From Minisyncoccota bacterium (lineage in GTDB: Bacteria; Patescibacteriota; Microgenomatia; UBA1400; UBA12028): 64,000 bases of DNA. The position numbers were made by a program, and so were the translations under genes. The notes beneath the pieces were generated by a model. That model worked only from the letters and a program-made list of their open reading frames with translations. It ran no database searches and was not told where the DNA came from. Shown here piece by piece: positions 1 to 64,000 of the stretch. Numbering within the stretch: position 1 is the first letter of the stretch; every line of letters starts with the position of its first letter. The DNA lies in contig DNEP01000006.1 in assembly GCA_003487265.1 (NCBI GenBank), positions 3,276 through 67,275 of the forward strand, written 5' to 3'.

Positions 1-33
1 TTTTTATCTCCCTTTTTAAATTTGCCATAACCT

Positions 34-906
34 TCACACTCTTTTCATAATGTCCTGAAACGCCTTCATCACTCCAACGTCTCTTTTTGTAGGATGAAAA
101 AATGCCTGGTGTTGGAAAATTAACTCATTCGATATCGATGAACTCATGATAATTTTCTGCATTGATCGAAAAAACCATTCAATCCCACGGGGGAAAATAT
201 TTGTCTGTTCAACAATCCTCGCTGTATTTGATTGATCGGGAATCGCGTTCGCAAATATCGAGTGCATCCAGGTGTTTTTTTGCAACAATCGCTCAGAAAG
301 CTCAAGCGGACATGCGATTGGTTGCGCTTGAATCAACTCGCGCGCCGAGTACAGCGTTTGTTTTTCGAGTGGTAGTTCAAGCGTTGACTCATCCATCCAC
401 AAATTCGTACAGGCTTTTTTTTCAAGCTCCTTATTCGCAAGATCATTTTTCCCACGATAGAGCCCAACGAACTTCAAAAAAAGAACAACAAGAAAGCGAG
501 TCGTCCACATCAGTCCTTTCCGAGTAATCACAACAAAATCAAGATCATCGTAGGATTGCACTGCTCCCGCACCCAAACTCCCCGAAAGCAACACTCCCCG
601 CACACCCCAGACTCGTGCAATACACAACCCTACGGATCGCGCGTATTCCAATTTTTCTTGAAATTTTTCTCTATCCCGTATTCTTTTCTCTGCCCAAGCG
701 CTGGTACCTGGAAAAAAATAATACTCGCGGACTTTTGTTATTTTCTTCGCGCGCTCTAACATAACGAGTGAACGCGAAAGTTCGGCGCGAGAAAACGGTT
801 TTTCGGTCTGCGAAAAACGAAAAATCTCTTCAAACGTCAAAGGAAAAGAAAACACAGCAGAATATCCAAGCGCCTTGATGCATGCAGAAGAAATGCGAGA
901 ATTCAT
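34..906 (-). CDS. Nucleotidyltransferase-domain protein (Pol-beta superfamily)
   Basis: ORF of 290 aa. The 'LLSGSLGAGAVQSYDDLDFVVI' segment matches the GS...D.D nucleotidyltransferase signature. No further family assignment is possible from sequence alone. Confidence 0.45.
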   Translation of the reverse strand: MNSRISSACIKALGYSAVFSFPLTFEEIFRFSQTEKPFSRAELSRSLVMLERAKKITKVREYYFFPGTSAWAEKRIRDREKFQEKLEYARSVGLCIARVWGVRGVLLSGSLGAGAVQSYDDLDFVVITRKGLMWTTRFLVVLFLKFVGLYRGKNDLANKELEKKACTNLWMDESTLELPLEKQTLYSARELIQAQPIACPLELSERLLQKNTWMHSIFANAIPDQSNTARIVEQTNIFPRGIEWFFRSMQKIIMSSSISNELIFQHQAFFHPTKRDVGVMKAFQDIMKRV

Positions 907-3150
907 TTATTGAAGTCCATAAAACTGAAGGGTCTTCACAATACCAAGTTGTGCCGTTGCGAGCGCTGATTCTGGCTCAACACCATTCACCGCCACGGCC
1001 GTCACCGCATCCTCAAGGTATTTTACAATTCGATCATTAATCCCCGTGTCGTGCGTGTCGGTGTTTGCGTACCATGATTTTGCCTGAGTTGTGCTTGAAA
1101 CAACTGCCCCAACAAATGGATCATCTTTTAACTCATCCAAAAGATCTTTTCGCGCGTACACCTCTCCAAATAGTCTTGGTGTTTTTTCTAACGCAGATCT
1201 GTACATTTTCGTCTGTTGCTCTTTCGAAGATAAAAACTGAAGAAACATCCATGCGCCATCTTTCTGTTTTGATTCTCGCGACACGCCTTCGACCCAGTAA
1301 TTCGCATAGTTCACGGTTGTCGTTTCAAGTTGTGGCACCGGAGCCATTCCAAAATCCAACGATGGGCTTTTTTGTCGAATCTCAAATGCTCTCCAAGAAG
1401 GCGCAAGTATCATTGCAACTTTTCCATCAGCAAACGCGGTCACCGAGTTGGGAAGTGTTGCATCCCACACTTTATCGGTTGTGGCAAATGATGTGTAGTA
1501 TGTTAATGCGTCAATTGCGGATTGAGAACTAAAATCTTTCATGTCCGCACCGTTCTGCATCATCAATAACGCGAGGATTTCAGAAAAATGATCAACATTT
1601 GTTGAAAGACCAACCGCTGCACCAGCACGTTCGATCTTTTTGCTTGTGTCGGCGGGTAATCGAAGCGCGGTCGCAGACTCACTAAATTCTTTCCATGTTG
1701 TTGGGGCTTCAAGCCCCGCTGTTGCAAAAGCTTGCTTGTTATAAAAAAGAACAAGCGAATCATACTGCAAGGGAATTCCCACCAATCCATCTTTTGTTTT
1801 TAAATCGGTGAGCGCAACCGGCAAAAATGTTTGATCAAACGTCAGCGAAGTAAAGATGTTGCTTGGAACAACAGCCAACTGAGACTTTAGCATTGGAACC
1901 CATGTTGCATGGTATCGAAAAACATCGGGCCCTTTCCCAGAAGAAATCGCGTCTTGCAACCGTTCGCGATAATCTTTTGAGGATTGTTGAACATAGCTCA
2001 CGGTAAATGTGGGGTTCTTCTGCTCGAACTCCGCAATCAATGGTTGCATGACAGCCGAAGACTCCCACAATCCCCAGTAGGTGATTGTTTTTTTTGTGGA
2101 TGAGGGTTTTTTATCTGAAGTCAAAGATTCAAGTGGACCCGCATTGGGAGATTTTGAAAAAATACCAAAAATCTTATCTGCAACAAACGCCAACACTCCA
2201 AAGAGTAATACAATTCCTACAATGAGTGGTAAAAATCGAAAAGGAGATTTTTTAACATCATTTGGAGTTGCATCCTCTGCGATTGGCTTGGGTTGCTCAA
2301 CGTTGGCGTCTGAAAGGGGAGCATCTGGAATTGGCGCAGATTCCACAGGTTGCGATGGTTCGGCGGGCTGCGGTGCTTGGAAAGGTTCTGGAAAAGACTG
2401 CGGTTGTTCGAAGGGTTGAGGTTGTTCAAGTGGTTGCGGTTGTTCGGATGATAATGGCTGTTCGGATGGTTGCACAGGCATCTCTTGTTGGGGAATCTGC
2501 TGTTGTCGTTCAATTGGATATTCGAGTGATGGCTCAATTGGTTGAACGTCGAAGGTATCAGCAGGAGTATATCCCGCAACAACCGGCGGTGTTTTTTGAT
2601 CATCAGAAGAAAAAACATCGACAGGAATCGGGAGATCTTGCGCGATGGATGGTGCGGACGAAAAAGGTTCTTGTGGTGCGGGAGGTTGAGGCTGCACTTC
2701 AGGTTGCAACTGTTCAAGCGGGGCCTTCTGTTCCGACGTGTTTTGAACTGTTCCCTGCCACGATTGATTGGGAACAGGTTGTTCTTGCGCGATATCTTGT
2801 GAACTGAGCTCTGCGGTTGGCGCATCTTCACCAGTTTCAGTTTCTACAGGAGACGAAGGTTCGGGTATCGCGGGATCCGCTTGCGGTGAAGACATTTTTT
2901 TCAAGTCTTCATTCATGGTGCGAAGCATCTCATTTAAATCGGAGGAAAGTGGGTCTTGATCCGAAGAAGACTTTTCGGGGGCGGATTCATCAACAGTAGG
3001 AGGGATTGGCGCTTGAAACACATCAGTAACAGAAGTTGATGCATCATTCCCATCATCTAGCAATTCAGGTTCTTCTGCCTGAGAAAGCGTTGCGGGAAGA
3101 ATTGGTGGTGGAAGGGTTTGGGCATCGTCTGGCATAATACACTCGTACAA
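907..3150 (-). CDS. ABC-transporter solute-binding protein (family 1, MalE-like) with a long N-terminal disordered region
   Basis: The C-terminal ~430 aa ('TITYWGLWESSAVMQPLIAEFEQKNP...') resemble sugar-type periplasmic binding proteins. It is preceded by a TM anchor ('FLPLIVGIVLLFGVLAFV') and a ~300-aa PEQ-rich low-complexity tail. Confidence 0.6.
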   Translation of the reverse strand: MYECIMPDDAQTLPPPILPATLSQAEEPELLDDGNDASTSVTDVFQAPIPPTVDESAPEKSSSDQDPLSSDLNEMLRTMNEDLKKMSSPQADPAIPEPSSPVETETGEDAPTAELSSQDIAQEQPVPNQSWQGTVQNTSEQKAPLEQLQPEVQPQPPAPQEPFSSAPSIAQDLPIPVDVFSSDDQKTPPVVAGYTPADTFDVQPIEPSLEYPIERQQQIPQQEMPVQPSEQPLSSEQPQPLEQPQPFEQPQSFPEPFQAPQPAEPSQPVESAPIPDAPLSDANVEQPKPIAEDATPNDVKKSPFRFLPLIVGIVLLFGVLAFVADKIFGIFSKSPNAGPLESLTSDKKPSSTKKTITYWGLWESSAVMQPLIAEFEQKNPTFTVSYVQQSSKDYRERLQDAISSGKGPDVFRYHATWVPMLKSQLAVVPSNIFTSLTFDQTFLPVALTDLKTKDGLVGIPLQYDSLVLFYNKQAFATAGLEAPTTWKEFSESATALRLPADTSKKIERAGAAVGLSTNVDHFSEILALLMMQNGADMKDFSSQSAIDALTYYTSFATTDKVWDATLPNSVTAFADGKVAMILAPSWRAFEIRQKSPSLDFGMAPVPQLETTTVNYANYWVEGVSRESKQKDGAWMFLQFLSSKEQQTKMYRSALEKTPRLFGEVYARKDLLDELKDDPFVGAVVSSTTQAKSWYANTDTHDTGINDRIVKYLEDAVTAVAVNGVEPESALATAQLGIVKTLQFYGLQ

Positions 3151-3183
3151 ACAAATATGATCTCATTTGAGCATACACAGTTC

Positions 3184-4968
3184 ATGAAAAGATTACAAGA
3201 ATATCGTCCGCTTGTTTTTGGAGCATCCGTCGCTCTTTTTTGTGTGTACCTCTGGGTTGAACTTGTTATCGGAAACTCGATAAAGATACTTCCATTTGTC
3301 AGCATAAACACTACTCGAATCGGCGGGCTCACTCCACAAGAAGCACAAACGCGTCTTGAAGATGTGTACAATCCAGAAAAAGTTCGCATATCGTTTGTCA
3401 TCGAAGTTGACGGGGTTGCGTCTGATTCGGCGATTGCGACAATGTCGGCAAAAGAACTTGGGCTTTCCTATCCTATAGATCATTCAGTTACGAAAGCATA
3501 TCAGCTCGGTCGATCGGGTTATTTTCTTCGTCGCATTCGCGAGATCTTCCAAAAATCTCACACGATCTCGCTCCAACCCGAATGGGATCGTGAGCGCCTT
3601 GATACGGTCGTCGACTCACTCCTCCATCAATACGAACAACCGTACACCCCATATTCTGTTTCGCTTGGGAAATCGGGATATTTTTCCACACTCGAGATTG
3701 AAGCAGGCACCTTTGGAACGACCAGCGATCTCTTAAAAACAACCGAGTCTATTATGCAAGCAGTTGCACATCTTGATCTGGACACAACCGACATGCATAT
3801 TCCTCTCGCGTATCACGCACACACCCCTCTCACATCCGAGGAGTACAAAACACTTCAAGAAAACGCAACGTATTTTGTTGGAAAATCTCCCGAACTCATC
3901 ATTTCAAACAAACACGCGAGTATTTCTGATCAGGAAATGATTTCTTTTCTTCATCCAAGGGGTGGATTGAACGGCGAAATACTTTCTCACTATATTGAGG
4001 AACTCAAAAAAAACATTGATCAAAATCCCGTTGAGCCTGTCTTGGAAATAGAACAAAATATCGTAGTGACATTTATCCCTCCCGAAGATGGTATTTCATT
4101 ACATTCCACGCAGGCGGTGCTCGAACTTCAGTCCGCATTAGAAAAAATGGTATCGGAAAAACCAAAAACACTCGATGCAATTACGCTTTCGTTTCAATCT
4201 ACCCCACCTACCCGCCCTCTCGAATCGACAAACACATTGGGAATCAAAGAGGTGATTGGGACAGGTGAGTCGTACTTTCATCATTCCATTCCCAATCGCG
4301 TTCACAATGTTAAACTCACATTCGATCGCATCCAACACGCGCTCATTCTTCCCGGAGAAACGTTTTCGTTCAATGCAACTGCTGGGGAAATTTCGTCACG
4401 CACGGGATTTAAACCCGCCTACGTTATTTCGAAAGGACAAACTGTGCTTGGAGATGGCGGTGGCGTATGTCAGGTCTCAACAACCGTTTTCCGTGCAACG
4501 CTCGATGCAGGACTTCCCATCGTGAAACGAAAAGGACATTCATATCGGGTGAGTTACTATGAAGAAAACTCAAAACCTGGATTTGACGCAACGGTATACG
4601 CACCCAGTACCGATTTTCAATTTGTAAATGATACTGCTCATGCGATTTTGTTACGTTCGTTTGTGGACACCGAGTTGCTCTACGCGCGCGTTGAGTTCTG
4701 GGGCACACAAGATGGCCGTGTAGCTGAAATTCAAAATTATAAACAATGGGGCGCTTCGCGCCCCCTCGCCACTCGATACGTTGACGACCCAACACTTCCC
4801 GCAGGAAAACTTCGACAGATCGACTGGTCGGCGCCAGGATTAAAAACATCGTTCGAGTACGTTGTGAAAAAGCCAAACAGCGACGGAAATCTCGAGGAGT
4901 CGCGCCAAGTTTTTTCGACCGTGTATCAACCGTGGGCGGCGGTATACCTGCGGGGCACGGGGAATTAA
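3184..4968 (+). CDS. VanW-family protein
   Basis: The motif 'GDGGGVCQVSTTVFRATLDAGLPIVKRKGHSYRVSYY' is typical of the VanW domain, and there is an N-terminal TM helix. I placed the start at the MKRLQEY codon to avoid overlap with the upstream minus-strand gene. Confidence 0.7.
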   Translation: MKRLQEYRPLVFGASVALFCVYLWVELVIGNSIKILPFVSINTTRIGGLTPQEAQTRLEDVYNPEKVRISFVIEVDGVASDSAIATMSAKELGLSYPIDHSVTKAYQLGRSGYFLRRIREIFQKSHTISLQPEWDRERLDTVVDSLLHQYEQPYTPYSVSLGKSGYFSTLEIEAGTFGTTSDLLKTTESIMQAVAHLDLDTTDMHIPLAYHAHTPLTSEEYKTLQENATYFVGKSPELIISNKHASISDQEMISFLHPRGGLNGEILSHYIEELKKNIDQNPVEPVLEIEQNIVVTFIPPEDGISLHSTQAVLELQSALEKMVSEKPKTLDAITLSFQSTPPTRPLESTNTLGIKEVIGTGESYFHHSIPNRVHNVKLTFDRIQHALILPGETFSFNATAGEISSRTGFKPAYVISKGQTVLGDGGGVCQVSTTVFRATLDAGLPIVKRKGHSYRVSYYEENSKPGFDATVYAPSTDFQFVNDTAHAILLRSFVDTELLYARVEFWGTQDGRVAEIQNYKQWGASRPLATRYVDDPTLPAGKLRQIDWSAPGLKTSFEYVVKKPNSDGNLEESRQVFSTVYQPWAAVYLRGTGN

Positions 4969-5027
4969 ATCAAAAATCGCGAACACCTCGCATATTTCTT
5001 ACAACAAATCGTGAATCACGGGAAAAT

Positions 5028-6446
5028 CTACTTCATCAATTCTTCCATCTGAGCCTCGATCTCCTCTGCGCGCTTCTTTGTGTTTCCAAAAATAATATAT
5101 GCGAGCATGTGTTGCGAAAGCAGGTTTTCCGAGATCACAATAATACCTTCTTTTGTTTTTTTGTTATAGAAAATTGGTTGCAATCGATCAAGAACCTCAG
5201 TAAACGTGTATGTTTTTTTTGGATTTAGTGGATAGTTATTGTGAGACAACACGCAGGTGTCGTACATAAAATCTTTGTCAAACAATTCAACCGCCGTCTG
5301 ATACACATGCGTTCCACCTGTTCGTCGCACGTTCGATTCGGTTGCAAACACCATCCCATTTTTTCCATACGCAAAATCAACATCATAAAATCCACGATAT
5401 CCATTTTGCGCATATCTTTCGCCGACAAAAAAACCAACATCCATCATCATTGTTGCGAGCTTATCCGACACAACGTCATCACTGATCTCAACCCCTCCAA
5501 AAACACCGTTTTTGGAAATTCTCATTCCACAGTAGTACAAAAACTCAACTTTGCCAGATTTTTGTACCTTAAACTCCACATTTGGGAATCCTCCACCAAT
5601 CGAAGGATTCACAGAAATAAACTGTTCGATGATAATGGGAAACTTATCCCAGTATTGATCTTTTCGGAGGTATGTGAGAATCGCGAGTTCCGCTTGATCG
5701 TAATCTTGCGGAAGGTCTCCAGGACGGAAAATTAACACCCCCGCGCCCGAATGTCCCTTCGACGTCTTTAGAACGGCACCGCCTGTTTTGAGATACATTT
5801 TCGTTGCGATTTTCGCTGCATCGACTATTCCACTACACACGAAGCCATCCGACATGCGCAAATCTGGTTCAACGGCCGCGCTTTGTTGCACAAGCTGTCG
5901 AAATCCAGATTTACTCCCATAAAAATTGACTGTCCACGCATCCTGCGCTTCGGGTGCCTCTGGCGTATAAACCGAAATTCCCTTATTCCGTAATGCATGA
6001 ACCAACTCTAAAAATTGCGGAGAGGTTGTATATGACATTAACGTGAGCTTTTTCACCGAGTTTGCCCGCTCCACAAGTGTGTTCATTATTTTCGGATCAT
6101 GAAGAATATCGTCACAAATGACTCCACTATGTTTTGCAGGAACGAGAATTTCCAGAGATTTCGTGTTAAACAATGTGGTGTAATACTTGTGAAACTCGGA
6201 AGAAACAGGTTTTGGCATCACAATGGTGATTCTGTCCTCTTGAGCAAGAGAAAAAAGATCGCGATCACCAAGGTTCGCGTTTTCCTCAATTTCATGTGCG
6301 CGTTCGGTGGGATCAGAAATACTGGAGATAAATGGCCACACGTCTTCAGATAAATTGAAGATGTAGATTTTTGCTTCGTAGTGTTTCGCGGCTGGATTTT
6401 CGGATCCAGACTGCGTACCTAGAGGTTCTTCTTCTTGTTTCATCAC
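5028..6446 (-). CDS. ATP-grasp superfamily ligase (function unknown)
   Basis: 472 aa. The Gly-rich loop 'KTSKGHSGAGVLIF', 'IIEQFISVN' (like E-x-I-xG) and 'ATESNVRRTGGTH' (like the ExN-R catalytic motif) fit an ATP-grasp fold. Confidence 0.45.
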   Translation of the reverse strand: MMKQEEEPLGTQSGSENPAAKHYEAKIYIFNLSEDVWPFISSISDPTERAHEIEENANLGDRDLFSLAQEDRITIVMPKPVSSEFHKYYTTLFNTKSLEILVPAKHSGVICDDILHDPKIMNTLVERANSVKKLTLMSYTTSPQFLELVHALRNKGISVYTPEAPEAQDAWTVNFYGSKSGFRQLVQQSAAVEPDLRMSDGFVCSGIVDAAKIATKMYLKTGGAVLKTSKGHSGAGVLIFRPGDLPQDYDQAELAILTYLRKDQYWDKFPIIIEQFISVNPSIGGGFPNVEFKVQKSGKVEFLYYCGMRISKNGVFGGVEISDDVVSDKLATMMMDVGFFVGERYAQNGYRGFYDVDFAYGKNGMVFATESNVRRTGGTHVYQTAVELFDKDFMYDTCVLSHNNYPLNPKKTYTFTEVLDRLQPIFYNKKTKEGIIVISENLLSQHMLAYIIFGNTKKRAEEIEAQMEELMK

Positions 6447-6534
6447 AGAAAAATAGCATACAGTATTTTTTGAAAAGTAAAAGATGGAAAATCAATCTTC
6501 GAATCAAGCGCTATACATCATCCCGTCTGCAAAC

Positions 6535-7035
6535 TCATAAAATACTCTGGATGACTTGTATTGCCCACTCTCTCGCTCGTTCCAACTCGCCATTAGAAAT
6601 CGGGCCTGTTTTACCCTTAACAATAAAACCTTCGGGGGGCAAAACAATCTCCCCACCTTTTTTCTGCAAAACATCGGCGATCTTTGGTGCAGCGTATCCA
6701 ATAGTTTTCAAAAGTGCGCGAAGCGCGAAGTTCTGCTCACGTTCAAGAAAGCGCGTATCAAAAACCGCAACTTTTTTGTGAGTGAGTGCGCCCAAAGGAA
6801 TCGCATCTAAAAACATTTGCATGCTAGGTTTTGCTCTCCCTCCATGCGTTGGAGAGCCAACAATCAAGAGGTCTGCTTCCAGCAAATGTTCTTGGGTCAC
6901 ATCTTGAACATACATCGCTTCAACCTTCATTTTTTGTCCGAAACTCTCTTTTTGTTGAAGAAGCGCATCCAACATTTCCAGCGCGATCTTTTTTGTATTT
7001 CCATACAAGGAGTCATACACAATAAGAATGTTCAT
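6535..7035 (-). CDS. Flavodoxin
   Basis: 166 aa. 'MNILIVYDSLYGNTKKIA' (FMN phosphate-binding loop) and 'LLIVGSPTHGG' are classic short-chain flavodoxin features. Confidence 0.8.
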   Translation of the reverse strand: MNILIVYDSLYGNTKKIALEMLDALLQQKESFGQKMKVEAMYVQDVTQEHLLEADLLIVGSPTHGGRAKPSMQMFLDAIPLGALTHKKVAVFDTRFLEREQNFALRALLKTIGYAAPKIADVLQKKGGEIVLPPEGFIVKGKTGPISNGELERAREWAIQVIQSIL

Positions 7036-7080
7036 GTCATCCTTTCGCTAAACACGCGTTCTTATCGTATAATACCAGAC

Positions 7081-9354
7081 ATGGACAAAACCTACGATCA
7101 TCGACTTGAATCAAAAATATATGCTCTCTGGGAAAACGCGCACGCGTTCGAACCACAAGGAGATGGAGAACCATATTCCATACTTCTTCCCCCACCAAAC
7201 GCGAATGCCTCACTCCACGCAGGACACGCGATGTATGTGATCGAGGACATTCTCGTTCGATGGAAAAGAATGCAGGGATACAAAACGGTCTGGATTCCAG
7301 GAACCGATCACGCGGGATACGAATCACAATATGTATATGAAAAACACCTCGCAAAACAAGGAAAGTCTCGATTCGATTTTGATCGTGAAACACTGTACAA
7401 CGATATTTTTACTTTTGTACGCGAAAACTCGGGGTTGATTGAAGATCAATTAAAAAAACTTGGCTTCTCGCTTGATTGGTCGCGCAAAACATTCATGCTT
7501 GATTCTCACGTAGTTGAAACGGTATACAAAACATTCGAAAAACTCGCGCAAGACGGATTGATCTATCGCGACCACTACATCGTGAATTACTGTCCAAAAT
7601 GCGGAACAACATTTGCCGACTTGGAAGTGACCTATAAAGACCAACAAGATCCCATGTATTACATACAATACGGCCCATTTGTGATTGCAACAGTTCGACC
7701 AGAAACAATGTACGGTGATACCGCGATCGCAGTTCATCCCGCCGACCCACGTTACTCTGCATGGATTGGGAAATCAGTTGAGGTTGAAGGCCCCCTCGGC
7801 CCCACAACGCTTCCCATAATTGCAGACGATGAAATCGACATGGCATTTGGAACCGGTGTAATGAAGGTGACTCCCGCGCACGACCCGCACGACTTCGCGC
7901 TCGCGAAAAAGCACCACCTGCCAGTCATCAGCGTGATCAATACAAGAGGAAAAATTGAGTTGTCTGCAGTTTCAAATCTTTCAAATACAAACGCGCGCGC
8001 CGAAACAACATCAACGGTGCAGAATCTTTCAACCGCAGACGCGCGGAAAAAAGTTGTGGAGTATTACAAAGAAAAAGGCCTCCTCGTAAAAATAGATGAA
8101 AAATACACACATCGTGTTGCGGTATGCTACAAGTCGGGGCACCTCATCGAACCACTTGTTCTTCCAAACTGGTTTATCAAGATGAAGCCGCTGGCTGAAC
8201 CCGCCATCAACGCCGTACGAACAGGAAAAGTGAAGTTCTTCCCCACACGCTTTGAATCGCAATACTACGAATGGTTGGGGAAATTTATTGATTGGCCGAT
8301 CTCTAGGCAAACGGTCTGGGGAATCCGCATTCCCGTGTGGTACTCGACAACAGAAAACCCCGATCTCGCGATAACCTATTTGTCAAAAACAGGCGAACGA
8401 ATAACGGGAACGGCGCAAGAATTGCTCGCAACCACGTCGCTTGAAGAAATTGCAAAAGGACTTCAACAACTTCGCGCACCAATCACAGCAAAATATGTGA
8501 TTTCAAGTACAAAACCATCGGATGAATATTTACCTGAAACGGATACATTTGACACTTGGTTTAGTTCTGGCCAATGGCCACTCACCACGCTCAAATATCC
8601 GGAAGGTGAAGACTTTAAAACCTTTTATCCAACCGCTGTGCTAGATACGATGTGGGATATTTTATTTTTCTGGGTTGCTCGTATGATCATGTTGGGGCTA
8701 TACATGACCGGAGAGGTTCCGTTCAAAACTGTCTACCTCCACTCCATGGTCACCGACGAAAAAGGGCAAAAGATGAGCAAATCAAAAGGGAATGTAATAA
8801 ATCCCATTGAAATCGTTGATCAGTTTGGCGCCGATGCGTTGAGAATCTCGCTCGTCGCGGGAAGCACTCCCGGAAATCCAATCGCAATGAGTCGAGAAAA
8901 GGTGAAAGGATATCGCAATTTTTCAAATAAACTGTGGAATATTGCCCGCTTTTTTATCATGCAACAAGAAAAAGGGCTTGAAGAGTCTGGTGATTCTTCT
9001 GCGATAGTCGAAACATCCGCACAAATTATTGAAAAAACGAATACCCTTATAACATCGGTGACCAAAAATCTTGATCGCTTCCGGTTCTCGGATGCGGCAC
9101 TAGAACTGTATGATTTTATTTGGAACGATTTTGCGAACACCGCGCTCGAACAAGCCAAAGAATTCATGCACCAAAAAGAAACATTCGAGGTATTTTTCGA
9201 GACATATCTCACTTGCTTAAAACTTTTGCATCCATTTATGCCATTCGTCACCGAGTCTATTTGGCAAGAACTTGGAACTGCAAAGCTTATTGATCGCACA
9301 CTGCTCATTCAAACAGCGTGGCCTACCCAAAAACGCGCTAAAATGATCAAATGA
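7081..9354 (+). CDS. valS: Valyl-tRNA synthetase (short form)
   Basis: 'PPPNANASLHAGHAMYV' (HIGH region) and 'KMSKSKGN' (KMSKS) mark a class I synthetase. Val-specific blocks include 'RPETMYGDTAIAVHPADPRY'. The ORF-track start at 6817 is an upstream extension; the real start is MDKTYDH at 7081. At 758 aa it lacks the usual C-terminal coiled-coil extension. Confidence 0.85.
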   Translation: MDKTYDHRLESKIYALWENAHAFEPQGDGEPYSILLPPPNANASLHAGHAMYVIEDILVRWKRMQGYKTVWIPGTDHAGYESQYVYEKHLAKQGKSRFDFDRETLYNDIFTFVRENSGLIEDQLKKLGFSLDWSRKTFMLDSHVVETVYKTFEKLAQDGLIYRDHYIVNYCPKCGTTFADLEVTYKDQQDPMYYIQYGPFVIATVRPETMYGDTAIAVHPADPRYSAWIGKSVEVEGPLGPTTLPIIADDEIDMAFGTGVMKVTPAHDPHDFALAKKHHLPVISVINTRGKIELSAVSNLSNTNARAETTSTVQNLSTADARKKVVEYYKEKGLLVKIDEKYTHRVAVCYKSGHLIEPLVLPNWFIKMKPLAEPAINAVRTGKVKFFPTRFESQYYEWLGKFIDWPISRQTVWGIRIPVWYSTTENPDLAITYLSKTGERITGTAQELLATTSLEEIAKGLQQLRAPITAKYVISSTKPSDEYLPETDTFDTWFSSGQWPLTTLKYPEGEDFKTFYPTAVLDTMWDILFFWVARMIMLGLYMTGEVPFKTVYLHSMVTDEKGQKMSKSKGNVINPIEIVDQFGADALRISLVAGSTPGNPIAMSREKVKGYRNFSNKLWNIARFFIMQQEKGLEESGDSSAIVETSAQIIEKTNTLITSVTKNLDRFRFSDAALELYDFIWNDFANTALEQAKEFMHQKETFEVFFETYLTCLKLLHPFMPFVTESIWQELGTAKLIDRTLLIQTAWPTQKRAKMIK

Positions 9355-9800
9355 GTATATTGCAAACGCGCTATCTGTTTCCACTCTTTTTACTGATCGT
9401 GGGGGGTTCAAGTGTTGTTCATATAAACAGCGCGCTAGTCGCACGATATCAATTTGTAACAACAAGCAATTCACGCGCGTTACACATGTTAGCAGAAGTG
9501 GGATATGAACAAAGCGTAACGAAACTTCGTTTTGCTCATCCAGAATTCTTCCACAACACGCCACCATTCACACGTGAGGTTGAAAATATTCTGAAACAAA
9601 AACAAGAAAACTGGAAAACCATCTTGCAAGTTCAGCCAACAAGCGAAGAACCCCTTTCAACACTCGCAGAATTATCGTACCAACTCAAATCACCATTAAA
9701 AGCAATGGACTATTCGTCACGATATCTCAAGTTGCATCCAAACGGAGATCGGGCGGAAGAAATGAAAAAGATTCAAGAACTGCTTCGGGAAAACGAGTAA
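9351..9800 (+). CDS. Hypothetical small protein with an N-terminal hydrophobic segment
   Basis: 149-aa ORF overlapping the valS stop codon (ATGA). No recognisable domain. Confidence 0.35.
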   Translation: MSILQTRYLFPLFLLIVGGSSVVHINSALVARYQFVTTSNSRALHMLAEVGYEQSVTKLRFAHPEFFHNTPPFTREVENILKQKQENWKTILQVQPTSEEPLSTLAELSYQLKSPLKAMDYSSRYLKLHPNGDRAEEMKKIQELLRENE

Positions 9801-9811
9801 CACGCTACGTG

Positions 9812-10489
9812 TTATTTTGCCTTCTCTTCTTCCTTTTTCACACCATCAGCATCCAACTCTTCATCTTGCTTACCTTTTGCTGCAATCTCAATGTCTTCAA
9901 GAGTTGGGACGACTTCTTCAACAACTTCTTCTTCAGCATTTGCTATACGCACAAGAACTTCGGTTTCGGGAAGAAGAACCTCAACCTTTGTACGATCGTA
10001 TGGTAAATCGGCAACGGTGATCTCTTGACCAACCTCAGAAAGAGTATCAATCGAAAGAACAAACTTTTCTGGCAAATCCGTTGGAAGCGCCTTAGCCTCA
10101 ACTTCATCGCGTAATGTTAACAACACCGCCCCCTCTTTCACCGCGGGAGACTCTCCAACGATCTCGATCTCAATTTGTGCGGTAATCTCTTCAAGTAAGT
10201 TCACTTCTTGAAATGAAATGTGAAGAAGATCTCCCGTCACAGAGTCGTATGCAACTTCCTTAAACATAACAGGTTTCTCTTTTAATGATTCGACCGAAAG
10301 GTACAACACTCCACTATCTCCAACTTCTGCATATGTTTTGCTCGCCAATTTTGTATCGACTTGAATCGCGGTTGTGCCCTTTTCCCCATAAATATTCGCA
10401 GGAATAAGCCCTTTAGAACGAAGCTGTTTTACTTTTTTTCCAAGCAAAACTCGCTTTTCAACGGATAAACGGTGTTGTGATGATGTCAT
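9812..10489 (-). CDS. rplY: 50S ribosomal protein L25 / general stress protein Ctc
   Basis: The N-terminus 'RLSVEKRVLLGKKVKQLRSKGLIPANIYG' is the L25/Ctc signature. An acidic C-terminal tail is present, as in Ctc-type L25. Confidence 0.8.
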   Translation of the reverse strand: MTSSQHRLSVEKRVLLGKKVKQLRSKGLIPANIYGEKGTTAIQVDTKLASKTYAEVGDSGVLYLSVESLKEKPVMFKEVAYDSVTGDLLHISFQEVNLLEEITAQIEIEIVGESPAVKEGAVLLTLRDEVEAKALPTDLPEKFVLSIDTLSEVGQEITVADLPYDRTKVEVLLPETEVLVRIANAEEEVVEEVVPTLEDIEIAAKGKQDEELDADGVKKEEEKAK

Positions 10490-10528
10490 ACGGTTCCTTT
10501 CGAAGAATGAGGACAGATTCTAGCATCC

Positions 10529-13297
10529 CTATCGAGAAACTTCAACCGCAACAAACTGATGCGTGCGCATCGTTGAAAAGAACTCCACACCGTTTGGAAT
10601 CACCGTCCCTTCTGGTGCGATTTTTTTCAGATGTGTGGAGGGTTCAATTCTGATTGAAATTGATTGCGGATACTGTGCGACCCCAGCCTGTTTCTGCATA
10701 AAAAAGGCATACGAAAACACCCCAGAAGATTGCGCGCTTGACTCCATTTCTTTTGCAGGAATGGTATACGAAAAGCTGAGTGCTTTCGTTGACTGAATTG
10801 GCACTTCAAGATACGCGCCCAACACTTTTTTTCCTTGTTCAACTGTCTCATATGTTGCGGATGCCGATAGTGGCTCACCATTTAACAAAATCGCAGAATG
10901 CGTGGCGGTTGGCGGAACATACATGCGGACATATGTTTTATATATTCCTCGAGGCCACGCCGTTGAATATGACAGGTTTTCCAGTTCGAGCGTGTGCGTG
11001 TGAACAATCTCGTTTGGATGAATGAAAATCACATGCGTCCCCGTGCGCTTGATCGATTCGTTCGCCTTGTTCACCCCAACATTTGCCTCGACCACATAGG
11101 ATGTATCAACAATACACATCTGCTCGGTAAACTGTTGTGGACAAAGCGGTGTCAGCACTCCCCCATCCCACCCAATTGATCGCAACACCTCCTGCTCAAC
11201 GGGGTTTTTTGAGTACAGATACATCTGCGACTCTTCCAAAGATAGAAGTATTTTTGAAAGAAGTTGCGACGCCTGAACGTTGTCAAGACTTTTCATTTTC
11301 TGCACAATCTGTTTCATTGTTTCAGAAAAATAGTCCTGTTTTGTCGACCCTTCAAGACGAAAGTTCACCTCTGTTCGATCAACAAGTCGTTGCATAAAAT
11401 TTTCCGCTTCCACCGTTTCGTTATTAAAACTTGGAAGAGAAACCCCCTGAACAAGATCTAGGAGTGGAAGCACCGCATGCGCGTTTATCGCAATCACCCC
11501 ATCAACAACGACACCCATCTCTTTTTCAAAAAACCACGAAATTTTTGTTGCAGAACTTGGGAAATCAGGTGACCAGTTTGCGTCGCGCAAATACCATTGA
11601 GATTCCTTTAAAAATTGTGTGAGGTCCGCTGGCGGCTCAACCTTACCTTGGAGCTGTTCATCTAAAGCATACGTGTCAAAATACTGAATATCCAACACCT
11701 TCCCCTTCTCCACCACAACCATCATCACCCCCTGAATAAAACCTCCTGTCGGCCGCAACTCCATTGGATTTTGCAACACAACAAGATATGTTCGTTTCTC
11801 ATTTTTTCCCAACATGCTTGGAAGAACAGACAGAATGTGTGATGTGGTGTATGTCATTTTTCGCAGTTTTGCTATCTCTTTTGCCAATAACGGAATTGAT
11901 CCGTGCGAGGATTGATATTGGGTGAGTTCCGACAAGAAAATGCTAGAATCTTTCGAAACGGAATCGAGCGTCGTTTGAAGTGATTGAAGCGCGTCTATAT
12001 TTTGTTGCACCCCCCCTTGTTGAACAACATTTGGAAATAAAATCGAAAGAAACAAAGATCCCGCGTCAAGAGAGGCGCTCGCCGAACCCGCATACACGCG
12101 CGCGATTTCCTCGGCAAATCGCATCGACCGAGATCGATCTTCAATCCACGCATCTTGCCCAACAAACACACTTATTCTTCTCAAATAATCCGCATACCAG
12201 CCCACCATCGAAATACTCGATTGAAGCAACGCGACATTTTGTTTTGTAACAACATAGGTTACCCCCTCCGTTGACGAGCTTTGGAGTTGTTGAATCCACC
12301 GTATTGAACGCTCAGAGACAAGATAGAACAGGAGTAAAAGACCCACATGAACAAGCAGAACACCACCCAACACACTCAAAAAAAGAGCTCGCATTTTTTC
12401 AAACGGCGTTCTTACGCGAAAACGCTTTTTCTTGGTTGAAATGATTGGAGGGGGTTCAAATGTGGATTCTTCAAGTTTTTGAACTCGAGTTGACTCTTGA
12501 AATGAGAACTGCATTCCCGAATTTGTTTGCTGACCCACCCCATCACCTTTTTGCAAAATTGACTGCAACACCGTCTTTTGTTCACTGTGAATCGAAGAGC
12601 TCTCATTTGAATCCAATAGAATGGGATGCTCTACGGGAACGTGAGAAAAGGCTGGGATGCGTGGCGGTGTTGGTGAAACTAGATACGATTTTTCTGCGTG
12701 CTTAAAAGGTGTGTGTGTAACGAGTGGATTTTCCGCCCCCCCCAACCCTTTCTTATCACCATCTTCCTCAACCAGCCCCTTTTCGCTACTATCTTCCTCG
12801 ACCACCTCATCCTCAGCAAGCGTAATGTTTTTTTTGCTCGGAGCAACAATCGAGTGTGTTGACCGAACAATCTCTTCTCCCCCTCCAACTAAAATCGTTT
12901 CTTTCTGCACTCCCCGCTCTCGGATAATAAACTCCGCACACGACTGTATTACACCAGCATCATAAACATTCCCACGCAAAATAATTGGAAAAACATTTTC
13001 AGGCTTATTCATTCCCTCTTTTGAAAAAACATAAATAATCGGGCATCCAAACTCGCGAACAACGTTTTGAATAACCCGTTCTAACACAAAATCAACACAC
13101 ACCAAGAGATATGGCGGAACTTCAATCGTTCGAATAAAGGATCCAAGGGTTTGCTCATGTAAAAATACCCCAACATATTCGCTAAACTGTTTTGTAATTT
13201 GATTTGCCAAAAGAGGTGCAACAAGATTATCTTGTTGAGAAAGAATAAGTACAGGAATTTTTTCCTGTGAGATTGTGCGAGAAATCAAGGTTTTCAT
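10529..13297 (-). CDS. DUF4012-domain membrane protein
   Basis: 922 aa. The central motif 'RTYLVVLQNPMELRPTGGFIQGV' matches the DUF4012 signature (R-x-Y-L-x-x-x-Q-N-x-x-E-L-R-P-T-GGF). One TM segment. This family is common in Gram-positive and CPR cell-envelope loci. Confidence 0.55.
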   Translation of the reverse strand: MKTLISRTISQEKIPVLILSQQDNLVAPLLANQITKQFSEYVGVFLHEQTLGSFIRTIEVPPYLLVCVDFVLERVIQNVVREFGCPIIYVFSKEGMNKPENVFPIILRGNVYDAGVIQSCAEFIIRERGVQKETILVGGGEEIVRSTHSIVAPSKKNITLAEDEVVEEDSSEKGLVEEDGDKKGLGGAENPLVTHTPFKHAEKSYLVSPTPPRIPAFSHVPVEHPILLDSNESSSIHSEQKTVLQSILQKGDGVGQQTNSGMQFSFQESTRVQKLEESTFEPPPIISTKKKRFRVRTPFEKMRALFLSVLGGVLLVHVGLLLLFYLVSERSIRWIQQLQSSSTEGVTYVVTKQNVALLQSSISMVGWYADYLRRISVFVGQDAWIEDRSRSMRFAEEIARVYAGSASASLDAGSLFLSILFPNVVQQGGVQQNIDALQSLQTTLDSVSKDSSIFLSELTQYQSSHGSIPLLAKEIAKLRKMTYTTSHILSVLPSMLGKNEKRTYLVVLQNPMELRPTGGFIQGVMMVVVEKGKVLDIQYFDTYALDEQLQGKVEPPADLTQFLKESQWYLRDANWSPDFPSSATKISWFFEKEMGVVVDGVIAINAHAVLPLLDLVQGVSLPSFNNETVEAENFMQRLVDRTEVNFRLEGSTKQDYFSETMKQIVQKMKSLDNVQASQLLSKILLSLEESQMYLYSKNPVEQEVLRSIGWDGGVLTPLCPQQFTEQMCIVDTSYVVEANVGVNKANESIKRTGTHVIFIHPNEIVHTHTLELENLSYSTAWPRGIYKTYVRMYVPPTATHSAILLNGEPLSASATYETVEQGKKVLGAYLEVPIQSTKALSFSYTIPAKEMESSAQSSGVFSYAFFMQKQAGVAQYPQSISIRIEPSTHLKKIAPEGTVIPNGVEFFSTMRTHQFVAVEVSR

Positions 13298-13442
13298 GGC
13301 AGGCAGTTCTTCCCTTGTATCGTACTCAATTCGGAAATAAATAGCAAGAAAGGATATTTATCAAAGAAACAGAAATAGCGCGATATATCGGTCAAATGCG
13401 AATTACAAATCTTTCACGTTATTTGATTGTGGCCCCCACATA

Positions 13443-13880
13443 TTATTCACGATGAGCGTCTAAAGATTGATTCACCAATCTATCTGCCTCTTTGTTCATT
13501 TCTCTCGGAACATACTGAAATGAAATAGTAATGTTCTTTTCTATTAATCGCTGACACATCTCCCACACGCGTTGCGCAAAAGAGAGAAGGTGAGGTTGAT
13601 TAATCTTGTATCGCTTATTAAGCTGTTCAACGACGAGTTGGGAATCTTCATAAAAATACACCCCTTGCTTCTCGGGAGAGTGGGGGAGTTGCTCAACCCA
13701 TTCCATTCCCGCCAACACCGCTCGGTATTCGGCAGTATTGTTCGTTTCAACCCCAATATACGACGATTGTTCAAACACCACTTCTTTTTTGTGAGGATCA
13801 CGAAACACAATCACACCAATTCCCGCATTCCCAGGGTTCCCCCGCGAACCACCATCTGTGTAAATCCAGTAGTTTGGCAT
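13443..13880 (-). CDS. rnhA: Ribonuclease HI
   Basis: 'IYTDGGSRGNPGNAGIG', 'TNNTAEYRA' and 'EMNKEADRL' cover all three catalytic-motif blocks of RNase H1. Confidence 0.85.
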   Translation of the reverse strand: MPNYWIYTDGGSRGNPGNAGIGVIVFRDPHKKEVVFEQSSYIGVETNNTAEYRAVLAGMEWVEQLPHSPEKQGVYFYEDSQLVVEQLNKRYKINQPHLLSFAQRVWEMCQRLIEKNITISFQYVPREMNKEADRLVNQSLDAHRE

Positions 13881-13883
13881 ATC

Positions 13884-14402
13884 TTACTCCGCAACTTCAC
13901 TGCGATCAGCCACCTCAATTGGCTTTTCCTCGGTGGGGGATTGCCCTGACTCCTCAAAATACCCCGCAGGAAATACCGTGAGTCGTCGAAATCGTCCCTC
14001 ACCAGAAGATTGCGTTTGCACACCTTCATTTTCCGACATGAGCATATGAACATATCGACGCTCTTCGGATGAAAGATAGGGGAGTGTCACAGGTTTTCCT
14101 GTCTCCAACACTTCATCGACAGCCTGTTTGGCAACATCTTCGGCAGTAGCAAGGCGACCTTCTTTATAGTGATTAATATCAATCGTCACTCGAGTATCTC
14201 CAAGTTGTTCGCGCATACCTAACCGCACAATTGCCTGCAAAGCTTGCAATGTTTCCCCCCGACGACCGATCAACACCCCAGACCCTTCCTCGGGAACCAT
14301 AATGTGAACAATCACACCATCCTCAACATCTTCCTGTTCAATGGTGAACTCTTCAATTCCTAAAAATCCTAACAGTTTCTCTAAAAATGAGCTTTCGATC
14401 AT
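13884..14402 (-). CDS. jag: Jag/SpoIIIJ-associated protein (KH + R3H domains)
   Basis: A KH 'GRRGETLQAL' block and an R3H 'LSSEERRYVHMLM' block are present. The gene sits immediately downstream of yidC, as in the canonical operon. I moved the start to the MIESSF codon to remove a 44-nt overlap with yidC. Confidence 0.75.
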   Translation of the reverse strand: MIESSFLEKLLGFLGIEEFTIEQEDVEDGVIVHIMVPEEGSGVLIGRRGETLQALQAIVRLGMREQLGDTRVTIDINHYKEGRLATAEDVAKQAVDEVLETGKPVTLPYLSSEERRYVHMLMSENEGVQTQSSGEGRFRRLTVFPAGYFEESGQSPTEEKPIEVADRSEVAE

Positions 14403-14412
14403 ATATTTCCTT

Positions 14413-15183
14413 TCATTTTTCAGCACGGGTGATAAACGCGCGGACTTTTCTCGCATACTCGGAAAGCGCCCCAGGTCCGCTCACATACCACTGTTGCGCA
14501 ATACTATATAGTGTTGAGACAACCCAATACCAGGCTAAACCACTTGGAAACTTCATCGCCATAATTCCCGTAATGATTGGCATCGTGAAGATCATTTGTT
14601 TTTGCATTGTTTCTGCCATTTCCAACATGTCATCTTCTTTTTTGTTTTCTTGTTTCACTTTTTTTACTTTTGACGCATTAGGAATAAGATCGTGTTTTTC
14701 GGCACCAGGCAAAATCATAACGCTTAGAATGAATTGTGATACTCCCGCAATAACCGGCAACACAAAATATTGATCTGGTTTAGAAAGGTTCATCCAAAAA
14801 AACTGCATCACCCCAACCTGATCTCCTGCTTTCAACACAATGTCTAACGCCTGATAAAGCACAATTAAAATAAAGAACTGCGCTAAATAGGGGATACACC
14901 CACTTACAGGATTGATTCCCTCTTTTTTATAGAGTTCAGCCTGCGCTTGTTGAAGTTTTGTAGGTTCTTTCGCAAATTTCTTCTTTAATTCGTCAAGTTT
15001 TGGCTTAAGAAGTTGCATTTTTTTCTGAGACTTCATCCCCTGAATTGAGAGGGGGAGAAGAAGCGATCGCATAAGAAGAGTAAAAAGAAAAATAGACACA
15101 CCAAAACTGTGCGTAAACGCATTCATTGTGAGCAACAATGAAACGAGCGGATGTACAACTGCCTCAAAAAATGAACCAAACAT
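14413..15183 (-). CDS. yidC: Membrane protein insertase YidC/Oxa1 (short Gram-positive type)
   Basis: 256 aa with 5 TM segments. 'LLPLSIQGMKSQKKMQLLKPKLDELKKKF' matches the YidC amphipathic/coiled region, and 'GLAWYWVVSTLYSIAQQ' the conserved C-terminal TM. Confidence 0.9.
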   Translation of the reverse strand: MFGSFFEAVVHPLVSLLLTMNAFTHSFGVSIFLFTLLMRSLLLPLSIQGMKSQKKMQLLKPKLDELKKKFAKEPTKLQQAQAELYKKEGINPVSGCIPYLAQFFILIVLYQALDIVLKAGDQVGVMQFFWMNLSKPDQYFVLPVIAGVSQFILSVMILPGAEKHDLIPNASKVKKVKQENKKEDDMLEMAETMQKQMIFTMPIITGIMAMKFPSGLAWYWVVSTLYSIAQQWYVSGPGALSEYARKVRAFITRAEK

Positions 15184-15186
15184 TAT

Positions 15187-15399
15187 TTACCAACATTGAA
15201 TAAGTCGTCGAATACCATAAAACAATCCCCGCATTGTACCATATTTCTGTATAGCAAAAATCGCATATTCACTACAGGTGGGTGAATGCTTACATGCGGA
15301 AGCATATCCAAAAATAGTTGAGATAAGAAAAGAAATTGGTTTATTTACACCTCGATAAACCCAAATTCCACCGATTGCAATATATTGAAAGATACTCAT
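15187..15399 (-). CDS. yidD: Membrane protein insertion efficiency factor YidD
   Basis: 'CKHSPTCSEYA' corresponds to the conserved C-x-x-x-P-(S/T)-CS-x-Y motif. I chose the start at the MSIFQY codon, giving 70 aa and a 4-nt overlap with the rnpA stop. Confidence 0.7.
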   Translation of the reverse strand: MSIFQYIAIGGIWVYRGVNKPISFLISTIFGYASACKHSPTCSEYAIFAIQKYGTMRGLFYGIRRLIQCW

Positions 15400-15722
15400 A
15401 TACTTCCTAAAAGTTTTTTCAAAACTATTTCCATATCTGCGCGTAATGCTATATCTGTTGTATTTCGCCGCACAATACACACAATCTCACCCATGAGAGA
15501 AGATTGGGTGAGTTGCGAATACGCATAGTGCATGAGCAAGCGTTTAATTCTATTTCTTCGTGTGGCTAACAAACACACCGTTTTGGGCACAATCGCAACA
15601 CATTGAAAAGGGTGGGTTGTTGGACGATAAAGAACATACAGATGTTCCCCAGACACATATTGTGGGTTGCATTGAAAAAAGGTGCTCCCGCGCAACAAAA
15701 GTTTATTTTTTTTAGGAATCAT
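15396..15722 (-). CDS. rnpA: RNase P protein component
   Basis: 108-aa basic protein. 'KKNKLLLRGS' and 'RRNRIKRLLMHYA' fit the RnpA 'RNR' motif, and the position between rpmH and yidD is canonical. Confidence 0.75.
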   Translation of the reverse strand: MIPKKNKLLLRGSTFFQCNPQYVSGEHLYVLYRPTTHPFQCVAIVPKTVCLLATRRNRIKRLLMHYAYSQLTQSSLMGEIVCIVRRNTTDIALRADMEIVLKKLLGSI

Positions 15723-15774
15723 GCGATCAGTATATCAAGATAACATGCGTACGCGAAATTGTTTGGCGGATAAC

Positions 15775-15918
15775 CTACACGGAAAGTTTTTTTCGACCCT
15801 TTGCGCGACGACGTTTAATTGTTGCGCGACCATCATGGGTATTCATTCTACGGAGAAAGCCATGCGTTCGTGCGCGCTTTCGTTTTGCTGGTTGCCATGT
15901 ACGAACTGTTTTTGCCAT
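15775..15918 (-). CDS. rpmH: 50S ribosomal protein L34
   Basis: Not in the ORF track because it is under 60 aa. The reverse complement encodes [47 protein letters not shown], a textbook L34, and it lies directly upstream of rnpA. Confidence 0.85.
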
Positions 15919-15954
15919 AGGAATGGATTCTATCAGAGTAAATCACAGATTACA

Positions 15955-16011
15955 ATGTGGAAAACTCACCCTTGATATTCGTTTTTTTCATGCGTATGAT
16001 TGTGGAAAACT
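15955..16011. promoter_or_regulatory. DnaA-box-like motifs upstream of dnaA (rpmH-dnaA intergenic region)
   Basis: Two copies of 'tgtggaaaac', the reverse complement of TTTTCCACA (a known DnaA-box variant), plus 'aatccacaaa', sit in an AT-rich spacer. This is consistent with dnaA autoregulation or the left part of oriC. Confidence 0.5.
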
Positions 16012-16044
16012 ATCGAAGTTTCTTGAAGTAAATCCACAAATCGC

Positions 16045-17493
16045 TTGCCCACAAAAAAGGATGGAATGACTGCAGAAGATCTTTGGAAAAGAATCCGAGA
16101 CTCTCTTGAGGTGACGCTTTCACAGGGCTATTTTTCGATGTGGATTAAACCAATTCAAGCCATCTCTTTACATGAATCACCTGAAAAAACACTTCTCACC
16201 ATCTCTTCTTCAAGTTCATATCACTTAAAAATGGCCGAACAGCGTTTTTCAGCACAAATATTAGAGGCGGGAAAACAAATTCTTCCAACACTCAGCGATA
16301 TTCGATTTTCGTTTGAACATGTTGGGCAAAACAACATGCTTCAAAAAAATTTGGAAAGCGATGCTCCCACAAGAGAGCATGGTAGACCTACCGAACAATC
16401 CGCACCGCTTTTCTCCTCGACAGAGTCTTCATATTCTTCGGCGATCCGTCGCGCAGGGCTTCGAGAAGACTACATTTTTGAAACGTTTGCCGTTTCGACA
16501 AGTAACGAAATGGCACACGCCGCAGCGATCGCGGTATCTCAAAATCCAGGAAAGGCGTATAACCCCCTCTTTTTATATGGAGGGGTTGGGGTGGGGAAGA
16601 CACATCTTATGCAGGCGGTCGGCCACAATATTTTAAAAAAAGATCCTAATGCGTCAATTGCGTATATCACAGGAGAGCAGTTCACGAATGAAATCGTTGC
16701 AGGCATTCAGCAGAAAAAGATGATCCAGTTAAAATCTCGCCTACGCAACTATTCCGTTCTCCTCGTTGACGATATCCAGTTTATCGCTGGGAAAGAGGCA
16801 GTTCAGGAAGAATTTTTTCACACCTTTAACGCAATCGCACCACTTGGAGGCCAGATTATTCTCACAAGCGACCGCGCCCCGCAAGAAATCCACCCCTTAG
16901 AAGATCGACTTAAATCAAGATTTGAAGCAGGATTGATCATCGACATCCAACAACCCACATTTGAACTCCGCACCGCCATCCTTCTCATCAAGGCAAAAAA
17001 ACTTCAGCTTAATCTCCCCATGGACTGCGCACAAAAAATTGCATCGGTGATAGAAAGCACGAGAAAACTCGAAGGGGCGCTCGCCAAACTTCATTCTGAA
17101 CACATGCTTTTTAAAAAACCAATTACACTTTCTCTCATAGAAGAAATTGTGGGAACTTCCCAATCCGTTTCATACTCAAAACAAAAGGTTCACCCCCAAG
17201 ACGTCATTCGCGCTGTAGCCGAACAGTTTCATATCACCACAAAAAGTTTAAAAGGCCCTGCGCGATCAAAAGAGTTGGTGCGCGCTCGACATATTGCCAT
17301 GTTTCTCCTTCGCGAGGAAAGCGAAATAACGCTTCAAGATATTGGAGAGATGTTCAACGGAAGAGACCACACGAGCGTTATGCACGCGGTTGAAAAAGTG
17401 AAAACACAAATAACTCAAGATGAGGTAATGAAAACGCAAGTGAACGCCGCGATATCCACAATTTCATTCGCATCATCCACATTTCAAGGGTAG
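16045..17493 (+). CDS. dnaA: Chromosomal replication initiator DnaA
   Basis: The Walker A 'LFLYGGVGVGKTHLMQAVG' and the AAA+ sensor and box motifs are present. The C-terminal DnaA-box-binding domain shows 'ARHIAMFLLRE...' and 'GRDHTSVMHA'. An alternative start is possible at MTAEDLW (16066). Confidence 0.9.
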   Translation: MPTKKDGMTAEDLWKRIRDSLEVTLSQGYFSMWIKPIQAISLHESPEKTLLTISSSSSYHLKMAEQRFSAQILEAGKQILPTLSDIRFSFEHVGQNNMLQKNLESDAPTREHGRPTEQSAPLFSSTESSYSSAIRRAGLREDYIFETFAVSTSNEMAHAAAIAVSQNPGKAYNPLFLYGGVGVGKTHLMQAVGHNILKKDPNASIAYITGEQFTNEIVAGIQQKKMIQLKSRLRNYSVLLVDDIQFIAGKEAVQEEFFHTFNAIAPLGGQIILTSDRAPQEIHPLEDRLKSRFEAGLIIDIQQPTFELRTAILLIKAKKLQLNLPMDCAQKIASVIESTRKLEGALAKLHSEHMLFKKPITLSLIEEIVGTSQSVSYSKQKVHPQDVIRAVAEQFHITTKSLKGPARSKELVRARHIAMFLLREESEITLQDIGEMFNGRDHTSVMHAVEKVKTQITQDEVMKTQVNAAISTISFASSTFQG

Positions 17494-17550
17494 GTGGATT
17501 GTGCATATGTTTCTCTTTTATGGGGAAACTGTGAACAATGTCTGGTGCGC

Positions 17551-17599
17551 GTATCCACAAAAACAAAACTTATCCACACAATCCACAAACTTATCCACA
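17551..17599. promoter_or_regulatory. oriC core: cluster of four DnaA boxes between dnaA and dnaN
   Basis: DnaA-box-like sequences occur at 17551-17559 ('gtatccaca'), 17570-17578 ('ttatccaca'), 17581-17587 ('atccaca') and 17591-17599 ('ttatccaca'), all in the same orientation. A very AT-rich stretch (about 17690-17725) follows and is a candidate DNA-unwinding element. Confidence 0.7.
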
Positions 17600-17729
17600 A
17601 TATTTTTTCTGTTTCGCACACGAAAAATGTACGAACTATTCGAGGGCGTTTTCAAACCATTTCACTTTTCCACACTACTACAAATACCTACTACTTCTTT
17701 CTTTATCTATTATTAGATACAATGCCACC

Positions 17730-18824
17730 ATGAAATGCACAGTGCTTCAGGAAAATCTATATAAAGCAATTTCTGCAATATCCCATTTTGCTCCAGCAAA
17801 AGCACATATTCCGATTCTTTCGAACATTCTTCTTCAATCACAAGAAGGAAAACTATTGTGTTATGCAACGGATTTGCAAGCAGGATTGCAAGTTGAAGTT
17901 GGCGGGAAGATTGAATCAGATTTTTCGATTACTGTCCCTGCAAAAATATTTACGGAATTTATTTCTTCTATCGGCTCAGGGAAGATCATTTTAGAGATTC
18001 AGGATCAATCGCTTATTATTCAGGGTGAAGGAACGAAAACAGTGATTCAGGGGGTCTCTGCGAAGGAGTTTCCAAGCTTTCCAAAAGAGAAAAAGAAAAT
18101 CTGCACGATCGCAAAAAAAATATTTTTACCGGCTGTCCAATTTGGCGGGGCATCTTCTGGCATGGACGAGACGCGCCCTATTTTCTCATCACTTCTTTTT
18201 CGAATATCGCAGGGGGAACTTATTGCGGTGAGCACTGATGGATATAGATTGTCAGAGAAACGAATTGCTCTTTCCTATGAGGGGGAACTCGCAGATCTTC
18301 TTATTCCAGCGCGACTTGTAAAGGAGGTTGTGCGTTTGTTGGACAAAAATCTTGAAGGAAATGTTGAGCTCGCTCTTTCTGAAGACAATGTTCTCCTTTT
18401 TTCATTTGACGAATGGAAAAGTTTTGTGCGGAAAAATGAGGGGGAGTATCCTCCGTACCAGAATATTATTCCAGATCATTTCGTTTCTTTTGTCGAATGT
18501 GACGCAGATGTATTGCAAAAAAACTTGAAAACGGCGATGGTGTTTGGCAAAGAGGGTTCTGGGATTGTAAAGTTACATTTGTCGGAAAACAAGCTCCGCA
18601 TGAAAACATCAACAACAACAGGAGAGCACGTTTCCGACATTGACGTTGGTTTTTCTGGCGAAGATGTTGAGATTGCGTTAAATGGAAAATATTTAGCGGA
18701 GTTTCTTCAGCTCGCTCAGGGGAAGCAGTGTAGAATCTCCATTCTCGAACCACTTAAACCAGCAAAACTTGAAATTGTTGACGACGCATCTTTTCTGTAC
18801 GTTATTATGCCGTTTAAAGTGTAA
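17730..18824 (+). CDS. dnaN: DNA polymerase III beta sliding clamp
   Basis: A three-domain beta-clamp of ~365 aa beginning 'MKCTVLQENLYKAISAISHF'. Typical features are 'RLVKEVVRLL' and a C-terminal 'LYVIMPFK'-like end. The ORF-track start at 17538 is spurious because it reads through the DnaA boxes. Confidence 0.85.
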   Translation: MKCTVLQENLYKAISAISHFAPAKAHIPILSNILLQSQEGKLLCYATDLQAGLQVEVGGKIESDFSITVPAKIFTEFISSIGSGKIILEIQDQSLIIQGEGTKTVIQGVSAKEFPSFPKEKKKICTIAKKIFLPAVQFGGASSGMDETRPIFSSLLFRISQGELIAVSTDGYRLSEKRIALSYEGELADLLIPARLVKEVVRLLDKNLEGNVELALSEDNVLLFSFDEWKSFVRKNEGEYPPYQNIIPDHFVSFVECDADVLQKNLKTAMVFGKEGSGIVKLHLSENKLRMKTSTTTGEHVSDIDVGFSGEDVEIALNGKYLAEFLQLAQGKQCRISILEPLKPAKLEIVDDASFLYVIMPFKV

Positions 18825-18830
18825 AACTTT

Positions 18831-20720
18831 TTATATGGTGGCAGACGCCCGTTGTTCGCTCGCTCTTTTTTGTAATATTTCTTCAGGATCCGTTGTGATA
18901 AGTTGGTGCTCTTGTTCGCTCGCGATTACGCGAATGGCAACGTGACTTTGTCCAGCAAAAAAGAGTCCCTCTCCTACATCCGAGCCCATAAGAAAGCGCC
19001 TTTCCCCCTCACTGAGATAGAATACTTGTGTGAGATGGGGGATTGCCGCGCTTGACTGTTTCATGAGGAATTGGATTGATGAGTTAGTGACGATCGCTTT
19101 TCCGTATTCATTGTTCAAAAAATCCTCAACATCTTGAGTAATTGTGGTGATCCCGAGATAATATTTTCGCGCACGTTTCGCCATTGCGTGAAGGAAGGAT
19201 GCACTATCTTGATAGCGCATAAAGTACCACGCCTCATCAACGATAAGAATGCGCTTTTTTAGAGAACTACGAATACGCGTCCAGATAAAATCAAGAATAA
19301 TAAACATTGCGATAGGTCGAAGGGAATCTTCCATTTCTTTTACAGAAAACACAGTCAGTTGATTTTTAATATCAATGTTTGATGCTTGATCAAATATTCC
19401 AGCAAACGAACCCGACGTGAATTTTTCCAGTCGTACGGCGAGCGATTGCGCTTCTGGCGAACTGATCGCTTTTAATGTCTGGAAAAGATCAACCATCTGC
19501 GGTGGTGTGCGCGATTGTGTGTTTGAATCTGGGGTAATTCCCTTTTTCTGGTATGTCTCAACTAGCGCGCGGTCTAATATCGCATCTTCGGTTGGGGAAA
19601 GTTGTCCAAGCATCACGCGTAACAGCGAATGAATGGAGATGATTTTCATTCCCAACTCATTTTCACCTTCTTGCTTTGAAGAACTTAAGTCAAAAGGATT
19701 GATTTTTTTATCTGAATCGAATGAGAATTGAACGTATTCACCACCCATTGCTCCGCACAGTTTTTCGTATTCATTTTCTGGATCAAGAACGATTACTTCG
19801 GCGTCAAACATGAGCTGTCGCAAAATTTCCAGTTTAACGGCGTACGATTTTCCAGCACCAGATTTCGCAAACACAACCATGTTCGCGTTTTCCATTTGGA
19901 ACCGATCAAACACAACAAGCGAATCGTTATGTTCGTTAATTCCATATAAAATCCCTCGATCGCTGGTGAGTTCGGCGGATGCGAAGGGGAATGTTGTGGC
20001 TAGGGAAGTTGTGTCCATATTTCTCGTGATACGTAATTTATCTACTCCCATGGGCGTGGTTGTTTTAAAGCCGTCCTCGATTTGTAAGGATGCTATTTTA
20101 CTCACAATTAACAGAGAGCCGAGGAGCGAGCGAACCTTATTCGTGATTTTATTTAATGCCTCCAACGAACTGTCGCTAATGGTGATGTACAATCCAAACT
20201 GGAAAAAACGCTCCGCACCTTTTGCGAGCTGTTCTTGAATAAGTCTCGCGTCTTCGAGTTTAATTTCTGTGTTGATGTTGCTTAATTTCCCTTGTCGAAC
20301 ATCCGAAGAGATCTCCGCTTCCATTTCTGTGATTTTTCTTCGAAGATCATCCAAGATTTCTTTTACTTCAATCGGGAAAATGTGCATTGAGATATCGAGT
20401 GAGTGGGGAAAATTAATAAGTGGCGCGAGCCAGTTTGCGGGGACGGTTCTGGGGTATCCTGCAACAAACAGGGTGCGAATGTAGGTTGAGTTGATTTTTT
20501 GATAGGTAAAATCAACCTCGATTGCTTCTGGGGCAATAATATCTTGAATACTTACAAGCCCCGCCGAAAATGTGCGAATTTGATCATCGAGCGACGCTTG
20601 CACGCTTTTTCCTGCAGGCGTTGTGATGTTTGTTTGCGCTGAAGATTTCCCCTGAGATTCGTTTTGGCGAGTGTTTACATGAGGTGTTTTTTTTGTAAAA
20701 AAGGGGAGAGAGATTGCCAT
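18831..20720 (-). CDS. VirB4/TraC/TrbE-family type IV secretion ATPase (Gram-positive PrgJ/TcpF-like)
   Basis: 629 aa. The Walker A 'VVFAKSGAGKSYAVK' and Walker B region 'RILIVDEAWYFM' are present. 'LGITTITQDVEDFL' matches the conserved VirB4 C-terminal motif block. This is the AAA_10/DUF87 architecture. Confidence 0.75.
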   Translation of the reverse strand: MAISLPFFTKKTPHVNTRQNESQGKSSAQTNITTPAGKSVQASLDDQIRTFSAGLVSIQDIIAPEAIEVDFTYQKINSTYIRTLFVAGYPRTVPANWLAPLINFPHSLDISMHIFPIEVKEILDDLRRKITEMEAEISSDVRQGKLSNINTEIKLEDARLIQEQLAKGAERFFQFGLYITISDSSLEALNKITNKVRSLLGSLLIVSKIASLQIEDGFKTTTPMGVDKLRITRNMDTTSLATTFPFASAELTSDRGILYGINEHNDSLVVFDRFQMENANMVVFAKSGAGKSYAVKLEILRQLMFDAEVIVLDPENEYEKLCGAMGGEYVQFSFDSDKKINPFDLSSSKQEGENELGMKIISIHSLLRVMLGQLSPTEDAILDRALVETYQKKGITPDSNTQSRTPPQMVDLFQTLKAISSPEAQSLAVRLEKFTSGSFAGIFDQASNIDIKNQLTVFSVKEMEDSLRPIAMFIILDFIWTRIRSSLKKRILIVDEAWYFMRYQDSASFLHAMAKRARKYYLGITTITQDVEDFLNNEYGKAIVTNSSIQFLMKQSSAAIPHLTQVFYLSEGERRFLMGSDVGEGLFFAGQSHVAIRVIASEQEHQLITTDPEEILQKRASEQRASATI

Positions 20721-20760
20721 AATGTCATCTTAGCAGGTTCGTGTGATATCTCGCAATGAA

Positions 20761-21456
20761 TTAGCGCGATTGAACCACTGGACTTGTGTACGCCTTTGAA
20801 CTCTCCACAATTTGACCATCAGAAGATCCTGGATTGTAGATGGTGTAGAAAATATGAATAAGTTCTTGAGTGTTGAGTTGTTTAACAATAATTCCAATGC
20901 GCGCAAGTTGTGAAATAATGTGATCGCGTTTTGGTTCAAGATCGGTTTTTGCTTTTTCAATAAGTTGCGGAATGTTAATTTGTGATTCTTGCGTTGATTT
21001 TTGCTTTTTAAATGGAAAAGGTGATGTTGGAAGGATTGAAGAAAGGGTGCTCGATTGATATGAAATGACAAGATAGAATTTTTTATCCAAAATGTTTCGC
21101 TCTTTCACAAGTGTGGAAACAAACTCTCGATACTGCGCGATTTGCGCGCGTTTTTGTGGGGCGTGTGTTCCACGCTCGGTTTCTTGAAGATGTCCCAAAT
21201 AACCCGAGATGTCTTTTTTTTGTGATCGAATGACAATTTGTATTGGAAAAGAAAGAGAATTGAGAATTCCCGCGTATGTGTAAATCATCGCTTCTTGTTC
21301 TTCTTCAGAGAGAAGATCAAAGTTAACCGATGATGCCGACATCACCATACTTGCCGTGCCATCACGAAGTAAAACGAGATTGTTCGTAATATCTAAAACA
21401 TCAAGAAATTCTTGCGTTGTTGATGAAAGGTGGTTGGAGGATGAGTGGGCGCTCAT
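20761..21456 (-). CDS. Hypothetical soluble protein immediately upstream of the VirB4-like gene
   Basis: 231 aa with no TM segment and no recognisable motif. It is co-oriented and tightly spaced with its neighbours. Confidence 0.35.
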   Translation of the reverse strand: MSAHSSSNHLSSTTQEFLDVLDITNNLVLLRDGTASMVMSASSVNFDLLSEEEQEAMIYTYAGILNSLSFPIQIVIRSQKKDISGYLGHLQETERGTHAPQKRAQIAQYREFVSTLVKERNILDKKFYLVISYQSSTLSSILPTSPFPFKKQKSTQESQINIPQLIEKAKTDLEPKRDHIISQLARIGIIVKQLNTQELIHIFYTIYNPGSSDGQIVESSKAYTSPVVQSR

Positions 21457-21465
21457 AGTGGTAGT

Positions 21466-22515
21466 TTAGGAGGTTTTCGCGAGAAATTCTAGCGGAGGAA
21501 TAATGGTGTTATTTGTAGTGAGTGTGTAGTTGTTAAATTCGAGGCCGTTTTTTTCTGTGCGAATACTAAAAGCTCCATTTTGTAGGGGGGATGTAATAAA
21601 GAATTGTCCTAATTTGTTCGTTTTGACTGCGCGCACCGCGATGCCCGTTTGATCAACAATTTCCACAATTGCCCCATCAACAATTTTACGATTTTGGTCG
21701 AGTACCATTCCAACAACAACGTTTGGTTGTTTTGGAGTTGATGGGAAGGGGAGACTACTATTTGTTTTCACCGCGATTTCCTGTTGGGTGGTAGTTTTAA
21801 TCACATTTTGTGCAAATGTGTGCAGCGTTTGTGTTGTTTCACCACGTTCTTCTTGTTGTTTTGATTTGTTTTGTGCCGCCTCAAATACGGTGACTTTTCC
21901 CGAAGGTTTAAGGAGGACTGATGAGGGTTGATGTGATTGTTTTTCAGCCGTAGATTGTTGGGTGGTAATAGGTTGGGTTGCTGGAGGAATAACGCGTTGT
22001 ATTTGTGCATGAGGCTTGGATTGTTGTAATGTGATAGGCGTTTTGTTGTTATGAAACAGTTGTGTGATGTTTTTTGAGTTCACAAAAAGATCATTTGGCT
22101 CAGACTGTGTTGAAATGGACTCAAAATACGCGCGAACTCGTTCGGAGCGTCCGATTTTTTGGTCGAGAAGGGGTTGCGATCGATCTCCTAATTTTTGTTG
22201 AATATACGCGAACGCATCTGGAATGCGGATTGTTTTTTTCCAGTAAAATTTTGTTGGTTTGTATATCGCGTGTAGGAACGCAACAACCCATTGATCTAGG
22301 GGGCGTTCTTCGAGCGGAACAAACGCAAACGCCGCTCCTGTGCCAATAATGATAAACACGAGAAAGAGTTTGAGTATGTTTGGAAGCGCGATCGAGTACA
22401 CGAGGAGCGCAACACCAACCGATCCAAGTAACTCGAAGAATTGCTTGAGCGTCATGTTTCCAATGAGGTGAAACTCGTACGCAGTGATATTCTGCGGGAC
22501 AGGATGCTCGATCAT
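21466..22515 (-). CDS. PrgI/VirB3-like membrane protein fused to a C-terminal beta-sandwich (carboxypeptidase-regulatory-like) domain
   Basis: The N-terminus 'EFHLIGNMTLKQFFELLGSVGVALLVY...FVFIIIGTGAAFAFVPLEERPLDQWVVAFL' matches the PrgI-family pattern: a two-TM hairpin ending in 'P-x-x-x-RPLDEW'. The C-terminal 'VVGMVLDQNRKIVDGAIVEIVD...FSIRTEKNGLEF' looks like a CarboxypepD_reg/Cna-B-type fold. Confidence 0.5.
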   Translation of the reverse strand: MIEHPVPQNITAYEFHLIGNMTLKQFFELLGSVGVALLVYSIALPNILKLFLVFIIIGTGAAFAFVPLEERPLDQWVVAFLHAIYKPTKFYWKKTIRIPDAFAYIQQKLGDRSQPLLDQKIGRSERVRAYFESISTQSEPNDLFVNSKNITQLFHNNKTPITLQQSKPHAQIQRVIPPATQPITTQQSTAEKQSHQPSSVLLKPSGKVTVFEAAQNKSKQQEERGETTQTLHTFAQNVIKTTTQQEIAVKTNSSLPFPSTPKQPNVVVGMVLDQNRKIVDGAIVEIVDQTGIAVRAVKTNKLGQFFITSPLQNGAFSIRTEKNGLEFNNYTLTTNNTIIPPLEFLAKTS

Positions 22516-22580
22516 ATACTTTCATTGTAGCAGAAAGGTAATATGCTCATGCGAATAATATACTTTCATATGGTGGGGAA

Positions 22581-23594
22581 TTATTCTGTTTGGATTGCGG
22601 AGGTCATCACCTCAATGGTTGCGGAATTTCCTTCGGCGTCCATTGCTGTTCCTGAAAAAATAGCGAAAGGCATAATGGTGTTTGTTGATGGAATCGTTTG
22701 ATATTCAATGCGCATTGTAAAAAGTTTTGAGGATCGCAATTCTTTTGGGGTGAGTAGTTTTCCGGAAATCTGGTATGAAAGAAGGGAGTATTCCCCATTC
22801 TTCATTGAAGAAATCATCTCTGGAATTGAACGCACATTTGCATGACCGCCATCAACTGGTTGATATGCGACGTTGTGAATGAATATTTTTCGAACATATC
22901 CTTGCGAATCAACAAGAACGGTTGCTGGGTTGTTTGTTGTTCCTGTATGAGAAAACGAATATCCTGAAAAGGAAAGAGAAAAAGGAATAGAAAAATAGGT
23001 TGCCTGCTCTTCGATTGTTTGGGTGAGTTCACTTTCCCCCTTCAAAAATTGAATATTGGAAAGTTGTGGCGCGAGCTCTAATGTTGGAGAAAAGAGCGCG
23101 AGCGCCTCTTTTGCCAGAAGAATCGCTTCTTCTGTGCGCACGGTTTGCATTTCGGTTTGTGGTGGAATATTTCCCGTATACCGTATGGTATTTGTTTCAC
23201 TGTCATAAAAAAGGGAATACCCAAATTCTTTTTGTGTCCACAATGATGTTGATGAGCTTTTTTCCATATTCCACGCTATTGCGAGTTCTTGTAGTTTTGT
23301 GAGTGAAATGGGGGGGAGACTGTTTTGGTTTTGATAAATAGGGAGCGTTTTTGGAAGGGTTGGTGTTGGCCCAATGTATTCAAATGTTTGAATATTTTGT
23401 TCCTGTGTGAGTGTTGTTTGAATGCTGGGCTTTTCGGGAACAACGATTGGGGGTTCACTGGGGAGTGGTTGCCTGTTTTGTAACAGGGTGAGAATGAGTT
23501 GTAAAACAAAAACGAGGATTGTTGCGAGAATAATGAATGTAATAAACCATCGTTTCACCGGAATTTGTTTTTTTATTTGGATGTTTGTATTCAT
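22581..23594 (-). CDS. Bitopic membrane protein (candidate VirB8/PrgL-like component)
   Basis: Single N-terminal TM 'WFITFIILATILVFVLQLILTLL' followed by a ~300-aa extracytoplasmic region. I chose the start at the MNTNIQ codon, which leaves a 4-nt overlap with the upstream gene. Confidence 0.35.
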   Translation of the reverse strand: MNTNIQIKKQIPVKRWFITFIILATILVFVLQLILTLLQNRQPLPSEPPIVVPEKPSIQTTLTQEQNIQTFEYIGPTPTLPKTLPIYQNQNSLPPISLTKLQELAIAWNMEKSSSTSLWTQKEFGYSLFYDSETNTIRYTGNIPPQTEMQTVRTEEAILLAKEALALFSPTLELAPQLSNIQFLKGESELTQTIEEQATYFSIPFSLSFSGYSFSHTGTTNNPATVLVDSQGYVRKIFIHNVAYQPVDGGHANVRSIPEMISSMKNGEYSLLSYQISGKLLTPKELRSSKLFTMRIEYQTIPSTNTIMPFAIFSGTAMDAEGNSATIEVMTSAIQTE

Positions 23595-26440
23595 TCTTCC
23601 TCCTGTTGTGCGCCTTCGGTGTTTTGCGATGCGTCGGGGGAACAAGAAGATGTGACATAATCATTTATCGCAACGTCCGGATCGGGAACGGCCTCAAGAA
23701 TATTGATCCCTAAGGCTTCATAATGAAGGTGATTCCCGGTGGAATTTCCAGTTGAATCGGTTTTTCCAATAAGATCTCCAACTTGTATAGACATGGAACT
23801 GTTTTCTGGCATTCCAGCGAAGTTTAAAAGGTGGGCAAAAATAAACACAAGACCGTCGTCGGAAAGGAGAACGACATGCTTTCCATATCCTGGGTCAAGT
23901 CCATTACCCTCTGCATAAAACAGCGCTTTACCAGAAAATGGGGCGTACACAGGTTCATCTGCTCCAAGCACAATGTCGAGCGCAGATCCAGGCCCAGAAA
24001 CATATTCTCCAGATATGTTTGGAATTGAGGATGTGTACACGGCGTGGGGATCTCCGTTAGTGTAGAATTCCCCCAACTGCGTAACTGTTCCACTTACAGG
24101 CCAGCATCCCACACTTGCAACCCCTTGACCGTGAAGTGTTGAGGTGGGGTCAAGCATCATAATATCCGACTGATTTGCGGTGTTTGCGGTAAAAATACGA
24201 ACCGCGATTAACGCCGGAATGGTGATTGCCATTCCAGATGATGCTGAAAAGATAGGTGATTTGCTTGCAATCGAAGCGCCGACCGAACCCAACCCACTTG
24301 CTCCACCCATCGCCCCCTGTCCTCCAACCGCTCCTGCAACTTTTGAGCCACCCGCAACTCCCGCACTCGTCGCTCCCCCTCCTCCGCCCCCTCCACCCAA
24401 AAATGACATGAGTTTCATTGCCCCCATAGCCATTGCGAGCAAACCACTTGCTATAAGTGCAAGCAAACTCAGCAAGATTTTTACAAGCTTTCCCAATCGG
24501 GAAACAGTGTTGAGAAGAAAATCTTCTGTGGCCTCTCCAACAATGGGAATTTTTCTTAACAACTCAGCATATTTAAACGTCTGGTCTAGCGCGGGAATTG
24601 CCCCCGCTCCCCCAGGGATAAAAGTGAGTGCGGTGGTAAGTGCTTTTTTTCCAAGTTCATAATCCGCTTCGTTAAATTCTCTATTTTGCGCTGTGCTTTC
24701 TCCAGAAATTGCAGGAAGCGCGCCAAACGAATCTGGTTCAGAATAAAAGAAATCAAAATCTTTACCAAAAAACTCACCAGCCGATTCAAGAGAAGTTGAA
24801 CCATGATAATACGCGAGAAAACGCTGCCTTTGTTCTTCGGTGGCCGTTGCCCACGCGTGTTGGGTGCCCAAAATTTTCCCCATTTTATACTTGAGTGCAC
24901 GTTGTGCAGAGGAGAATTCTCGACGTTCCCTCTCATTTTCTTCTGCTTGTAGTTTTGCTTGATTTTCAAGTGCATCTCTTCGAATGTACATTCCGCGAGA
25001 CACAATGCGATATCCCTGAAGAAAAACATCTTCCTCAAGTCCTTTGAGTGAGTTTTGATCGAGTGGGAGTGGAGAATGTACTGCGTTATTGTGTGTGTCA
25101 CGCGCAACACTGTTTCGCACGAGTCGAATATATGCGCTAAATGACTCTGCCCAATCTGTATCATAAATGGTGTGCAAGAAGGGGAGAATGCGCGACCGTT
25201 CTTCGTCGGTTAATAAATCTTCAAAAATTCTCTCAAATTGTTTTATGTTAATCGTGTCGATGGTGTGTCCAGAGATTGCCAAGGTTTGGAGTCGAACCAT
25301 AATTCTACGAATGTCGGACTCGGGAATGTTTGCTTTTTGCAAAAGTTGTTCAAGTTGTTCCTCCATAAAAGCTGTTGACGCTTGAGTGGTCCACCCAGCT
25401 TTTTCGAGTTTTTTCTGATCGATGTTTTGAAGAACTTTGCCCGCAGTTTCATCTTCAATAATTGCTTTTACAAGATCCTCAATCTTGGGAGGTTCAACGT
25501 TATTTTTTGCAAGCGAGGTGAGCTGTGTTTTGAGCGACAGTTGAAAATGTGCATCAAGTGAGAGTCGCTGCAAACATTGGATGTACAGTTTTTGCCGTCC
25601 GTCAAACGAGGTGAGCGTGCGAATCAAATCTTCACCGGTGAGTTGTGATAACTCAAATAAAACTATATTTGAGGTTGCGGGAAGGAGGTCGCTGATAAAC
25701 TTTTCGCGTTCTTGATCGTCGGTTATGCCGTATGAAATCGCTAGTCGTGCAAGAAGTGACTGTCGAACGAGGGTAACCTGATTCCGAAGCTCTCTGTCGG
25801 ACTTTAAGATGTCTGTTAACGAAAGATTTTGTTTTTCTTCTTCTTTTTCTCGCTTTTCTTCTTCTTTTTTGTCTTTCTCTTGCATTGCGGGGATCGCAAT
25901 CCCAGCGGATCTCGGTTGATCGCCTGCCGCCACAGGTTGTTCCCCAACCGCCGCCTTTTCTTCTTCGGTTTGTGGCGATCGCAATTCTTCTTCTGATAAA
26001 TCATGCGCTTCCCGCGCAATTTCAATAAGCGTTTCAGCCTCGCGCAACTGTGTGAGAAGATCTGAAAGTTTTTGATCGGGAGAGAGGCGACGTTCTATAC
26101 TGTATTCTTCAAAAATTTCATGCCCGAACAAATCATGATCGACTTTTTTTGGAATAATATAACGAATGGTGAGAATGAGCACCCAAAGTTGATTAAATGA
26201 CAACCTTCCCAGCGTTTGATCGTCGGGGTGATCAATCATCTCGCGAAGCATTGCTTTGTATCCACCGGAGGTTTGAATGCGGGATAAAACGCCCAACGAA
26301 CGATCCGCGAGATCATATGATCGCTTCATGTAGTCGCGCAACGCATACGCGACCTTACTTATGTTTTCATCTTGAAGGTGTTCGCGGGTAAAAAATGATC
26401 GAATTGGCGCGCTATCCAGCATACGCGTATTGTACCGCAT
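23591..26440 (-). CDS. Large membrane protein with a C-terminal M23 (LytM) peptidase domain
   Basis: 949 aa. The C-terminus 'GYGKHVVLLSDDGLVFIFAHLLNF...IGKTDSTGNSTGNHLHYE' matches the M23 zinc-site H-x-x-x-D ... H-x-H arrangement. A poly-Gly/Ala segment ('GGGGGGGGATSAGVAGG...') is flanked by two TM helices. The N-terminal ~600 aa are helical with a KE-rich coiled coil. Confidence 0.65.
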   Translation of the reverse strand: MRYNTRMLDSAPIRSFFTREHLQDENISKVAYALRDYMKRSYDLADRSLGVLSRIQTSGGYKAMLREMIDHPDDQTLGRLSFNQLWVLILTIRYIIPKKVDHDLFGHEIFEEYSIERRLSPDQKLSDLLTQLREAETLIEIAREAHDLSEEELRSPQTEEEKAAVGEQPVAAGDQPRSAGIAIPAMQEKDKKEEEKREKEEEKQNLSLTDILKSDRELRNQVTLVRQSLLARLAISYGITDDQEREKFISDLLPATSNIVLFELSQLTGEDLIRTLTSFDGRQKLYIQCLQRLSLDAHFQLSLKTQLTSLAKNNVEPPKIEDLVKAIIEDETAGKVLQNIDQKKLEKAGWTTQASTAFMEEQLEQLLQKANIPESDIRRIMVRLQTLAISGHTIDTINIKQFERIFEDLLTDEERSRILPFLHTIYDTDWAESFSAYIRLVRNSVARDTHNNAVHSPLPLDQNSLKGLEEDVFLQGYRIVSRGMYIRRDALENQAKLQAEENERERREFSSAQRALKYKMGKILGTQHAWATATEEQRQRFLAYYHGSTSLESAGEFFGKDFDFFYSEPDSFGALPAISGESTAQNREFNEADYELGKKALTTALTFIPGGAGAIPALDQTFKYAELLRKIPIVGEATEDFLLNTVSRLGKLVKILLSLLALIASGLLAMAMGAMKLMSFLGGGGGGGGATSAGVAGGSKVAGAVGGQGAMGGASGLGSVGASIASKSPIFSASSGMAITIPALIAVRIFTANTANQSDIMMLDPTSTLHGQGVASVGCWPVSGTVTQLGEFYTNGDPHAVYTSSIPNISGEYVSGPGSALDIVLGADEPVYAPFSGKALFYAEGNGLDPGYGKHVVLLSDDGLVFIFAHLLNFAGMPENSSMSIQVGDLIGKTDSTGNSTGNHLHYEALGINILEAVPDPDVAINDYVTSSCSPDASQNTEGAQQEEE

Positions 26441-28337
26441 TTGATTGTTCGGTTGCTGCGGCAGTAGGTGTGTGTGCGGGCGATGATTTTGTTGGAGCGT
26501 CTGTGCAGTTTTCGCAAATGTATCCCATTGTTATGAATGGGTTGTACGAAACTCCCGCAAACGATGCGATAAAGTTGTCAACTCCAACGTAGCCGTGCGA
26601 AGTTGTGGTTGAAAAAACGCCGTCTTTCTCTTGTTTTTCAGCTCCTTTACCTAATGTGTCCCTCATTTCGCATGCAAAACACACATCGCATTCGCCAACT
26701 CCACCATCAAGGTGTTTGTAATGAAACTTTCCATCGTTGCACATTTTACATGTTCCATCGTGCCACGCCGTTTCCCATCGTTTGGGTTTGTTGTGATTGA
26801 TGATTCGAATTTTTTCGTCGAGCGTGAGTGATTCTGTTCGAACGGCGCGTTGAAACTCTTCAAGCGAAGAAAAGCGCGATGGAATGCCCAAACCAAGGCT
26901 GTTTGTAGAAATGGAAGAAGCAAAATTGGGATTTAATCGTGTTATTCCTCCGGCTGATCCTGCGGTACAGTCAACAACGCTCACAACCCTTTTTAACACA
27001 TGACTCATTGAGGTATTTTGAAACGAACTAAAAAGGGCGTTGCGCGCAGAAACAAGCGCGGTTCCTTTATGTGATTGAAACACTTCCGGTTTTGCAACTT
27101 TTTCATATTGTTCCCATGCAACCGCGGAATCAAACATTTTTTGTTGCAAAATCGTGTTGAGCGCGACCTCGGCATTCATAAGAATAAGCGCCTCGGCTTG
27201 ATCAATAGAAATGTGTTTTTTCAATAACAATCCCCACACATCAAGAAAAATATCTGTGAGAAACTGTGATGACTCAGCAATAATCGGTTGATAGATCGTT
27301 CTAAAAAGATTCATCGCCTCTTGTTGTGCGACCGCGAGTTGCGCAATCTCCTCGGCGGGAAGCGCGTTTGTGAGAAGTGATGAAAAAAACGGCTCAACCT
27401 CTTCATATGCGAATGGGGGGTGAATAATGTGCGCGCGCATGATTTCCGATTCGGTGGGCGCCGAAGATGTGCGAGATGCCGAAGCCTCCCCCACCCCCCA
27501 CGTTTTCACAAATTCTGATATTGCTTGCGCGTGTTCTTGATGGGAAAAATCGTTGAATGCTTGATGAAGTAAAATAATCCACGCGTCTTTTGTGGGGAGA
27601 TAGCAGACACGATACACATTCCAAAATGATTTTCCCTCTTTGTAGGTTTGCGTATTAGACGGATACACCGCGAAAACTGGCGGGCCTATGAGTACGGGGG
27701 GGCGCTCGTTGGCATCTAGTCCGAGTCCCGCAAGCGCCTCGGTGGGAAGGGGCGCGGTGTACCACCCCCAACCCTCGGGTGGGGTGGGGAGAGGTTCATC
27801 TTCAGATTGCGCGAGTGCGTTAATATACGTGTGCGCAACTTCCGGTAGATTTTCCGCAATAAACTGCAAAAGTTCGAGCGTCTCGATAGCAAGGCGTTCC
27901 TCTTTTTTATATCGGTCCTCAAACGGATTTCCCAAGGCAGATTGAAAATTGGGATTTCGTCTTGCGTACTCAATCGCCTTTTTGCACTGTTCGCGGATTG
28001 TTCCACTATACAAAGGCAGTGCGGCATCCCATTTTCCCTGTTCATTTACAAGCGGAATCATTGCGGTTTCATGAAAGGGAAGGTGGAGTTCTTCTTTAAT
28101 CGCCGACTCAAAAATAAACTGCAGGTGAAGAAAAAACTCATGCTCGATTTTTTCCCAATTTCCCTCATGTTTCCCAATTAATTCTGCGCCTTTTGAAGCC
28201 CATGCGTGAAATAGGTTGAGAAGTGCGACGCGCGTGAGTTGAGAATATTCCGAGGTTTGTAGTGCGCGTTTTTCAACGGCTTGACGCAGTTTTTTTGTTT
28301 CAGTTCTAGATAATTGTGGTTGAAGATGTTCTCGCAT
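26412..28337 (-). CDS. Large hypothetical protein with a Cys-rich (zinc-ribbon-like) C-terminus
   Basis: 641 aa with no TM segment. The C-terminal cluster 'CKMCNDGKFHYKHLDGGVGECDVCFACEM...CENC' is zinc-ribbon-like. It is co-oriented with the M23 gene and overlaps it by 29 nt. Confidence 0.4.
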   Translation of the reverse strand: MREHLQPQLSRTETKKLRQAVEKRALQTSEYSQLTRVALLNLFHAWASKGAELIGKHEGNWEKIEHEFFLHLQFIFESAIKEELHLPFHETAMIPLVNEQGKWDAALPLYSGTIREQCKKAIEYARRNPNFQSALGNPFEDRYKKEERLAIETLELLQFIAENLPEVAHTYINALAQSEDEPLPTPPEGWGWYTAPLPTEALAGLGLDANERPPVLIGPPVFAVYPSNTQTYKEGKSFWNVYRVCYLPTKDAWIILLHQAFNDFSHQEHAQAISEFVKTWGVGEASASRTSSAPTESEIMRAHIIHPPFAYEEVEPFFSSLLTNALPAEEIAQLAVAQQEAMNLFRTIYQPIIAESSQFLTDIFLDVWGLLLKKHISIDQAEALILMNAEVALNTILQQKMFDSAVAWEQYEKVAKPEVFQSHKGTALVSARNALFSSFQNTSMSHVLKRVVSVVDCTAGSAGGITRLNPNFASSISTNSLGLGIPSRFSSLEEFQRAVRTESLTLDEKIRIINHNKPKRWETAWHDGTCKMCNDGKFHYKHLDGGVGECDVCFACEMRDTLGKGAEKQEKDGVFSTTTSHGYVGVDNFIASFAGVSYNPFITMGYICENCTDAPTKSSPAHTPTAAATEQSNAVQYAYAG

Positions 28338-28675
28338 GTGATCTTTCTGATGTGATTCTTCGTGCGAGCGAGGAAATCTATCAAACGATCACAGGAGCAG
28401 TGCTGTGCGTAGCGCTTGAATCCGAAGCCCCACACGATGTCTCGTTCCTGGCTTAGGTGTTGCTTTCGAAAAGCGACACCCACACAGTTGCGGTACAGCC
28501 CGCGATTTACACGCGGTTCCGAGTAGATCCACTATGATCGAGTCGAGGAAAGATTGCAAGAGGGTGATGTGCGTTTTGTGCGCGCGTGCTTTGCGCGCCT
28601 TGAATCTTTTTCGAACCGCCCCTTGATTTTCCAGATGATTCCCTGATATGAATAGATACAGAAAGTGAGGCGAAT

Positions 28676-30313
28676 ATGGCGGATGACGGAATGGATGCAA
28701 GATTAGCCGAACAACAGGCGGAAAGTAAAGCGCAAGATCAAGCATCACAACAAGAAAAACAATTAGATCAAGATGAGCAACGAAACGAATACATTCAAAA
28801 ATTAGTACAAACCGATCAAATACAAACTCAATCTGATAGTACATTTTCAAAACCGTTGAAAAGTGGCGATCACCTGTATTACGTAACACAAGATCAGGAT
28901 CCATACATTTTGACCGGCGGTCGTGTATTTGTTCACGCTTGGCAAACAGAACGCGCCAATCAGCGAAAACAAAACTTTTCGTATGATGAATTAATTTCTT
29001 GGACGACGTTCATGAAAAATCACCTCGACTTGGTTGGGCGAAAAGGAGGAGATGACACAACTGAGCTCGATCAAGAAATTGAGTTGTTTACTCAAGACGA
29101 TTTATGGATGCGAACAACGCTCGAACTTCAAGTGTTACTCGATAAACAAACCATACTTCAAGAGGAAAAACAAAAAGGAGTGATTTCAGAAATTCAGTAC
29201 TCTGAATCTACCATTGATTCGCAAATTAAAGACAAACGTCATCAACTCGCCACAGTCGAAGAGCAGTTATTTCAACGATACGAAGCAATATATTCACCTC
29301 AGAAACGATTGCATATTGAACCCGAGTTGTTGAACACACTTCTCCCGCAAATCGAAGCGCTATTTGCTCAAGAGGGGGAGGTTGATATCACGGCCGTGCG
29401 CGCGATGTTGCTTTCTTTACATCTCGACGAAGCGGCCGTCGATTCGTTTCTCAAAAGCCCCGCAACACTTTCATTTCGAGATCGACTTGGATTTTTTCTA
29501 TTGGGTCAGACGGATCTTCGTGAACAATCACCGCTCGGAGAAAACCAGAAGAAATTGATTTCGCTCATCACCGAAGATCTCAAGCGCGTTGCCGAAAAAG
29601 TGATGACACAAAAAGGAATTCTTCCAACCGACACCATCGATATTGCCGTAGACAAATTTACCGAAGGGATGCTTCCTTCTCAAAAAGCGTGGATGGAGCA
29701 ACGCGTCAAAATACTCGCGGCGGGCTCGTTCATTGCAGGAAACTCTGATATTAAGGCGCTGTTAGACTTTATCATTTCTGGACAAACGTATGGTGGACAC
29801 ATGGAAGGCCGGGATGAGTTGATGAAAAAAGGGCTTCCAACGGTTGGAAAAGAACATATTGTAAAAGTAGCCGATAGTCCCGAACAGGCGTTTTCGGTCG
29901 TTGAACATTCATTGAAAAACTTGTGTGAAGACTTTTCCGATGCATCCGATGAGGAGGGAAATAAAATTTTCTCTCTCATGGCAACGCATAAAGATCAACA
30001 GAAATTCATGAAGAAGAAAGAGGGGTCGGAGGAGGAAGAGTTCGACTTTACTCTTTATAAAGAGTGGGTTATGAACACATTTCTGTATCTTATCCGCAAT
30101 GATGGCTACAAAGAAAAAATTGAAAAATCAGTCGCAATATCGCTTTTTGATGCAGGTTTAAGGGAAGTTACGCAACAAAAAAATGACGGATCCCAATCAG
30201 AGGTGCGTTTCGATACCGCCGAACAAGCGGGTCGAGAAATGAAGCTCAGCCTCGAAGCGATCGAGCTCCTCCTTCAGCGCGCCAACGCTTGGAATGGAGT
30301 GCAAAAAGAATAG
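28676..30313 (+). CDS. Large hypothetical acidic/coiled-coil protein
   Basis: 545 aa, no TM or signal peptide, Q/E/K-rich N-terminus, no recognisable catalytic motif. Confidence 0.4.
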   Translation: MADDGMDARLAEQQAESKAQDQASQQEKQLDQDEQRNEYIQKLVQTDQIQTQSDSTFSKPLKSGDHLYYVTQDQDPYILTGGRVFVHAWQTERANQRKQNFSYDELISWTTFMKNHLDLVGRKGGDDTTELDQEIELFTQDDLWMRTTLELQVLLDKQTILQEEKQKGVISEIQYSESTIDSQIKDKRHQLATVEEQLFQRYEAIYSPQKRLHIEPELLNTLLPQIEALFAQEGEVDITAVRAMLLSLHLDEAAVDSFLKSPATLSFRDRLGFFLLGQTDLREQSPLGENQKKLISLITEDLKRVAEKVMTQKGILPTDTIDIAVDKFTEGMLPSQKAWMEQRVKILAAGSFIAGNSDIKALLDFIISGQTYGGHMEGRDELMKKGLPTVGKEHIVKVADSPEQAFSVVEHSLKNLCEDFSDASDEEGNKIFSLMATHKDQQKFMKKKEGSEEEEFDFTLYKEWVMNTFLYLIRNDGYKEKIEKSVAISLFDAGLREVTQQKNDGSQSEVRFDTAEQAGREMKLSLEAIELLLQRANAWNGVQKE

Positions 30314-30336
30314 AACAGATGTGGTAAAATAAAGAT

Positions 30337-33300
30337 ATGTTTCCAAGTCCAGAAAGCGTTCGATATCCAGAGCAAAGTAAAATACTTGCGCTGAGGAATT
30401 CAAATTTTACTCTCGAAGATATTAACGAGATCGTTGAACTTTCAAGATATATACAAAATCCTGCCATTCCCTACAATGCTGACCAATCGGAAAGAATTGC
30501 ACAGCTAATTACACAATGGAGAACGGGACACCCAGCGCCTACTACAAGTTACGAGGCAACGGTAAATGAAATCTTTGATCTTCTTGAGTATTACTTATCA
30601 CAAAAATCCGTACCCCAGCCTTCAGAAACTGCGCCTGAGCTTGAACCCCAAACTGATAGCGAGCATCTTGGTTCAGTAGAAATAGATGGTGTGAGACTTA
30701 CCCGAGAAGAATATTTTCTCTATCTTGAATCAGTGGGATTCGTAAACAAAAAATTCCGAGATGATAATTCTAAAACATCAGAAGCCTATAATAATGAACT
30801 TTCTGCGTTATATCAATCAGTAAATAAGGTATTGAGTTTTTGGAAAGTGATCGCTTCCCAAGGACCAAATCAGTTTTTAGAAGCAAGTATCGCTCAATTG
30901 GAGAAAGTTTTACATCAGTTCGAGAACACAAAAAAAGAAACTCCTCCAGACAGCGAGGAGAGAAGGCGTCAACTTGTTCATGATATTGTTGCGAACATTA
31001 ATTCGAGAATTGGGGATGAAAAGTACAAGCTTGACTATTCCGCTCTCCGATTTGATCAACAGGAGGGGTTAAATAAGAATGAGCAAACTTTCCTCCATAA
31101 TTTTTTCCGTTTTTTGTTTATGGATGTGTTCAATGAGCGTATTTTAAATAATCCAATTAAGGATGAAAATGGATATCCAAAACTACATTCCGATGTGAAT
31201 TTGTATGATATTACGATTGCAATGGTTGTGGGTATGGATGGAGAAGAATCGACATATTCATTATTAAAATTACTTGATAACATTTTCCCAACAAACATCA
31301 TAAGATCAGCGTTTGAAGAAAAGAATTCGGGGACGTTTGGCAATCGTTTGCTATTCATGCATAAATTACTTTCAATGGAAAGAAAAATTAATAGCATTCC
31401 TTTTACATTTGATTATTTCAAAAAGATGTTTGGGTCTACGAATTTAGGTGGAATACTTGATGATCCGACATCGAATAGTTACTCGCATTATTATCGAAAA
31501 TTTCTGATGAGAGCAATGAATAGACCCGTACTAACAAAAGGCTCTCCTGCATTTTTTGCTGAGCCAGATGAGATGAAAACTTTTAAAGAACATTTAGGGG
31601 AAAAGGATGATTTTTATCTTGGTGTGTTCATTGATTATTTTTCAAATCATCTTGAAGCACATACCGCAATGACAATTCAAAAATATCTTGCACAGGGAAG
31701 ACTTGATCTAATTGAAAACTATCTTGATGACCAAAAATCGACAAATAAAGGGAAATATCGAAAATTTATTACGCCAATAAAACAGAGATTAAATGAAATC
31801 ATCGATGCTCTTCCAGAAGAATACGATAAGAAATACATTAAGGAGCTAGCCAAATGGGCTTTTGTTTTCGCATCATACAGATGGTCATGTAATTTGGGTA
31901 AATTGAGGGCAGACCCTGCAGCAATTCTCGGGGATGAATGGGGACGTGTTAATCATGGATACATGGAATACAAAATGAAAGAAGACGCAAACCGAACGAA
32001 GCGCGCAAGAAGAACGATGAAAAACTTGTTATACGCCCCACTCATTTCATTAGAGCAATATCTCGGAGTTAAAGTTAAGCTTCCCATTTCGTGTATAGAA
32101 CTAGTATATCCTCAAGAATATGATGAAGAAACAAGAAAAGATCTTCGTAAGAAATTTCATAAAAAAGTGTATCACGAACAGACAAAAACGACTACCGATT
32201 TTACTGATGAACGAATTCTTAAACACACAATAGGAATACGCTTTAATCCAGACAAACTTCCAAAAGACTTTGATCCTGTGCTGATGAATGTATACAAAAA
32301 CATGAACCGTAAATTGATCATTCTGCACAAATACGATTTTTCCGAAACACAAGAAGCAGGAATCGTTAAAAATGTGGACACTCAGAGAGCTCGATTGAGC
32401 GCATGCGAAAAGATTCAAAGTGGATCGCTTGTTAAGATACTGGAGAATCCAAACATATCAAGAAAAGAAATATCTGAGATTGTTACTTTATTGCGAGTCA
32501 TTACCGAGATTGAATCCAGCAATCCTATCTTCAACGAAATAAAGAAATCACTTCAAGAGAAAATTTCAGAGATTCAGCGTGGAACTCCCAGTTCATATCC
32601 GAAATTAAGTGATTTGTTGAAAGAACTTGCTCGCACGCCACAAGCAACAGAAGTTTTGTATGCTGAAATTGTATCAAAAGAAACAAGATTACATTTTACG
32701 CAAAGTGAAAACAATCTTCCTGCCCATTTAACCGAAACACTCGCAGTTGCGGAAACAGTATCTATGGGTATTCCAAGGGAATGGGTAATTTGGGAATCCA
32801 TGAACGATAACGCGACGAAAATTTATTCAGAGGCTATGGAATATGTGGCGGCGTTTGCAAAAATGATGTTGTATACAGACCACAGTCCTTTTCCCGATCC
32901 ATCGGTAATGTTGGGGAAGGTTTCTTTAAAAAAGACCGCCTTACAAGCGTGGACAAGCGAAAAAGTTCAAGAATATGTGCATTTTACTGACGAGTGGATT
33001 AAACGTGCATCAATTCAAATCAGTGGGATTAATACTGAGGAAACGAAGAAAAAAATTGAAGAATTCAGCAAAGAACTCGAGTTACGATATACCTGCGCAC
33101 CTATTACGAACAATGAACTTGCATTGAAGACTACGGTTGAAGGAAAAAATCCAGATGACGGAGATGGTCTTGCATATATCATTCAAAATTTGGGGCAATA
33201 TTTCTCGACGGCGTTACTTGCCGGACAGCCGGAAGATGGTGACAAACGACTTTCCTTCTTTATGGATATGTTTAGGGGTGGACATGATCTAAAAATCCGT

Positions 33301-33846
33301 CAAGAATTTCAAGAATTTGTTCGCAATGTGAATAAAAAATCAAAAATGAAACTAGGTGAATATAATTTTTTTACTGCTATCGTGATGTCGTTATTCGAGC
33401 TGTATTTGGATGATTTTGAACCAGACAGAAAAGATGATGAGTTTAATTCAAAAGAACTGTCACATATCGCATTAGCACTTGCTGATCCAAAAAATAAACA
33501 AATAGTGGAATCAGTCATTCCTTTGTTAAAACGAATATCGGAGGCTGGAGAGCAGAAAATTACCGAAAAATCCTTAATTCTTGGGCCAAAGGAGCGCGTT
33601 TTTGTTCGAAAGCTGTATCAAAGAATTATTCAAGAATTACACCTCTTTTTTAGTACGAAAGGTTCCCAAGCGGATATGCCTTCTCAGTTTGTGAAGGATC
33701 CTGTAAATGATGTTATATATCTATCTCCTTCCTATTTGGATCAAGAGCTTCGTTCACGAAGAATTATTGGGACAATTCAATACTTCAAAGATTCGTTATA
33801 TGAAAAACCACTCCACTCAGAAGAAAAAGACGGAAAAGGACATTAG
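30337..33846 (+). CDS. Very large hypothetical protein (1169 aa), predicted cytoplasmic
   Basis: Long uninterrupted ORF with good coding character, no signal peptide or TM, and no recognisable motif. Confidence 0.45.
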   Translation: MFPSPESVRYPEQSKILALRNSNFTLEDINEIVELSRYIQNPAIPYNADQSERIAQLITQWRTGHPAPTTSYEATVNEIFDLLEYYLSQKSVPQPSETAPELEPQTDSEHLGSVEIDGVRLTREEYFLYLESVGFVNKKFRDDNSKTSEAYNNELSALYQSVNKVLSFWKVIASQGPNQFLEASIAQLEKVLHQFENTKKETPPDSEERRRQLVHDIVANINSRIGDEKYKLDYSALRFDQQEGLNKNEQTFLHNFFRFLFMDVFNERILNNPIKDENGYPKLHSDVNLYDITIAMVVGMDGEESTYSLLKLLDNIFPTNIIRSAFEEKNSGTFGNRLLFMHKLLSMERKINSIPFTFDYFKKMFGSTNLGGILDDPTSNSYSHYYRKFLMRAMNRPVLTKGSPAFFAEPDEMKTFKEHLGEKDDFYLGVFIDYFSNHLEAHTAMTIQKYLAQGRLDLIENYLDDQKSTNKGKYRKFITPIKQRLNEIIDALPEEYDKKYIKELAKWAFVFASYRWSCNLGKLRADPAAILGDEWGRVNHGYMEYKMKEDANRTKRARRTMKNLLYAPLISLEQYLGVKVKLPISCIELVYPQEYDEETRKDLRKKFHKKVYHEQTKTTTDFTDERILKHTIGIRFNPDKLPKDFDPVLMNVYKNMNRKLIILHKYDFSETQEAGIVKNVDTQRARLSACEKIQSGSLVKILENPNISRKEISEIVTLLRVITEIESSNPIFNEIKKSLQEKISEIQRGTPSSYPKLSDLLKELARTPQATEVLYAEIVSKETRLHFTQSENNLPAHLTETLAVAETVSMGIPREWVIWESMNDNATKIYSEAMEYVAAFAKMMLYTDHSPFPDPSVMLGKVSLKKTALQAWTSEKVQEYVHFTDEWIKRASIQISGINTEETKKKIEEFSKELELRYTCAPITNNELALKTTVEGKNPDDGDGLAYIIQNLGQYFSTALLAGQPEDGDKRLSFFMDMFRGGHDLKIRQEFQEFVRNVNKKSKMKLGEYNFFTAIVMSLFELYLDDFEPDRKDDEFNSKELSHIALALADPKNKQIVESVIPLLKRISEAGEQKITEKSLILGPKERVFVRKLYQRIIQELHLFFSTKGSQADMPSQFVKDPVNDVIYLSPSYLDQELRSRRIIGTIQYFKDSLYEKPLHSEEKDGKGH

Positions 33847-33898
33847 TATCATCCGTTAACTACGTGTTTGCAAAGATTTTATTATCGAATTGCTTGTG

Positions 33899-35548
33899 CT
33901 ATTTCAGATCTTCAATTGGAATATCTGCGTAGCCCTCTGGGAATGAAGTTTGTGGTGCGTCAGTGTATGTATTTTCAACTCCAGAGCTTGTCTTCGATTG
34001 AAGATTCTTTTCCTGTAATCCTTTATAAACGCGAGTTCCATACTTCCCACCTCCCATAAACACACCATCTTTCATCCATCCTGGGGTGGACTTCACAAAC
34101 TTCGTTCCACCTGCCAGACCGCCGGCGCCGGGGATTCTGCTCCATTCCATGCCGGGAATAATCTTGTCGCCTTCCCAACCTTTAGTCAAATTCTTCTGAA
34201 TTTCTGGGATGTATTTTTCAAAGAAGCCTTCTTTGGCTCCGGACATTTCCTTTGCGATCTTGATGGAGGAGGGGAGCATCATGAGAATTCCGAGTGCGAT
34301 CAGCGCTTGGGTGGCTCGCACGGCCTCCTGTGTGGAGGCGTTTCTTCCATCTGAAATCAGTGGGGGCATAAATCCACCAGATGTTGATTGATATCCGATA
34401 TCGCCTTTTCCAAATCCTCCAAGTGTCATCGCGAGTAACAGCATCACGAGTACGACGGGGAATGGGAGAAGGCGACCGATCATATTCTTGATCCACTGCA
34501 TAAACCCACCCCCTTGCTCGAGAAGCGTGTTCAGCGCAAGCTCGATTGGTGAAAAAATCAAAGAAACAAGAAAACCAACATACGACTTTACCAGTTCAAA
34601 CCACGTTTGAATGACAACAAACAGCAACGCAATGGAAAGGACAACATTCATCAAAATATTTGAGGTGAGCGAAAGCGCAGAAGAAAACCATTTAATCACT
34701 TCTGGCCCAGAAAGGACGCCGTCGACCATATCACCAACGCCGCTACCAATTGTTTGAATCATGGATCCGTTTGTGCCGCCACCATTCCATACCGCTCCCC
34801 AACCGATTGCGAAGATGCTTTGCGAAAATGCGATCTCGGTTAAGGAGACTTCGACTCCGCCGATTTTTGGATTGTTCATCAAACCAGAAAAGATTCCAAC
34901 AAATAAGTACATCGTCACGTACATCAAATCAACAATTAATCCGGCAATGGCGTAGGAAAAAGTTACAATGATCAAGCTGACAACAACGCGCGGGATTGCG
35001 GTTGCAACGGTCATCACGGCTTGGCCGCCGAGTTTTTGGCGGAAAATAATCGCAAACCCAATCACCACAAAAAATAATGCATAAAATCCGTATGCGACGT
35101 TCAAAAATGTTTTCCAGATTGGAAGAATGGGGGTGAGACTCGCAAAACCAACGCCTCCCACACTTTGTGCGTACGCGGGAGGTGCAAACTTTGAGTGTTG
35201 CGCTAAATCTTGAACGTATTGGCCAACGCCCGCGGGGGGAGTGCGATACATAAACGCAATTGCCCGACCAAATCCAGAAATCGCGCTGTCCTTTGATCCA
35301 CCAGTCGTGTTTGCAATTGAGGCCATATCAAGTAAGAATCCGGTTTTACGCCAACACTCCATAGAAAGGGAGCCTGTTTGCTGACAATGATCATATGCAG
35401 ACTCAGCTGAGTCCATCGTGGGAAAATTGTATTTTTCATCTTCTTGTGCGTATGTTGTTGGAACAGAAACAATAAGTGACAGGAGAATGCCCGAAAAAAA
35501 GATCGCTCCCATTGTAAACACACTAATAAATCGGCGCATACTCACCAT
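33899..35548 (-). CDS. Polytopic membrane protein, VirB6/TrbL-like candidate
   Basis: 549 aa. A signal-peptide-like N-terminus is followed by a periplasmic segment and then 6 or more TM helices rich in G/A/I/L/V ('VMTVATAIPRVVVSLIIVTFSYAIAGLIVDLMYV...'). This is the VirB6/TrbL-type topology. Confidence 0.45.
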   Translation of the reverse strand: MVSMRRFISVFTMGAIFFSGILLSLIVSVPTTYAQEDEKYNFPTMDSAESAYDHCQQTGSLSMECWRKTGFLLDMASIANTTGGSKDSAISGFGRAIAFMYRTPPAGVGQYVQDLAQHSKFAPPAYAQSVGGVGFASLTPILPIWKTFLNVAYGFYALFFVVIGFAIIFRQKLGGQAVMTVATAIPRVVVSLIIVTFSYAIAGLIVDLMYVTMYLFVGIFSGLMNNPKIGGVEVSLTEIAFSQSIFAIGWGAVWNGGGTNGSMIQTIGSGVGDMVDGVLSGPEVIKWFSSALSLTSNILMNVVLSIALLFVVIQTWFELVKSYVGFLVSLIFSPIELALNTLLEQGGGFMQWIKNMIGRLLPFPVVLVMLLLAMTLGGFGKGDIGYQSTSGGFMPPLISDGRNASTQEAVRATQALIALGILMMLPSSIKIAKEMSGAKEGFFEKYIPEIQKNLTKGWEGDKIIPGMEWSRIPGAGGLAGGTKFVKSTPGWMKDGVFMGGGKYGTRVYKGLQEKNLQSKTSSGVENTYTDAPQTSFPEGYADIPIEDLK

Positions 35549-35627
35549 AATGGTTGTATTGTATCGTGTATCGCGATCTCAAACAAGAACGCGGAAAACA
35601 GTTCGCTGGAAATGATAGAATATCGAT

Positions 35628-38228
35628 ATGCGCACGCGAGGTATTTTGTTGATGATTGTCTCTTCGAGTTTTCTTGTTGTAATGGCGTTTTTTCGTCTTT
35701 CTTTTCCATATTCCGCGCATGCGGTGGTCGAAAAATCCATTCCGTTTATTTTTCCTGGGCCCGATGATGCGTTTTTGAACTGTTCTGGTGATAAAGAAGA
35801 ATGTTTTCGAGAGTCCGCCTCACAGTACATTATGACGTGCTCTCCAGAAATCAAGTTGCAGGCGCAGGTTGATCCTGAAAAAATCAATGAACCTATTATG
35901 ATTGACGGAACAGCAACAACACTTGCGGAATATTGTGGAACTGATCCAGAAAATGCAAACTGCGTGTTCAATCCCGTAAGTGGATCGGTGACAAGTCTTG
36001 TACCGAAGTCCGCGAATACCTCACTGTATCGCACAACACAATCTTCGGGGAAGGTACTGAAGGGGAGAACGGAAAGTCTGGAAGGTTTTTTGGCGGGAGA
36101 TGCGGATCCCGAAACGATATTTGATGCAGGTCCATCAAGAAAAATCCAAACCGTGCAACAAAACTGTTCACAGAGTATTCGCTATCTTCTTGCGGTTGAA
36201 TCACTTTGCCGAGAAGAAACGCAGCAAGGCGAGTTTTCCCCAGGGTTCCAGACGCAAAGCGTTATTGATCAATTTTTGAATCAATTTAGTCAGCAGTTCC
36301 AAGGGTGTTCACTTAACGAAAAGATTGGAGATACTTCGTACGCTGAGTTGTTGAGCGCTGTTCGAGAGCGAGCCGGCGGTGAAGGAAAAGAGGAGTTGTA
36401 TTGTCGTTTACCCGAATACCTCGATCCCGACTCTGCGGCAAATAATGACTTGGGAAAGAAGCAGGAATACATTGATAGAGCAAGCAAAATAGACAGTCTG
36501 CGCCCAATCTTGGATCGCGCGTTTTCAAAAGGATACTTGGCAATCGCCAATCAAAAAGGAACGGTGTATTCGGTGATTCCCGTGCTAATTCCTTCGAGTT
36601 TGGGATTGTATGAACAAAACTTTCCCGTGCTTTCTGGTTCAAACAATGTCGGGTTTAATGGACCGCTTCGACAATTAATGAGTATGTATATTACTCAAAG
36701 TCAACTGATGGCGATGCAAGACCAACAAAATCTTGCACAAGAAAAGATTGCGCAAACCATGCGTGCAATCGACAATGAACAACTTGATATAAGTGCGTCT
36801 CCGTACATTGATCCAAATTTTTGTTCAAATCCAAGTACCGACGCGCAAAAAATCGCGTGCCTTTTTGCAGACCGCATAAATGCTGGAATTGCCAACAATG
36901 AGTTTGAAGGACCGGATGGAAATACAACCTGTACATTTTCACCTACAAAAGCCGATGCGGAAACAGCAAAAAAACTGTATTCATCTACGAAGCCGAACTT
37001 TTTAACCACACTGTTTTCCTTTTTTTCACCACCCGATGAATCGTTTTCTGGCACACCTGTTGTATCGCAACCTCAGGTACAAAATGATTCCTCAATTCGT
37101 TCGTTTTTGCTTGTTCCATGCGCCGATTTTTGTTTGATTCGATATACAGAAAAAGCTTTGTTTGGTGCGATGGCGGACACAAACTATGCTTCAAACATCG
37201 AACAACACATCAAAGAAGGAAACTATAAAAGCAATGGCTTTTTGCGATTGTCTGGCATTGCTCCAAAGATCACCTCGTACGTATCCGAAAAAACTTTTCC
37301 TTCTGTTTCTGGATCTCCTGTAACAATTTCTGCGGAGATTGTGCCAACAGGAGACGCAAATCCGTTGATGTTTGGAGGATGGCTTGCTCAGTTGTTTTAT
37401 CTTTACACCGCGGGAGTGACCGCGGATGTAGATTCGCCAGCAAGAGCAGAAACATATCCCACACTTGAAACATACTGGACATCATTCAAAAGCGAATCAT
37501 CGCAGTCAACGGGGACATTTGAGTATTGTTCAGATTACAAAGATCCGAATGATGAAAATGCGTGGATCACTGTTGACGTTCCCACGATCCCAGAAATTAA
37601 ACAGCTCGCCTGTTCCACTGCAGAAAAATACAACGTTCCCGCCTCGATGCTTTGGGGAATATTTCAAATTGAGTCGGGATATGACAACACAAATGTGAGT
37701 TATATCAATATTGCATCGCGCCTCGATCCTGATGTAACAACCTACGCGTGTTCTTTGCAAACAGATGGAAGTTTTAAGCCATTAAATCTCATGGTCAACG
37801 ATTGTCGTGTGAATCTTCCCGAGTTTTTTCCAGATGCGAATCCTCCGCTTTCGGCGCTCCCCGCAAATGGCGAGTCAGAGTTTGTTCGGGGAAGAAATGT
37901 GTGCGAAATCGAAGTAGCGTTCGATGTGATTGCGCAAAGTCTTGCGACCTACAGTAAGGCGAAAACTTTCCAATATCCCGCAGGATCAGCGAAAGCGGGA
38001 ACGCCAAATTGGTACTGGTTGGCTGGTCAGTTTGGTGTTGGCGGAATTATTCAAGAATTTAAACAACAAGAAGAACCATACAAATGCGCCATCCCCGAAG
38101 GTGGTCCGTATGAAAAATGGGCGCATGTAAGCGGGTGTTATGAAAATCAACAAACGCTTTCTGGGGCAAATGTCGATTACTGTACTTGTTTAGTTGAAAA
38201 CTTCCCATTGGATTGTTCAAGTTTATAA
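35628..38228 (+). CDS. Secreted Cys-rich 866-aa protein with a lysozyme-like (SLT-type) motif
   Basis: N-terminal signal peptide 'ILLMIVSSSFLVVMAFFRLSFPYSAHA' and more than 25 Cys residues. The segment 'ASMLWGIFQIESGYDNTNVS' resembles the catalytic E-S block of lytic transglycosylases; this assignment is weak. Confidence 0.4.
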   Translation: MRTRGILLMIVSSSFLVVMAFFRLSFPYSAHAVVEKSIPFIFPGPDDAFLNCSGDKEECFRESASQYIMTCSPEIKLQAQVDPEKINEPIMIDGTATTLAEYCGTDPENANCVFNPVSGSVTSLVPKSANTSLYRTTQSSGKVLKGRTESLEGFLAGDADPETIFDAGPSRKIQTVQQNCSQSIRYLLAVESLCREETQQGEFSPGFQTQSVIDQFLNQFSQQFQGCSLNEKIGDTSYAELLSAVRERAGGEGKEELYCRLPEYLDPDSAANNDLGKKQEYIDRASKIDSLRPILDRAFSKGYLAIANQKGTVYSVIPVLIPSSLGLYEQNFPVLSGSNNVGFNGPLRQLMSMYITQSQLMAMQDQQNLAQEKIAQTMRAIDNEQLDISASPYIDPNFCSNPSTDAQKIACLFADRINAGIANNEFEGPDGNTTCTFSPTKADAETAKKLYSSTKPNFLTTLFSFFSPPDESFSGTPVVSQPQVQNDSSIRSFLLVPCADFCLIRYTEKALFGAMADTNYASNIEQHIKEGNYKSNGFLRLSGIAPKITSYVSEKTFPSVSGSPVTISAEIVPTGDANPLMFGGWLAQLFYLYTAGVTADVDSPARAETYPTLETYWTSFKSESSQSTGTFEYCSDYKDPNDENAWITVDVPTIPEIKQLACSTAEKYNVPASMLWGIFQIESGYDNTNVSYINIASRLDPDVTTYACSLQTDGSFKPLNLMVNDCRVNLPEFFPDANPPLSALPANGESEFVRGRNVCEIEVAFDVIAQSLATYSKAKTFQYPAGSAKAGTPNWYWLAGQFGVGGIIQEFKQQEEPYKCAIPEGGPYEKWAHVSGCYENQQTLSGANVDYCTCLVENFPLDCSSL

Positions 38229-38255
38229 CGACAATCGTTCGGAAGTGCGATGTTT

Positions 38256-38696
38256 TTACGGTTGATAAATAGTGAACTGCATGATCGAGGTGACGCCGGT
38301 AAAGTTCGACAAAAACAGCATAATCAACCACGAAGAAATGGCAACCAAAATTCCCAGTAGTGCGAAAGAAAGCGTTTTCTTTCCCGCCTCGGTCATTTTT
38401 GGGTTTCCCCCGCTAAGTAAAAAGGTGAATGCGCCAACAATTAACATAACAAATGATGATAATCCGACTGCCGTGACCGCAATGTTTAATACATTTCGCA
38501 CCACACATTCTAGTCCAGAAAGCGTGGGAATTTCGTATGTTGCTGGGCCGTTTCCTAAATCCATGGTGACTTGTTGAACGCAGCCTTTGGAGGCATTCCA
38601 TTCATTGAGCTTTGTCTGAGCGGAAATTGTTGCGGGTGTTACAAAAGAAACGGAACACAGAACGACGAACGCAATACACGAGGTGAGCAATTTCAT
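38256..38696 (-). CDS. Small two-TM membrane protein, paralog 1 of 7 (putative T4SS-type pilin family)
   Basis: Signal peptide, then a hydrophobic helix, the loop 'LSGGNPKMTEAGKK', and a second helix. This is the same architecture and loop motif as the six downstream paralogs. Confidence 0.5.
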   Translation of the reverse strand: MKLLTSCIAFVVLCSVSFVTPATISAQTKLNEWNASKGCVQQVTMDLGNGPATYEIPTLSGLECVVRNVLNIAVTAVGLSSFVMLIVGAFTFLLSGGNPKMTEAGKKTLSFALLGILVAISSWLIMLFLSNFTGVTSIMQFTIYQP

Positions 38697-38785
38697 ATGT
38701 GTAGTTTAACATACGAACGACCGCTTCTGCATTCGCAGAGATTCGCAAGATGTTTACTAAACCGATTCGAGTACCAATTTGAGTA

Positions 38786-38815
38786 CAAAAAGGCCCCGTT
38801 TTTCAAGCGGGGCCA
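38786..38815 (-). terminator. Rho-independent terminator after the paralog array
   Basis: On the minus strand the GC hairpin GGCCCCGC-(loop)-GCGGGGCC is followed by a T-run. It lies directly after the stop of the 38847-39188 gene. Confidence 0.6.
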
Positions 38816-38846
38816 AGGTTTTCAAAATGTATGAAGTGAGTGTGTA

Positions 38847-39188
38847 TTAGAACGGTCGTTTGATCTGATCGCCGAGGTGAAACACATCAATTCCAAAGAA
38901 GTACGCGACAACTTGCATGAGCGCATATGAAGATGCAACGATTGCGAGTCCGACCAAGGAAGCGGTGATTTTGTTTCGAGCGCTTTCGGTCTTGCTCTTG
39001 TCGCCACCGGACATAATCCACTCAATACCGCCAATAACAAGATATGCGAACACCAAAACAGCCGAGATTAACAAGGCCAAATTGAGAACACTTGTAAAAA
39101 GCAACCCAATATCCGTGATTTTTACGTTTCCATCATTGACTGGGTCAATGGTAATAGTTGGCTTTGCTTGTGCGAGAAGTGCGAGCAT
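38847..39188 (-). CDS. Small two-TM membrane protein, paralog 2
   Basis: '...VIGGIEWIMSGGDKSKTESARNKITASLVGLAIV...FFGIDVFHL' fits the shared family motif. Confidence 0.5.
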   Translation of the reverse strand: MLALLAQAKPTITIDPVNDGNVKITDIGLLFTSVLNLALLISAVLVFAYLVIGGIEWIMSGGDKSKTESARNKITASLVGLAIVASSYALMQVVAYFFGIDVFHLGDQIKRPF

Positions 39189-39270
39189 GTATTCCTCCTT
39201 AGACTATGTGTGCATTTTACCTTGTTTACGTGTTCGGTGCAAGCGGGCGGTGTTTCCCGCGGTTTCGCAT

Positions 39271-39669
39271 TTACAGTACGTAATATTTGTCTTTATCCCA
39301 ATCAACAGGTTTTAGTTGGTCTTGTTTAAGCGGTGTTTTCTCGTTTCCATCCTTTATTTTTTCTAAATTGACGATATTGAGTCCAAAATACCATTGAATA
39401 ATTGCAAAAATGGCGTACGCAGATGCGGTAACCGTGAGCCCAATAATGGCATTGGTGATCATTTGTTTTGCGCTGTCGAGCTTTCCTTTGTCTCCTCCTG
39501 CAAGAACCCACTGTAATCCACCGAAGACTAAATAGAAAAATGTTGCAATACCTGCAATTAACAACAGCGTTCCTGTTGCGGATCCAACGTACTTCCCCAA
39601 GTCAAAAATATTCACAACGGACCCTTCAACTTGCAGGCCTCCTAAAATATCAAGTCGTTGTGTGATCAT
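39271..39669 (-). CDS. Small two-TM membrane protein, paralog 3
   Basis: '...VFGGLQWVLAGGDKGKLDSAKQMITNAIIGLTV...YFGLNIVNL'. Confidence 0.5.
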   Translation of the reverse strand: MITQRLDILGGLQVEGSVVNIFDLGKYVGSATGTLLLIAGIATFFYLVFGGLQWVLAGGDKGKLDSAKQMITNAIIGLTVTASAYAIFAIIQWYFGLNIVNLEKIKDGNEKTPLKQDQLKPVDWDKDKYYVL

Positions 39670-39672
39670 ATC

Positions 39673-40029
39673 TTATTTCCCCAACAATCTTGGAAATACA
39701 GGTTGAAGTAGGCTTAATCCAAAGACGCTTTCCACAAACAACGCGATCGCTGCGACACCCGCCAACACCCCAAAACCGACGATGGACTGCATGATCATTG
39801 TCTTTGCGGAATCAATTTTCCCCTTGTCGCCTGCGGCACTCGTCCATTCCCACCCCGCGCGAAGCAAGTTAACAAGAACCATGATTCCACCAAGAACGAC
39901 CAGCGTTTGCCACAACACCGCAATATATGTGGTGAGTACAAGCGCAGAACTCGCAGTATCCTTCACCGTTTGAAGTTTTGTGGGAAGAACAGGATTTGTG
40001 ATCGCTGCTAAAAGCGTTGTGTTCATCAG
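39673..40029 (-). CDS. Small two-TM membrane protein, paralog 4
   Basis: '...LLRAGWEWTSAAGDKGKIDSAKTMIMQSIVGFGV...VFGLSLLQPV'. I moved the start to the second Met to give a 4-nt overlap with paralog 5. Confidence 0.5.
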   Translation of the reverse strand: MMNTTLLAAITNPVLPTKLQTVKDTASSALVLTTYIAVLWQTLVVLGGIMVLVNLLRAGWEWTSAAGDKGKIDSAKTMIMQSIVGFGVLAGVAAIALFVESVFGLSLLQPVFPRLLGK

Positions 40030-40424
40030 CATCCTCCCCAAATATTGTTCAAGATGAGGATGGGATTCAAGATATCTATTCCAAGAACCCCACCGACAAT
40101 CCCAATGATCGCCTGCGAAACAATCACGACCACAAGTCCAATCGCCCCGTTAATCATTGATTGTTTTGCTGTGTCGATCTTCCCTTTTTCGCCATTCGCG
40201 GTAATCCACGTGAGTCCCGCGAACACCATGTACACCAAGAACATAAGTCCGCCAAGTGCAGTGAAAAATCCAAGAAAAACAGAGATGAGTGTTTCAAGTG
40301 GTCCAGTTGCAACTGCAGAACAATCGCCACTGAAATTTGGGCTCAATTTTTCACTTGCGCTTTTCACAAATCCAGAGAGAGGATTTGTGCTTGCTTCTAG
40401 TGCTAGTAACTTCTGTAACATCAT
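40026..40424 (-). CDS. Small two-TM membrane protein, paralog 5
   Basis: '...VFAGLTWITANGEKGKIDTAKQSMINGAIGLVV...VLGIDILNPI'. Confidence 0.5.
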   Translation of the reverse strand: MMLQKLLALEASTNPLSGFVKSASEKLSPNFSGDCSAVATGPLETLISVFLGFFTALGGLMFLVYMVFAGLTWITANGEKGKIDTAKQSMINGAIGLVVVIVSQAIIGIVGGVLGIDILNPILILNNIWGGC

Positions 40425-40431
40425 TGTTTCC

Positions 40432-40770
40432 TTATGGCGTGACTAGTTTTGGATTGAGGAAGTACGTGGCGTTTCCAAACAACACCCATCCAATAATACC
40501 CATGATAATCGGTGCAGAGACTAACAACAACAACCCCAATATGCTCATGTTGAATTTTTGCATCACTTTTTCGTGTGTTTTTGTATCACCGTTCGAGGTG
40601 ATGTACTGAAATCCTGCGAATACAATGTTAAACAATGCGATTAAGCCACCTACGACTGAAACAAAGACCATCATATTATTGATGAATAGAATGATCTGTC
40701 CACTTGTCCCATAACCGTCTAACGGTGAAGGTTGTGTGATTGTTCCAAAAAATCCATATAGCATAGTCAT
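40432..40770 (-). CDS. Small two-TM membrane protein, paralog 6
   Basis: '...VFAGFQYITSNGDTKTHEKVMQKFNMSILGLLL...LFGNATYFLNP'. Confidence 0.5.
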   Translation of the reverse strand: MTMLYGFFGTITQPSPLDGYGTSGQIILFINNMMVFVSVVGGLIALFNIVFAGFQYITSNGDTKTHEKVMQKFNMSILGLLLLVSAPIIMGIIGWVLFGNATYFLNPKLVTP

Positions 40771-40779
40771 ATTGTACCA

Positions 40780-41127
40780 TTAGATCGCTGGGTTAAGGAT
40801 GTCAAATCCTGCACCGAAGAATACGAGTGACAAGATCTGAACAATCCAATACGCCCCGATTACAAGGAGAAATCCAATAAGCGCGGTTTGAATCGTTTTT
40901 GACCCTTTTTCGAGTCCTTTTGGATCACCTCCAGATGCGACAATGGTGATTCCACCAAACACAAGCATAACAAAGATGATTAACCCACCAAACAGAAAAA
41001 TGTTTGGTAAAAACACATTGATAATGCTCGCGGGATTGGGAAATTTTGAGTCAATAGTTGCCCCAGTATTCGAGTTTAAGATGAGTTCTTGTTTGAAATC
41101 AACGACGGCAAGCAACGATCTGGACAT
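40780..41127 (-). CDS. Small two-TM membrane protein, paralog 7
   Basis: '...VFGGITIVASGGDPKGLEKGSKTIQTALIGFLL...FFGAGFDILNP'. Confidence 0.5.
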   Translation of the reverse strand: MSRSLLAVVDFKQELILNSNTGATIDSKFPNPASIINVFLPNIFLFGGLIIFVMLVFGGITIVASGGDPKGLEKGSKTIQTALIGFLLVIGAYWIVQILSLVFFGAGFDILNPAI

Positions 41128-41146
41128 ACGAATATCTTAGCATATT

Positions 41147-41536
41147 TCAGAAAATCTGAGGGGGTTGCGTGCTTGTTTGTGTTTCTGCCGAGCCCGATGC
41201 CTGTTGCGCCGTTGAAGGCGAGGGTTTTGGGGTTGGGCTCCCCTGCGTTGCAACGTCGAGTGCGATCGGAAAAGATGACAACTCGTCTTGTGTGTATTGA
41301 CGGCGTTGATCAACATCGCGAATCGTGTTTTTGTCAATTGTGTCAGGTAATTTTTTTGTTTGTTCTTGAATTTCGGCAGGAAGGGTATATTTTTTTGCGT
41401 TTATCGACAGAGACACCGCGATCCACAGAATAACGGTGATGATACCAATAATGCCAATCATGGCGTATTCTCGACTATGCGTTACATATGCCAAGAAAGA
41501 TTGATCTTTTGGAGAGCGTATTTTTTGCGATGTCAT
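41147..41536 (-). CDS. Bitopic membrane protein with a P/S/T/Q-rich C-terminal tail
   Basis: 129 aa with one TM 'IGIIGIITVILWIAVSLSI'. It sits between the PilO-like gene and the paralog array and overlaps the PilO-like stop by 4 nt. Confidence 0.4.
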   Translation of the reverse strand: MTSQKIRSPKDQSFLAYVTHSREYAMIGIIGIITVILWIAVSLSINAKKYTLPAEIQEQTKKLPDTIDKNTIRDVDQRRQYTQDELSSFPIALDVATQGSPTPKPSPSTAQQASGSAETQTSTQPPQIF

Positions 41537-42282
41537 AGTTCAACCTCGTCTTGTTTTTTCTTGATGGTTTTTTCAACTGGTTGCCCAACAAAAAACGCGT
41601 GTACTTCTAACGACGCATTTTGAATGCTCACCTCATCTGCGTTTTTTAGCGTTGCGATGGATACAGATTGGACCTTCATCATGCGATCGGCCTTTTCCAC
41701 TGCTTGAATAAACGATCGGATTTGGGGATAGGTCGCGAGAAGGCGGACCTGAATAACCGCGGAATGAATTTCCCCATTTTTTTCTGGGGCGGGGAGATTT
41801 TCTGGAATGGATGCCATTTGAATAGATGAAAGGCGGATTCCTTGATCGGAACCAATGCGTTCAATCCGTTTTACCACCTCTTCGATCTCGGGAGTGTTTG
41901 GAATGGTGCGATGGAGGTTGTTGATTTGCGCTTTTAATGGCGGAAGTTCGGTTGAAAATGAAGAAAGTACCGAGATTTTTTCTGACAACAACTGTGTTGT
42001 TTTTTGTCGATCCTCGATTTGTTTGAGGAGATCGGACATGGTGAGAAGCGTGGGGCGAATTGCAAGCGTTGCGAGTAAAACAATAGACAGCACCGTCGCG
42101 GTAAGTTCAAGTGTTGTGCGCGAAGAAGACTGGTTTACGAGTCGTTGTGCGGTTTGCTCCGCAATACGCCGAAGGTCGTAAAACGTTGCCTTCGCTTGTT
42201 TTTTTGGGCCAAACGATTGCGGTTGAGGTGCAGAAAATTGAGAAGGAGAGGTTGAGCCGACTGTTTGTGGTGCGTCTGTCAT
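41533..42282 (-). CDS. PilO-like pilus-assembly protein
   Basis: 249 aa. Cytoplasmic N-terminus, single TM 'LELTATVLSIVLLATLAI', a coiled-coil, then a ~120-aa C-terminal domain. This is the PilO/PilN-type bitopic architecture. It overlaps the PilN-like stop. Confidence 0.45.
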   Translation of the reverse strand: MTDAPQTVGSTSPSQFSAPQPQSFGPKKQAKATFYDLRRIAEQTAQRLVNQSSSRTTLELTATVLSIVLLATLAIRPTLLTMSDLLKQIEDRQKTTQLLSEKISVLSSFSTELPPLKAQINNLHRTIPNTPEIEEVVKRIERIGSDQGIRLSSIQMASIPENLPAPEKNGEIHSAVIQVRLLATYPQIRSFIQAVEKADRMMKVQSVSIATLKNADEVSIQNASLEVHAFFVGQPVEKTIKKKQDEVEL

Positions 42283-42824
42283 GATTTTACCTCGAAAGAA
42301 AGAATGAACTGATATCCCATCTCTTTTTCATCATCGTTTCGAACTTGGGAAACCGAAAGTTTTTCAATTTGCGGTGATTTTTGAAGTGTGGTGACAAGAA
42401 GCGCAATATCATCTGCTGAGTTTGCAATTCCCGCAATTTGAAGTTGGGCGCCTTTTTGTTGAATAGTTTTCAGATATACGTTGCGAGGTATCTTTGAACT
42501 CACAACGTCAAGAGCGCGAACAATAGAACCTTGCTTTTCTGTTTGAGAAAGAAATGTTGTTTTTTGTTGGATTGCGCGAACATCCTGCTCCATTGTTCCG
42601 TAGGAGGAGACAATCGCCGATTTTTGGACGAGGGTTGCGTTAAGATCGGTGAGATCTCGGTCGAGCTTGAATCGAGAAGCGATACTCAAGATAACGATAA
42701 ACTCGGTGAAGATGATGAGATGTTTCCCAACCGCAGAAGACCAACTCAGCAAACGACCTACGGGCGTGTCAAGAAAAGGATCTTTTGGAAGTAAGTTGAT
42801 GGATTGGACAGGTTTTGTATTCAT
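42279..42824 (-). CDS. PilN-like pilus-assembly protein
   Basis: The N-terminal 'SINLLPKD' matches the hallmark PilN 'INLLP' motif. It is followed by a TM 'LIIFTEFIVILSIASRF' and a periplasmic domain. I chose the start at the MNTKPVQ codon. Confidence 0.5.
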   Translation of the reverse strand: MNTKPVQSINLLPKDPFLDTPVGRLLSWSSAVGKHLIIFTEFIVILSIASRFKLDRDLTDLNATLVQKSAIVSSYGTMEQDVRAIQQKTTFLSQTEKQGSIVRALDVVSSKIPRNVYLKTIQQKGAQLQIAGIANSADDIALLVTTLQKSPQIEKLSVSQVRNDDEKEMGYQFILSFEVKS

Positions 42825-42895
42825 CGCTCCTCGGCAGGAAGGGTACATGGCGACCATGTATTTATGTATGATACTATATCTCAAAAGATTCTGCT

Positions 42896-43507
42896 ATGAA
42901 CTTCACCCCCCAATTTCAAGAAGAACGTCAAAAAGAGCGCGTGTTTGTTCACGATCTTCGATCTGGGGATGTGCGCGCGGTTGAGGAATGGTATCGCCTG
43001 TATAAACAAAAAATGTTGCGATATGTGAATCAAAAAATCGGCGATTCTCGTGACGCCGAGGAAGTCATGCATGATATTTTCCTTTCCTGTTTAGAAAGTC
43101 TCCCTCTTTTCCATGGTCAGTCGATGCTTTGGACGTGGATGTGCGCAATCGCGCGACACGAGATTGCCGATTATTTTCGCAAAAAATACGCAAAAAAATT
43201 GATCAAATCGATTCCACTTATTGATGCGATTTTACCTCTTGTGGGATCACGTTCGGGGGAAGATACACAAAGCACAACCGAGGAAATCCAACTCGCGCTT
43301 CGGGAGTTGTCGGATCGCGATCGCGAGATTTTGCTTATGAAGTACATTGATAAACTGCACGTGAGTGAAATCGCGAGAAAGTTTGGTGTGAGTCTGAAAA
43401 GCATGGAGTCCTCACTTTTTCGAGCGAGAAAATTATTTCGATCGTTATACGAACGCTCCTGTCGCAATGCGACCGAGGCGGTATTCATGGAAAACACAAA
43501 CGCGTGA
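42896..43507 (+). CDS. ECF-type RNA polymerase sigma-70 factor
   Basis: Region 2 is 'DAEEVMHDIFLSCL' and region 4 is the helix-turn-helix 'KLHVSEIARKFGVSLKSMESSLFRARKLF'. The gene is divergent from the PilN-like gene. Confidence 0.75.
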   Translation: MNFTPQFQEERQKERVFVHDLRSGDVRAVEEWYRLYKQKMLRYVNQKIGDSRDAEEVMHDIFLSCLESLPLFHGQSMLWTWMCAIARHEIADYFRKKYAKKLIKSIPLIDAILPLVGSRSGEDTQSTTEEIQLALRELSDRDREILLMKYIDKLHVSEIARKFGVSLKSMESSLFRARKLFRSLYERSCRNATEAVFMENTNA

Positions 43508-43536
43508 AATAAGCGCGAATACTCGACGAATACATC

Positions 43537-43788
43537 ATGCAGGAAACAACATCAAAAAGAGATAAAAACAATCGAGAGGCAGTCTTCCTTTCTCGTTTGC
43601 GCGAACTCGCCGAAGAACAAACGATTCTTTCAAAAACATCGCCACTGCCCGATTGGTCTGCCCCTCTGGCAAACTGGATTGAAAAACGCGCGTATTGGCT
43701 TATTCCCAGCATCGCATTTTGTTTTTCGATGGTGATCTTTTTGTGGAAGTATCCAACCTTTCTTGAAATGGGAGCACACCTGCGATGA
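43537..43788 (+). CDS. Putative anti-sigma factor (small single-TM protein)
   Basis: 83 aa directly downstream of the ECF sigma gene, with a C-terminal TM 'WLIPSIAFCFSMVIFLW'. The assignment is by position only. Confidence 0.3.
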   Translation: MQETTSKRDKNNREAVFLSRLRELAEEQTILSKTSPLPDWSAPLANWIEKRAYWLIPSIAFCFSMVIFLWKYPTFLEMGAHLR

Positions 43789-44147
43789 ACTTCAAGATGA
43801 ATCTCATGCGCGTTCTTCCGCTTTTCTATAACCCTTTCCTCACCTTGCAGGGGGTGCTGTTTCATCCGTACAAAACATTTCGTGAAATTGCTCGAGAACA
43901 TCGGTGGTACTGGGTTGCTTTTCCTTCTTTACTTTGGATTTTTGGGTTTTTGATTTGGCGTATGCTGTTTTTGTTTGGTGTGTTGCGATTTGGATATGCA
44001 ATGAGCTGGATTTTTTTGTCGCTCTGGTTTACGATCTACTGTTCAATGTACCAAGTGTTTGTGTTGTATCTATTGGTGAGATTTGGAGATGTTAAACTGC
44101 AGATGATGTTACGTAAAAAAGGAAAACATGAAGGCGCAAAAATATGA
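43785..44147 (+). CDS. Hypothetical integral membrane protein
   Basis: 120 aa with 3 hydrophobic helices. Its start overlaps the previous stop and its stop overlaps the idi start. Confidence 0.35.
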   Translation: MNFKMNLMRVLPLFYNPFLTLQGVLFHPYKTFREIAREHRWYWVAFPSLLWIFGFLIWRMLFLFGVLRFGYAMSWIFLSLWFTIYCSMYQVFVLYLLVRFGDVKLQMMLRKKGKHEGAKI

Positions 44148-44767
44148 CACAGGATGCTGATTTGTTGGCCCGCGTTCAGCGCGCGATCGATCCTGACGTT
44201 TTTGCGCGTCTCTCGCAGATGCAGGTTGCATTTGTCGATGAAAACGGAATCGAGATTGGGCAAACCTCGGTGATTGATGCGCATCTTGGTGAAGCAAAAC
44301 GTCATCGCGCCGCTTCGGTCTTTTTATTTTCTGACTCTGGAAAAATGTTGATGCAACAACGAGCAAAACAAAAAATTGTTGGTGGTGAGCTGTGGTCGAA
44401 CACGATCTGTGGGAACGCCCGCCCCAGTGAGTCAAGTGAGGCGTGTGCCCACCGACGGTTGCGGGAAGAGCTGGGAATTGAGGGGGTGGTGCTGGAACAG
44501 GTGGACTCGTTTGAGTATCGCGTCCCATGTGATGCATTTTTTAGCGAGTGGGAGTTTGATACCGCGTTTATCGGCACATATTCAGCAGAACCAACGCCAA
44601 ACCCGCAAGAAGTGATGGGTTGGGAATATCTCTCGTTTGATGTTATTCAGAAACAGCTCGAGGATTATCCAGAAAAGTTTTCCCCGTGGTTTCGCGTATT
44701 TATAAAACGACCGAAAATTCTCGAGATGTTTCACGCTGTATCTAGGCAGATTGTAGAAAAAGAATAG
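44144..44767 (+). CDS. idi: Isopentenyl-diphosphate delta-isomerase (type 1, Nudix fold)
   Basis: 'HRAASVFLFSDSGKMLMQQRAKQKIVGGELWSNTICGNARP' parallels the IDI-1 'HRAFSVF..' and 'W.NTCC.HP' blocks. The Nudix glutamates are in 'HRRLREELGIE'. Confidence 0.7.
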   Translation: MTQDADLLARVQRAIDPDVFARLSQMQVAFVDENGIEIGQTSVIDAHLGEAKRHRAASVFLFSDSGKMLMQQRAKQKIVGGELWSNTICGNARPSESSEACAHRRLREELGIEGVVLEQVDSFEYRVPCDAFFSEWEFDTAFIGTYSAEPTPNPQEVMGWEYLSFDVIQKQLEDYPEKFSPWFRVFIKRPKILEMFHAVSRQIVEKE

Positions 44768-44783
44768 CGCGTGGGGGGTTTGT

Positions 44784-45764
44784 ATGCGAAAAGCAACTGT
44801 TCAATCATCATCTGATGTTGCATTAGTCAAGTATTGGGGGAGAAAAGACGAAGTATTACGTCTTCCAGAAAATGGAAGCATTTCGTTGATTTTAGATTCG
44901 CTGTATTCACAAACAACGGTTGAGTTTCGCAATGATTTGTCGCGGGACGAAGTCACCATTACCGGTCTATCGGAAGAAGGTGAAGAAACGCGCGTTTCAA
45001 AACACTTGGATCGTATTCGCGCATTGGCGGGAGTTCAAACGCGCGCAAAAGTGAACTCGGTAAATAATTTTCCTCCTGCGACGGGATTGTCGAGTAGTGG
45101 ATCGGGATTTTCTGCGCTCACGCGCGCTGGGTTGCTGGCGGCGGGTTTGGATTTGAATGAGCGTGAGATCTCAATTTTGGCGCGACAAGGATCGGGAACG
45201 GCGTGTCGATGCAGTTGTGGAGGAATTGTTGAGTGGAAAGATGGCGACACATCCGAAGCGTCATATGCGGAGTCGCTGTACGCTTCAGATTATTGGGATA
45301 TTCGAGATGTGATTGCGGTTGTTTCCACCGGTCGAAAAGATACTTCTTCAAGTGAAGGACACACGTTGGCGAAAACCTCTCCGTTATATTCAACTCGATT
45401 AGCAAACATTCCCAAAAAACTCTTTCAAGTAAAAGAGTTGTTGGCAAAAAAAGCGTTCGAGGAGTTGGGAGAGGTTGTCGAGCAGGAAGCGCTCGAATTT
45501 CATAGCATTTTATTTACCTCAACGCCATCGCTTTTTATATGGTTGCCAGGAACGATCGAGGTTATTCGTGAGGTTCGTGCGCTTCGTACAGAAGGAGTGC
45601 CCGCATATTTCACGATCAGTACGGGATTTAACGTGCATGTGCTGACGTTGCCGGAATTCGAATCAAAAGTTGAGGAACGGTTGCGCGCATTACCGTCGGT
45701 TATCAATATTTTAAAAAGTAAAATAGGCGATGCGCCAAAAGAACTGCAAACGCATTTGTTTTAG
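44784..45764 (+). CDS. mvaD: Diphosphomevalonate decarboxylase (GHMP kinase family)
   Basis: 'SSDVALVKYWGRKDEVLRLPENGSISL' matches the MVD N-terminal motif 'NIA.IKYWGK.D'. 'PPATGLSSSGSGFSAL' is the GHMP ATP-binding motif. I cannot exclude a phosphomevalonate decarboxylase variant. Confidence 0.65.
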   Translation: MRKATVQSSSDVALVKYWGRKDEVLRLPENGSISLILDSLYSQTTVEFRNDLSRDEVTITGLSEEGEETRVSKHLDRIRALAGVQTRAKVNSVNNFPPATGLSSSGSGFSALTRAGLLAAGLDLNEREISILARQGSGTACRCSCGGIVEWKDGDTSEASYAESLYASDYWDIRDVIAVVSTGRKDTSSSEGHTLAKTSPLYSTRLANIPKKLFQVKELLAKKAFEELGEVVEQEALEFHSILFTSTPSLFIWLPGTIEVIREVRALRTEGVPAYFTISTGFNVHVLTLPEFESKVEERLRALPSVINILKSKIGDAPKELQTHLF

Positions 45765-45772
45765 GACTGTAT

Positions 45773-46471
45773 ATGAACAAACCAATAGATCATATCGCGA
45801 TCATTATGGACGGAAATCGTCGGTGGGCACGCGCACATTCTCTTCCCGAAGTTGCGGGGCACGAGTTTGTGGTGAATCATGTGATTGAGGAGCTCGTTGA
45901 TGAATGTGTAGCGCAACATATTCCATATCTTACATTGTGGGCATTTAGCACAGAAAACTGGAATCGGTCAACACTCGAGGTAAATGCGGTGCTTAATCTT
46001 TTTCGCAAAGCATTTGAAAAAAATGTTCAAGATCTACACAAAAAAGGTGTGCGATTGCTGATGATTGGAGATTTGTCGCGTTTTCCCGAGGATATTCAAA
46101 AAAATGTCGCGCGATGGATTGAAATGTCGAAAGATAATACAAAAATTACGCTGATTATCGCGCTGAATTACGGTGGTCGTGATGAAATTGTTCGTGCGAT
46201 GAAAAAACTTTCTGTTGAGAACTTTCCACCCGAAAAACTGCGCGAAATATCAACCGATTCATTTGGGGAATTCCTCGACACCGCGGGAGTTCCCGATCCC
46301 GATCTCATCATTCGCCCAGGGGGTGAAAAGCGCCTGTCTGGGTTTATGCTTTGGCAAAGTGCGTACGCGGAGTTGTATTTTTCTGATTTGATGATGCCCG
46401 AGTTTCGCACCGAGGCGTTGCGAGATGCAGTTCAAGACTATGGGGAACGTAAGCGGCGTTTTGGAAAATAA
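45773..46471 (+). CDS. uppS: Undecaprenyl-diphosphate synthase (cis-prenyltransferase)
   Basis: 'HIAIIMDGNRRWA', 'LTLWAFSTENWNR' and the C-terminal 'RLSGFMLWQSAYAELYF' cover all UPPS signature blocks. Confidence 0.85.
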   Translation: MNKPIDHIAIIMDGNRRWARAHSLPEVAGHEFVVNHVIEELVDECVAQHIPYLTLWAFSTENWNRSTLEVNAVLNLFRKAFEKNVQDLHKKGVRLLMIGDLSRFPEDIQKNVARWIEMSKDNTKITLIIALNYGGRDEIVRAMKKLSVENFPPEKLREISTDSFGEFLDTAGVPDPDLIIRPGGEKRLSGFMLWQSAYAELYFSDLMMPEFRTEALRDAVQDYGERKRRFGK

Positions 46472-46511
46472 AATTTCGGAAATACCTCCAGATTTTTGAT
46501 AGAATAAACAA

Positions 46512-48257
46512 GTGAGAAAAACATCCATTTTTGTTGTGATCTTTTTTGTCCTTTTTTCGTTTTATTTTTCCAGAGGATTTTTTGTTCGTGCGATTGATTG
46601 TCAGGGGGACGCAACCTGCACACAACTCTCTCAAGACATTGAAAAACTTCAAAAAGATTTAGAGGCGAGTGTGAATGCAACAACACCATTGGTTGATGAA
46701 GTAAAAAAGCTTGATGCGCGAATTAAATCAATACAGTCAGCAATCTCATCAGCGAAAAAAAAGGCAAACGATCTCGCGATCGATGTTGAAAAACGAGAAG
46801 CCGAGCTTGGTCAGACCTACACAGAACTTGCGCTCCGCGTGCGTCGACAGTACATGCAAAAACGATCAACATCAGATTTGGAGATATTTTTCAGCAATAC
46901 CTCCTCGAGCACCACGCGCGCACTCGCGTATCGTGCGAGTTTGGCAAAACAGGATGAACAAAAAGTGCATGAGTTGGGTGCAATAATCATTGCACTAGAA
47001 GAAGACAAAAAGCGATTAGAACAAGAACAGAAGCAACTCGCGGGATTACAGGTACAAATCGACAAACAGGCGAGTTTTTTCAAGCAGGAAATCGCAAATG
47101 CCGTTTCATATCAACAATCGTTGCGTGGGAAAATCGCGGAGTTTTCTGCGAAACAGCAGTCGATTTTGTCTGAAAAATCGGGAACATTTCAAACAACCGT
47201 TGGAGATGTTCCACTCGCCGATGATTTTAACGCATCGCCCGCGTTTTCCCCACCGTTTAGCCCCGCATTCGCGGTATTTTCGTTTGGTGCCCCCCACTTT
47301 AACGGGCTTTCGCAGTACGGCGCGCTCGGGCGATCAAAAGAGGGGCAAAGTGCGGATCAGATTTTACACGCCTACTACGGCGATGTTGAGATCAAAAAAG
47401 ATTATGATCAGAACACTGAAATTTGTGTCGGCTCAAGCGCTTCAAACTGCGAGCGCATGTCGATGGAAACCTACGCAAAACGCATTTACGAAGTTCCCAA
47501 CGGTTGGGGCGATCAAGGGGGAATGGAGGCGTTGAAAGCGCAGGCGGTTGCCGCGCGATCCTACGCGTTGGCGGACATGCAACGGCGAGGGTACATTTGT
47601 GCAACAGAATCGTGCCAAGTGTATAAATCTTCAAACAAGGGCGGGAACTGGGAGAGCGCAGTGAACGCGACGGCGGGCTGGGTGCTTATGAAGAACGGAA
47701 AACCGTTATGGGCAAAATATGCCTCAACCGCGGGAGGATACATTGATGCATACACCGATTCTGCATCCACAGGGCATCGAACGCCGAGTTTTTGGGATAC
47801 AAAAAATGGTCGCGATGGATGGACTTCACAGGCATTCGAAAAAATTGCGGGGAGTCCGTGGTTTTACAAAGCGTGGTACAAAACGCGAGGGGGTGATTCC
47901 TGCGGTCGTTCGCATCCGTGGCTCACACAGGAAGAAACCGCGGATGTTCTCAACGCGTGGATTGTGCTTTCAAACACGAGTGAGTCGCGTATCTCGCCTC
48001 TTGGTGGATGTTGGGGTGGGAATCCGTACTCGATGAGTGAGTTGCGCGATCGTGCGAACGGATACGGTGGCGCGGTGACAAGCGTGAGCGATGTTCATGT
48101 CGAGTATTCAAACGATGGATACACCGCCAATGTGATCTTTCAAACAAACAAAGGTGAGGTTTCGATTTCTGGGTCTGAGTTTAAAAAAGTGTTCAACATC
48201 CGCGCGCCTGGCAACATTTCGGTCAAGAGTGGGTTGTTTAATGTAGAGAAGAGATAA
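46512..48257 (+). CDS. SpoIID/LytB-domain protein with an N-terminal coiled-coil
   Basis: Signal/TM, then a ~200-aa coiled-coil. The SpoIID signature 'EALKAQAVAARSYAL' and 'SCQVYKS' are present. Confidence 0.65.
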   Translation: MRKTSIFVVIFFVLFSFYFSRGFFVRAIDCQGDATCTQLSQDIEKLQKDLEASVNATTPLVDEVKKLDARIKSIQSAISSAKKKANDLAIDVEKREAELGQTYTELALRVRRQYMQKRSTSDLEIFFSNTSSSTTRALAYRASLAKQDEQKVHELGAIIIALEEDKKRLEQEQKQLAGLQVQIDKQASFFKQEIANAVSYQQSLRGKIAEFSAKQQSILSEKSGTFQTTVGDVPLADDFNASPAFSPPFSPAFAVFSFGAPHFNGLSQYGALGRSKEGQSADQILHAYYGDVEIKKDYDQNTEICVGSSASNCERMSMETYAKRIYEVPNGWGDQGGMEALKAQAVAARSYALADMQRRGYICATESCQVYKSSNKGGNWESAVNATAGWVLMKNGKPLWAKYASTAGGYIDAYTDSASTGHRTPSFWDTKNGRDGWTSQAFEKIAGSPWFYKAWYKTRGGDSCGRSHPWLTQEETADVLNAWIVLSNTSESRISPLGGCWGGNPYSMSELRDRANGYGGAVTSVSDVHVEYSNDGYTANVIFQTNKGEVSISGSEFKKVFNIRAPGNISVKSGLFNVEKR

Positions 48258-48258
48258 A

Positions 48259-49836
48259 TTAATACAACTGCATGTCTGGATGCGTTGATGGAATATAGAA
48301 CAACGCTCCCTGCGGATCGGCAGAATAAAACATATTTTTGATGTTTCCGGTGGTTACTTTGTACAACACCCCCGCGAGTGACTGTCCCCAAGAATTACCA
48401 AGTTGTGAGGTAAGAAAGTCGGTGGGAGGACTCCAGTTTTCTCCTGCTATCGATCGGCCTATATGGAAAAGCACATCTTTCCAACGGGGAAGTTTAAACA
48501 AAACGTGGATATCAAGAACGGCTCCACGCTGACCTTGATTTGCCTTTGCAATTGTTGAGAGAATGAGTGATAAAAGATTTTCAGTTGAAAATGCCACCCA
48601 TACTCCCAAACGAAACTCGGGGCAATCGAGGTTCGATTTATCTTGCTGGAGTGTGACGATTTCATGAATGATCTGTTTTAACATCGTTCCAATTTCTTGC
48701 CCACCATCTATAATGTCGGTGATAATTTTTGAGTTTTTAAAGTATTCCACTGGAACTGCGCGAAGCGAACGAGCTTTTCCAGTAGGAATAATTACTCGGA
48801 TTTGCTTTTGAATATTTGTGAAAATGTACACTTCAGTATCAGAATATTTTTCCATTTTTACATAGCTGAGCTGTTGTTGTTCACATCGATGAATAAGATA
48901 GTCAGCAATATGAAATCCCGATCGATAGGCTTTCCCACTTTTTCCAAACGGCGTGCGATCTCCAAGCGGTGTCACAATGTAGGAAATATCATTCTGATTT
49001 GGGTCGGGAATATCGCGTTCTAAACATGTGTCAATTAATCTGCGGACTTCAGTTTTGTAATCTTCTGGTTCAATCGCAACTGTTTTTTCAAGCAATGCGT
49101 TCCAAGCATGATTTGTGGCGGTAAACCGATCTCGCAGATCGGAAAAATGTGAAAATAAACTCCAAAGCATTTTCCAGCTTAAAAAACTTCCCGTTGTAAC
49201 CTGTTCCCAAGTTCGTTGTTCCGATGCCAAACAAGGGTGGACTTGACGAGGAACAAGAAAGGTATCATTCGCCATAACCGCTAATCCTGTCGGCTTAAGA
49301 TGTGCTGGGATCTCCTCTGAGATTGCGTATGCTCGTAAAGAGTCTGGCCAAGTGGAAACTTGCTCAAAAGAAGTGCGAAAACACTGCTCAATTTGTTTCA
49401 TAACGATTTGAGATTGACATTCTTGTTGACGTGGAGGCTGTTGTCTCTGTGGTTTTGGTTCTTGAGGAAGTGGTTGAGGAAGATCGTTGAGTGTGGGTTC
49501 AGAAAACGGTTGTTGAGTTGGAATGGTAATGGGCGCGTCGTTTAGGCTGAGTCTTGGGAGTGGAACAGGAATATTCCCAAACTCAGGAGGAAGCGTATCA
49601 GGATCTTCTAGTGGTTCCCATTGTGGTTCTGAGGGAAAAAGAAATGGAAGAAGTGGGAGACCAAAAGGAGTCAATAAGTTTCTAATCATTTCTTCTGCAA
49701 GAATTGCTCCACCAAGTTTCAGCAAACCGCGCCTCGAAAGTAAAAGTGGTGGTTTTTCATATCCACTAAAGGATGGATCCGACGTCTCTATCTTCTCAAT
49801 ATAGACTGGTGCTGATATCTCAGTTCGCTTTGACAT
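48259..49836 (-). CDS. Hypothetical protein (525 aa)
   Basis: Long ORF with a Pro/Gln-rich linker ('PQPLPQEPKPQRQQPPRQQ') and no recognisable motif. Confidence 0.35.
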   Translation of the reverse strand: MSKRTEISAPVYIEKIETSDPSFSGYEKPPLLLSRRGLLKLGGAILAEEMIRNLLTPFGLPLLPFLFPSEPQWEPLEDPDTLPPEFGNIPVPLPRLSLNDAPITIPTQQPFSEPTLNDLPQPLPQEPKPQRQQPPRQQECQSQIVMKQIEQCFRTSFEQVSTWPDSLRAYAISEEIPAHLKPTGLAVMANDTFLVPRQVHPCLASEQRTWEQVTTGSFLSWKMLWSLFSHFSDLRDRFTATNHAWNALLEKTVAIEPEDYKTEVRRLIDTCLERDIPDPNQNDISYIVTPLGDRTPFGKSGKAYRSGFHIADYLIHRCEQQQLSYVKMEKYSDTEVYIFTNIQKQIRVIIPTGKARSLRAVPVEYFKNSKIITDIIDGGQEIGTMLKQIIHEIVTLQQDKSNLDCPEFRLGVWVAFSTENLLSLILSTIAKANQGQRGAVLDIHVLFKLPRWKDVLFHIGRSIAGENWSPPTDFLTSQLGNSWGQSLAGVLYKVTTGNIKNMFYSADPQGALFYIPSTHPDMQLY

Positions 49837-49898
49837 AGCCTATAATGATACCATAAGGGTCAAGACTTGAGATATGAGAAGAATCAGTGTTTTATGTC

Positions 49899-50297
49899 TT
49901 AAAACCCGATCTTATTCACTATGAAAAATGTCACAGTGGAAACCGAGGCCGCGAGCACCGCGCCCCAAGCCAAATCGACGAGCGTGACCAAAAGTGGCCA
50001 GTCTTTCGCGACTGCCAAGTTTGTTAAATCGTAAGTGGCGTAACACACAAATCCGAACAGAGCGCCAAAAAGAAGTGCGTGCATCCATGAATTTTTTTCC
50101 ATCGCAGGAGTGATCACAAACACCACGAGTCCGGCAATAAAAATCAAATAAAAAATAATTGCGGCAATCCAGTTCACATCAGATTTCATTAACGATCCGA
50201 TTTGATCTCGATAAAAGTTTTTGGATACAACGCCAAGCCAAATCATGTCGATTGCGAAAAAGACGGGAAGCGCGATGAGGCTAAGTTTCAAAAACAT
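49899..50297 (-). CDS. Small integral membrane protein (4 TM)
   Basis: 132 aa with four clear hydrophobic helices. Confidence 0.45.
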   Translation of the reverse strand: MFLKLSLIALPVFFAIDMIWLGVVSKNFYRDQIGSLMKSDVNWIAAIIFYLIFIAGLVVFVITPAMEKNSWMHALLFGALFGFVCYATYDLTNLAVAKDWPLLVTLVDLAWGAVLAASVSTVTFFIVNKIGF

Positions 50298-50333
50298 GCG
50301 TTACCTCTTCTTTTTAGTATTGTATAGATTGAA

Positions 50334-50423
50334 TGGCGGAAGGGGAGGGAATCGAACCCTCGTGGAGCTTGCGCCCCCAGCGGTTTTCAAGACCGAGCCG
50401 ATAGACCGCTCCGGCACCCTTCC
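50334..50423 (-). tRNA. tRNA-Ser (anticodon UGA)
   Basis: The reverse complement is GGAAGGGTGCCGGAGCGG...CTTGAAAACCG...GGGTTCGATTCCCTCCCCTTCCGCCA. It has a 7-bp acceptor stem, a long variable arm, discriminator G73, a TΨC arm, and the anticodon loop C-U-UGA-A-A. The CCA end is encoded. Confidence 0.8.
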
Positions 50424-50515
50424 TTAAATATCTGTGACCACTTATATTGCGCGTCGCAGTCGATAGTATACAACATTGTAAGCCGTTTGTAGGATCTGCG
50501 CCGTATGCTGTGCGC

Positions 50516-51193
50516 ATGATTCTTGATTACATTTTTCCCAAAGTCTGTCTTTCGTGCGGGAAATGGGGCGAATATCTGTGCGCAAATTGTAAATCAAGTG
50601 CAAAATACTTTGATTTTTCGCTGTGTCCAATGTGTGATCGACCTACTAAAAATGGAAAAACGCACGATGTCTGTCGTTTACCTCTGGGCTTGGATGGATT
50701 TCTGTGCTTTTCGCAGTACGCGGAGCCCGTTTCCACTGTTGTGCATTCCATTAAGTATGAAGGCGTTTTTGATGCGATTCGGGAACAAGAAAAAACGATC
50801 GAGGAGCGGTGGCCTGCGTATGCGCCCGCGTTTGATTCGATCATCGCGATTCCCATGACACCTCGAAAAAAACAATCGCGTGGATATAATCAAGCGGAGT
50901 TATTGGCGCGAAAGCTTGCTGAGTTCTTGCGCGTGCCACATGACAGTTCCGCGTTGATCAAAATTCGCGATACGGTTCCGCAGATGCGCTTGTCGAAAGC
51001 GGAGCGAGTGCAAAACAGCGCGTTGAAGCAATCGTTTGTGTGTATTTATCCAAGCAGAATTCGAGGAAAAACCATTGCGTTGGTGGATGACGTCGCAACC
51101 ACGCGCTCAACCTTGCTTTTTGCGTGTCACGTGTTGAAAAAAGCGGGCGCGCAAGAAGTGTGGGGCGTGGTGTACGCGCACGCGTATGGATAG
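50516..51193 (+). CDS. comF: ComF-family protein (phosphoribosyltransferase domain, zinc-finger N-terminus)
   Basis: The N-terminal 'CLSCGKWGEYLCANCKS...CPMCDRP' is a double zinc-ribbon. The C-terminal PRTase motif 'IALVDDVATTRSTL' is present. I chose the start at the MILDYIFP codon. Confidence 0.65.
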   Translation: MILDYIFPKVCLSCGKWGEYLCANCKSSAKYFDFSLCPMCDRPTKNGKTHDVCRLPLGLDGFLCFSQYAEPVSTVVHSIKYEGVFDAIREQEKTIEERWPAYAPAFDSIIAIPMTPRKKQSRGYNQAELLARKLAEFLRVPHDSSALIKIRDTVPQMRLSKAERVQNSALKQSFVCIYPSRIRGKTIALVDDVATTRSTLLFACHVLKKAGAQEVWGVVYAHAYG

Positions 51194-51603
51194 ATATATG
51201 AGCTTGAGTTAAGTCTTTTTCTAGTAATATTATTTGATATACTCTTATGAATAGTAAATCAAGGGAGAATTCATATGAATAATCAAGAGGATGGTCAAGA
51301 CAAGAGAATGGCAGAAATGTTACATCAAGATCAAGTGAGAGCAGGTCTTGATGTTATTTTAAGAGCGATAACTCCGGCGGGTGTTGATCTGACTGATGAA
51401 ATGGCTGAGTAACTATTGCAATTGTTAAGAGAAAAAACCAATATGGGTGTAAACGGTTTTGAAAAACTCAAAGAAGGTTTGGCTACCATGGGGTTGGCTC
51501 AGTCTATGGATGACGACGACTTACCTACTAATGAGGGTTAAAATAGTCTTGAAAGAAATTCAGACGTACAATTTTTCATTTTGGTTAATTGTTCAACCTT
51601 TTG

Positions 51604-51999
51604 TGGAGATGCGCGGGAATGACCCGCGGTCCGCAGGAGCAAATCATCATCTTCTACAAGCGTAGTGTCTTTTTGAATAGGACGAGTGGTGGAGAAACAA
51701 ACCGTTCTCGTTCTTCTGGTAGAAAGGCTTACGCGGTCGCCCTACCAATGCGATCGCAGTCACACTGACTGTGTTCCCACCCTGTTCCCTCCATCAGTGA
51801 GAGAGAAGAACAGAATGCCTTACGTTCACGCAAAAGCGAGGACGCTTGGAGCTGGAGAAAGGAAGGAAGCGATGCTTGCCAAAATGTCTCCGGCTGTCTG
51901 TCGAATTGATTTGACAGTTGTGTTTTTGATGCTTTTACGGTTTCATCAAACCGGCTTGCAGATGGTAAAGAGCCCGCCACGTCGATTCAATACATCCCC
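51604..51999 (-). ncRNA. ssrA: tmRNA (ssrA)
   Basis: The minus-strand 5' end GGGGAUGUAUUGAAUCGACGUGGCGGG matches the tmRNA 5' consensus (GGGG..GA...GGAUUCGACGGG). The 3' end GGACCGCGGGUCAUUCCCGCGCAUCUCCA matches the E. coli 3' end GGACGCGGGUUCAACUCCCGCCAGCUCCA. The acceptor stem pairs GGGGAUG with CAUCUCC and contains a G3·U pair, the Ala identity element. An internal tag ORF, GCA AGC ... GCT TTT GCG TGA, encodes ASIASFLSPAPSVLAFA and ends in 'AFA' like mollicute-type tags. CCA is not encoded. Confidence 0.7.
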
Positions 52000-52216
52000 T
52001 GATTCGCTGAGGAGCCTCCCTTGGCGTTTGACCGCCTCGAGGAGATTCTTCGAGTGACTGGGGGTATTATAGCATGAAGAGAAACACGTCTAGTTTTTAG
52101 AGTGTTCTAGATGCAATTTCACATTTGTCAGCTAAAAGTAAGGCATTTCCGATATCGTATTTTCAAGAAAGGAGGAAATATGGCAAAAATGATGCAAAAA
52201 TTGTTACGATATAAAG

Positions 52217-53626
52217 ATGCTCGGAATAAAAACCGCGGTAGCATATTATCATCGCTTTCTTCGTCTATGGAACCCTGGGCAACCGAGTAGCAAAGATGAC
52301 GCTTTTTTCATCTCAGCGTTGTATATTTCACTTGCGGGAATGTGTGGTTTGTTCTTTGTTTCGTTGGCGTATAGGATGCATCTCGAAATAATTAGCGTTT
52401 TAGTTGAAAAAACTGCGTTTTCTATAGGTGAGATTGCATTGATAGGTATACTTCTTATTGTGTTTTTGGTCAATATCAAGCAACACAAAAAAGAGGCGTC
52501 CATACTGTTTGTGTGCTCAATCTTTATTGTTGCGATATACCTTAGCTCTCGTTGGGGCGTAACGACTCCTCTTGGACTTTTATTCTACGGATTTGCAATC
52601 TCTGTCGCAGGATTGCTTTTTGGATCGCGGGCAACGCTTTATTGTGCAGGAGTAAGTAGTATCGCGATTCTGGGAATCTTTTTTATTCAGTCGAGCGTGT
52701 TTCCAGATCAGATGCAACTTTGGAAACGACAACAAACGATGATTGGTGACGTGCTGATGTATGTGACGCTACTTGTTTTAACAGGGGTTAGTTCGTGGAT
52801 GCACGCGAGAAAGTCAGAAAAACAGAACGTTCAGTTGCGTCACCAGCGCGATGATCTCGAGGAAGAAGTACAAAAAAGAACACACGCTTTGGAAGAGTCG
52901 AACAAAACACTCTACGATACATTCGAATCGTTTCGACGAGAACAAATTCGATCGTATCGGGAAACAAAAAATTTAGTTGCTGTTGGAAAAGTGACTGCGG
53001 GACTGGTTCATGATCTTGTAAATCCATTAACTTTTTTAGGAAATATAACGCGGTTTTTGAAAGAAACAGAAGAAACAAAAAGAATTCGAGAGGGAGTTCA
53101 AGAAATTTCTGATCTTGTCATTACGACAAAACAGATGATGAGCAATGACTCAATTGAGGAAATCTTTTCTGTTAAAACAGAGATCAATAAAATCTTACGA
53201 TTATTCCAATATCAATCGCATGCATTGGGAGTGCGGTTGTGCTTTGAGACTCAGACGAAGGCAAAGATAAAAGGATCGGCGGTTCGGTTTAGAGAAATTA
53301 TTGCCAACATTTTGTCGAACGCACTTGATGCGTATGAAGAGAAAAGTGATATAAGAATTAAGAGTATATCGATCGCATGTATTAAGAAAAACAAAAAGCT
53401 TGAGATCTTAATTGTTGATCATGCGGGTGGTATTCCCATGGCTATCCGATCAAAAATATTCAATCCGTTTGTTACAACAAAATCCTTGAAGGGTGGAACG
53501 GGACTTGGGCTTTCGTTGGCAAGGGAGATTGCGGAAAATGAACTTCGAGGAAGATTAGAATACGAATATTGCGATCCAGATGGTTCCAAATTTATACTAA
53601 CTCTTCCCATGTATACCAGTCAGTAA
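52217..53626 (+). CDS. Sensor histidine kinase (membrane-embedded sensor)
   Basis: About 6 N-terminal TM helices. The HisKA H-box is 'GLVHDLVNPLTFL', and the HATPase_c region shows 'NALDAY', 'DHAGGIP' and 'GGTGLGLSLAREIAE'. No response regulator lies adjacent. Confidence 0.75.
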   Translation: MLGIKTAVAYYHRFLRLWNPGQPSSKDDAFFISALYISLAGMCGLFFVSLAYRMHLEIISVLVEKTAFSIGEIALIGILLIVFLVNIKQHKKEASILFVCSIFIVAIYLSSRWGVTTPLGLLFYGFAISVAGLLFGSRATLYCAGVSSIAILGIFFIQSSVFPDQMQLWKRQQTMIGDVLMYVTLLVLTGVSSWMHARKSEKQNVQLRHQRDDLEEEVQKRTHALEESNKTLYDTFESFRREQIRSYRETKNLVAVGKVTAGLVHDLVNPLTFLGNITRFLKETEETKRIREGVQEISDLVITTKQMMSNDSIEEIFSVKTEINKILRLFQYQSHALGVRLCFETQTKAKIKGSAVRFREIIANILSNALDAYEEKSDIRIKSISIACIKKNKKLEILIVDHAGGIPMAIRSKIFNPFVTTKSLKGGTGLGLSLAREIAENELRGRLEYEYCDPDGSKFILTLPMYTSQ

Positions 53627-53744
53627 TCAAAACCTTCTATGTTGAGAGAGAAGTAAACAAACAACCTCAGTTGTAAGAAAAATGTCATTATGTGCTGATA
53701 TGGTATGGGAATGACATTATTGAAATTGATATTCCCAGAAGACC

Positions 53745-55436
53745 ATGATTAATACGCTTTTCCGAGAACTTCTATTTTCTCTTGAAGAAAATGGATTTGC
53801 ATCAGCTCATCTATCTGAATCTCGCTCCCAAACCAACGTCATTAATCTCCCAACCTTCTATCCCATTCCTATTGCTCTCGAATTATTACAGCCGCACAAA
53901 CAAAGCATCCCTAAGTTATATGAAGAACTACAACGCATTCTTCTTGATCAATTTGATCCACAAACACAAACGTGCAACTGGCTTATTCGCTCCTTGAACT
54001 ACAATCTTGCTTCACAGCAGTATCCAGATGATCTTGACGATACCGCAGTTGCTTGGATCGCGCTTGCTTCAATTCAACAATCTCTCGATCCGAAAAAGCT
54101 TGCGGTGCTTACGCAAACGCTCATTTCTTGTGAACAATCCGAGGGTGGTCCATACAGCACGTGGGTGGTTAATACTGAAGATTCCGTATGGAACGACTGT
54201 GATCCTGTGGTGAATGCGAACATTGCGCGCATGCTCACAAAACTCGGAGTGAATGTTGATCCGCTTCACGAGTGGATTCTCTCCGCAATAGAAAAGAATA
54301 TCGCATCACCATATTACAAAGGAACGCAAACACAAATATATTTTCTCCTCCGATACTTTGAAGCTTGTGGGGAGTATCTATCCGTCGCATTTTTAATAAA
54401 GTATCAAACAATTAATGCTGAAGTTATTACGCAAGCGAGAAAAGCACTCAAAACATCGATATACGACGGAGAAAAACTCATGTTGATTTCCGGTCTTGCT
54501 CGAGTTAAGGAAATTGAACAGGATTTAATTGACGAAATTCCTACCCTTAAACCCGCTTGGTTTCCATTCTGTTTAGATCATCAAAAAAGTGATGGGACGT
54601 TTTATTCAGGTACCAAACTTCTTGCAGAAGTATTTTTACTCGACGTGTTGCATTCTTTGCAATCAAAAACTCAAAAAGAAGAAGGTGTTCCCGTTCCTCA
54701 GCGATGGAAAAAAATCATCAGCTTACTTCCACAGATGATTGCGGATTCATATCAGGAAAAAATCACGCCAGTTCAGCAAAAACAAATCCAAAAACTACTC
54801 GATCTACTACTAAACGCATGGATTGTGTTCACCGCCTTTGATGATTTGTATGACAAAGACAACGACACGATTGACTTTCATACAATTCTCCCCAAGTTGG
54901 ATCGGATGTACGCAATCTCTCATGATTTGCAGATTCAATCACTCGTTTCACAACAAATCGCGCGTTGGCTCGCGCATCTCAAAAATCACAACAAGCTTGT
55001 CGGATTCTTATCATTTGAAGCACTGATTCTTGCACAAATACTCCATGTACCACATTCACAAATAAAAGCATGTCTTTCGGTTTTAGATCTCTACGAATCA
55101 ATTTCTCAACTCCATGATGACCTCCATGACTGTGTTGAAGATTGGCGTGCAAAAAGAAAAACAAAAGTCACAACATATCTTTTCCGACATGTTTCCGAGA
55201 ATGGCACATCTCAAAAACTATTCAAGATCATCGAAAAAAAAGCAATTCCACATTTTCTCACTGTGATGACTAACCGTGTGCAACTCGAAAAAGAACGGTT
55301 TTTATCTGTCGATCTGCTCAATAATCAACCTTTTCTTCAGATAATTTCCGATCTCGAACACCTCATCGACCGTGCCCGCACCAATCTTCTCGATCAAGAT
55401 CTCTTTCTTGACCAATTCTTGCGAGATGATGCGTAA
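53745..55436 (+). CDS. Terpene cyclase/synthase-like protein
   Basis: 'PDDLDDTAVAWIALAS' is a perfect class II DxDD(T/S)A motif, as in squalene-hopene cyclase. 'IVFTAFDDLYDKDND' carries a class I DDxxD metal-binding motif. The region between them is helical. Confidence 0.4.
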   Translation: MINTLFRELLFSLEENGFASAHLSESRSQTNVINLPTFYPIPIALELLQPHKQSIPKLYEELQRILLDQFDPQTQTCNWLIRSLNYNLASQQYPDDLDDTAVAWIALASIQQSLDPKKLAVLTQTLISCEQSEGGPYSTWVVNTEDSVWNDCDPVVNANIARMLTKLGVNVDPLHEWILSAIEKNIASPYYKGTQTQIYFLLRYFEACGEYLSVAFLIKYQTINAEVITQARKALKTSIYDGEKLMLISGLARVKEIEQDLIDEIPTLKPAWFPFCLDHQKSDGTFYSGTKLLAEVFLLDVLHSLQSKTQKEEGVPVPQRWKKIISLLPQMIADSYQEKITPVQQKQIQKLLDLLLNAWIVFTAFDDLYDKDNDTIDFHTILPKLDRMYAISHDLQIQSLVSQQIARWLAHLKNHNKLVGFLSFEALILAQILHVPHSQIKACLSVLDLYESISQLHDDLHDCVEDWRAKRKTKVTTYLFRHVSENGTSQKLFKIIEKKAIPHFLTVMTNRVQLEKERFLSVDLLNNQPFLQIISDLEHLIDRARTNLLDQDLFLDQFLRDDA

Positions 55437-55453
55437 GGCGCTATGCTAGTACT

Positions 55454-56005
55454 ATGCCTGACGCCCCAATGACTGCAGTAAATCAAGTGCCATCTGCGCC
55501 ACAACCTTCCAATCTGCAAGAAGAGGAGCTCGTTGTTGGCTGGCAGTCCATGAATCGCGTCTTCAAGAAACGCTCGCGCGAGTACTACACCTCGATCGCG
55601 ACAATCGCGTTCCTCGTGAGCGTGCTGTTGTTCTTTTTCAACCTCTACATGTTGATCTTTGTCATCATTGCGCTCGCGTTCGCGTCCTACGCGCTTGCGC
55701 TCGTTCCCCCAGAAATGGCCGAACATATCGTCACGAGTTATGGCCTGTATACCTCCGATCGGTTTTACTCGTGGAGCGAGATGGAGCGCTTTTGGTTTTC
55801 AAATAGACTTGGACATCGACTGTTGTCCGTTGAGCTTAAAGGAAAACTCGTGCGACGAGTGACCGTTTTGTTGGGTGAGGTGCCCGAAGACGACCTGCGC
55901 GCCATTTTTCAACAGTTTTTGCCCGAACACCGCCCCCTTCAAACCGTTTTCGAGAAAATGGTGGACTGGTTCGAGACACATTTTCCCATGGACGCAAAAG
56001 AATAG
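55454..56005 (+). CDS. Hypothetical membrane protein (two-TM hairpin, PH-like)
   Basis: 183 aa with a central hydrophobic hairpin 'IATIAFLVSVLLFFFNLYMLIFVIIALAFASYALALV'. Confidence 0.4.
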   Translation: MPDAPMTAVNQVPSAPQPSNLQEEELVVGWQSMNRVFKKRSREYYTSIATIAFLVSVLLFFFNLYMLIFVIIALAFASYALALVPPEMAEHIVTSYGLYTSDRFYSWSEMERFWFSNRLGHRLLSVELKGKLVRRVTVLLGEVPEDDLRAIFQQFLPEHRPLQTVFEKMVDWFETHFPMDAKE

Positions 56006-56063
56006 GCACGCATTCAAGGACACTTTCTGATAAAACGGATCCCCTGCGAAATCGCGCCTCTCG

Positions 56064-56072
56064 GTGTATAAT
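56064..56072 (+). promoter_or_regulatory. Candidate extended -10 element (TGTATAAT) upstream of the tRNA pair
   Basis: 'tgtataat' ends 10 nt before the tRNA-Arg 5' end. Confidence 0.4.
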
Positions 56073-56081
56073 GCAGATCAC

Positions 56082-56153
56082 GCCCTCATAGTTCAATGGA
56101 TAGAACATCGGTTTGCGGAACCGACAATTGTGGTTCGATTCCACATGGGGGCA
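56082..56153 (+). tRNA. tRNA-Arg (anticodon GCG as read)
   Basis: The sequence is GCCCTCATAGTTCAATGGATAGAACATCGGTTTGCGGAACCGACAATTGTGGTTCGATTCCACATGGGGGCA. Acceptor stem is 7 bp with one U·G pair. D-stem is GTTC/GAAC. Anticodon stem is TCGGT/ACCGA with loop U-U-GCG-G-A. T-stem is TGTGG/CCACA with the loop TTCGATT. Discriminator is A. CCA is not encoded. Confidence 0.7.
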
Positions 56154-56196
56154 CATATTTAGTTTTTGAATGTGCGTTTTATGACTGTTTTGCGAA

Positions 56197-56287
56197 GGAG
56201 GGGTGCTTGGAGTGGTTTATCAGCCAGGTCTCGAAAACCTTGGGCTCCGCAAGGGGCACGCGGGTTCGAATCCCGCCCTCTCCGCCA
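56197..56287 (+). tRNA. tRNA-Ser (anticodon CGA)
   Basis: The sequence is GGAGGGGTGCTTGGAGTGG...CAGGTCTCGAAAACCTTGGGCTCCGCAAGGGGCACGCGGGTTCGAATCCCGCCCTCTCCGCCA. It has a long variable arm, discriminator G, an encoded CCA end, and the anticodon loop C-U-CGA-A-A. Confidence 0.8.
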
Positions 56288-56328
56288 GCGATTAAGAGAA
56301 ATAGATAATCGATTGAGGAGAAAAACCA

Positions 56329-56769
56329 ATGGATTTCACCACTCTTCCCGACGAAAAAGACTATCGATTCGCGGCGATTCTCAATAAAAAGATCGAAGTG
56401 GGAAAATTAATGAATGCACTCGGTCACATGACCGCTGGATTATCGGGCAAAGTTGGTGATGCAGAAAAAATGGTCTTCCTCGATTACGTAGATAAGGATG
56501 GTGGCACGCATCCGGCAATTTCACACTTTCCCTTTATCGTTTTAACCGCAGACAACTCAAATATGATAAGAACGATAAGAAACGAAGCATTGGTAAGAGG
56601 AATTCCCTTCACAGATTTTACAAGTACGATGACCGTTGGAACTTCTCAACAACAGGTTGAGGCAACCGCGACAACGGCAGAATCAAATCTCGAATACTTT
56701 GGCATCGTTCTTTTTGGAGGAACACAAGAATTAAAAGAATTTACGGGGAAGTTTTCTCTGTTTCGATAA
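56329..56769 (+). CDS. DUF2000-like hypothetical protein
   Basis: 146 aa. 'FAAILNKKIEVGKLMNALGHMTAGL' resembles the DUF2000 N-terminal block. This is a memory-based call with low certainty. Confidence 0.35.
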   Translation: MDFTTLPDEKDYRFAAILNKKIEVGKLMNALGHMTAGLSGKVGDAEKMVFLDYVDKDGGTHPAISHFPFIVLTADNSNMIRTIRNEALVRGIPFTDFTSTMTVGTSQQQVEATATTAESNLEYFGIVLFGGTQELKEFTGKFSLFR

Positions 56770-56782
56770 GAAGGCGATTTTT

Positions 56783-57247
56783 ATGATAACTACACTTCCT
56801 CAAAGAAATGTACCTGCCAAAATATCAGAATGGCTGACTCGATATTTTCCTGCCGAAATAATTGCGATTATTGGAGCCATGGCAGGTGGATTACTTACAC
56901 ATTACTTTTTTCACAATCCCGTTTTAACTGCTCTCGGGGGAACGTGGGGAGAAAATATAGGATACTATGGAAAGATTTTATATTCCGATGTTCAGGCTAG
57001 AAAAAAAATGGATGAAAAAATTACATTCATCAGCATAGTTAAAGTTTTTCGTAATGCTATTGTTGAATTTGGTTTTGCAGAGTATCTTGATAGTTTTATA
57101 ATCAGACCATTCGCGATGTATTTTTTCCCAAAGTGGACTGGAAATGTTGTGCTTGGTTTATTTTTAGGTAAGATTAGTGCGGATGTTACTTTTTATTTGC
57201 CAACGATCTTTTTCTACGAACTCAGAAAGAAATATTTTAAGGATTAA
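56783..57247 (+). CDS. Hypothetical membrane protein
   Basis: 154 aa with 3-4 hydrophobic helices. Confidence 0.4.
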   Translation: MITTLPQRNVPAKISEWLTRYFPAEIIAIIGAMAGGLLTHYFFHNPVLTALGGTWGENIGYYGKILYSDVQARKKMDEKITFISIVKVFRNAIVEFGFAEYLDSFIIRPFAMYFFPKWTGNVVLGLFLGKISADVTFYLPTIFFYELRKKYFKD

Positions 57248-57303
57248 TCACGATCATACAGACCCGAACATTCATAAATAGATCATCCTGTGTTCTTCAT
57301 AAC

Positions 57304-58098
57304 GTGCTACCAAGTTCGTCATGCTACGATATATCTATGAAAAACCTCATCATCAAACTTTGTGTAGCGGTGTCATATCTCGCGATGATATGGGTGAATT
57401 ATCTGGCCAACGCCCTCCCGATCAACAACCGCTCCACCGGTGCCATCTCGGACGCCTATCCTAATTTGTTTGCTCCTGCGGGGATCACCTTTTCCATTTG
57501 GGGGCTCATTTATTTTTTGTTGGCTGGATATGTCATTTTTCAATTCACCACGCGCGGTCAGCAAAAAGAAAAACTGATCGCGAAGATCAATCCGCTGTTC
57601 ATTGCGACCTCACTGATCAATATGTTGTGGATTTTTGCTTGGCATTACGATTATATTGGCGTTTCGGTGATTCTGATGTCCGCGTTTCTTGTGCTCCTCA
57701 TTAAGATTGCCGATACACTTCGCACAGAATCAATGACCGCGCAAGAAAAACTGTTCATCTCCACACCTTTTTTTGTGTACTTTGGTTGGATCACTGTGGC
57801 GACGATCGCAAACATCACGGTTTTTTTGGTGAGCACTGGATGGACAGGATTTGGAATCGCGGATTATATCTGGACAAGCGCCGTTCTTCTTGTTGGAACG
57901 TTGATCGGCATTCTGCGTCTGCGCAAAGATAAACAGATCGCGTATGGCTTGGTTTTTTTATGGGCGTACCTGGGTATCTTGCTCAAACACACAACAGCGG
58001 GCGGTTTTGATGGAAAATATCCCAGCGTGATTGTCACGGTGATCGCATGTCTTGTATCACAACTAGTGTTTATTCTCAGATTGCGTAGTAAAAACTAA
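57304..58098 (+). CDS. Polytopic membrane protein (TspO/MBR-related family candidate)
   Basis: 'ANALPINNRSTGAISDAYPNLFAPAGITFSIWGLIYFLL' resembles a family annotated as TspO/MBR-like in Firmicutes. 6 or more TM helices. Confidence 0.35.
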   Translation: MLPSSSCYDISMKNLIIKLCVAVSYLAMIWVNYLANALPINNRSTGAISDAYPNLFAPAGITFSIWGLIYFLLAGYVIFQFTTRGQQKEKLIAKINPLFIATSLINMLWIFAWHYDYIGVSVILMSAFLVLLIKIADTLRTESMTAQEKLFISTPFFVYFGWITVATIANITVFLVSTGWTGFGIADYIWTSAVLLVGTLIGILRLRKDKQIAYGLVFLWAYLGILLKHTTAGGFDGKYPSVIVTVIACLVSQLVFILRLRSKN

Positions 58099-58111
58099 AG
58101 GAGACACTTTC

Positions 58112-58597
58112 ATGAAAAATCAAATAGATGAAAACGAATGTTGTCCAAAATTTGATCCAGCGCCTTGGAACGAAAAAACATTTCATTGGGACAATAAAAA
58201 ATTCATTCAAGATCGCGTGAGAACATTTTTTTATATTCCCCTTAACTTTGGTTCGGTGATGACGCGATCGGTGAAAAAGATCGAGGACGCGAAAGCAAAA
58301 ATGTTGGAAGGCGTGGTGTTATCTGAATCTACGTCCAAATGGAACATGGATCTGTACATCGCCGTTGATCAACACATTCACAACGCGGAAAACACAACGA
58401 TGAACGGAAAGTTTGTGAGTAAAGTCTACGAGGGAAGTTTTCAAAATATGGGGATCTGGATGAAAGACTTTGAACAATTCGCGCAAGCAAAAAAGCTTTC
58501 TCTCACAAAAACGTACATGTGGTACACCACGTGTCCTCAATGTGCAAAGAAATATGGCAAGAACTATGTGGTGATTGTTGGAAAACTCGCCGACTAA
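58112..58597 (+). CDS. Hypothetical protein
   Basis: 161 aa, soluble, Cys pairs near both termini ('CCPKF', 'CPQC'), no assignable family. Confidence 0.35.
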   Translation: MKNQIDENECCPKFDPAPWNEKTFHWDNKKFIQDRVRTFFYIPLNFGSVMTRSVKKIEDAKAKMLEGVVLSESTSKWNMDLYIAVDQHIHNAENTTMNGKFVSKVYEGSFQNMGIWMKDFEQFAQAKKLSLTKTYMWYTTCPQCAKKYGKNYVVIVGKLAD

Positions 58598-58601
58598 TGG
58601 A

Positions 58602-59606
58602 TTAATTCGCGCTTTTTTTCAATCTCAATACCGTGAGCAGAAGTGGTAATCCAACTCCAAAAACACCATACACGATCCAAAAATGTGGAATGACGCTTTT
58701 CCCATACAGTTCATAATAATATGATGCAGAAATTCCCGTGAGCGCAATCAAAATAAGATGTACAACTTTGAACGCGAGGAACTGACCAAACACAATCTGT
58801 ATGGTGTTTGCCCCAATAAACTGCATCGCGCGTTGCATTTTTTGTGGTGCGTGTTCGAGAAGACGTGCGCACGCATAGGCACAGAAAAATCCAATGAGAG
58901 AATCAAAAATCATAGACGGGTGATGTAGCGCGAGATTGGGAAGATATGAATACTGGTGGACTCTAAACAGCAAATACACGATCGCGCACACAATAAAAAT
59001 CGAGAGACGTGTTTTTGTGAACGATATTTTTTTAAATCTTCCTCCGCGTTGTAGACGCGCGATCATCATTCCAATCCAGATCAATCCAACTCCAAGCAAC
59101 ACATCTTTTGAGATTCCGATCAACTCAGTTTGTGTAAACACCGCGTACTCCCCAATCAGCAATGAAATAATCGGAAAAAGATGAAACGAGATGTGAACTC
59201 GATCAGCAACACGCGTCCACAGAAATAACGCGCACTCAGCGACAAAAAGCACAGGAAGAAACCACGAGGCACCAACAAGAGGATCGGTGTTTGAACCGAT
59301 GATCATTCCAAAAAGATATCGCGGAGAAAAAACTTCTGCAGAAACAACGAGACGCGCAAGGTACACCAAGAAATTCACAATCAAATATGGCAGATATAGT
59401 CGGCGCAAACGTGAAGAAAAAAACTTGATCGCTGATTTTTTCTCAACTGATCGTTCAACCCACAGCATCCCCGCGAGATAAAAAAACAACTGAACGTGGA
59501 AAAGGTACAACATTGCTCGAAACGGGGCGTCGGTGTGCCCAAGCACGATTGCGATAATTCCGATCGCACGAATGTAATCCCATAACGGAATGCGTTGGAG
59601 GTTCAT
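58602..59606 (-). CDS. Acyltransferase family 3 membrane protein
   Basis: N-terminal 'LWDYIRAIGIIAIVLGHT' matches the acyltransferase-3 'D.LRG.A...VV..H' motif. About 10 TM helices. Confidence 0.6.
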   Translation of the reverse strand: MNLQRIPLWDYIRAIGIIAIVLGHTDAPFRAMLYLFHVQLFFYLAGMLWVERSVEKKSAIKFFSSRLRRLYLPYLIVNFLVYLARLVVSAEVFSPRYLFGMIIGSNTDPLVGASWFLPVLFVAECALFLWTRVADRVHISFHLFPIISLLIGEYAVFTQTELIGISKDVLLGVGLIWIGMMIARLQRGGRFKKISFTKTRLSIFIVCAIVYLLFRVHQYSYLPNLALHHPSMIFDSLIGFFCAYACARLLEHAPQKMQRAMQFIGANTIQIVFGQFLAFKVVHLILIALTGISASYYYELYGKSVIPHFWIVYGVFGVGLPLLLTVLRLKKSAN

Positions 59607-59703
59607 ATCGCTTATTATGCCCGAAGATCTGCGAATCTGATATACTTCGCGTATTCGAAAAAAGATTATTCGCGCACAGCCTATTCTTGTAAAAGAATCC
59701 TCG

Positions 59704-59776
59704 CGCTCCCATAGGCTAATGGATAGACCATGAGTTTCCGAAACTTAAAATGAAGGTTCAATTCCTTCTGGGAGCA
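59704..59776 (+). tRNA. tRNA-Arg (anticodon CCG)
   Basis: The sequence is GCTCCCATAGGCTAATGGATAGACCATGAGTTTCCGAAACTTAAAATGAAGGTTCAATTCCTTCTGGGAGCA. Acceptor stem is GCTCCCA/TGGGAGC. Anticodon stem is TGAGT/ACTTA with loop U-U-CCG-A-A. T-stem is GAAGG/CCTTC. Discriminator is A. Confidence 0.7.
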
Positions 59777-59793
59777 CTTTTTGTTAAACGAAC

Positions 59794-60174
59794 TCAATCT
59801 TTAGGAAGCGTATCGAGATATTCTTGTAATAATAATGCTGCAGCAATGGCGTCGATTTTTTTATCTCCCCGTTTCATTTTTTTCATGCGATGTGCTTCAA
59901 CGGATGAAAGTGATTCGTCGACCTCGACCCATTTTACAGGATGCGTATATGAAAAAGATTGAAGCGTTGATAGAAACATACGCGCTTGTTCTGCAATGCG
60001 ACCGTCGGGAATTCCGATAAGCACAACATCCACTTTTCGTGTTTGAATGAGTGCTTGAATATTTTCGGTTGCGCGATCTGTTGGAAAGACTGCGAGCGGT
60101 TCTGCAAACGTTTCAATGTTCATCGCAGTCCCAACGCGAACGGTTCCATAATCAATGCAAAGATACTGTTTCAT
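59794..60174 (-). CDS. ruvX: Holliday-junction resolvase-like protein RuvX/YqgF
   Basis: 'YLCIDYGTVRVGTA' (like the GLDLGTKRIGVA block), 'DESLSSVEA' and 'KIDAIAAALLLQEYL' match the YqgF/RuvX conserved blocks. Confidence 0.75.
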   Translation of the reverse strand: MKQYLCIDYGTVRVGTAMNIETFAEPLAVFPTDRATENIQALIQTRKVDVVLIGIPDGRIAEQARMFLSTLQSFSYTHPVKWVEVDESLSSVEAHRMKKMKRGDKKIDAIAAALLLQEYLDTLPKD

Positions 60175-60183
60175 GTCGCAATC

Positions 60184-61002
60184 TTACTCAAGATTTTCCA
60201 GTTGTGCAAATACAATTCCGCGTCGAAGGTACGTTCCGGGGGGCGTACAGGTGATCAACTTGAGTTCTTTTGTGTCGTGACGCTGAGAAAGAATGTAGGT
60301 ATCGTCTGGTTTTACCTCCATTTTATTCGTGACGCGGTAGGTGTAGGTGATGCCGTCGTAGGTCACGATGATTTTGTCATCCTTTTTTAACTGCATGATC
60401 TTGGTGAAAATGGAAATGTATCGGCGCGGATTTGATTCCGAAGGATTGTAAAAAAGTTGCGATACGGAGTGTCCAAAGATCACCGGCGACCCAAGCTCCC
60501 CCGGATTCGCGGTACCAGGGTACTGAATGAGCGATTTGTCGAGATTTAATCCACCAATATTCACCATTGCGTTGCTGATATTCAAGCTGGGGATACTAAT
60601 GGAATATTGTTCTGCTTTTTCTTCGTCAACCTGTGGAATTTCTTTCCATGGAAACCATTGCGAAAGATTAATGTACTCAAGTTCTTCCTCGATTACAATT
60701 GGTCCGGACTCGCGTTGCTGTGTTTCAACGGGTTTCGCGATGGTTGCAGGGGGAGCTGTTTGCGTTTGAACGGGAGCTGCGGAAAGATACACCTCTTCTT
60801 TTGCCGATGAGATCGGAGAAATGAACAACTGATATGACACAATCGGCCACACCACATTTGCGAGCAACATGCTTCCAATGGTGATTAAACTTGCGGGAAG
60901 GATCGCTTGCTTGTTAAACAAGGAAAACGCCCGAACTGGCTTTGTTGGCGCGGTTACGGGTGGTTGCGTTGGTGTTGCTTTTCGGTACACTTTGATGGGC
61001 AT
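60184..61002 (-). CDS. Sortase-family transpeptidase
   Basis: N-terminal TM anchor. 'SPVIFGHSV' contains the catalytic His, and 'LKLITCTPPGTYLRRGIVF' is the TLxTC Cys motif with the downstream Arg. Confidence 0.65.
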   Translation of the reverse strand: MPIKVYRKATPTQPPVTAPTKPVRAFSLFNKQAILPASLITIGSMLLANVVWPIVSYQLFISPISSAKEEVYLSAAPVQTQTAPPATIAKPVETQQRESGPIVIEEELEYINLSQWFPWKEIPQVDEEKAEQYSISIPSLNISNAMVNIGGLNLDKSLIQYPGTANPGELGSPVIFGHSVSQLFYNPSESNPRRYISIFTKIMQLKKDDKIIVTYDGITYTYRVTNKMEVKPDDTYILSQRHDTKELKLITCTPPGTYLRRGIVFAQLENLE

Positions 61003-61023
61003 AGGCAGTTTTTATTTCTCGTG

Positions 61024-63444
61024 TTATTTCTCGATGGTGATGGTGATTGCGCTTGCGTCCTTTGGCAGTCTTCCAAAAAGCGTTGGAAGAACTGCGGGAG
61101 ATCGTGTGAGCTTGTGAGATTCTATTTCTTTATACGTCGACAACAGCGTGCTGACTTGATCGGGCGTTCTTCCTTGAATTTGCGGAAGAAGGCGGTCGAT
61201 TGCGAACTGTGGTTGGATTTTTGCGCGAACCGCGAGTCGAAGCTCGGTGCCATCCTTGATTTGTTTTTGTGATTGATCCACGGCAAAAACTTCAACTGAA
61301 GTAAGATCAACCGATCCTTTTGCGATTTCCTCTGCAAACAACACTTGAATAATTTCAAGCATCGCATCCTGCGACAGCGTCGCGGATTTGCGCGCGATCG
61401 TCATGGACATTTCGAGTTGCGTCGTTTCATCTCCAAGATCGTGCGAGGTTGTTTTGTCTTTTACCTCGGCAAGATCAAGTGAAATTGTGTTTTGTTGTTG
61501 GGTAGTCGGTTTTTCGAGAAGCTCTTTTTTGAGTTGTGATTCAAGATTTGAAAGATCGGTTTTTGAAACAACTTGAATTTCACTACTTGAACCACCAGAA
61601 AACGCTTGCGCATTTGATGCGATAAACGAGATTTTGTCGAAGTTTGCAACCGTAAACTCGGTTCCCGATGCGACGTTGTAGTTTGGTCCAATCTTTGTTG
61701 CCACAACTTTTACTTCCGCTTTCCCCGGTTGAATCGAAAAATCTGAGCCTGAACTACTTGAGGCGATCTTCACATCCTCGGTTGTGGAAAATACAAGTCC
61801 ACCTGCTCCCGTGAGTTTTGTGTCTTTCGGGAACGTTTTTTCGCTCGAGGTGCGATTGTATAGCGTGACTGTTCCTGAGGAGCTTTCGCCAACTTTATCT
61901 TTTCCTGTGGTTTGCGCATCTTTTTTTCCATCCACAAGATCCTCAACAATTTGTATGGGAATTGAGGTTTCTCCAATCACGAGCGTCTGAGCTTTACTAT
62001 CAATAGTCGCATCAATCTCTTTCGAGATAGGTTCAAGTTTGAGTTTGATTGAAAGCGAAGCGCGCAGTGATGAATCAGCATAGACATATCCACCACCAAT
62101 CGCGAACAAAAGAAGTAACGGTAAGCCAACAAAAAGAAGCAGTTTTTTTACTGGAAGCCGTTTTGTTTGAAGTGCTTCGACGAGTCCTTCGTTTACATCA
62201 TCTGTGCGCATACGATTCACGTGCAGTTTTTGCGTTGTTTTTTGGAAGATGCGCTGTATGAATGCCGTCGAGTTCCTTTGTAAACCGCGGAGAGCGTGCT
62301 CTTTGCGAGGTTCGGGGACAGACTGAATATTCATATCTTCTTGCATGATGTCTTCTGAAAGTTCCTCGTCTGCTGGCATTTGTGTTTGTGTCGGCTGCCA
62401 AGGTGGAGGTAAGACCTCTGACTGCAGATTGTTCTGATTAGAAAAATCAGGAGTCATGAACGAACTATCCTGCTCGATTTCAACAGAATACTTTGGTTGA
62501 GGAGGCAGTGGAGGAAGGGGAAGCTCTTCTTGAGCAGGAGGAACGGGTTTTGGAAGTGGCTCATCTTGTTCATCGGTAGCCGTGAGAGATTCAGATGCGT
62601 TGTTTTGTGCAGTTTGCACGGGCTCTTCTTGAGAAGGATCCAAAATGCCAAGCGCACGTGCAACTTCTGAACCTCCCGCAACACAAACTGCGGAGATCAT
62701 CACGCGTGGCTCGAGCACCTCGACCTTCGGAATGTGCGCAAAAGGAAAGGACGATTTCCAATCATGCGCAAGAAACGTTTGTTTTTCTTCTTCAAGCTGT
62801 TCTTGTTTGAGTCGTTCTGCGCTCAATAATATTCGAGAAGGAAAGTGCGCTGTTTTCATACGCGCAAAACCTTCGGAAAGATCCGCGACTGCATCGCCAC
62901 TGCGACCAATAAACTCTTGTGCTTCGATTTTTCCTGCGGTCACGAGCGAGAGTTGTAGTTGCGATTCGCTGTAGCGCAAGAGAAAAGCGGTTACCGGCGC
63001 ACCCTCAATATCCTGTAAATAATGGGTAAGTGCTTCGTCAGTGACAACAAAACCAATTGGATTGAGTTGCAACTCATCTTTTAAGCTTTTGATTATTTTT
63101 TTCTTTTCATTTTCGATTCCCGATGCGGTAACCCAATCGGCGCGCAGACCCAGCATCACATCATCAACCTTGCTCGCTTCCGCTCCGAGCTCCTCGAGTG
63201 CAACGTCCGCAGCTTCAACGGCATCTTTTGCGTCTTCGCCTGACCACTGAATGGGGCTACTGTACTTCAAAATCTCGACGCCATCGAGCCCCGCCATCCA
63301 CAATCCGGCGGTTATTGCTTCAGATCCAATTTCGAGCGCGAGAAACGTTCGAACTTCGTCTTTTTTTTGTGTACGCGAAAAAATGGAAGGGAGATCCATA
63401 GATCCATTAAAGCAGGAAAATGGGTGCGCGTCCAATTTACGCAA
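61024..63444 (-). CDS. Large membrane protein with an FtsA/PilM-like (actin-fold) N-terminal domain and an extracellular C-terminal region
   Basis: 806 aa. The N-terminal 'TFLALEIGSEAITAGLWMA...ADVALEELG...IGFVVTDEALTHYL' follows the phosphate-1, adenosine and connect pattern of actin-like ATPases. After a P/Q-rich linker there is a TM 'LLLFVGLPLLLLFAIGGGYVYA' and a ~330-aa Ser/Thr-rich ectodomain. Confidence 0.4.
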   Translation of the reverse strand: MRKLDAHPFSCFNGSMDLPSIFSRTQKKDEVRTFLALEIGSEAITAGLWMAGLDGVEILKYSSPIQWSGEDAKDAVEAADVALEELGAEASKVDDVMLGLRADWVTASGIENEKKKIIKSLKDELQLNPIGFVVTDEALTHYLQDIEGAPVTAFLLRYSESQLQLSLVTAGKIEAQEFIGRSGDAVADLSEGFARMKTAHFPSRILLSAERLKQEQLEEEKQTFLAHDWKSSFPFAHIPKVEVLEPRVMISAVCVAGGSEVARALGILDPSQEEPVQTAQNNASESLTATDEQDEPLPKPVPPAQEELPLPPLPPQPKYSVEIEQDSSFMTPDFSNQNNLQSEVLPPPWQPTQTQMPADEELSEDIMQEDMNIQSVPEPRKEHALRGLQRNSTAFIQRIFQKTTQKLHVNRMRTDDVNEGLVEALQTKRLPVKKLLLFVGLPLLLLFAIGGGYVYADSSLRASLSIKLKLEPISKEIDATIDSKAQTLVIGETSIPIQIVEDLVDGKKDAQTTGKDKVGESSSGTVTLYNRTSSEKTFPKDTKLTGAGGLVFSTTEDVKIASSSSGSDFSIQPGKAEVKVVATKIGPNYNVASGTEFTVANFDKISFIASNAQAFSGGSSSEIQVVSKTDLSNLESQLKKELLEKPTTQQQNTISLDLAEVKDKTTSHDLGDETTQLEMSMTIARKSATLSQDAMLEIIQVLFAEEIAKGSVDLTSVEVFAVDQSQKQIKDGTELRLAVRAKIQPQFAIDRLLPQIQGRTPDQVSTLLSTYKEIESHKLTRSPAVLPTLFGRLPKDASAITITIEK

Positions 63445-63446
63445 TG

Positions 63447-63959
63447 TTATGCGCGACCTTCATCTAGCTCAATATCATACGGTTCTAGAATCACATCATT
63501 ATCATCAGCTATTTCAATTTCTGAAATGATGTCCAATAAGACTAAACGAATTTGTGACAGCTGATGCAGATAACATATTTGATTTTTTTGCTCCTGCGTC
63601 AATTGTTGCGAATCATATCCGAGCGAGACAGCCAAAGTATCGAACGATGGTTGTTGTTGCGTAATGCGCTTAGCCAGTTCTTGAATGACCCTTTTTGCAA
63701 TCTTTATCCAGGTTTTGCTTCGTAGATCAAGCGCGTTTTTTTGTTTATTGTTTTCTACTAAATCATAAATATACGTTTGATATCCTCTATATAGTCTATT
63801 TATTTTCCCAGGATTATCGATAATTTTATCAAAGGGAATAATTGATCCAAATACGGTCACAGTTGCTTCTCGTGTTTTTTTCTCAACTGGATCAACTTCA
63901 ATCCAAGAACCAATGTAACTAGGTTTATCTGTAGGAATACTGCCCGAGGGAAGCACCAT
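63447..63959 (-). CDS. Hypothetical protein
   Basis: 170-aa ORF, no motif. It is co-oriented with and directly upstream of the FtsA/PilM-like gene. Confidence 0.3.
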   Translation of the reverse strand: MVLPSGSIPTDKPSYIGSWIEVDPVEKKTREATVTVFGSIIPFDKIIDNPGKINRLYRGYQTYIYDLVENNKQKNALDLRSKTWIKIAKRVIQELAKRITQQQPSFDTLAVSLGYDSQQLTQEQKNQICYLHQLSQIRLVLLDIISEIEIADDNDVILEPYDIELDEGRA

Positions 63960-64000
63960 TTTTGTGTATGTTTGTACACCACTAAATTCTGCATAGTTTG

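Follow-up and report, generated by a model that had tools for sequence, protein, structure and literature searches.

A candidate T4SS-like operon under B12 repression, with hypervariable genes for accessory proteins or cargo, beside oriC in a Minisyncoccota bacterium

Three large genes of a Minisyncoccota bacterium (contig DNEP01000006.1), ORF641, ORF545 and ORF1169, are best explained as genuine, lineage-restricted and very fast-evolving accessory genes of a chromosomal T4SS-like locus, in which ORF641 heads an operon placed under putative cobalamin (B12) control; for this explanation as a whole we estimate a probability of about 0.55. The window, which is the whole stretch of 64,000 nucleotides analysed here, represents the oriC region, and a T4SS-like locus beside oriC is carried by many Patescibacteria, the ultra-small bacteria to which this organism belongs. 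Our best reading of the locus is a T4SS-like operon that B12 represses and that comes with hypervariable genes, either accessory or cargo.

An earlier sequence-only reading had given the coordinates, strands and lengths of the three ORFs exactly (641, 545 and 1169 aa) and had described them as soluble proteins with good coding character and without recognisable domains, which was confirmed. They present neither a signal peptide nor a KD-19 hydrophobic segment above 1.6, and no significant match was found in Pfam, PHROGs, PADLOC or PDB sequences. A run of 1169 stop-free codons at about 37% GC has a chance of about 1e-35 (arithmetic from composition), while ORF641 and ORF545 have homologues; therefore, these are not chance ORFs.

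Gene organization of the locus

The features of the locus are given in Table 1. ORF641 is followed in the same operon by the genes for the M23 hydrolase, o354, PrgI/VirB3, the TrsD-like protein and VirB4, with successive overlaps or gaps of -29, -55, 65, 9 and 40 nt. The intergenic gaps are free of the terminator-like sites detected on that strand, and the gene order is identical in the 13 riboswitch-bearing loci among 80 VirB4 loci. The genes dnaN and dnaA adjoin VirB4, the last gene of the operon. The flanks had been recognised correctly, with the M23 hydrolase and VirB4 on one side of the three ORFs and a protein with seven TM-like segments on the other. Their placement inside the secretion block also holds, in the form of a recurrent module, but ORF641 is not merely between these genes, as it heads the operon and overlaps the M23 gene by 29 nt.

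Table 1. Features of the T4SS-like locus and its surroundings in the window
Feature	Coordinates	Strand	Description or match
dnaA and dnaN	16045-18824		NCBIfam
VirB4 ATPase	18831-20720	-	Pfam P-loop_TraG, E 4.5e-25; CagE_TrbE_VirB, E 7e-5
o231	20761-21456	-	Weak Pfam TraC_F_IV match, E 0.004
PrgI/VirB3-like protein	21466-22515	-	Pfam PF12666, E 2.4e-8; CarboxypepD_reg-like C-terminal domain
o354	22581-23645	-	Conserved operon member, single TM
M23 hydrolase	23591-26440	-	949 aa; C-terminal M23 peptidase domain, Pfam PF01551, E 1.8e-12
ORF641	26412-28337	-	641 aa; first operon gene
Putative expression platform	28338-28421	-	MFE fold
Cobalamin riboswitch aptamer	28422-28570	-	Rfam RF00174, 37.5 bits (gathering score 31.5)
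Class-II-like core of the aptamer	28435-28529	-	
ORF545	28676-30313	+	545 aa; acidic, soluble
ORF1169	30337-33846	+	1169 aa; predicted all-alpha orphan
o549	33899-35548	-	Polytopic, seven TM-like segments
o866	35628-38228	+	24 Cys, N-terminal hydrophobic segment
Eight small tandem ORFs	38256-41536	-	Six match the VirB2-like T4SS pilin model PF18895

The M23 protein, whose gene is the second of the operon in relatives too, is predicted from its domain to act as a VirB1-like wall hydrolase. The o231 product is probably a TrsD/TraC-like protein homologous to the N-terminal region of VirB4; the protein encoded at the same position in L086 bears the precomputed annotation PF26593 (TraC-like), o231 is conserved in 70 of the 80 loci, and TrsD has been described in a survey of this machinery (PMC12102498). 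VirB4 itself is 65-79% identical to its counterparts in the 80 Patescibacteria loci.

On the other side, o549 is VirB6-like in topology and position only and has no match in Pfam, although homologues occupy the same position in seven loci (L082, L083, L086, L093, L028, L052 and L055); VirB6 is hard to detect in Microgenomatia (PMC12102498). Next to it lies o866, a conserved outer neighbour of the module that is homologous to L086_1219 (E 2e-12), and then the small tandem ORFs, whose six pilin matches fall between 38256 and 41127. Arrays of VirB2-like pilins have been described for Microgenomatia (PMC12102498).

ORF545 and ORF1169 start from a 338-bp intergenic region, divergent from the riboswitch operon and towards the VirB6-like gene, an arrangement that recurs in relatives. 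The order o866-like, VirB6-like, large ORF, ORF545-like and ORF641-like is shared with L082, L083, L086 and L093. The first three also keep the orientation and the size class (about 450-740 aa and then about 850-1170 aa); L093 matches them in order and orientation but has a smaller middle gene (391 aa). In a specific comparison with L082, identity is 76% for VirB4 and 27% for ORF641, and BLASTP does not detect counterparts of ORF545 and ORF1169. Such evolution, far faster than that of the T4SS core, fits host-interaction or accessory proteins.

A cobalamin riboswitch at the head of the operon

The 5' leader of ORF641, between this gene and ORF545, carries an RNA element that covariance and sequence comparisons indicate to be, with high confidence, a real riboswitch of the cobalamin class. 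The RF00174 match covers the full model, with an E-value of 6.5e-6 over the 64-kb window, and our own covariance model, R1, scores the element 67 bits. The aptamer is compact and holds an inserted hairpin, variable between copies. This riboswitch, the putative key regulatory feature of the region, was absent from the sequence-only reading.

Curated Rfam gathering scores are reached in four loci, with three members of clan CL00101 (RF00174, RF01482 and RF01689); besides the window, these are L044 (RF01689, 40.4 bits against 36.5), L039 (RF01482, 51.4 against 50) and L088 (RF00174, 31.7 against 31.5). Six copies at the same position (L001, L003, L083, L085, L086 and L090) are below the gathering score, at 27-39 bits, with cobalamin-clan models as the top-ranked or sole matches at low E-value. 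An R1 search of 1.46 Mb gave 15 matches, all of them at an operon head on the VirB4 strand and none elsewhere in the sequence searched, and seven further R1 matches precede ORF641 homologues (L083, L084, L085, L086/L087, L088 and L090/L091). Altogether, the riboswitch is found in 19 distinct loci besides the window, ahead of the same operon or of an ORF641 homologue, and all 20 distinct copies are on the sense strand, 2-161 nt upstream of the first ORF.

Over 20 sequences, 89% of cells are paired, against 35-41% in slid controls, with 81 double-change cells. The two alignments (A5 and A7) give 18 pairs with 88-89% of cells paired, against 32-46% in slid controls, and double changes in 11 pairs; none of 500 shuffles was as high. 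Neither the core nucleotides nor the B12 box varies across copies, and the helices are kept by compensatory changes even though the proteins encoded downstream are only about 20% identical between loci.

In the window, the putative expression platform is predicted to form a hairpin that pairs CCUGUGAUC with GAUCACAUG and covers the start codon, with a z-score of -1.2 that is not significant against shuffles; an intrinsic terminator was looked for in this platform and none was found. Relatives have a better-defined hairpin that resembles a terminator, would sequester the SD and precedes a T-run just ahead of the start codon, with the conserved order GACGAGCAUCGG ... CCGAUGCUCCUC ... GAGGAGC, U-run and start codon.

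The riboswitch occurs in 13 of the 80 VirB4 loci, the thirteenth (L064) having come from the R1 search, and about 35 loci reaching at least 9 kb upstream are without one. Since most T4SS loci are without the riboswitch, control by B12 does not extend to this machinery in general.

The three large proteins

In ORF641, a folded N-terminal part of about 450 aa is joined by a flexible linker to a conserved Cys cluster, and the protein ends in a disordered tail. The cluster includes C457 and the motif C530-x2-C533 ... G548-E-C550-x2-C553-x2-C556-E557, with further cysteines at 608 and 611; among the seven cysteines from 530 onwards, the first five vary little or not at all across the family, and conservation of C530, C533, C550 and C553 is complete or at least 90%. 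The pairs C530/C533 and C550/C553, of CxxC type and about 17 residues apart, together with C556, resemble zinc-ribbon or treble-clef Cys4 modules; unlike these, ORF641 has a fifth and a sixth conserved Cys (C457 and C556), and an Fe-S or other metal site is possible. No Pfam zinc-ribbon model matches the protein, and a branch of the family (P0018, L039, L060 and L067) has GPC in place of the Cys motif. The structure model is moderately confident, with a pLDDT of 53-76 in the Cys region, and no known fold was found for the family. This family is small and fast-evolving, with 21 matches among 1.8 billion representatives, and its members are only about 20% identical, with E82, R142, E146, E296, C457, C530, C550 and E557 invariant.

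The riboswitch is paired with the ORF641 family in 15 of 19 distinct family loci, and L089, L092, L093 and L094/95 are without it. The sequence-only reading had taken occurrence in genomes lacking T4SS-like genes as contrary to a link with secretion, and this situation is found in part: L089 (P0016) has a family member whose surroundings, 10 kb to each side, contain no T4SS gene, and in L086 the homologue is transcribed as a unit of its own, in convergent orientation to the T4SS genes, and is the sole gene under the riboswitch. Together, these loci speak against an operon-wide reading, as the riboswitch may serve ORF641 and not secretion.

ORF545 contains 17.6% D+E and has a pI of 4.8. A domain spanning its C-terminal third (about residues 352-537) is common to it and the divergently transcribed neighbours of ORF641 homologues, as shown by hhalign comparison with the L081/L082/L003 family (93% probability, E 3e-7, 172 columns) and with a 5-sequence profile (61%, E 8e-5), which in turn matches L086_549 at 94%. 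A Pfam match to NleF (E 0.031) was sub-threshold. ORF1169 occupies the conserved slot converging on the VirB6-like gene; GC drops to 37% there, at 30-34 kb, compared with about 44% in the surroundings. The protein matched only itself among 5.8 billion clusters and presented no significant similarity to slot-mates of 848, 874, 879 and 981 aa; its single-sequence AF2 model (pLDDT 37.7) is unusable.

Proposed regulation, alternatives and comparison with known systems

Nearly all cobalamin riboswitches are OFF switches, and by analogy the same logic is likely here. With enough corrinoid, presumably not made by the cell and taken from the host or surroundings, the aptamer would fold and shut down translation and/or transcription of ORF641, and the T4SS genes further along the operon would be silenced as well via translational coupling and polarity; when B12 is scarce, the machine would be built. 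That this control extends through to VirB4 is somewhat favoured. ORF641 may work in the cytoplasm as a zinc-ribbon-like, metal-binding protein that assists the ATPase and hydrolase components of the machine as an accessory or adaptor, and ORF545, with its conserved C-terminal domain and variable acidic N-terminus, and ORF1169, in its hypervariable slot, may be host-specific partners or cargo; these protein roles are tentative.

According to comparative genomics, genes behind B12 elements handle B12 supply or replace B12-dependent enzymes, and ORF641 might by this rule be a B12-economy protein (corrinoid binding, trafficking, salvage or a B12-independent substitute for some B12-dependent activity); the riboswitch would then exist for ORF641, and its placement before T4SS genes would be secondary. 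The pairing of riboswitch and family, including the lone homologue of L086, favours this, as do the invariant residues in so divergent a family, which suggest a defined binding or active site. ORF641 presented no sequence or fold similarity to known B12-related families (BtuB/F/G, ECF-CbrT, MetE, NrdD/NrdJ, CobW and others), and we regard this explanation as rather doubtful. It is also conceivable that the RNA has become a relic or, while derived from a cobalamin riboswitch, responds to another ligand or regulates nothing, as the copies under Rfam gathering thresholds, the variable inserted hairpin and the unconvincing window platform would allow; the invariant core and B12 box, the compensatory changes, the four copies over curated thresholds and the strictly conserved position directly 5' of the start codon make this very improbable.

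The sequence-only reading had favoured secreted substrates or apparatus parts. Synteny supports that the three ORFs belong to the T4SS-like locus, but no sign of secretion was found. Translocated substrates or effectors would be expected to be large, soluble and without signal peptide inside the locus, as all three are, and the extreme sequence turnover, with unrelated large proteins in the same slot, is what host-driven diversifying selection predicts. The suggested common C-terminal secretion signal was not borne out, as no motif or charge bias is common to their last 40 residues (net charges -2, -2 and 0), and no coupling protein (T4CP-type Pfam/NCBIfam models) was matched among the window ORFs scanned (most ORFs of at least 150 aa). 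The ORF641 family, moreover, is conserved in its core and in L089 stands apart from any T4SS neighbours, and the Patescibacteria T4SS is not known to export proteins (PMC11665869), so that a substrate role for all three is unlikely. Less likely still, ORF545 and ORF1169 would be variable-island cargo, horizontally acquired and selfish or defence-type, in a permissive gap between T4SS genes. The GC drop, the mutually unrelated slot proteins and the toxin-antitoxin genes (AbiEii, PIN and BrnT) that the same gap holds in L081 and L082 agree with such an island. On the other hand, PADLOC and PHROGs are empty for ORF545, ORF1169 and the slot-mates, bar a marginal SspB match for L093_981, and phage and plasmid collections give no match; the kept order, orientation and size class and the common ORF545 domain argue for vertical descent with rapid divergence.

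The locus most closely resembles the chromosomal, MPF-FATA-related T4SS-like locus of Patescibacteria (Quinonero-Coronel et al., Microb Genom 2025, PMC12102498), which likewise adjoins dnaA/dnaN. Both have VirB4 with a (here probable) TrsD-like N-terminal homologue, PrgI/VirB3, an M23 wall hydrolase and an array of VirB2-like pilins, and the polytopic o549 would be the VirB6 counterpart by topology and position. In keeping with that locus, the window ORFs scanned gave no match to a relaxase or a coupling protein. ORF641-, ORF545- and ORF1169-type genes are not described in that survey, where the words riboswitch and cobalamin are absent, and 13 of the 80 loci sampled here differ from it in adding a leader gene and a cobalamin riboswitch. 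The operons of Gram-positive conjugative T4SSs (pCF10 prgH-prgK and pIP501 tra) also combine VirB3-like and VirB4 proteins with a large peptidoglycan hydrolase and have no outer-membrane core genes. Unlike them, the present locus is chromosomal and origin-adjacent, has extra orphan genes, and has no relaxase or T4CP found nearby (no relaxase match among the window ORFs scanned); its putative RNA-based control would replace the pheromone or repressor control of pCF10/pIP501-type operons.

The RNA shares with cobalamin riboswitches (CL00101) the core GGAA ... GUGNAANUC ... CUGUGCCGCAAC ... AGUC(A/C)GG B12 box, the covarying helices, the 5'-leader location and, in many copies, a predicted terminator-like or SD-sequestering platform. 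Known targets of these riboswitches are B12 synthesis, B12 transport and B12-independent isozymes, whereas the putative targets here are a soluble Cys-cluster protein of no known family and a T4SS-like operon. In the literature, no paper was found tying cobalamin riboswitches to Patescibacteria. T4SS genes are reported to be essential in a Saccharibacterium, in a role called 'completely unknown' (PMC11665869). The ORF641 operon behind a putative B12-sensing RNA would be a first testable clue to the timing of this poorly understood T4SS-like machine's production.

Three large proteins in a T4SS-like locus

The three large ORFs that the sequence-only reading had placed inside a secretion-system block (ORF641, ORF545 and ORF1169, named for their lengths in amino acids) are real genes; ORF listing and translation reproduced their coordinates, strands and lengths exactly. 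ORF1169 is genuinely coding, as an ORF of 1169 codons has a chance of about 1e-35 at 37% GC by our arithmetic. Several other properties ascribed to these proteins also held. No hydrophobic 19-residue window above 1.6 occurs in any of them, in agreement with the absence of transmembrane segments, and no recognisable domain was found (no significant match in Pfam; none in PHROGs, PADLOC and PDB sequences). ORF641 has the Cys-rich C-terminus (Cys at 530, 533, 550, 553, 556, 608 and 611), and ORF545 is acidic (D+E 17.6%, pI 4.8). The neighbourhood is as had been described, with M23-domain, PrgI/VirB3-like and VirB4 proteins (Pfam) on the hydrolase side and a protein with seven TM-like segments on the VirB6-like side. 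Word-indexed homology searches with all three proteins returned nothing beyond self matches; those of ORF545 and ORF1169, at 100% identity, are the proteins UX04_C0002G0028 and 0029 from 'Microgenomates group bacterium GW2011_GWF2_45_18'. The three genes form a conserved, hyper-divergent module of a Patescibacteria T4SS-like locus, and we infer that their products are cytoplasmic accessories or cargo.

The window also contains dnaA, dnaN, valS, yidC, tmRNA and tRNAs, and therefore comes from around the origin of a CPR/Patescibacteria MAG's chromosome and from neither a plasmid nor a phage; phage and plasmid collections gave zero nucleotide matches for it. The cumulative GC skew is lowest near 16–18 kb (window 14000–18000), at dnaA and dnaN, which is consistent with a replication origin beside the T4SS operon. 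A 2025 survey describes for this locus type VirB4, TrsD, PrgI, VirB6, M23-bearing VirB1-like hydrolases and VirB2 arrays near dnaA (PMC12102498), and the window likewise has a pilin-type array of small ORFs, followed by PilO and PilN genes and, beyond them, an ECF-type sigma factor. The ORF o866 (24 cysteines, N-terminal hydrophobic segment, no Pfam match) shows weak homology (E 2e-12) to the gene of a 1219-aa protein in the equivalent position of a relative (L086), and its product is probably secreted or surface-exposed and belongs to the locus. Elsewhere in the window, tRNA-Ser(UGA) also exceeds the Rfam tRNA-Sec threshold, probably as nothing but a long-arm tRNA-Ser, and a sortase gene adjoins that of an 806-aa protein whose Baseplate_J-like match is weak.

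Features of the window and of relatives' loci (L numbers; coordinates own to each locus), with the identity of window proteins to those of L082
Feature	Position	Strand	Remarks	Identity
VirB4	18831-20720			76%
o231 (TrsD/TraC-like)				54%
PrgI/VirB3-like	21466-22515			41%
o354				26%
M23-domain protein	23591-26440			27%
ORF641	26412-28337	-	641 aa	27%
Cobalamin riboswitch	28422-28570	-	Rfam full-length, 37.5 bits (gathering score 31.5), E 6.5e-6	
ORF545	28676-30313	+	545 aa	none by BLASTP
ORF1169	30337-33846	+	1169 aa	none by BLASTP
VirB6-like (o549)	33899-35548		7 TM-like segments	37%
o866	35628-38228	+	866 aa	
VirB2-like pilin array	38256-41536	-	eight tandem small ORFs, 6/8 matching T4SS_pilin PF18895	
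PilO, PilN	41533-42884			
ECF-type sigma factor	42896-43507			
tRNA-Ser(UGA)	50334-50423	-		
tmRNA	51601-51999	-		
Sortase	60184-61002	-		
Baseplate_J-like protein	61024-63444	-	806 aa	
T4SS genes	L086:10001-20350	opposite	order VirB4, M23, 357-aa protein, PrgI, TraC-like	
Toxin-antitoxin-type insertions	L082:7433-9530; L082:1231-1845; L081:1749-3845			
Leader of P0016	L089:9663-10000		338 nt	
First genes with GPC motif	L039:456-2594; L060:845-2794; L067:300-2141			
P0018, GPC motif	L090:2229-4148			

A cobalamin riboswitch at the head of the operon

The sequence-only reading listed the ORFs correctly and missed a cobalamin riboswitch between ORF641 and ORF545, whose 3′ end is separated from the ORF641 ATG by 84 nt. 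A cobalamin-clan element stands directly upstream of every homologue tested with Rfam, above threshold in L044 and below it in L001 and L003, and matches to an aptamer-core regular expression are confined to the VirB4 strand, 8–10 kb upstream of VirB4. A model of our own (R1), built from 13 aligned copies (alignment A5) and a four-helix structure after the Rfam AdoCbl-II consensus, gave 15 matches in 1.46 Mb, every one at an operon head and 0 elsewhere. On the contigs of additional family members it gave seven further matches (in L083, L084, L085, L086/87, L088 and L090/91; five distinct loci as counted), all directly 5′ of a homologue. Across 20 distinct copies, 89% of cells are paired versus 35–41% with slid partners, 81 cells carry double changes, and the covariation score was reached by none of 500 shuffles; four copies exceed the curated thresholds of three different Rfam models. 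The RNA is very probably a real riboswitch of the cobalamin class.

ORF641 leads the operon that this element precedes. Its coding sequence shares 29 nt with the M23 gene, the subsequent spacings are -55, 65, 9 and 40 nt, and no terminator-like sites occur on the operon strand inside the intergenic gaps; by gene arrangement, ORF641, M23, o354, PrgI, o231 and VirB4 make up one compact six-gene unit. In many relatives the 3′ end of the leader has a conserved GACGAGCAUCGG ... CCGAUGCUCCUC ... GAGGAGC, a U-run and then the start codon, a predicted terminator-like hairpin burying the SD-like GAGGAG, plus an upstream competitor. In L003, L060 and L086 the mechanically called ORF starts 2–6 nt past the aptamer, and the true start in L060 and L086 may be further downstream. 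Such arrangements are typical OFF-switch layouts of cobalamin riboswitches. In the window leader, CCUGUGAUC and GAUCACAUG pair across the start codon in the MFE fold, which does no better than shuffles (z -1.2), and no terminator was found there, so OFF logic in the window is a matter of inference only. Promoter and terminator scans agreed with the shuffled expectation and were set aside. B12 would repress the ORF641-led operon.

Distribution and divergence of the module

Among 80 Patescibacteria loci retrieved with VirB4 (65–79% identity), ORF641 homologues found by phmmer and jackhmmer stand without exception directly 5′ of the M23 gene. The riboswitch is present in 15 distinct loci of the ORF641 family and absent from four (L089, L092, L093 and L094/95). 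In five others (L023, L039, L060, L065 and L067) it precedes a first gene that profiles do not relate to ORF641, of 219–233 aa, or of 613–712 aa with a GPC motif replacing the Cys cluster. In L039, L060 and L067, and in the family member P0018, a C-terminal G-x-GC ... GPC stands in place of GEC-x2-C-x2-CE; these riboswitch-led first genes may have split off within the family as a divergent branch and lost the Cys module. About 35 VirB4 loci with at least 9 kb of upstream DNA have neither the leader gene (the first gene, in the ORF641 position) nor the riboswitch, and in several of them an opposite-strand gene precedes the M23 gene. In a few of these loci (L009, L027 and L048), a same-strand ORF of 617–658 aa reaches the edge of the retrieved DNA, past which a riboswitch could sit. 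The idea that leader-less loci carry ORF641 fused N-terminally to their larger M23 proteins was rejected, as jackhmmer matched separate ORFs only.

ORF641 represents a new family. Exhaustive phmmer against 1.8 billion representatives gave 21 matches, four of them below 1e-30, all 556–664 aa long except two of 317 and 333 aa. A metagenome scan with an 8-sequence alignment found two loci only. At about 20% identity, E82, R142, E146, E296, C457, C530, C533, G548-E549-C550, C553, C556 and E557 are invariant or nearly so. In an AF2 model from the 21 sequences (pLDDT 69, pTM 0.61), residues 1–450 form a body with a mixed alpha/beta and a helical part; a disordered linker (451–481) leads to a small Cys module, and the tail (563–641) is again disordered. 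The zinc-ribbon reading is plausible. In Foldseek searches of PDB and BFVD with this model, SecB and SecB-like export chaperones recur among the top matches at non-significant E values (0.3–2), which gives a faint clue to the protein's beta-sheet part.

The genes divergent from ORF641 homologues in L081, L082, L003, L083 and L085 form a single family, and hhalign with a 3-sequence profile matched ORF545 (about 352–537) to its C-terminal domain (probability 93%, E 3e-7, 172 columns); a 5-sequence profile gave 61% and E 8e-5. The family profile also matches L086_549 at 94%. The N-terminal parts of ORF545 and its counterparts are acidic and unalignable. For ORF1169 the homology search gave only the self match, and a single-sequence AF2 model (pLDDT 37.7) was too low for a fold search. 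Its slot is nevertheless occupied in relatives by a large ORF of equal orientation, flanked by ORF545-like and VirB6-like genes (848 aa in L082, 874 in L083, 879 in L086, 981 in L093), and in leader-less loci by ORFs of 719–799 aa. Only those of L082 and L083 recognise each other. Homology of ORF1169 to its slot-mates was not accepted, with two short collinear motifs only (542–579, 804–825) and hhalign at most 4.5%. The slot reflects either extreme divergence or repeated replacement.

Possible roles and significance

Our boldest reading, to which we give a probability of roughly 0.3, is that B12 from the host or community is the signal by which a sizeable part of the Patescibacteria gate production of the T4SS-like machine. 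Corrinoid starvation would switch on ORF641 along with the genes for the hydrolase, VirB3 and VirB4. Joined by the hypervariable ORF545 and ORF1169 as partners, the machine would then draw B12 or further nutrients out of the host cell, or else commit the bacterium to attacking its host; ORF641 would be a T4SS factor of a new kind, under riboswitch control. It is possible, if doubtful, that ORF641 is instead itself a protein of the B12 economy. The tally of loci with and without the riboswitch, with L086 and L089, makes the leader-gene position or family its most constant partner. In L086, on an 811-kb scaffold, the locus is rearranged relative to the window: the T4SS genes lie in inverted orientation, convergent with a riboswitch-led ORF641 homologue, and the riboswitch there can control that homologue alone. 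In L089, the family member P0016 has 0 T4SS genes within 10 kb and 0 cobalamin elements; its leader, without Rfam or R1 match, ends in a GC-rich hairpin and T-run (CCCCG...CGGGGTTTTT) right before the ATG, and may represent another type of leader RNA or an attenuator. For the T4SS genes, control would follow from operon structure in most loci, not all.

We consider it unlikely that all three ORFs are T4SS effectors or substrates, as their setting between the hydrolase and VirB6-like genes could also suggest. That ORF545 and ORF1169 are cargo of a variable island seems rather improbable. In its favour, GC falls to 37% over ORF1169 (window 30000–34000), against 42–47% in the flanks; against it, the ORF545-like family and the ORF1169 slot keep their places in relatives. 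Between the riboswitch operon and the ORF545-like gene of a close relative lie inserted genes of toxin-antitoxin type: AbiEii and its 216-aa partner, one for a PIN protein, and BrnT. This gap tolerates insertions. Least credible to us, given the covariation, is that the RNA is a relic, or a cobalamin-riboswitch derivative with another ligand or no regulatory role.

The cobalamin riboswitch and the Patescibacteria T4SS locus are both of known kinds. Full-text searches gave no paper combining riboswitch, cobalamin and Patescibacteria, and nothing relevant for CPR or VirB4 combinations, and the T4SS survey does not mention a riboswitch (PMC12102498); the pairing is thus, with the two protein families, new as far as we can tell. 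About 7 kb of 'dark matter' resolves into a riboswitch-controlled Cys-cluster family, a family with a conserved C-terminal domain and a hypervariable slot, each with positional orthologues usable for deeper structure prediction. Inducible expression systems are explicitly sought for these organisms (PMC11665869), and the riboswitch is a candidate native ligand-controlled element. The Patescibacteria T4SS is widespread; it is reported to be essential for epibiotic growth in the sole species tested, and its role is described as 'completely unknown' (PMC11665869). A metabolite-sensing RNA heading its operon would give the first concrete, testable statement on when the machine is made, namely at low B12, and would link it to the auxotrophic lifestyle of these bacteria.

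Follow-up and report, generated by a model that had tools for sequence, protein, structure and literature searches.

Tandem arrays of VirB2-like pilin genes have already been described for the Patescibacteria (Wang 2023; Quinonero-Coronel 2025). The survey of 2025 reports 441 arrays of 2-11 genes, with about 25% identity between the copies, that are common in the Microgenomatia (PMC12102498), and in S. epibionticum the pilin series is essential and located inside the T4SS gene cluster (PMC10633639). The array analyzed here, which lies in a stretch of 64,000 nucleotides of contig DNEP01000006.1 (referred to as the window), is of this known kind. Identical proteins are encoded by Microgenomates bacterium GW2011_GWF2_45_18 (GCA_001001575.1), which is listed in the genome table of the survey and belongs to its dataset. 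Moreover, the array falls within the published definition of at least two adjacent PF18895/VirB2-like genes of low mutual identity together with a monoderm-type T4SS near dnaA. The array of S. epibionticum ML1 (SEML1_0006-0019) and the surveyed arrays share with the window the family, the tandem divergent layout and the T4SS context near dnaA, and no difference in kind was observed. Added here are a fixed positional orthology of seven types, the organization of position 6 as a promoter-gene-terminator unit, and the conservation of a VirB6-like and an ECF sigma gene as neighbours of the array. Within the scope of a term search, these three features are not mentioned in the published descriptions of Patescibacteria arrays, and the word 'orthologous' is absent from the searched text of the survey.

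The classical VirB2/TrbC/TraA pilins (PF04956; Agrobacterium T-pilus, F-pilus) resemble the window proteins in their small size, two hydrophobic helices and short basic loop, and in their linkage to VirB3/VirB4/VirB6-type genes. However, they represent one type with a long cleaved signal peptide, whereas the window copies comprise seven types, belong to a monoderm host and for the most part appear to lack such a peptide. Type II secretion systems and type IV pili combine several low-abundance paralogs, encoded in a tight operon, with one abundant and most conserved subunit (GspH-I-J-K with GspG). This likeness is a functional analogy only, as fold and signal peptide are unrelated and the G/FTLIE motif is absent from the window proteins. 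Clusters of VirB2 paralogs in Bartonella and Anaplasma likewise consist of several tandem VirB2-type genes in the T4SS locus of a host-dependent bacterium (PMC12102498); antigenic variation has been proposed for them, whereas the window copies appear to be ancient, order-conserved types without any sign of gene conversion. The Mbov_0395 family (NF045849) of Mycoplasma ICEs is weakly similar by HMM along the entire hairpin and belongs to a monoderm system of MPF_FATA type with a neighbouring VirB4, but its gene occurs singly and not as an array, and the window proteins score 16-28 bits, below its cut-off of 40 bits. Finally, the archaeal conjugation/Ced pilins (Aeropyrum pernix pilus, PDB 8dfu) are also helical hairpins and were retrieved by Foldseek at rank 17 (TM 0.52/0.66); this match was not significant (E 5.1) and stood among many generic helical hairpins.

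Seven paralogous genes of the T4SS_pilin family

The ORF listing confirmed the seven tandem genes of 112-146 aa between 38256 and 41127 that the original prediction had claimed, all of them on the minus strand and in the same orientation (Table 1). Position 1 starts 19 nt past the end of the upstream 129-aa gene. The spacers that follow are 9 nt, 7 nt, a 1-nt overlap and 3 nt, and then 82 nt ahead of position 6. Consequently, the proposed tight packing holds for positions 1-5, with position 5 closing the block, but not for a sixth copy. For position 4 an alternative start at TTG 40041 would yield an ORF of 122 aa (39673-40041). The start at ATG 40026 is nevertheless more likely, since it is preceded by a GGAGGA site and the resulting protein exactly matches a 117-aa NCBI protein. 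The protein of position 5 is identical to UX04_C0002G0034.

Table 1: Coordinates of the array genes, their expression signals and neighbouring genes in the window.
Feature	Coordinates	Strand	Length (aa)	Remarks
ECF-type sigma factor	42896..43507	+		Pfam Sigma70_r2/r4_2/ECF; divergent from array operon
PilN-like	42279..42884	-		PF05137 E 1.3e-14; upstream of PilO; in 5 loci only
PilO-like	41533..42282	-		PF04350 E 6e-10; upstream of array, same orientation
Single-pass membrane protein	41147..41536	-	129	Between PilO and array; no family match; 130-aa positional counterpart in loci L001/L002
Array position 1	40780..41127	-	115	PF18895 best match E 2.9e-4; type-1 HMM 171 bits
Array position 2	40432..40770	-	112	9-nt spacer; PF18895 E 4.3e-9, 36.8 bits, above gathering cut-off; positional orthology
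Array position 3	40026..40424	-	132	7-nt spacer; PF18895 E 6e-8; positional orthology
Array position 4	39673..40026	-	117	Length from ATG 40026; 1-nt overlap with position-3 stop; PF18895 best match E 0.016
Array position 5	39271..39669	-	132	3-nt spacer; PF18895 E 5.3e-5; positional orthology
Weak sigma-70-like promoter candidate	39214..39242	-		TTGCAC-17 nt-TAAAAT, 8/12; in 82-nt gap ahead of position 6
Array position 6	38847..39188	-	113	PF18895 25.0 bits; most conserved paralog
Intrinsic terminator	38787..38814	-		GGCCCCG-9 nt-CGGGGCC-TTTTT; 7-bp GC stem, 9-nt loop, T5; 3' of position 6
Array position 7	38256..38696	-	146	PF18895 26.6 bits, equal to cut-off; separately spaced from position 6
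Secreted Cys-rich protein	35628..38228	+	866	Convergent on position 7; SLT-like 'WGIFQIESGYD' stretch
Polytopic membrane protein, VirB6-like	33899..35548	-	549	Signal peptide and about 6 TM segments; array orientation
Protein with C-terminal M23 peptidase domain	23591..26440	-	949	PF01551 E 1.8e-12
PrgI/VirB3-like	21466..22515	-		PF12666 E 2.4e-8
TrsD/TraD-like	20761..21456	-		Resembles VirB4 N-terminal domain; NF041427 E 1.2e-5, NF045975 E 2.1e-10
VirB4-family ATPase	18831..20720	-		PF19044, PF12846, PF03135; convergent on dnaN
dnaN	17538-18824			Adjoins T4SS genes
dnaA	16045-17493			Adjoins T4SS genes

The copies share a mean pairwise identity of only 26% (range 17-38%). Nevertheless, HMMs built from six copies recognized the seventh with 44-82 bits (65 bits for position 4), compared to a maximum of 14 bits in 1000 shuffles, and the strongest conservation was found in the hydrophilic loop. 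This clearly demonstrated true paralogy rather than compositional similarity. The predicted SGGD(K/P)GK loop is indeed shared, but its consensus is wider, (S/A)(G/N/A)G(D/E/N)(K/P/T)x(K/G/T/M), with one invariant Gly only. Similarly, the G-x-D-I-L-N-P tail is exact in two of the seven copies and approximate in two to three more, but absent from the last.

PF18895 (T4SS_pilin) was the top Pfam match for all seven proteins and matched all 78 aligned relatives. Its gathering score of 26.6 bits was reached by three window proteins (36.8, 33.1 and 26.6 bits), the other four remaining just under it (25.0, 23.6, 21.3 and 15.7 bits). On these profile matches, the genes are assigned to the T4SS_pilin family, whose members are called VirB2-like in the literature. 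NCBIfam NF045849 (Mbov_0395 pilin-like conjugal transfer protein) matched position 3 with 28.0 bits (E 1.3e-6) and positions 6 and 7 with 16.4 and 16.2 bits (E 5e-3 to 6e-3), which indicates relatives, but not members, of that family. Hydrophobic hairpins generally yielded many weak Pfam matches to unrelated membrane families.

A VirB2/TrbC-like nature, as originally predicted, is consistent with the PF18895 assignment, the hairpin and the T4SS context. However, profile-profile comparison (hhalign) with eight annotated VirB2/TrbC proteins from plasmids, a narrow set of alphaproteobacterial MPF_T only, gave a probability of 1.7% (20% for the best single position) and thus no significant match to bona fide VirB2/TrbC. 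Matches to PF04956 were sub-threshold and confined to 10 of the 78 relatives, and a search of PDB sequences with the family alignment profile gave chance matches only (E about 1). The label 'VirB2-like' is thus based on the architecture of the proteins, their genomic context and weak matches to HMMs. That the proteins are not type IV pilins was corroborated, as the G/FTLIE prepilin motif is missing in all seven translations, two hydrophobic helices are present instead of one, and none of the seven has a Pfam match to T4P pilins.

Hydropathy analysis detected two hydrophobic segments in every copy. Together with an AF2 model and the alignment it indicates a pair of transmembrane helices with a short basic loop between them, as in classical TrbC/VirB2. 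For position 6, the model places the helices at residues 26-59 and 64-98 with a core pLDDT > 95. According to the positive-inside rule, the GGDKGK-type loop is predicted to face the cytoplasm. Foldseek searches with monomeric hairpin models were non-specific, retrieving many generic helical hairpins. The N- and C-terminal parts are the least conserved regions among orthologs. Positions 1-6 of the window have short N-termini without a hydrophobic leader, and some position-6 orthologs in other genomes do have a Sec-like leader. In position 7, residues 1-19 form a hydrophobic, signal-peptide-like segment (Sec-type), and the N-terminal ectodomain contains two conserved Cys, with at least two Cys in 30 of 42 orthologs.

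Type IV secretion genes around the array

VirB4, PrgI, the TrsD-like protein and the M23 peptidase are encoded at 18.8-26.4 kb of the window beside dnaA/dnaN, and in 13-14 further loci VirB4/PrgI are no more than 10 kb away from the array. These annotations place the array in a type IV secretion neighbourhood of the monoderm type. The 949-aa M23 protein is a candidate cell-wall hydrolase of the T4SS. Neither a coupling protein nor a relaxase was detected among the window ORFs scanned.

The 549-aa protein, encoded 2.7 kb from the array, had no match in Pfam, NCBIfam or PDB sequences. With its AF2 model (pLDDT 74), every top Foldseek match in the PDB was to TrwI/VirB6 from the stalk of R388 (E 0.011-0.03, probability 0.94-1.0), and on these E-values of about 0.01 with low TM-scores it is considered VirB6-like. 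In 47 of 60 loci, a homolog is encoded downstream of the array and on its strand. In close relatives, homologs of the 866-aa protein are found at the corresponding place; no match to it was obtained in Pfam, NCBIfam or PDB sequences, and its SLT-like motif was not recovered by any profile. On the upstream side, the PilO-like gene occurs at this place in the closest relatives only. A divergent ECF sigma homolog was present within 400 nt of position 1 in 30 of the 64 loci with enough upstream sequence, and this sigma factor is a possible regulator.

Positional types and the expression layout of position 6

The positional relationships were analyzed with 42 genomes carrying seven-member arrays (294 proteins). 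For 293 of the 294 proteins, the best cross-genome match was found at the same array position. Each window position also best-matched the corresponding position in two other genomes, and orthologs of position 1 likewise occupy position 1. Scores between genomes at the same position (74-129 bits) exceeded those between positions within a genome (51 bits), and every position has its own signature residues. The order of types was monotonic in 70 of 80 loci, with a modal array length of seven (41/80 loci). Neither DNA-level repeats nor conversion tracts were detected among the copies, no nucleotide repeat being longer than 33 nt. Nucleotide similarity among the paralogs is absent beyond about 30 nt, synonymous sites are saturated at 17-38% protein identity, and the closest available orthologs, with 47-75% protein identity, are likewise too distant for the dN/dS comparison suggested in the original prediction. 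The positional orthology, the conserved order and the lack of conversion tracts indicate that the seven genes represent ancient, order-conserved, orthologous types and favour the view that they are non-interchangeable, non-redundant subunits.

Position 6 differs in its conservation and in its predicted expression signals. It shows the highest median identity of all positions over the 42 genomes (54%), and 71% and 62% identity to its orthologs in two genomes, compared to 36-57% for the other positions. In the window, the candidate promoter matches at 8/12 only, and an AAGGAGG ribosome-binding site lies between it and the gene. Promoter matches of at least 10/12 were observed ahead of position 6 in 24 of 42 arrays, but upstream of other positions in 0-5 of 42 and in about 4% of shuffles; the median gap ahead of position 6 was 61.5 nt. 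Downstream, the strong terminator predicted past the sixth gene was verified. A terminator-like hairpin is present at the junction of positions 6 and 7 in 27 of 42 arrays, with stem sequences differing between genomes, and at any other junction in none of the 42. An automatic promoter and terminator scan of the window region reported nothing above chance, missing the terminator owing to its loop limit of 8 nt. Taken together, position 6 appears to be a separate unit with its own promoter, strong ribosome-binding site and terminator, predicted to be highly expressed, and probably encodes the major structural subunit. That a single type is flanked by a strong promoter of its own and by a terminator suggests that this subunit is required in much larger amounts than the others, as is typical of a polymer.

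A proposed subunit set and alternative readings

We estimate the probability at roughly 0.6 that the array specifies a set of VirB2-like (PF18895) subunits for the monoderm-type T4SS located near the replication origin of Patescibacteria, with a polymer mainly of type 6. Each protein would form a helix-loop-helix membrane hairpin, whose basic loop would be cytoplasmic and face the lumen once assembled, while the variable N- and C-termini would point outward. Positions 1-5 would be expressed as a translationally tight operon, which in the clade of the window may be read through from PilN-PilO and in other clades would start beside the divergent ECF sigma gene. Position 6 would be the separate high-expression unit, and position 7, separately spaced and with a signal peptide, would carry a probably disulfide-bonded ectodomain. 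In the reading that we infer, the low-abundance types would serve to nucleate, cap or adapt a polymer that resembles a pilus or a stalk and consists mostly of type 6. This polymer may assemble on the neighbouring VirB6-like platform, powered by VirB4, and function in host-cell contact or exchange. A more specific version is tentative and rather doubtful, namely that the VirB2-type pilus or stalk of Microgenomatia is heteromeric and composed of seven dedicated, non-redundant types, with position 6 as the abundant major subunit and the other six as specialized minor ones, assembled in a defined manner on a divergent VirB6 platform, the array being co-transcribed with orphan PilN/PilO in the window's clade.

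The same subunits might instead constitute a hetero-oligomeric channel or stalk that spans membrane or cell wall together with the VirB6-like protein and lacks an extended pilus. We consider this unlikely, though well worth keeping in view: T4SSs of the Gram-positive type have no pili, six of the seven proteins appear to have no cleavable signal peptide, a fixed set of seven types would suit a defined complex, and no sequence link to pilus-forming VirB2 was obtained. However, the dedicated promoter and terminator of one type suggest an excess of this subunit, as in a polymer, rather than a fixed stoichiometry, and pili have been seen on CPR cells by microscopy, though these are generally taken to be type IV pili. 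Clearly improbable is that the genes encode seven interchangeable variants of one major pilin, which would allow switching or mixing of surface types for antigenic or host-range variation. This idea, offered in the published survey (PMC12102498), is in line with the low identity of the copies and with the poor conservation of their outward-facing termini. The fixed positional orthology and the expression layout of position 6 argue against it, however, as do the conserved order, the position-specific signature residues and the essentiality of the pilin series reported for S. epibionticum (PMC10633639). Recent paralogy or conversion, as expected for antigenically varying pilin cassettes, was not found, because similarity at the same position exceeds that within a genome and long repeats are absent. 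Thus, of the antigenic or functional diversification suggested in the original prediction, functional specialization fits better, and nothing pointed to effector, immunity or adhesin modules.

It is very improbable that the proteins are unrelated small membrane proteins, holin-like or similar by composition only, located near T4SS genes by chance. Weak matches to unrelated families and non-specific fold searches would agree with this, but the similarity among the copies lies far above that of shuffles and is centred on the hydrophilic loop, a PHROGs scan of the array proteins revealed no holin or phage family, and the genes of the VirB6-like protein and of VirB4/PrgI are conserved neighbours of the array. 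Together with the PF18895 matches in all relatives, this effectively refutes such a reading.

The VirB2-like subunit set thus remains our preferred reading. In a cultivated CPR bacterium, only one secretion apparatus has been shown to be essential for epibiotic life, and arrays of this kind are part of it; moreover, no other VirB2-like pilins are known from a T4SS of the monoderm type. Order-fixed types with one member predicted to be highly expressed would change the working model from a variable surface antigen to a defined multi-subunit machine. Experimentally, position 6 is a target for tagging and purification, positions 1-5 and 7 are candidates for tip or adaptor subunits, and the 549-aa protein is a candidate for the VirB6 platform. 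If the heteromeric reading is true, the fibre would be the first of the VirB2 class with several subunits, and also the first of this class found in a monoderm, possibly serving host contact or uptake. Co-transcription with PilN/PilO, if true, would hint that alignment proteins of type IV pili and a T4SS pilin set are functionally connected.

Seven tandem paralogs and their family

ORF calling returned seven co-oriented reading frames in the array (see the table of features), and the observation of seven tandem paralogs was confirmed. For position 4, the fourth gene, the most likely start is the ATG at 40026, which is preceded by a GGAGGA site and yields a 117-aa product identical to a deposited protein. 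The seven proteins, each with two hydrophobic segments, could be aligned across the entire hairpin core, pairs of them sharing 26% identity on average (range 17-38%), and the hydrophilic loop was the best-conserved stretch of this alignment. HMMs built from the other six proteins scored each left-out member at 44-82 bits; for 1000 shuffled versions of that protein the score stayed at or below 14 bits. Chance or merely compositional similarity is thus excluded as the origin of the likeness. The shared loop and C-terminal motifs of the original prediction were present but looser than stated, and the packing of six copies with 4-10-nt spacers did not hold for the sixth gene, which is preceded by a gap of 82 nt. 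The terminator claimed near position 6 was found as GGCCCCG, a 9-nt loop and CGGGGCC followed by TTTTT. A signal-peptide-like N-terminus is additionally present in position 7. The class III prepilin motif is absent from the seven array proteins, consistent with the view that they are not type IV pilins.

Pfam PF18895 (T4SS_pilin) was the top match for all seven proteins, three of which reached or exceeded the gathering score, and it matched every one of the 78 sequences when the window genes were aligned with relatives from the databases, bearing out the proposed VirB2/TrbC-like family. Matches to the NCBIfam Mycoplasma ICE 'pilin-like conjugal transfer protein' were weak and below threshold, and no phage family matched the array proteins. 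The AlphaFold model of position 6 predicts a helix-loop-helix hairpin (helices 26-59 and 64-98, core pLDDT >95). The name T4SS_pilin implies a closer tie to classical VirB2 than the comparisons bear out. Comparison by hhalign with eight annotated VirB2/TrbC proteins from plasmids gave a probability of 1.7% (20% for the best single position), PF04956 gave sub-threshold matches only (10 of the 78 relatives), the PDB sequence-profile search with the array proteins found nothing, and fold searches returned generic hairpins only. Since these profile and fold comparisons gave no specific match, the term 'VirB2-like' is justified by architecture, by genomic context and by structure-based annotation in the literature, not by demonstrable sequence homology.

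Features of the window discussed in the text
Feature	Coordinates	Strand	Remarks
Split VirB4 (231-aa and 629-aa proteins)	18831-21456	-	
641-aa ORF	26412-28337	-	Cys-rich C-terminus; without family assignment
Cobalamin riboswitch match (RF00174)	28422-28570	-	37.5 bits vs gathering score 31.5; E 6.5e-6
1169-aa soluble protein	30337-33846	+	lies in stretch of markedly lower G+C (0.37 vs ~0.44)
549-aa polytopic membrane protein	33899-35548	-	2.7 kb from array
866-aa protein	35628-38228	+	secreted, Cys-rich; convergent on array
Array of seven ORFs	38256-41127	-	112-146 aa each
Position 7	38256-38696	-	146 aa
Terminator	38814-38787		
PilN, PilO, 129-aa single-pass protein	41147-42884	-	directly upstream of array, co-oriented
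uppS	45773-46471		
spoIID	46512-48257		
tRNA	50334-50423	-	
tmRNA	51601-51999	-	full length
806-aa ORF	61024-63444	-	weak Baseplate_J-like domain, E 1.8e-5

Genomic neighbourhood

Three of the array proteins have identical counterparts in Microgenomates group bacterium GW2011_GWF2_45_18. The window contains dnaA and dnaN, with the gene for the VirB4 ATPase convergent on the latter; beyond VirB4 follow a TrsD-like protein, a PrgI/VirB3-like protein and a 949-aa M23 peptidase protein, and several large proteins without family assignment lie between this peptidase protein and the array. VirB4 is apparently split into two genes, encoding the 231-aa TrsD-like protein, which resembles the VirB4 N-terminal domain, and then the 629-aa ATPase, whose stop lies 7 nt from that of dnaN. 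An ECF sigma factor gene is divergent from the genes for PilN, PilO and the 129-aa protein. Among the scanned ORFs (16-48 kb and the ten largest elsewhere), PilN and PilO are orphans: PilM, PilB, PilC, a type IV pilin or any other type IV pilus gene, a coupling protein and a relaxase were not found. PilN/PilO precede the array only in the closest relatives of the window (3 of 64 informative loci). Outside these, array position 1 lies directly next to the ECF sigma gene, and a divergent ECF sigma factor is a conserved neighbour, located within 400 nt of the array in 30 of the 64 loci.

Several further features were observed. The cobalamin riboswitch match is located a short way upstream of the 641-aa ORF, an odd location for a B12 switch, inside the T4SS neighbourhood of a reduced genome. 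In the 866-aa protein, a 'LWGIFQIESGYD' stretch resembles the catalytic motif of lytic transglycosylases; neither a profile match nor a PDB sequence match was obtained for it, and the protein at this site is large yet highly variable from genome to genome. The 1169-aa protein, with no family match and no homolog in any of 80 related loci, may represent recently acquired or fast-evolving cargo or an effector within the T4SS neighbourhood, and the 806-aa ORF may belong to what remains of a phage-tail-like or contractile system. The tRNA was matched by Rfam as tRNA-Sec (50338-50423, 53.8 bits) vs tRNA-Ser (TGA anticodon) by ARAGORN, the latter being more plausible.

Positional orthology, the position-6 unit and the VirB6-like neighbour

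Seven-gene arrays are also present in the related GW2011_GWC1_46_15 and in a more distant 965-kb contig, and in both relatives each window protein from position 1 to 7 found its best match at the same position. The comparison was extended to 80 loci, each from a different species-level genome and labelled Woesebacteria, Collierbacteria, Pacebacteria, Blackburnbacteria, Microgenomates and others, in which family members were assigned by seven type-specific HMMs. Seven was the modal array length (41/80 loci), and the type order was monotonic in 70 of the 80, the exceptions being low-margin first-position calls. Where an array consisted of exactly seven contiguous members (42 arrays), the best cross-genome match was at the same position for 293 of 294 proteins; same positions across genomes scored 74-129 bits, exceeding the 51 bits of different positions within a genome. 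At the nucleotide level, repeats among the window copies did not exceed 33 nt. Because of the conserved order, the same-position matches and the lack of long repeats, the seven genes represent ancient, order-fixed orthologous types rather than recently diversified or recombining variants, which argues against the antigenic diversification originally suggested.

In many related genomes, a further position-1-like pilin gene stands alone 6-8 kb upstream of the array (2101-2454 in L001 and L002, related loci with their own coordinates); before it comes the gene for a protein of 200-400 aa that matches the family weakly. In L002 this pair sits between uppS and spoIID; the window is devoid of it, and uppS directly abuts spoIID.

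Within the 42 arrays, position 6 was the most conserved, with a median identity of 54% vs 35-46% elsewhere. Median spacers were 1.5-5 nt at junctions 1-2 to 4-5, 61.5 nt at junction 5-6 and 78.5 nt at junction 6-7. A terminator-like hairpin was detected at junction 6-7 in 27 of the 42 arrays, with stems differing in sequence from genome to genome, and in none at the other junctions or after position 7. Sigma-70-like promoter matches of at least 10/12 were present in the 100 nt preceding position 6 in 24/42 arrays, compared to 0-5/42 at each other position and ~4% in shuffles. The window shows the same layout of gap, AAGGAGG site and terminator, although its promoter match is only 8/12. The N-terminal ectodomain of position 7 contains two conserved cysteines in 30 of the 42 genomes.

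The 549-aa protein has a signal peptide and approximately six membrane helices; it gave no sequence-family match, and none of its 185 relatives carries a Pfam annotation. A PDB structure search with its AlphaFold model (pLDDT 74) placed the R388 T4SS stalk on top: the TrwI/VirB6 chains took the first five ranks and 9 of the top 11 (E 0.011-0.03, probability 0.94-1.0). This lends moderate support to the 549-aa protein being a divergent VirB6. A homolog is conserved by the array in 47 of 60 loci and is always co-oriented.

Proposed structure and relation to published arrays

The array is best read as encoding a T4SS-associated polymer or stalk, which would be assembled on a VirB6-like platform; type 6 would be its abundant major subunit, and the six remaining types specialised, low-abundance components. 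Judging by the positive-inside rule and by what is generally known of VirB2-type pili, the basic loop is expected on the cytoplasmic side, and on the side of the lumen once assembled, with the variable termini pointing outward. Polymerisation, stoichiometry and function of the array proteins are what we infer, and the main rival to a polymer or stalk is a hetero-oligomeric channel that forms no filament. Antigenic variation, which a published survey (Quinonero-Coronel et al. 2025, PMC12102498) suggests, with host-range adaptation as the alternative, to account for the multiplicity, is disfavoured by the positional orthology.

Arrays of this kind are already known, as the phenomenon was published by Wang et al., and this genome has already been surveyed: the genome table of PMC12102498 contains the window's own assembly. 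According to that survey, which used PF18895, 441 VirB2 arrays of 2-11 genes occur in 383 assemblies, most commonly in Microgenomatia and Saccharimonadia, with 25% identity on average, and belong to T4SS often located near dnaA. A 2025 review (PMC12857230) describes them as the only VirB2-like pilins in Gram-positive-type T4SS. The survey failed to find a VirB6 in Microgenomatia, and the 549-aa protein may be this 'missing' component. New here are the positional orthology of seven types, the promoter-gene-terminator unit of position 6 and the conserved VirB6-like neighbour, a modest but testable increment that bears on the construction of the essential CPR T4SS.

Follow-up and report, generated by a model that had tools for sequence, protein, structure and literature searches.

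A stand-alone PilN–PilO module at the head of a VirB2-like pilin operon in one clade of Microgenomatia

The closest described counterparts of the locus reported here are the PilM–PilN–PilO(–PilP) set of T4aP (P. aeruginosa; M. xanthus, 3JC8; T. thermophilus, 4BHQ), the GspL–GspM–GspC trio of bitopic T2SS proteins, and the MPF-FATA-like T4SS of Patescibacteria. An INLLP-type motif in PilN binds PilM, as is established for PilM:PilN of T. thermophilus and P. aeruginosa. To our knowledge, neither PilN nor PilO is a T4SS component, and the monoderm MPF-FATA conjugation machinery from which the Patescibacteria system derives normally lacks, as far as we know, both a pilin and recognised factors for pilin assembly.

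Patescibacteria live attached to host cells. T4P are reported to be near-universal in CPR (PMC6744442), and in the one Patescibacteria lineage that has been tested genetically, T4P and a T4SS with a pilin array are both essential for the host-attached lifestyle (PMC12102498, PMC11623550). VirB2 arrays are common near virB4 across Patescibacteria and comprise 2–11 genes, especially in Microgenomatia (Quinonero-Coronel et al., 2025, PMC12102498). According to that paper, there is no explanation yet for where these VirB2-like pilins come from or how they are assembled, and most such systems lack VirB1 (PMC12102498). The parent monoderm T4SS is itself without pilins, which is why their assembly is hard to account for.

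We analysed a window of 64,000 nucleotides around oriC in an ultrasmall genome of the Microgenomatia (Patescibacteria). A preliminary description had placed a PilN-like gene, a PilO-like gene and a gene for a small bitopic protein at the head of an operon of six pilin-like paralogs. It had offered two explanations, namely that PilN/PilO-like proteins were recruited into a T4SS-like machine, or that the genes are the periphery of a pilus system encoded elsewhere.

The locus and its products

The features of the window that concern us are the following.

42896–43507, plus strand: divergent ECF-type sigma factor (Sigma70_r2, Sigma70_r4_2 and Sigma70_ECF matches)
42873–42900, minus strand: promoter-like site TTCATA-16-TATAGT (consensus scan only)
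42279–42824, minus strand: pilN-family gene, 181 aa from ATG 42824 (PF05137, AF2 model, Foldseek, INLLP motif)
41533–42282, minus strand: pilO-family gene, 249 aa (PF04350, PDB PilO matches), with a 4-nt overlap between its start and the stop of pilN
41147–41536, minus strand: 'small', a bitopic protein of 129 aa (own HMM; after PilO in nearly all of ~170 loci)
38256–41127, minus strand: seven tandem VirB2/TrbC-like T4SS pilin paralogs, p1–p7, all matching PF18895 (T4SS_pilin, cutoff 26.6 bits), three of them reaching the cutoff (36.8, 33.1 and 26.6) and four below it
40780–41127, minus strand: p1
40432–40770, minus strand: p2
40026–40424, minus strand: p3
39673–40041, minus strand: p4
39271–39669, minus strand: p5
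38847–39188, minus strand: p6
38256–38696, minus strand: p7
35628–38228, plus strand: p866, synteny partner of the pilin array
33899–35548, minus strand: p549, polytopic membrane protein, candidate VirB6-like, synteny partner of the pilin array
18831–26440, minus strand: monoderm-type T4SS core beside dnaN (Pfam, NCBIfam), made up of the next five genes
23591–26440, minus strand: M23 peptidase-domain protein
22581–23645, minus strand: 354-aa bitopic protein
21466–22515, minus strand: PrgI/VirB3-like
20761–21456, minus strand: TrsD-like
18831–20720, minus strand: VirB4-like
16045–18824: dnaA and dnaN

The three genes pilN, pilO and small (the trio) lie on the minus strand at the positions first described, and PilN/PilO and PilO/small each share a stop–start overlap of 4 bases. 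The PilN N-terminus is MNTKPVQSINLLPKD, followed by a TM segment; ATG 42857 and TTG 42884 are alternative upstream starts, and the family alignment favours 42824. PF05137 matches the protein at 54.4 bits (Pfam cutoff 22.8), and the family profile finds M. xanthus PilN in the PDB (3jc8, E=4e-6). In PilN, a cytoplasmic INLLPKD tail leads into the single TM segment, behind which come a long helix of coiled-coil type and an ectodomain of beta-beta-alpha-beta-beta order; in the AF2 model (pLDDT 83) the helix spans residues 21–110 and the ectodomain strands and helix residues 116–179. A Foldseek search with this model returned PulL/EpsL/XcpY, PilO and PilN ectodomains at the top, as well as PulM/EpsM, with target-normalised TM-scores of up to 0.78.

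The model is closest to the periplasmic domains of GspL (PulL/EpsL/XcpY). GspL, however, has a large cytoplasmic PilM-like domain, whereas only ~20 residues precede the TM segment in orphan PilN, without a GspL-type actin-like domain. The family consists of stand-alone proteins of ~180–200 aa (347 clusters at 50% identity, E<=1e-30, in a representative search); its best 150 representatives are ~130–255 aa each, so there is no GspL-type fusion among them. Most members, of the two locus classes A and B described below alike, keep the tail motif [IV]N[LH][LIV]P[KQR]D, and E. coli HofN carries a motif of the same type (MNPPINFLPW). After the TM segment, the orphan family has a signature of its own, RFKLDRDLTDLN.

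PilO opens with a TM segment, continues as a coiled coil and closes with an alpha/beta domain at the C-terminus. Its score is 39.9 bits with PF04350, for which the cutoff is 22, and 17.8 bits with T2SSM_b; its family profile finds PDB entries 3jc8 (M. xanthus, E=7.9e-12), 2rjz (P. aeruginosa, E=9e-7) and 5uvr (E=5e-4). Its likeness to T2SS GspM models is weak (NCBIfam GspM, 27 bits, under the cutoff of that model). The single-sequence AF2 model reached a pLDDT of only 55, which is not enough for fold searching, with a secondary-structure order compatible with PilO.

From these profile results and the PilN fold search we identify 42279–42824 and 41533–42282 as genuine PilN and PilO, which bears out the initial calls made from INLLP plus a TM segment and from a TM, coiled coil and C-terminal domain, respectively. 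The same results rule out VirB8/VirB10-like or unrelated bitopic proteins, the other identities that had been considered: VirB8 and VirB10 are absent from the Pfam and NCBIfam results and from the PilN fold-search list, which holds GspL, PilO, PilN and GspM. With T4aP the pair shares its protein families (by Pfam and PDB profiles), the INLLP tail of PilN, the single TM segment, the coiled coil, the ferredoxin-like ectodomain as modelled for PilN and the overlap of pilN with pilO.

The third protein, found at 41147–41536 as originally described, has a TM segment, the consensus PLNPxLD...L..RK....EEL..F and a P/S/T-rich tail, and gave no match in Pfam, NCBIfam or the PDB. It sits where diderm systems have PilP/GspC; homology to these is not detectable, and unlike in T4aP the third gene has no sequence relation to PilP. 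The best explanation of pilN, pilO and their small partner is a three-gene inner-membrane 'alignment platform' module.

The pilins begin 19 bp behind small. They number seven rather than six; with their two TM segments they belong to the VirB2/TrbC-like type and are no class III prepilins. The promoter-like site lies just upstream of pilN, inside the short divergent region common with the ECF sigma gene. The terminator scan gave no site between small and p1; between 38000 and 43600 it gave three weak sites, fewer than in shuffled sequence (mean 5.7), and two of the three lie on the minus strand inside the operon (~42103–42091 and ~39920–39901). Judging by gene order, overlaps and short gaps, the trio and the pilins are probably co-transcribed, with a promoter region common with the divergent ECF sigma gene.

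The T4SS-like setting proposed for the array held up, as VirB4, TrsD-like, PrgI/VirB3 and M23 hydrolase genes adjoin dnaA/dnaN. Pfam matches in this core are P-loop_TraG, AAA_10, CagE_TrbE_VirB, PrgI and Peptidase_M23; the NCBIfam TrsD and VirB4 N-terminal matches fall below their cutoffs. With VirB4, TrsD, PrgI/VirB3, VirB2-like pilins and dnaA nearby, the region is a Patescibacteria MPF-FATA-like T4SS, and it has the same VirB4, TrsD, PrgI/VirB3, M23 and PF18895 array as the system described by Quinonero-Coronel et al. (2025, PMC12102498). It differs in its PilN and PilO, which are unmentioned in that paper and its supplements, and in a trio heading the array, an arrangement confined to one clade.

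Neither a PilM-like nor a T2SSE-like protein is encoded in this T4SS region. In Pfam scans, the 46 largest window ORFs (>=129 aa) gave no PilM_2, T2SSE, T2SSF or Peptidase_A24, HMMs for Microgenomatia PilM/B/T/C/D found nothing among the 382 window ORFs of >=50 aa, and a prepilin-motif scan gave zero matches in the window versus 11 in control T4P loci. These scans uphold the original observation that pilM, pilB, pilC, pilT, pilD and prepilins are missing from the window; a complete T4aP-like set (PilB, PilC, PilM, PilD and class III prepilins) is not present in its 64 kb.

The trio in related loci

Across ~170 related loci, PilN–PilO–small is a widespread stand-alone module, large as a family and previously undescribed. 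T4P genes were found within 10 kb of the trio in none of these loci. A hidden PilM or ATPase was also considered and rejected: the Microgenomatia PilM/B/T/C/D HMMs were negative in the ~170 loci, and E. coli HofB/C/M seeds together with a P. aeruginosa PilM retrieved nothing near the trio. Unlike T4aP, the orphan trio has no adjacent pilM and no pilP/pilQ, its surroundings (up to 10 kb, ~170 loci) hold no pilB, pilC, pilD or prepilin, and what follows downstream is an FN3/Big_13 protein or VirB2-like pilins. Unlike the T2SS, it comes without GspE, GspF, GspD or a pseudopilin, in a monoderm-type CPR bacterium.

A locus classifier assigned 139 loci to class A and 22 to class B. In class A, which accounts for most loci, rpsT/murJ/lepA lie upstream, followed by PilN>PilO>small>Big13, the last being an FN3/Big_13 surface protein, which bears a TM segment at its N-terminus and an LPxTG-like anchor at its C-terminus. 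T4SS pilins are absent from every class A locus. A general role of PilN/PilO as partners of VirB2 arrays is excluded, because most trio loci have no pilins and the T4SS paper and its supplements are silent on PilN and PilO (PMC12102498). The initial choice between a hybrid and a pilus periphery was therefore too simple: in most species the trio is an old stand-alone module.

Alternatively, the trio could be an envelope module that derives from PilN/PilO but has its own role outside both T4P and T4SS, and for which the pilins are another 'exported cargo' context; one candidate role would be to anchor or export wall-associated surface proteins near murJ-linked wall synthesis. The strict separation from T4P genes in ~170 loci fits such a module, as do the linkage to murJ and to the TM/LPxTG-like FN3/Big_13 protein, the signature after the TM segment and the size of the stand-alone family, but the two proteins have the profile scores of an ordinary PilN and PilO, and they keep the INLLP tail. 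The murJ/rpsT/lepA neighbourhood, moreover, may be mere conserved gene order, and we know of no precedent for an envelope module derived from PilN/PilO, which counts against it. On balance we consider it quite improbable.

Class B is the arrangement of the window's clade only: ECF-sigma< PilN PilO small, seven position-conserved pilins, p866< p549>. It is monophyletic and takes in all relatives whose identity to the window PilN is 42% or more, and the ECF sigma gene adjoins pilN in every class B locus. The full order, with seven pilins and p866< p549>, is present in L013, L014, L016, L099 and L102 in addition to the window; the partial contigs (L012, L015, L100, L101 and L103–L108; PilN identity 42–49%) agree with it as far as they reach. 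Class B pilins are positional orthologs (p6 is 71–75% identical across genomes), and the gap between small and p1 is 19–60 bp in these operons. A one-off chance juxtaposition is excluded by this recurrence in five further loci with position-orthologous pilins. The class B layout is derived and conserved within one clade, and the fusion of trio and pilins is stable there, with seven pilins in fixed order. A clade with the trio hard-wired into a pilin operon is new, and makes the trio a candidate pilin-assembly or co-regulation factor.

Our genome scan kept 80 loci of the 123 relatives found. No genome accession occurs twice among the 80 kept loci, and a second copy was thus seen in none of the class B genomes; each contig examined had one trio copy. 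We read the class B event as a relocation, not a duplication.

In both classes the trio always precedes exported surface-protein genes in the same operon. The class B operon has stayed intact though PilN has diverged to ~45% identity, which looks more like functional coupling than neutral adjacency. That the trio genes are decaying or silent relics, and their adjacency to the pilins incidental, is scarcely credible: nothing but the absence of partner genes from the window speaks for it, set against intact ORFs, stop–start overlaps, conserved motifs, a confident PilN model and an operon kept across diverged genomes.

Microgenomatia T4P loci and the possible role of the trio

In the saccharibacterium TM7x, the T4P loci each have their own PilM–PilN–PilO (PMC11623550), and a closed Microgenomates genome has PilM at its T4P locus, with no annotated PilN/PilO (PMC7143001). 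We found PilM, PilB, PilT, PilC, PilD and prepilins of Microgenomatia at a separate locus (L095–L098, n=4). CPR PilM was found with a synthetic consensus PilM query, which retrieved real PF11104 proteins. As in TM7x, the pilus genes are clustered as pilB-pilT-pilC-pilD-pilins-pilM-pilN-pilO, with two bitopic, PilN'/PilO'-like genes straight after pilM. The PilN'-like gene, seen in all four T4P loci, encodes 182–197 aa (the L096 copy ends at the contig edge) and an N-terminus of the form REINLSF, TINLIRS or DINFLPE. The PilO'-like gene is present in all three loci that reach so far; it encodes 235–255 aa, and its PilO match reaches the threshold or falls slightly short of it.

The Microgenomatia T4P loci that we examined come with a PilN/PilO-like pair of their own, and together with TM7x they indicate that CPR genomes can hold more than one PilN/PilO pair. 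The pairs of TM7x and of the four loci stand directly behind pilM in the T4P locus, whereas the orphan pair has no pilM and is joined by a third conserved gene. By profile score the orphan proteins are ordinary members of PilN and PilO, more canonical than PilN' and PilO'. An hhalign comparison of PilN' with orphan PilN was weak (probability 7%); the PilO' HMM matches orphan PilOs, down to E=3e-18. Because the Microgenomatia T4P locus has its own PilN'/PilO'-like pair, the earlier suggestion that the trio is the periphery of a pilus system elsewhere does not fit cleanly either.

The explanation that we prefer, and to which we give about even chances, is that a PilM-dependent platform module was relocated into the pilin array and is co-transcribed with it. 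The trio would have been inherited vertically across Microgenomatia, always apart from pilM, pilB, pilC, pilD and prepilins. Family membership and the PilN model suggest that PilN and PilO would pair via their coiled coils and ferredoxin-like ectodomains; the conservation of the INLLP(K/Q)D tail points to an actin-like PilM, encoded elsewhere, which this tail would tether; and the strict co-occurrence of the small protein suggests that it joins PilN–PilO in the membrane. The ancestral site is taken here to be the rpsT/murJ/lepA side, with the FN3/Big_13 protein next. From there, in the Pacebacteria-like clade of the window, the trio would have moved to the head of a seven-pilin VirB2-like array that occupies the far end of the monoderm-type T4SS region close to oriC. 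It may still serve a platform of pilus type that depends on PilM and has its ATPase and platform partners encoded elsewhere, so that its link to VirB2 would be the co-expression of two cell-surface host-contact systems, not a shared machine. In its favour count the identity of both proteins, the retained PilM-binding-type tail, the predominance of class A, the monophyly and apparent single copy of class B, the pilus genes present in Microgenomatia with T4P reported throughout CPR, and the lack of a PilM-like or T2SSE-like protein in the T4SS region. Against this preferred explanation stand the four T4P loci with their own PilN'/PilO' pair after pilM, the absence of any T4P gene from the 10 kb around the trio in ~170 loci, and the cohesion of the operon of trio and surface-protein genes. 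Should genomes hold PilN'/PilO' alongside the orphan trio, T4P would have no need of the latter. Co-expression only, if true, would be a modest point of gene order.

A true hybrid, with the trio recruited as a scaffold in the membrane by which the T4SS of Patescibacteria assembles or positions its VirB2-like pilins, is possible but unlikely. We know of no experimental or structural link between a PilN/PilO fold and VirB2, which counts against a hybrid, and gene order alone cannot prove a shared machine. A hybrid would nevertheless suit the compact operon, with its short gap and no terminator-like site between small and p1, and the same architecture in the other complete class B loci, with which the partial contigs are consistent. 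It would also suit the class A trio, which likewise stands ahead of an exported surface protein; the T4P loci's own PilN'/PilO' would free the orphan pair for another job, and the assembly of VirB2-like pilins, usually without VirB1, awaits an explanation (PMC12102498). Yet most trio-bearing species have no pilins beside the trio, the conserved INLLP tail suggests PilM as the partner, a protein not known from any T4SS, and VirB2 arrays are common near virB4 while PilN/PilO go unmentioned in the survey and its supplements (PMC12102498).

Put specifically, the Pacebacteria-like clade would have co-opted the orphan trio as a membrane assembly scaffold for the seven VirB2-like pilins of an essential, conjugation-derived T4SS, giving a T4P/T4SS chimera distinct from PilN'/PilO'; we think this proposal distinctly unlikely to hold. 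If true, it would explain a pilin-based surface structure arising from an ancestrally pilin-less monoderm MPF-FATA-type system, and the mechanistic link would be the first chimera of T4P and T4SS components.

Beyond the pilins, p866 and p549 gave no profile match, and an assignment of p866 as a lytic transglycosylase, suggested by an 'IESGYD' motif, is without profile support. With phmmer, p866 and p549 were found in class B loci only, always in the arrangement p866< p549> past the seventh pilin.

Identity and setting of the PilN/PilO pair

ORF listing and Pfam scans showed that the window is a Patescibacteria-type chromosome surrounding oriC, with a minus-strand monoderm-type T4SS immediately beyond dnaN. 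At the edge of this T4SS region lies a minus-strand operon of PilN, PilO and a third bitopic gene ('small'), here called the trio, together with an array of pilin-like genes.

Principal features of the window
oriC region, yidC and jag (Pfam scan)
16045-17493, dnaA (Pfam scan)
17538-18824, dnaN (Pfam scan)
18831-20720, VirB4-like
20761-21456, TrsD-like
21466-22515, PrgI/VirB3-like
23591-26440, M23-domain protein
38256-41127, seven small two-TM proteins (pilin array)
41147-41536, minus strand, bitopic 129-aa protein ('small')
41533-42282, minus strand, PilO
42279-42824, minus strand, PilN

The same arrangement has been published for Patescibacteria by Quinonero-Coronel et al. (2025, PMC12102498), who describe T4SS genes near dnaA and VirB2-like pilin arrays, the latter common in Microgenomatia. 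PilN and PilO are unmentioned in that paper and in its supplements searched.

The preliminary description had noted PilN- and PilO-like genes lacking the rest of a type IV pilus (T4P) system. In Pfam scans, PilN matched PF05137 with 54.4 bits (cutoff 22.8) and PilO matched PF04350 with 39.9 bits (cutoff 22). A 24-sequence alignment of the PilN family showed a conserved INLLPKD tail, a TM segment and a family-specific RFKLDRDLTDLN motif, and its profile matched M. xanthus PilN (3jc8, E=4e-6). The PilO profile matched the PilO chains of 3jc8 (E=7.9e-12) and 2rjz (E=9e-7). The AF2 model of PilN (pLDDT 83) has a single long TM/coiled-coil helix and a beta-beta-alpha-beta-beta domain, with GspL-type (PulL, EpsL, XcpY), PilO, PilN and GspM ectodomains as its top PDB matches; the PilO model, built from a single sequence alone, was of too poor quality for use. 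The family identity of both proteins is thus established, and we infer that they heterodimerise. A VirB8/VirB10-like identity was excluded for both. Pfam, NCBIfam and PDB searches matched 'small' to no known family. Pfam scans, HMMs and a prepilin-motif scan found no PilM, PilB/T, PilC, PilD or prepilin in the window, which, with the identification of PilN and PilO, confirms the original observation.

Distribution of the trio and its fusion to the pilin array

A protein search retrieved 37 relatives, all from CPR/Microgenomates. Context look-ups, a scan of species-representative genomes (80 loci) and JGI metagenomes (80 loci) gave ~170 loci, annotated with HMMs derived from the window and the first loci. 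Two architectures cover essentially all of them. In the large majority (class A), lepA, rpsT and murJ lie upstream and the operon reads PilN>PilO>small>Big13. Big13 (460-500 aa) carries one TM segment at its N-terminus and another at its C-terminus, the latter with an LPxTG-like motif (LPKSG in L007); its domains are FN3-like (Pur_ac_phosph_N) and Big_13, and it has a P/T/S-rich linker.

Big13 genes in class A loci
L007, 11716-13230
L009, 11670-13103
L010, 11759-13144
L011, 11653-13044

In the window and all other class B loci (L012-L016, L099-L108; lineage name Pacebacteria / Microgenomates group GW2011_GWC1_46_15), Big13 is missing and seven pilins take its place, in the order ECFsigma< PilN>PilO>small> seven pilins> p866< p549>. 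Besides the window, this class takes in all relatives with a PilN at least 42% identical to the window's, and it is monophyletic in a neighbour-joining tree. In the 80 genome loci retained from 123 relatives, each genome accession occurred once, so none of the class B genomes showed a second copy. An exhaustive profile search yielded 347 clusters (50% identity) at E<=1e-30, made up entirely of stand-alone proteins ~180-200 aa long. This distribution shows the trio to be an old stand-alone module that was joined to the pilin array once; the derived arrangement has been stably kept.

The preliminary description had counted six pilin paralogs; the array has seven, all matching PF18895 (T4SS_pilin) in the Pfam scan. 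Public gene calls for this sequence leave out the seventh (38256-38696; 26.6 bits; E=7e-35 with an HMM built here) and annotate a 98-aa ORF on the other strand there (L001, 13706-14002). Across class B, the first pilin follows 'small' after 19-60 bp, and the seven pilins are positional orthologs (34-75% identity), with p5 in L102 the only one whose best match lies at a different position. The best conserved between genomes is p6 (38847-39188; 71-75% versus 34-60% for the other paralogs), which may be the major structural subunit, the others being variable or minor.

Beyond the array, every class B locus long enough carries p866 (35628-38228, plus strand) and the polytopic p549 (33899-35548, minus strand), neither matched by any Pfam or NCBIfam model. 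The C-terminal 'MLWGIFQIESGYD' of p866 resembles a lytic-transglycosylase catalytic motif, a likeness without profile support, and p549 may be a VirB6-like channel protein.

Among class A loci, L010 was the only one seen with a T4SS-type gene nearby: a 777-aa DUF87/TrwB_AAD_bind ATPase (VirB4- or coupling-protein-like; 17464-19797), ~7 kb downstream of the trio. The module is specific to Patescibacteria, yet many species-representative records bearing it (L016, L018, L021 and others; L029; L032; L055) carry other titles ('uncultured Pseudomonadales', 'Gammaproteobacteria', 'candidate division TM6', 'Vitreimonas', 'Lentimicrobiaceae'), and protein P0037 is named 'Bathyarchaeia'; such bins are probably mislabelled or chimeric.

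Type IV pilus loci of Microgenomatia and possible roles of the trio

The trio is strictly separate from T4P genes: none lay within 10 kb of it in any of the ~170 loci, as searched with E. coli Hof seeds, Microgenomatia-derived PilM/B/T/C/D HMMs and the prepilin motif, whose scan had positive controls. To find a Microgenomatia T4P locus, the protein database was queried with a synthetic PilM consensus, which retrieved thousands of real PF11104 proteins, Gottesmanbacteria and Microgenomates PilMs among them.

T4P loci examined
L095, 10001-12510
L096, 1090-11565
L097, 2078-8337
L098, 1-8375

These four loci carry pilD, prepilins and PilM, then two bitopic genes and an opposing trmD where the contig continues; L096 additionally has pilB-pilT-pilC upstream. 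The first gene past PilM (182-197 aa; truncated in L096, where the contig ends) starts REINLSF, TINLIRS or DINFLPE. The second (235-255 aa; present in the three loci extending that far) matches PilO at or near threshold, and an HMM built from it detects the orphan PilOs with E-values down to 3e-18. The T4P loci examined therefore carry their own PilN' and PilO'. Both are further from the Pfam models than are the orphan PilN and PilO; because PilN' has no Pfam match and PilO' lies at or below threshold, automatic annotation tends to overlook them. In the description of a closed Microgenomates genome, PilM lies at the sole T4P locus with PilN/PilO not annotated (PMC7143001); CPR-wide, PilM/N/O families are reported to co-localise (PMC6744442). 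The shared locus order is (pilB-pilT-pilC-)pilD-prepilins-PilX_N-like-PilM-PilN'-PilO', then convergent trmD-KH-rpsP-rnc-nusB-recG.

The PilM-binding-type tail of PilN is conserved in both classes and may tether PilM. Both this cytoplasmic tail and the predominance of class A speak for our preferred reading: the trio would be a PilM-dependent alignment-platform module whose move into the pilin operon would bring about joint expression of pilus-type and T4SS-type surface functions. We give this reading an even chance of being correct. It is opposed by three observations: a separate PilN'/PilO' pair exists at the T4P loci, genes for exported proteins always follow the trio, and the class B operon was preserved through long divergence. 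The same observations keep alive a true hybrid of a PilN/PilO platform with VirB2-like pilins, which appears unlikely, and an independent envelope function of the trio, which seems less probable still.

PilN/PilO in CPR and oriC-proximal T4SSs with VirB2 arrays were already known. The literature searched held no description of the orphan PilN-PilO-small as a distinct, widespread unit, of the FN3/Big_13 surface protein as its usual partner, or of its clade-specific fusion to a pilin array. This stable fusion with seven VirB2-like pilins is a good lead, not an established hybrid machine.

Transcription signals and flanking genes

A scan for consensus matches reported a promoter-like site upstream of pilN. 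Between 'small' and the first pilin it gave no terminator-like site; within the operon it gave two weak ones on the minus strand, fewer than in shuffled sequence. The trio and the pilins are presumably co-transcribed. A divergent ECF sigma gene lies 12-70 bp upstream of pilN, depending on the pilN start chosen. It is followed by two short ORFs for membrane proteins, one of 83 aa and a weakly Yip1-like one of 120 aa, and this group (42896-44147) may be a sigma/anti-sigma set. In class A loci L169, L172 and L174, an ECF sigma gene is positioned after Big13.

Adjoining the sigma gene in the window (44144-46471) are a Nudix/IDI-like gene, diphosphomevalonate decarboxylase and undecaprenyl-diphosphate synthase, a mevalonate-route isoprenoid set in a CPR genome; L012 shows the same neighbourhood. 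At 60184-63444, a sortase gene stands beside an 806-aa protein with a weak Baseplate_J-like match (24.6 bits).
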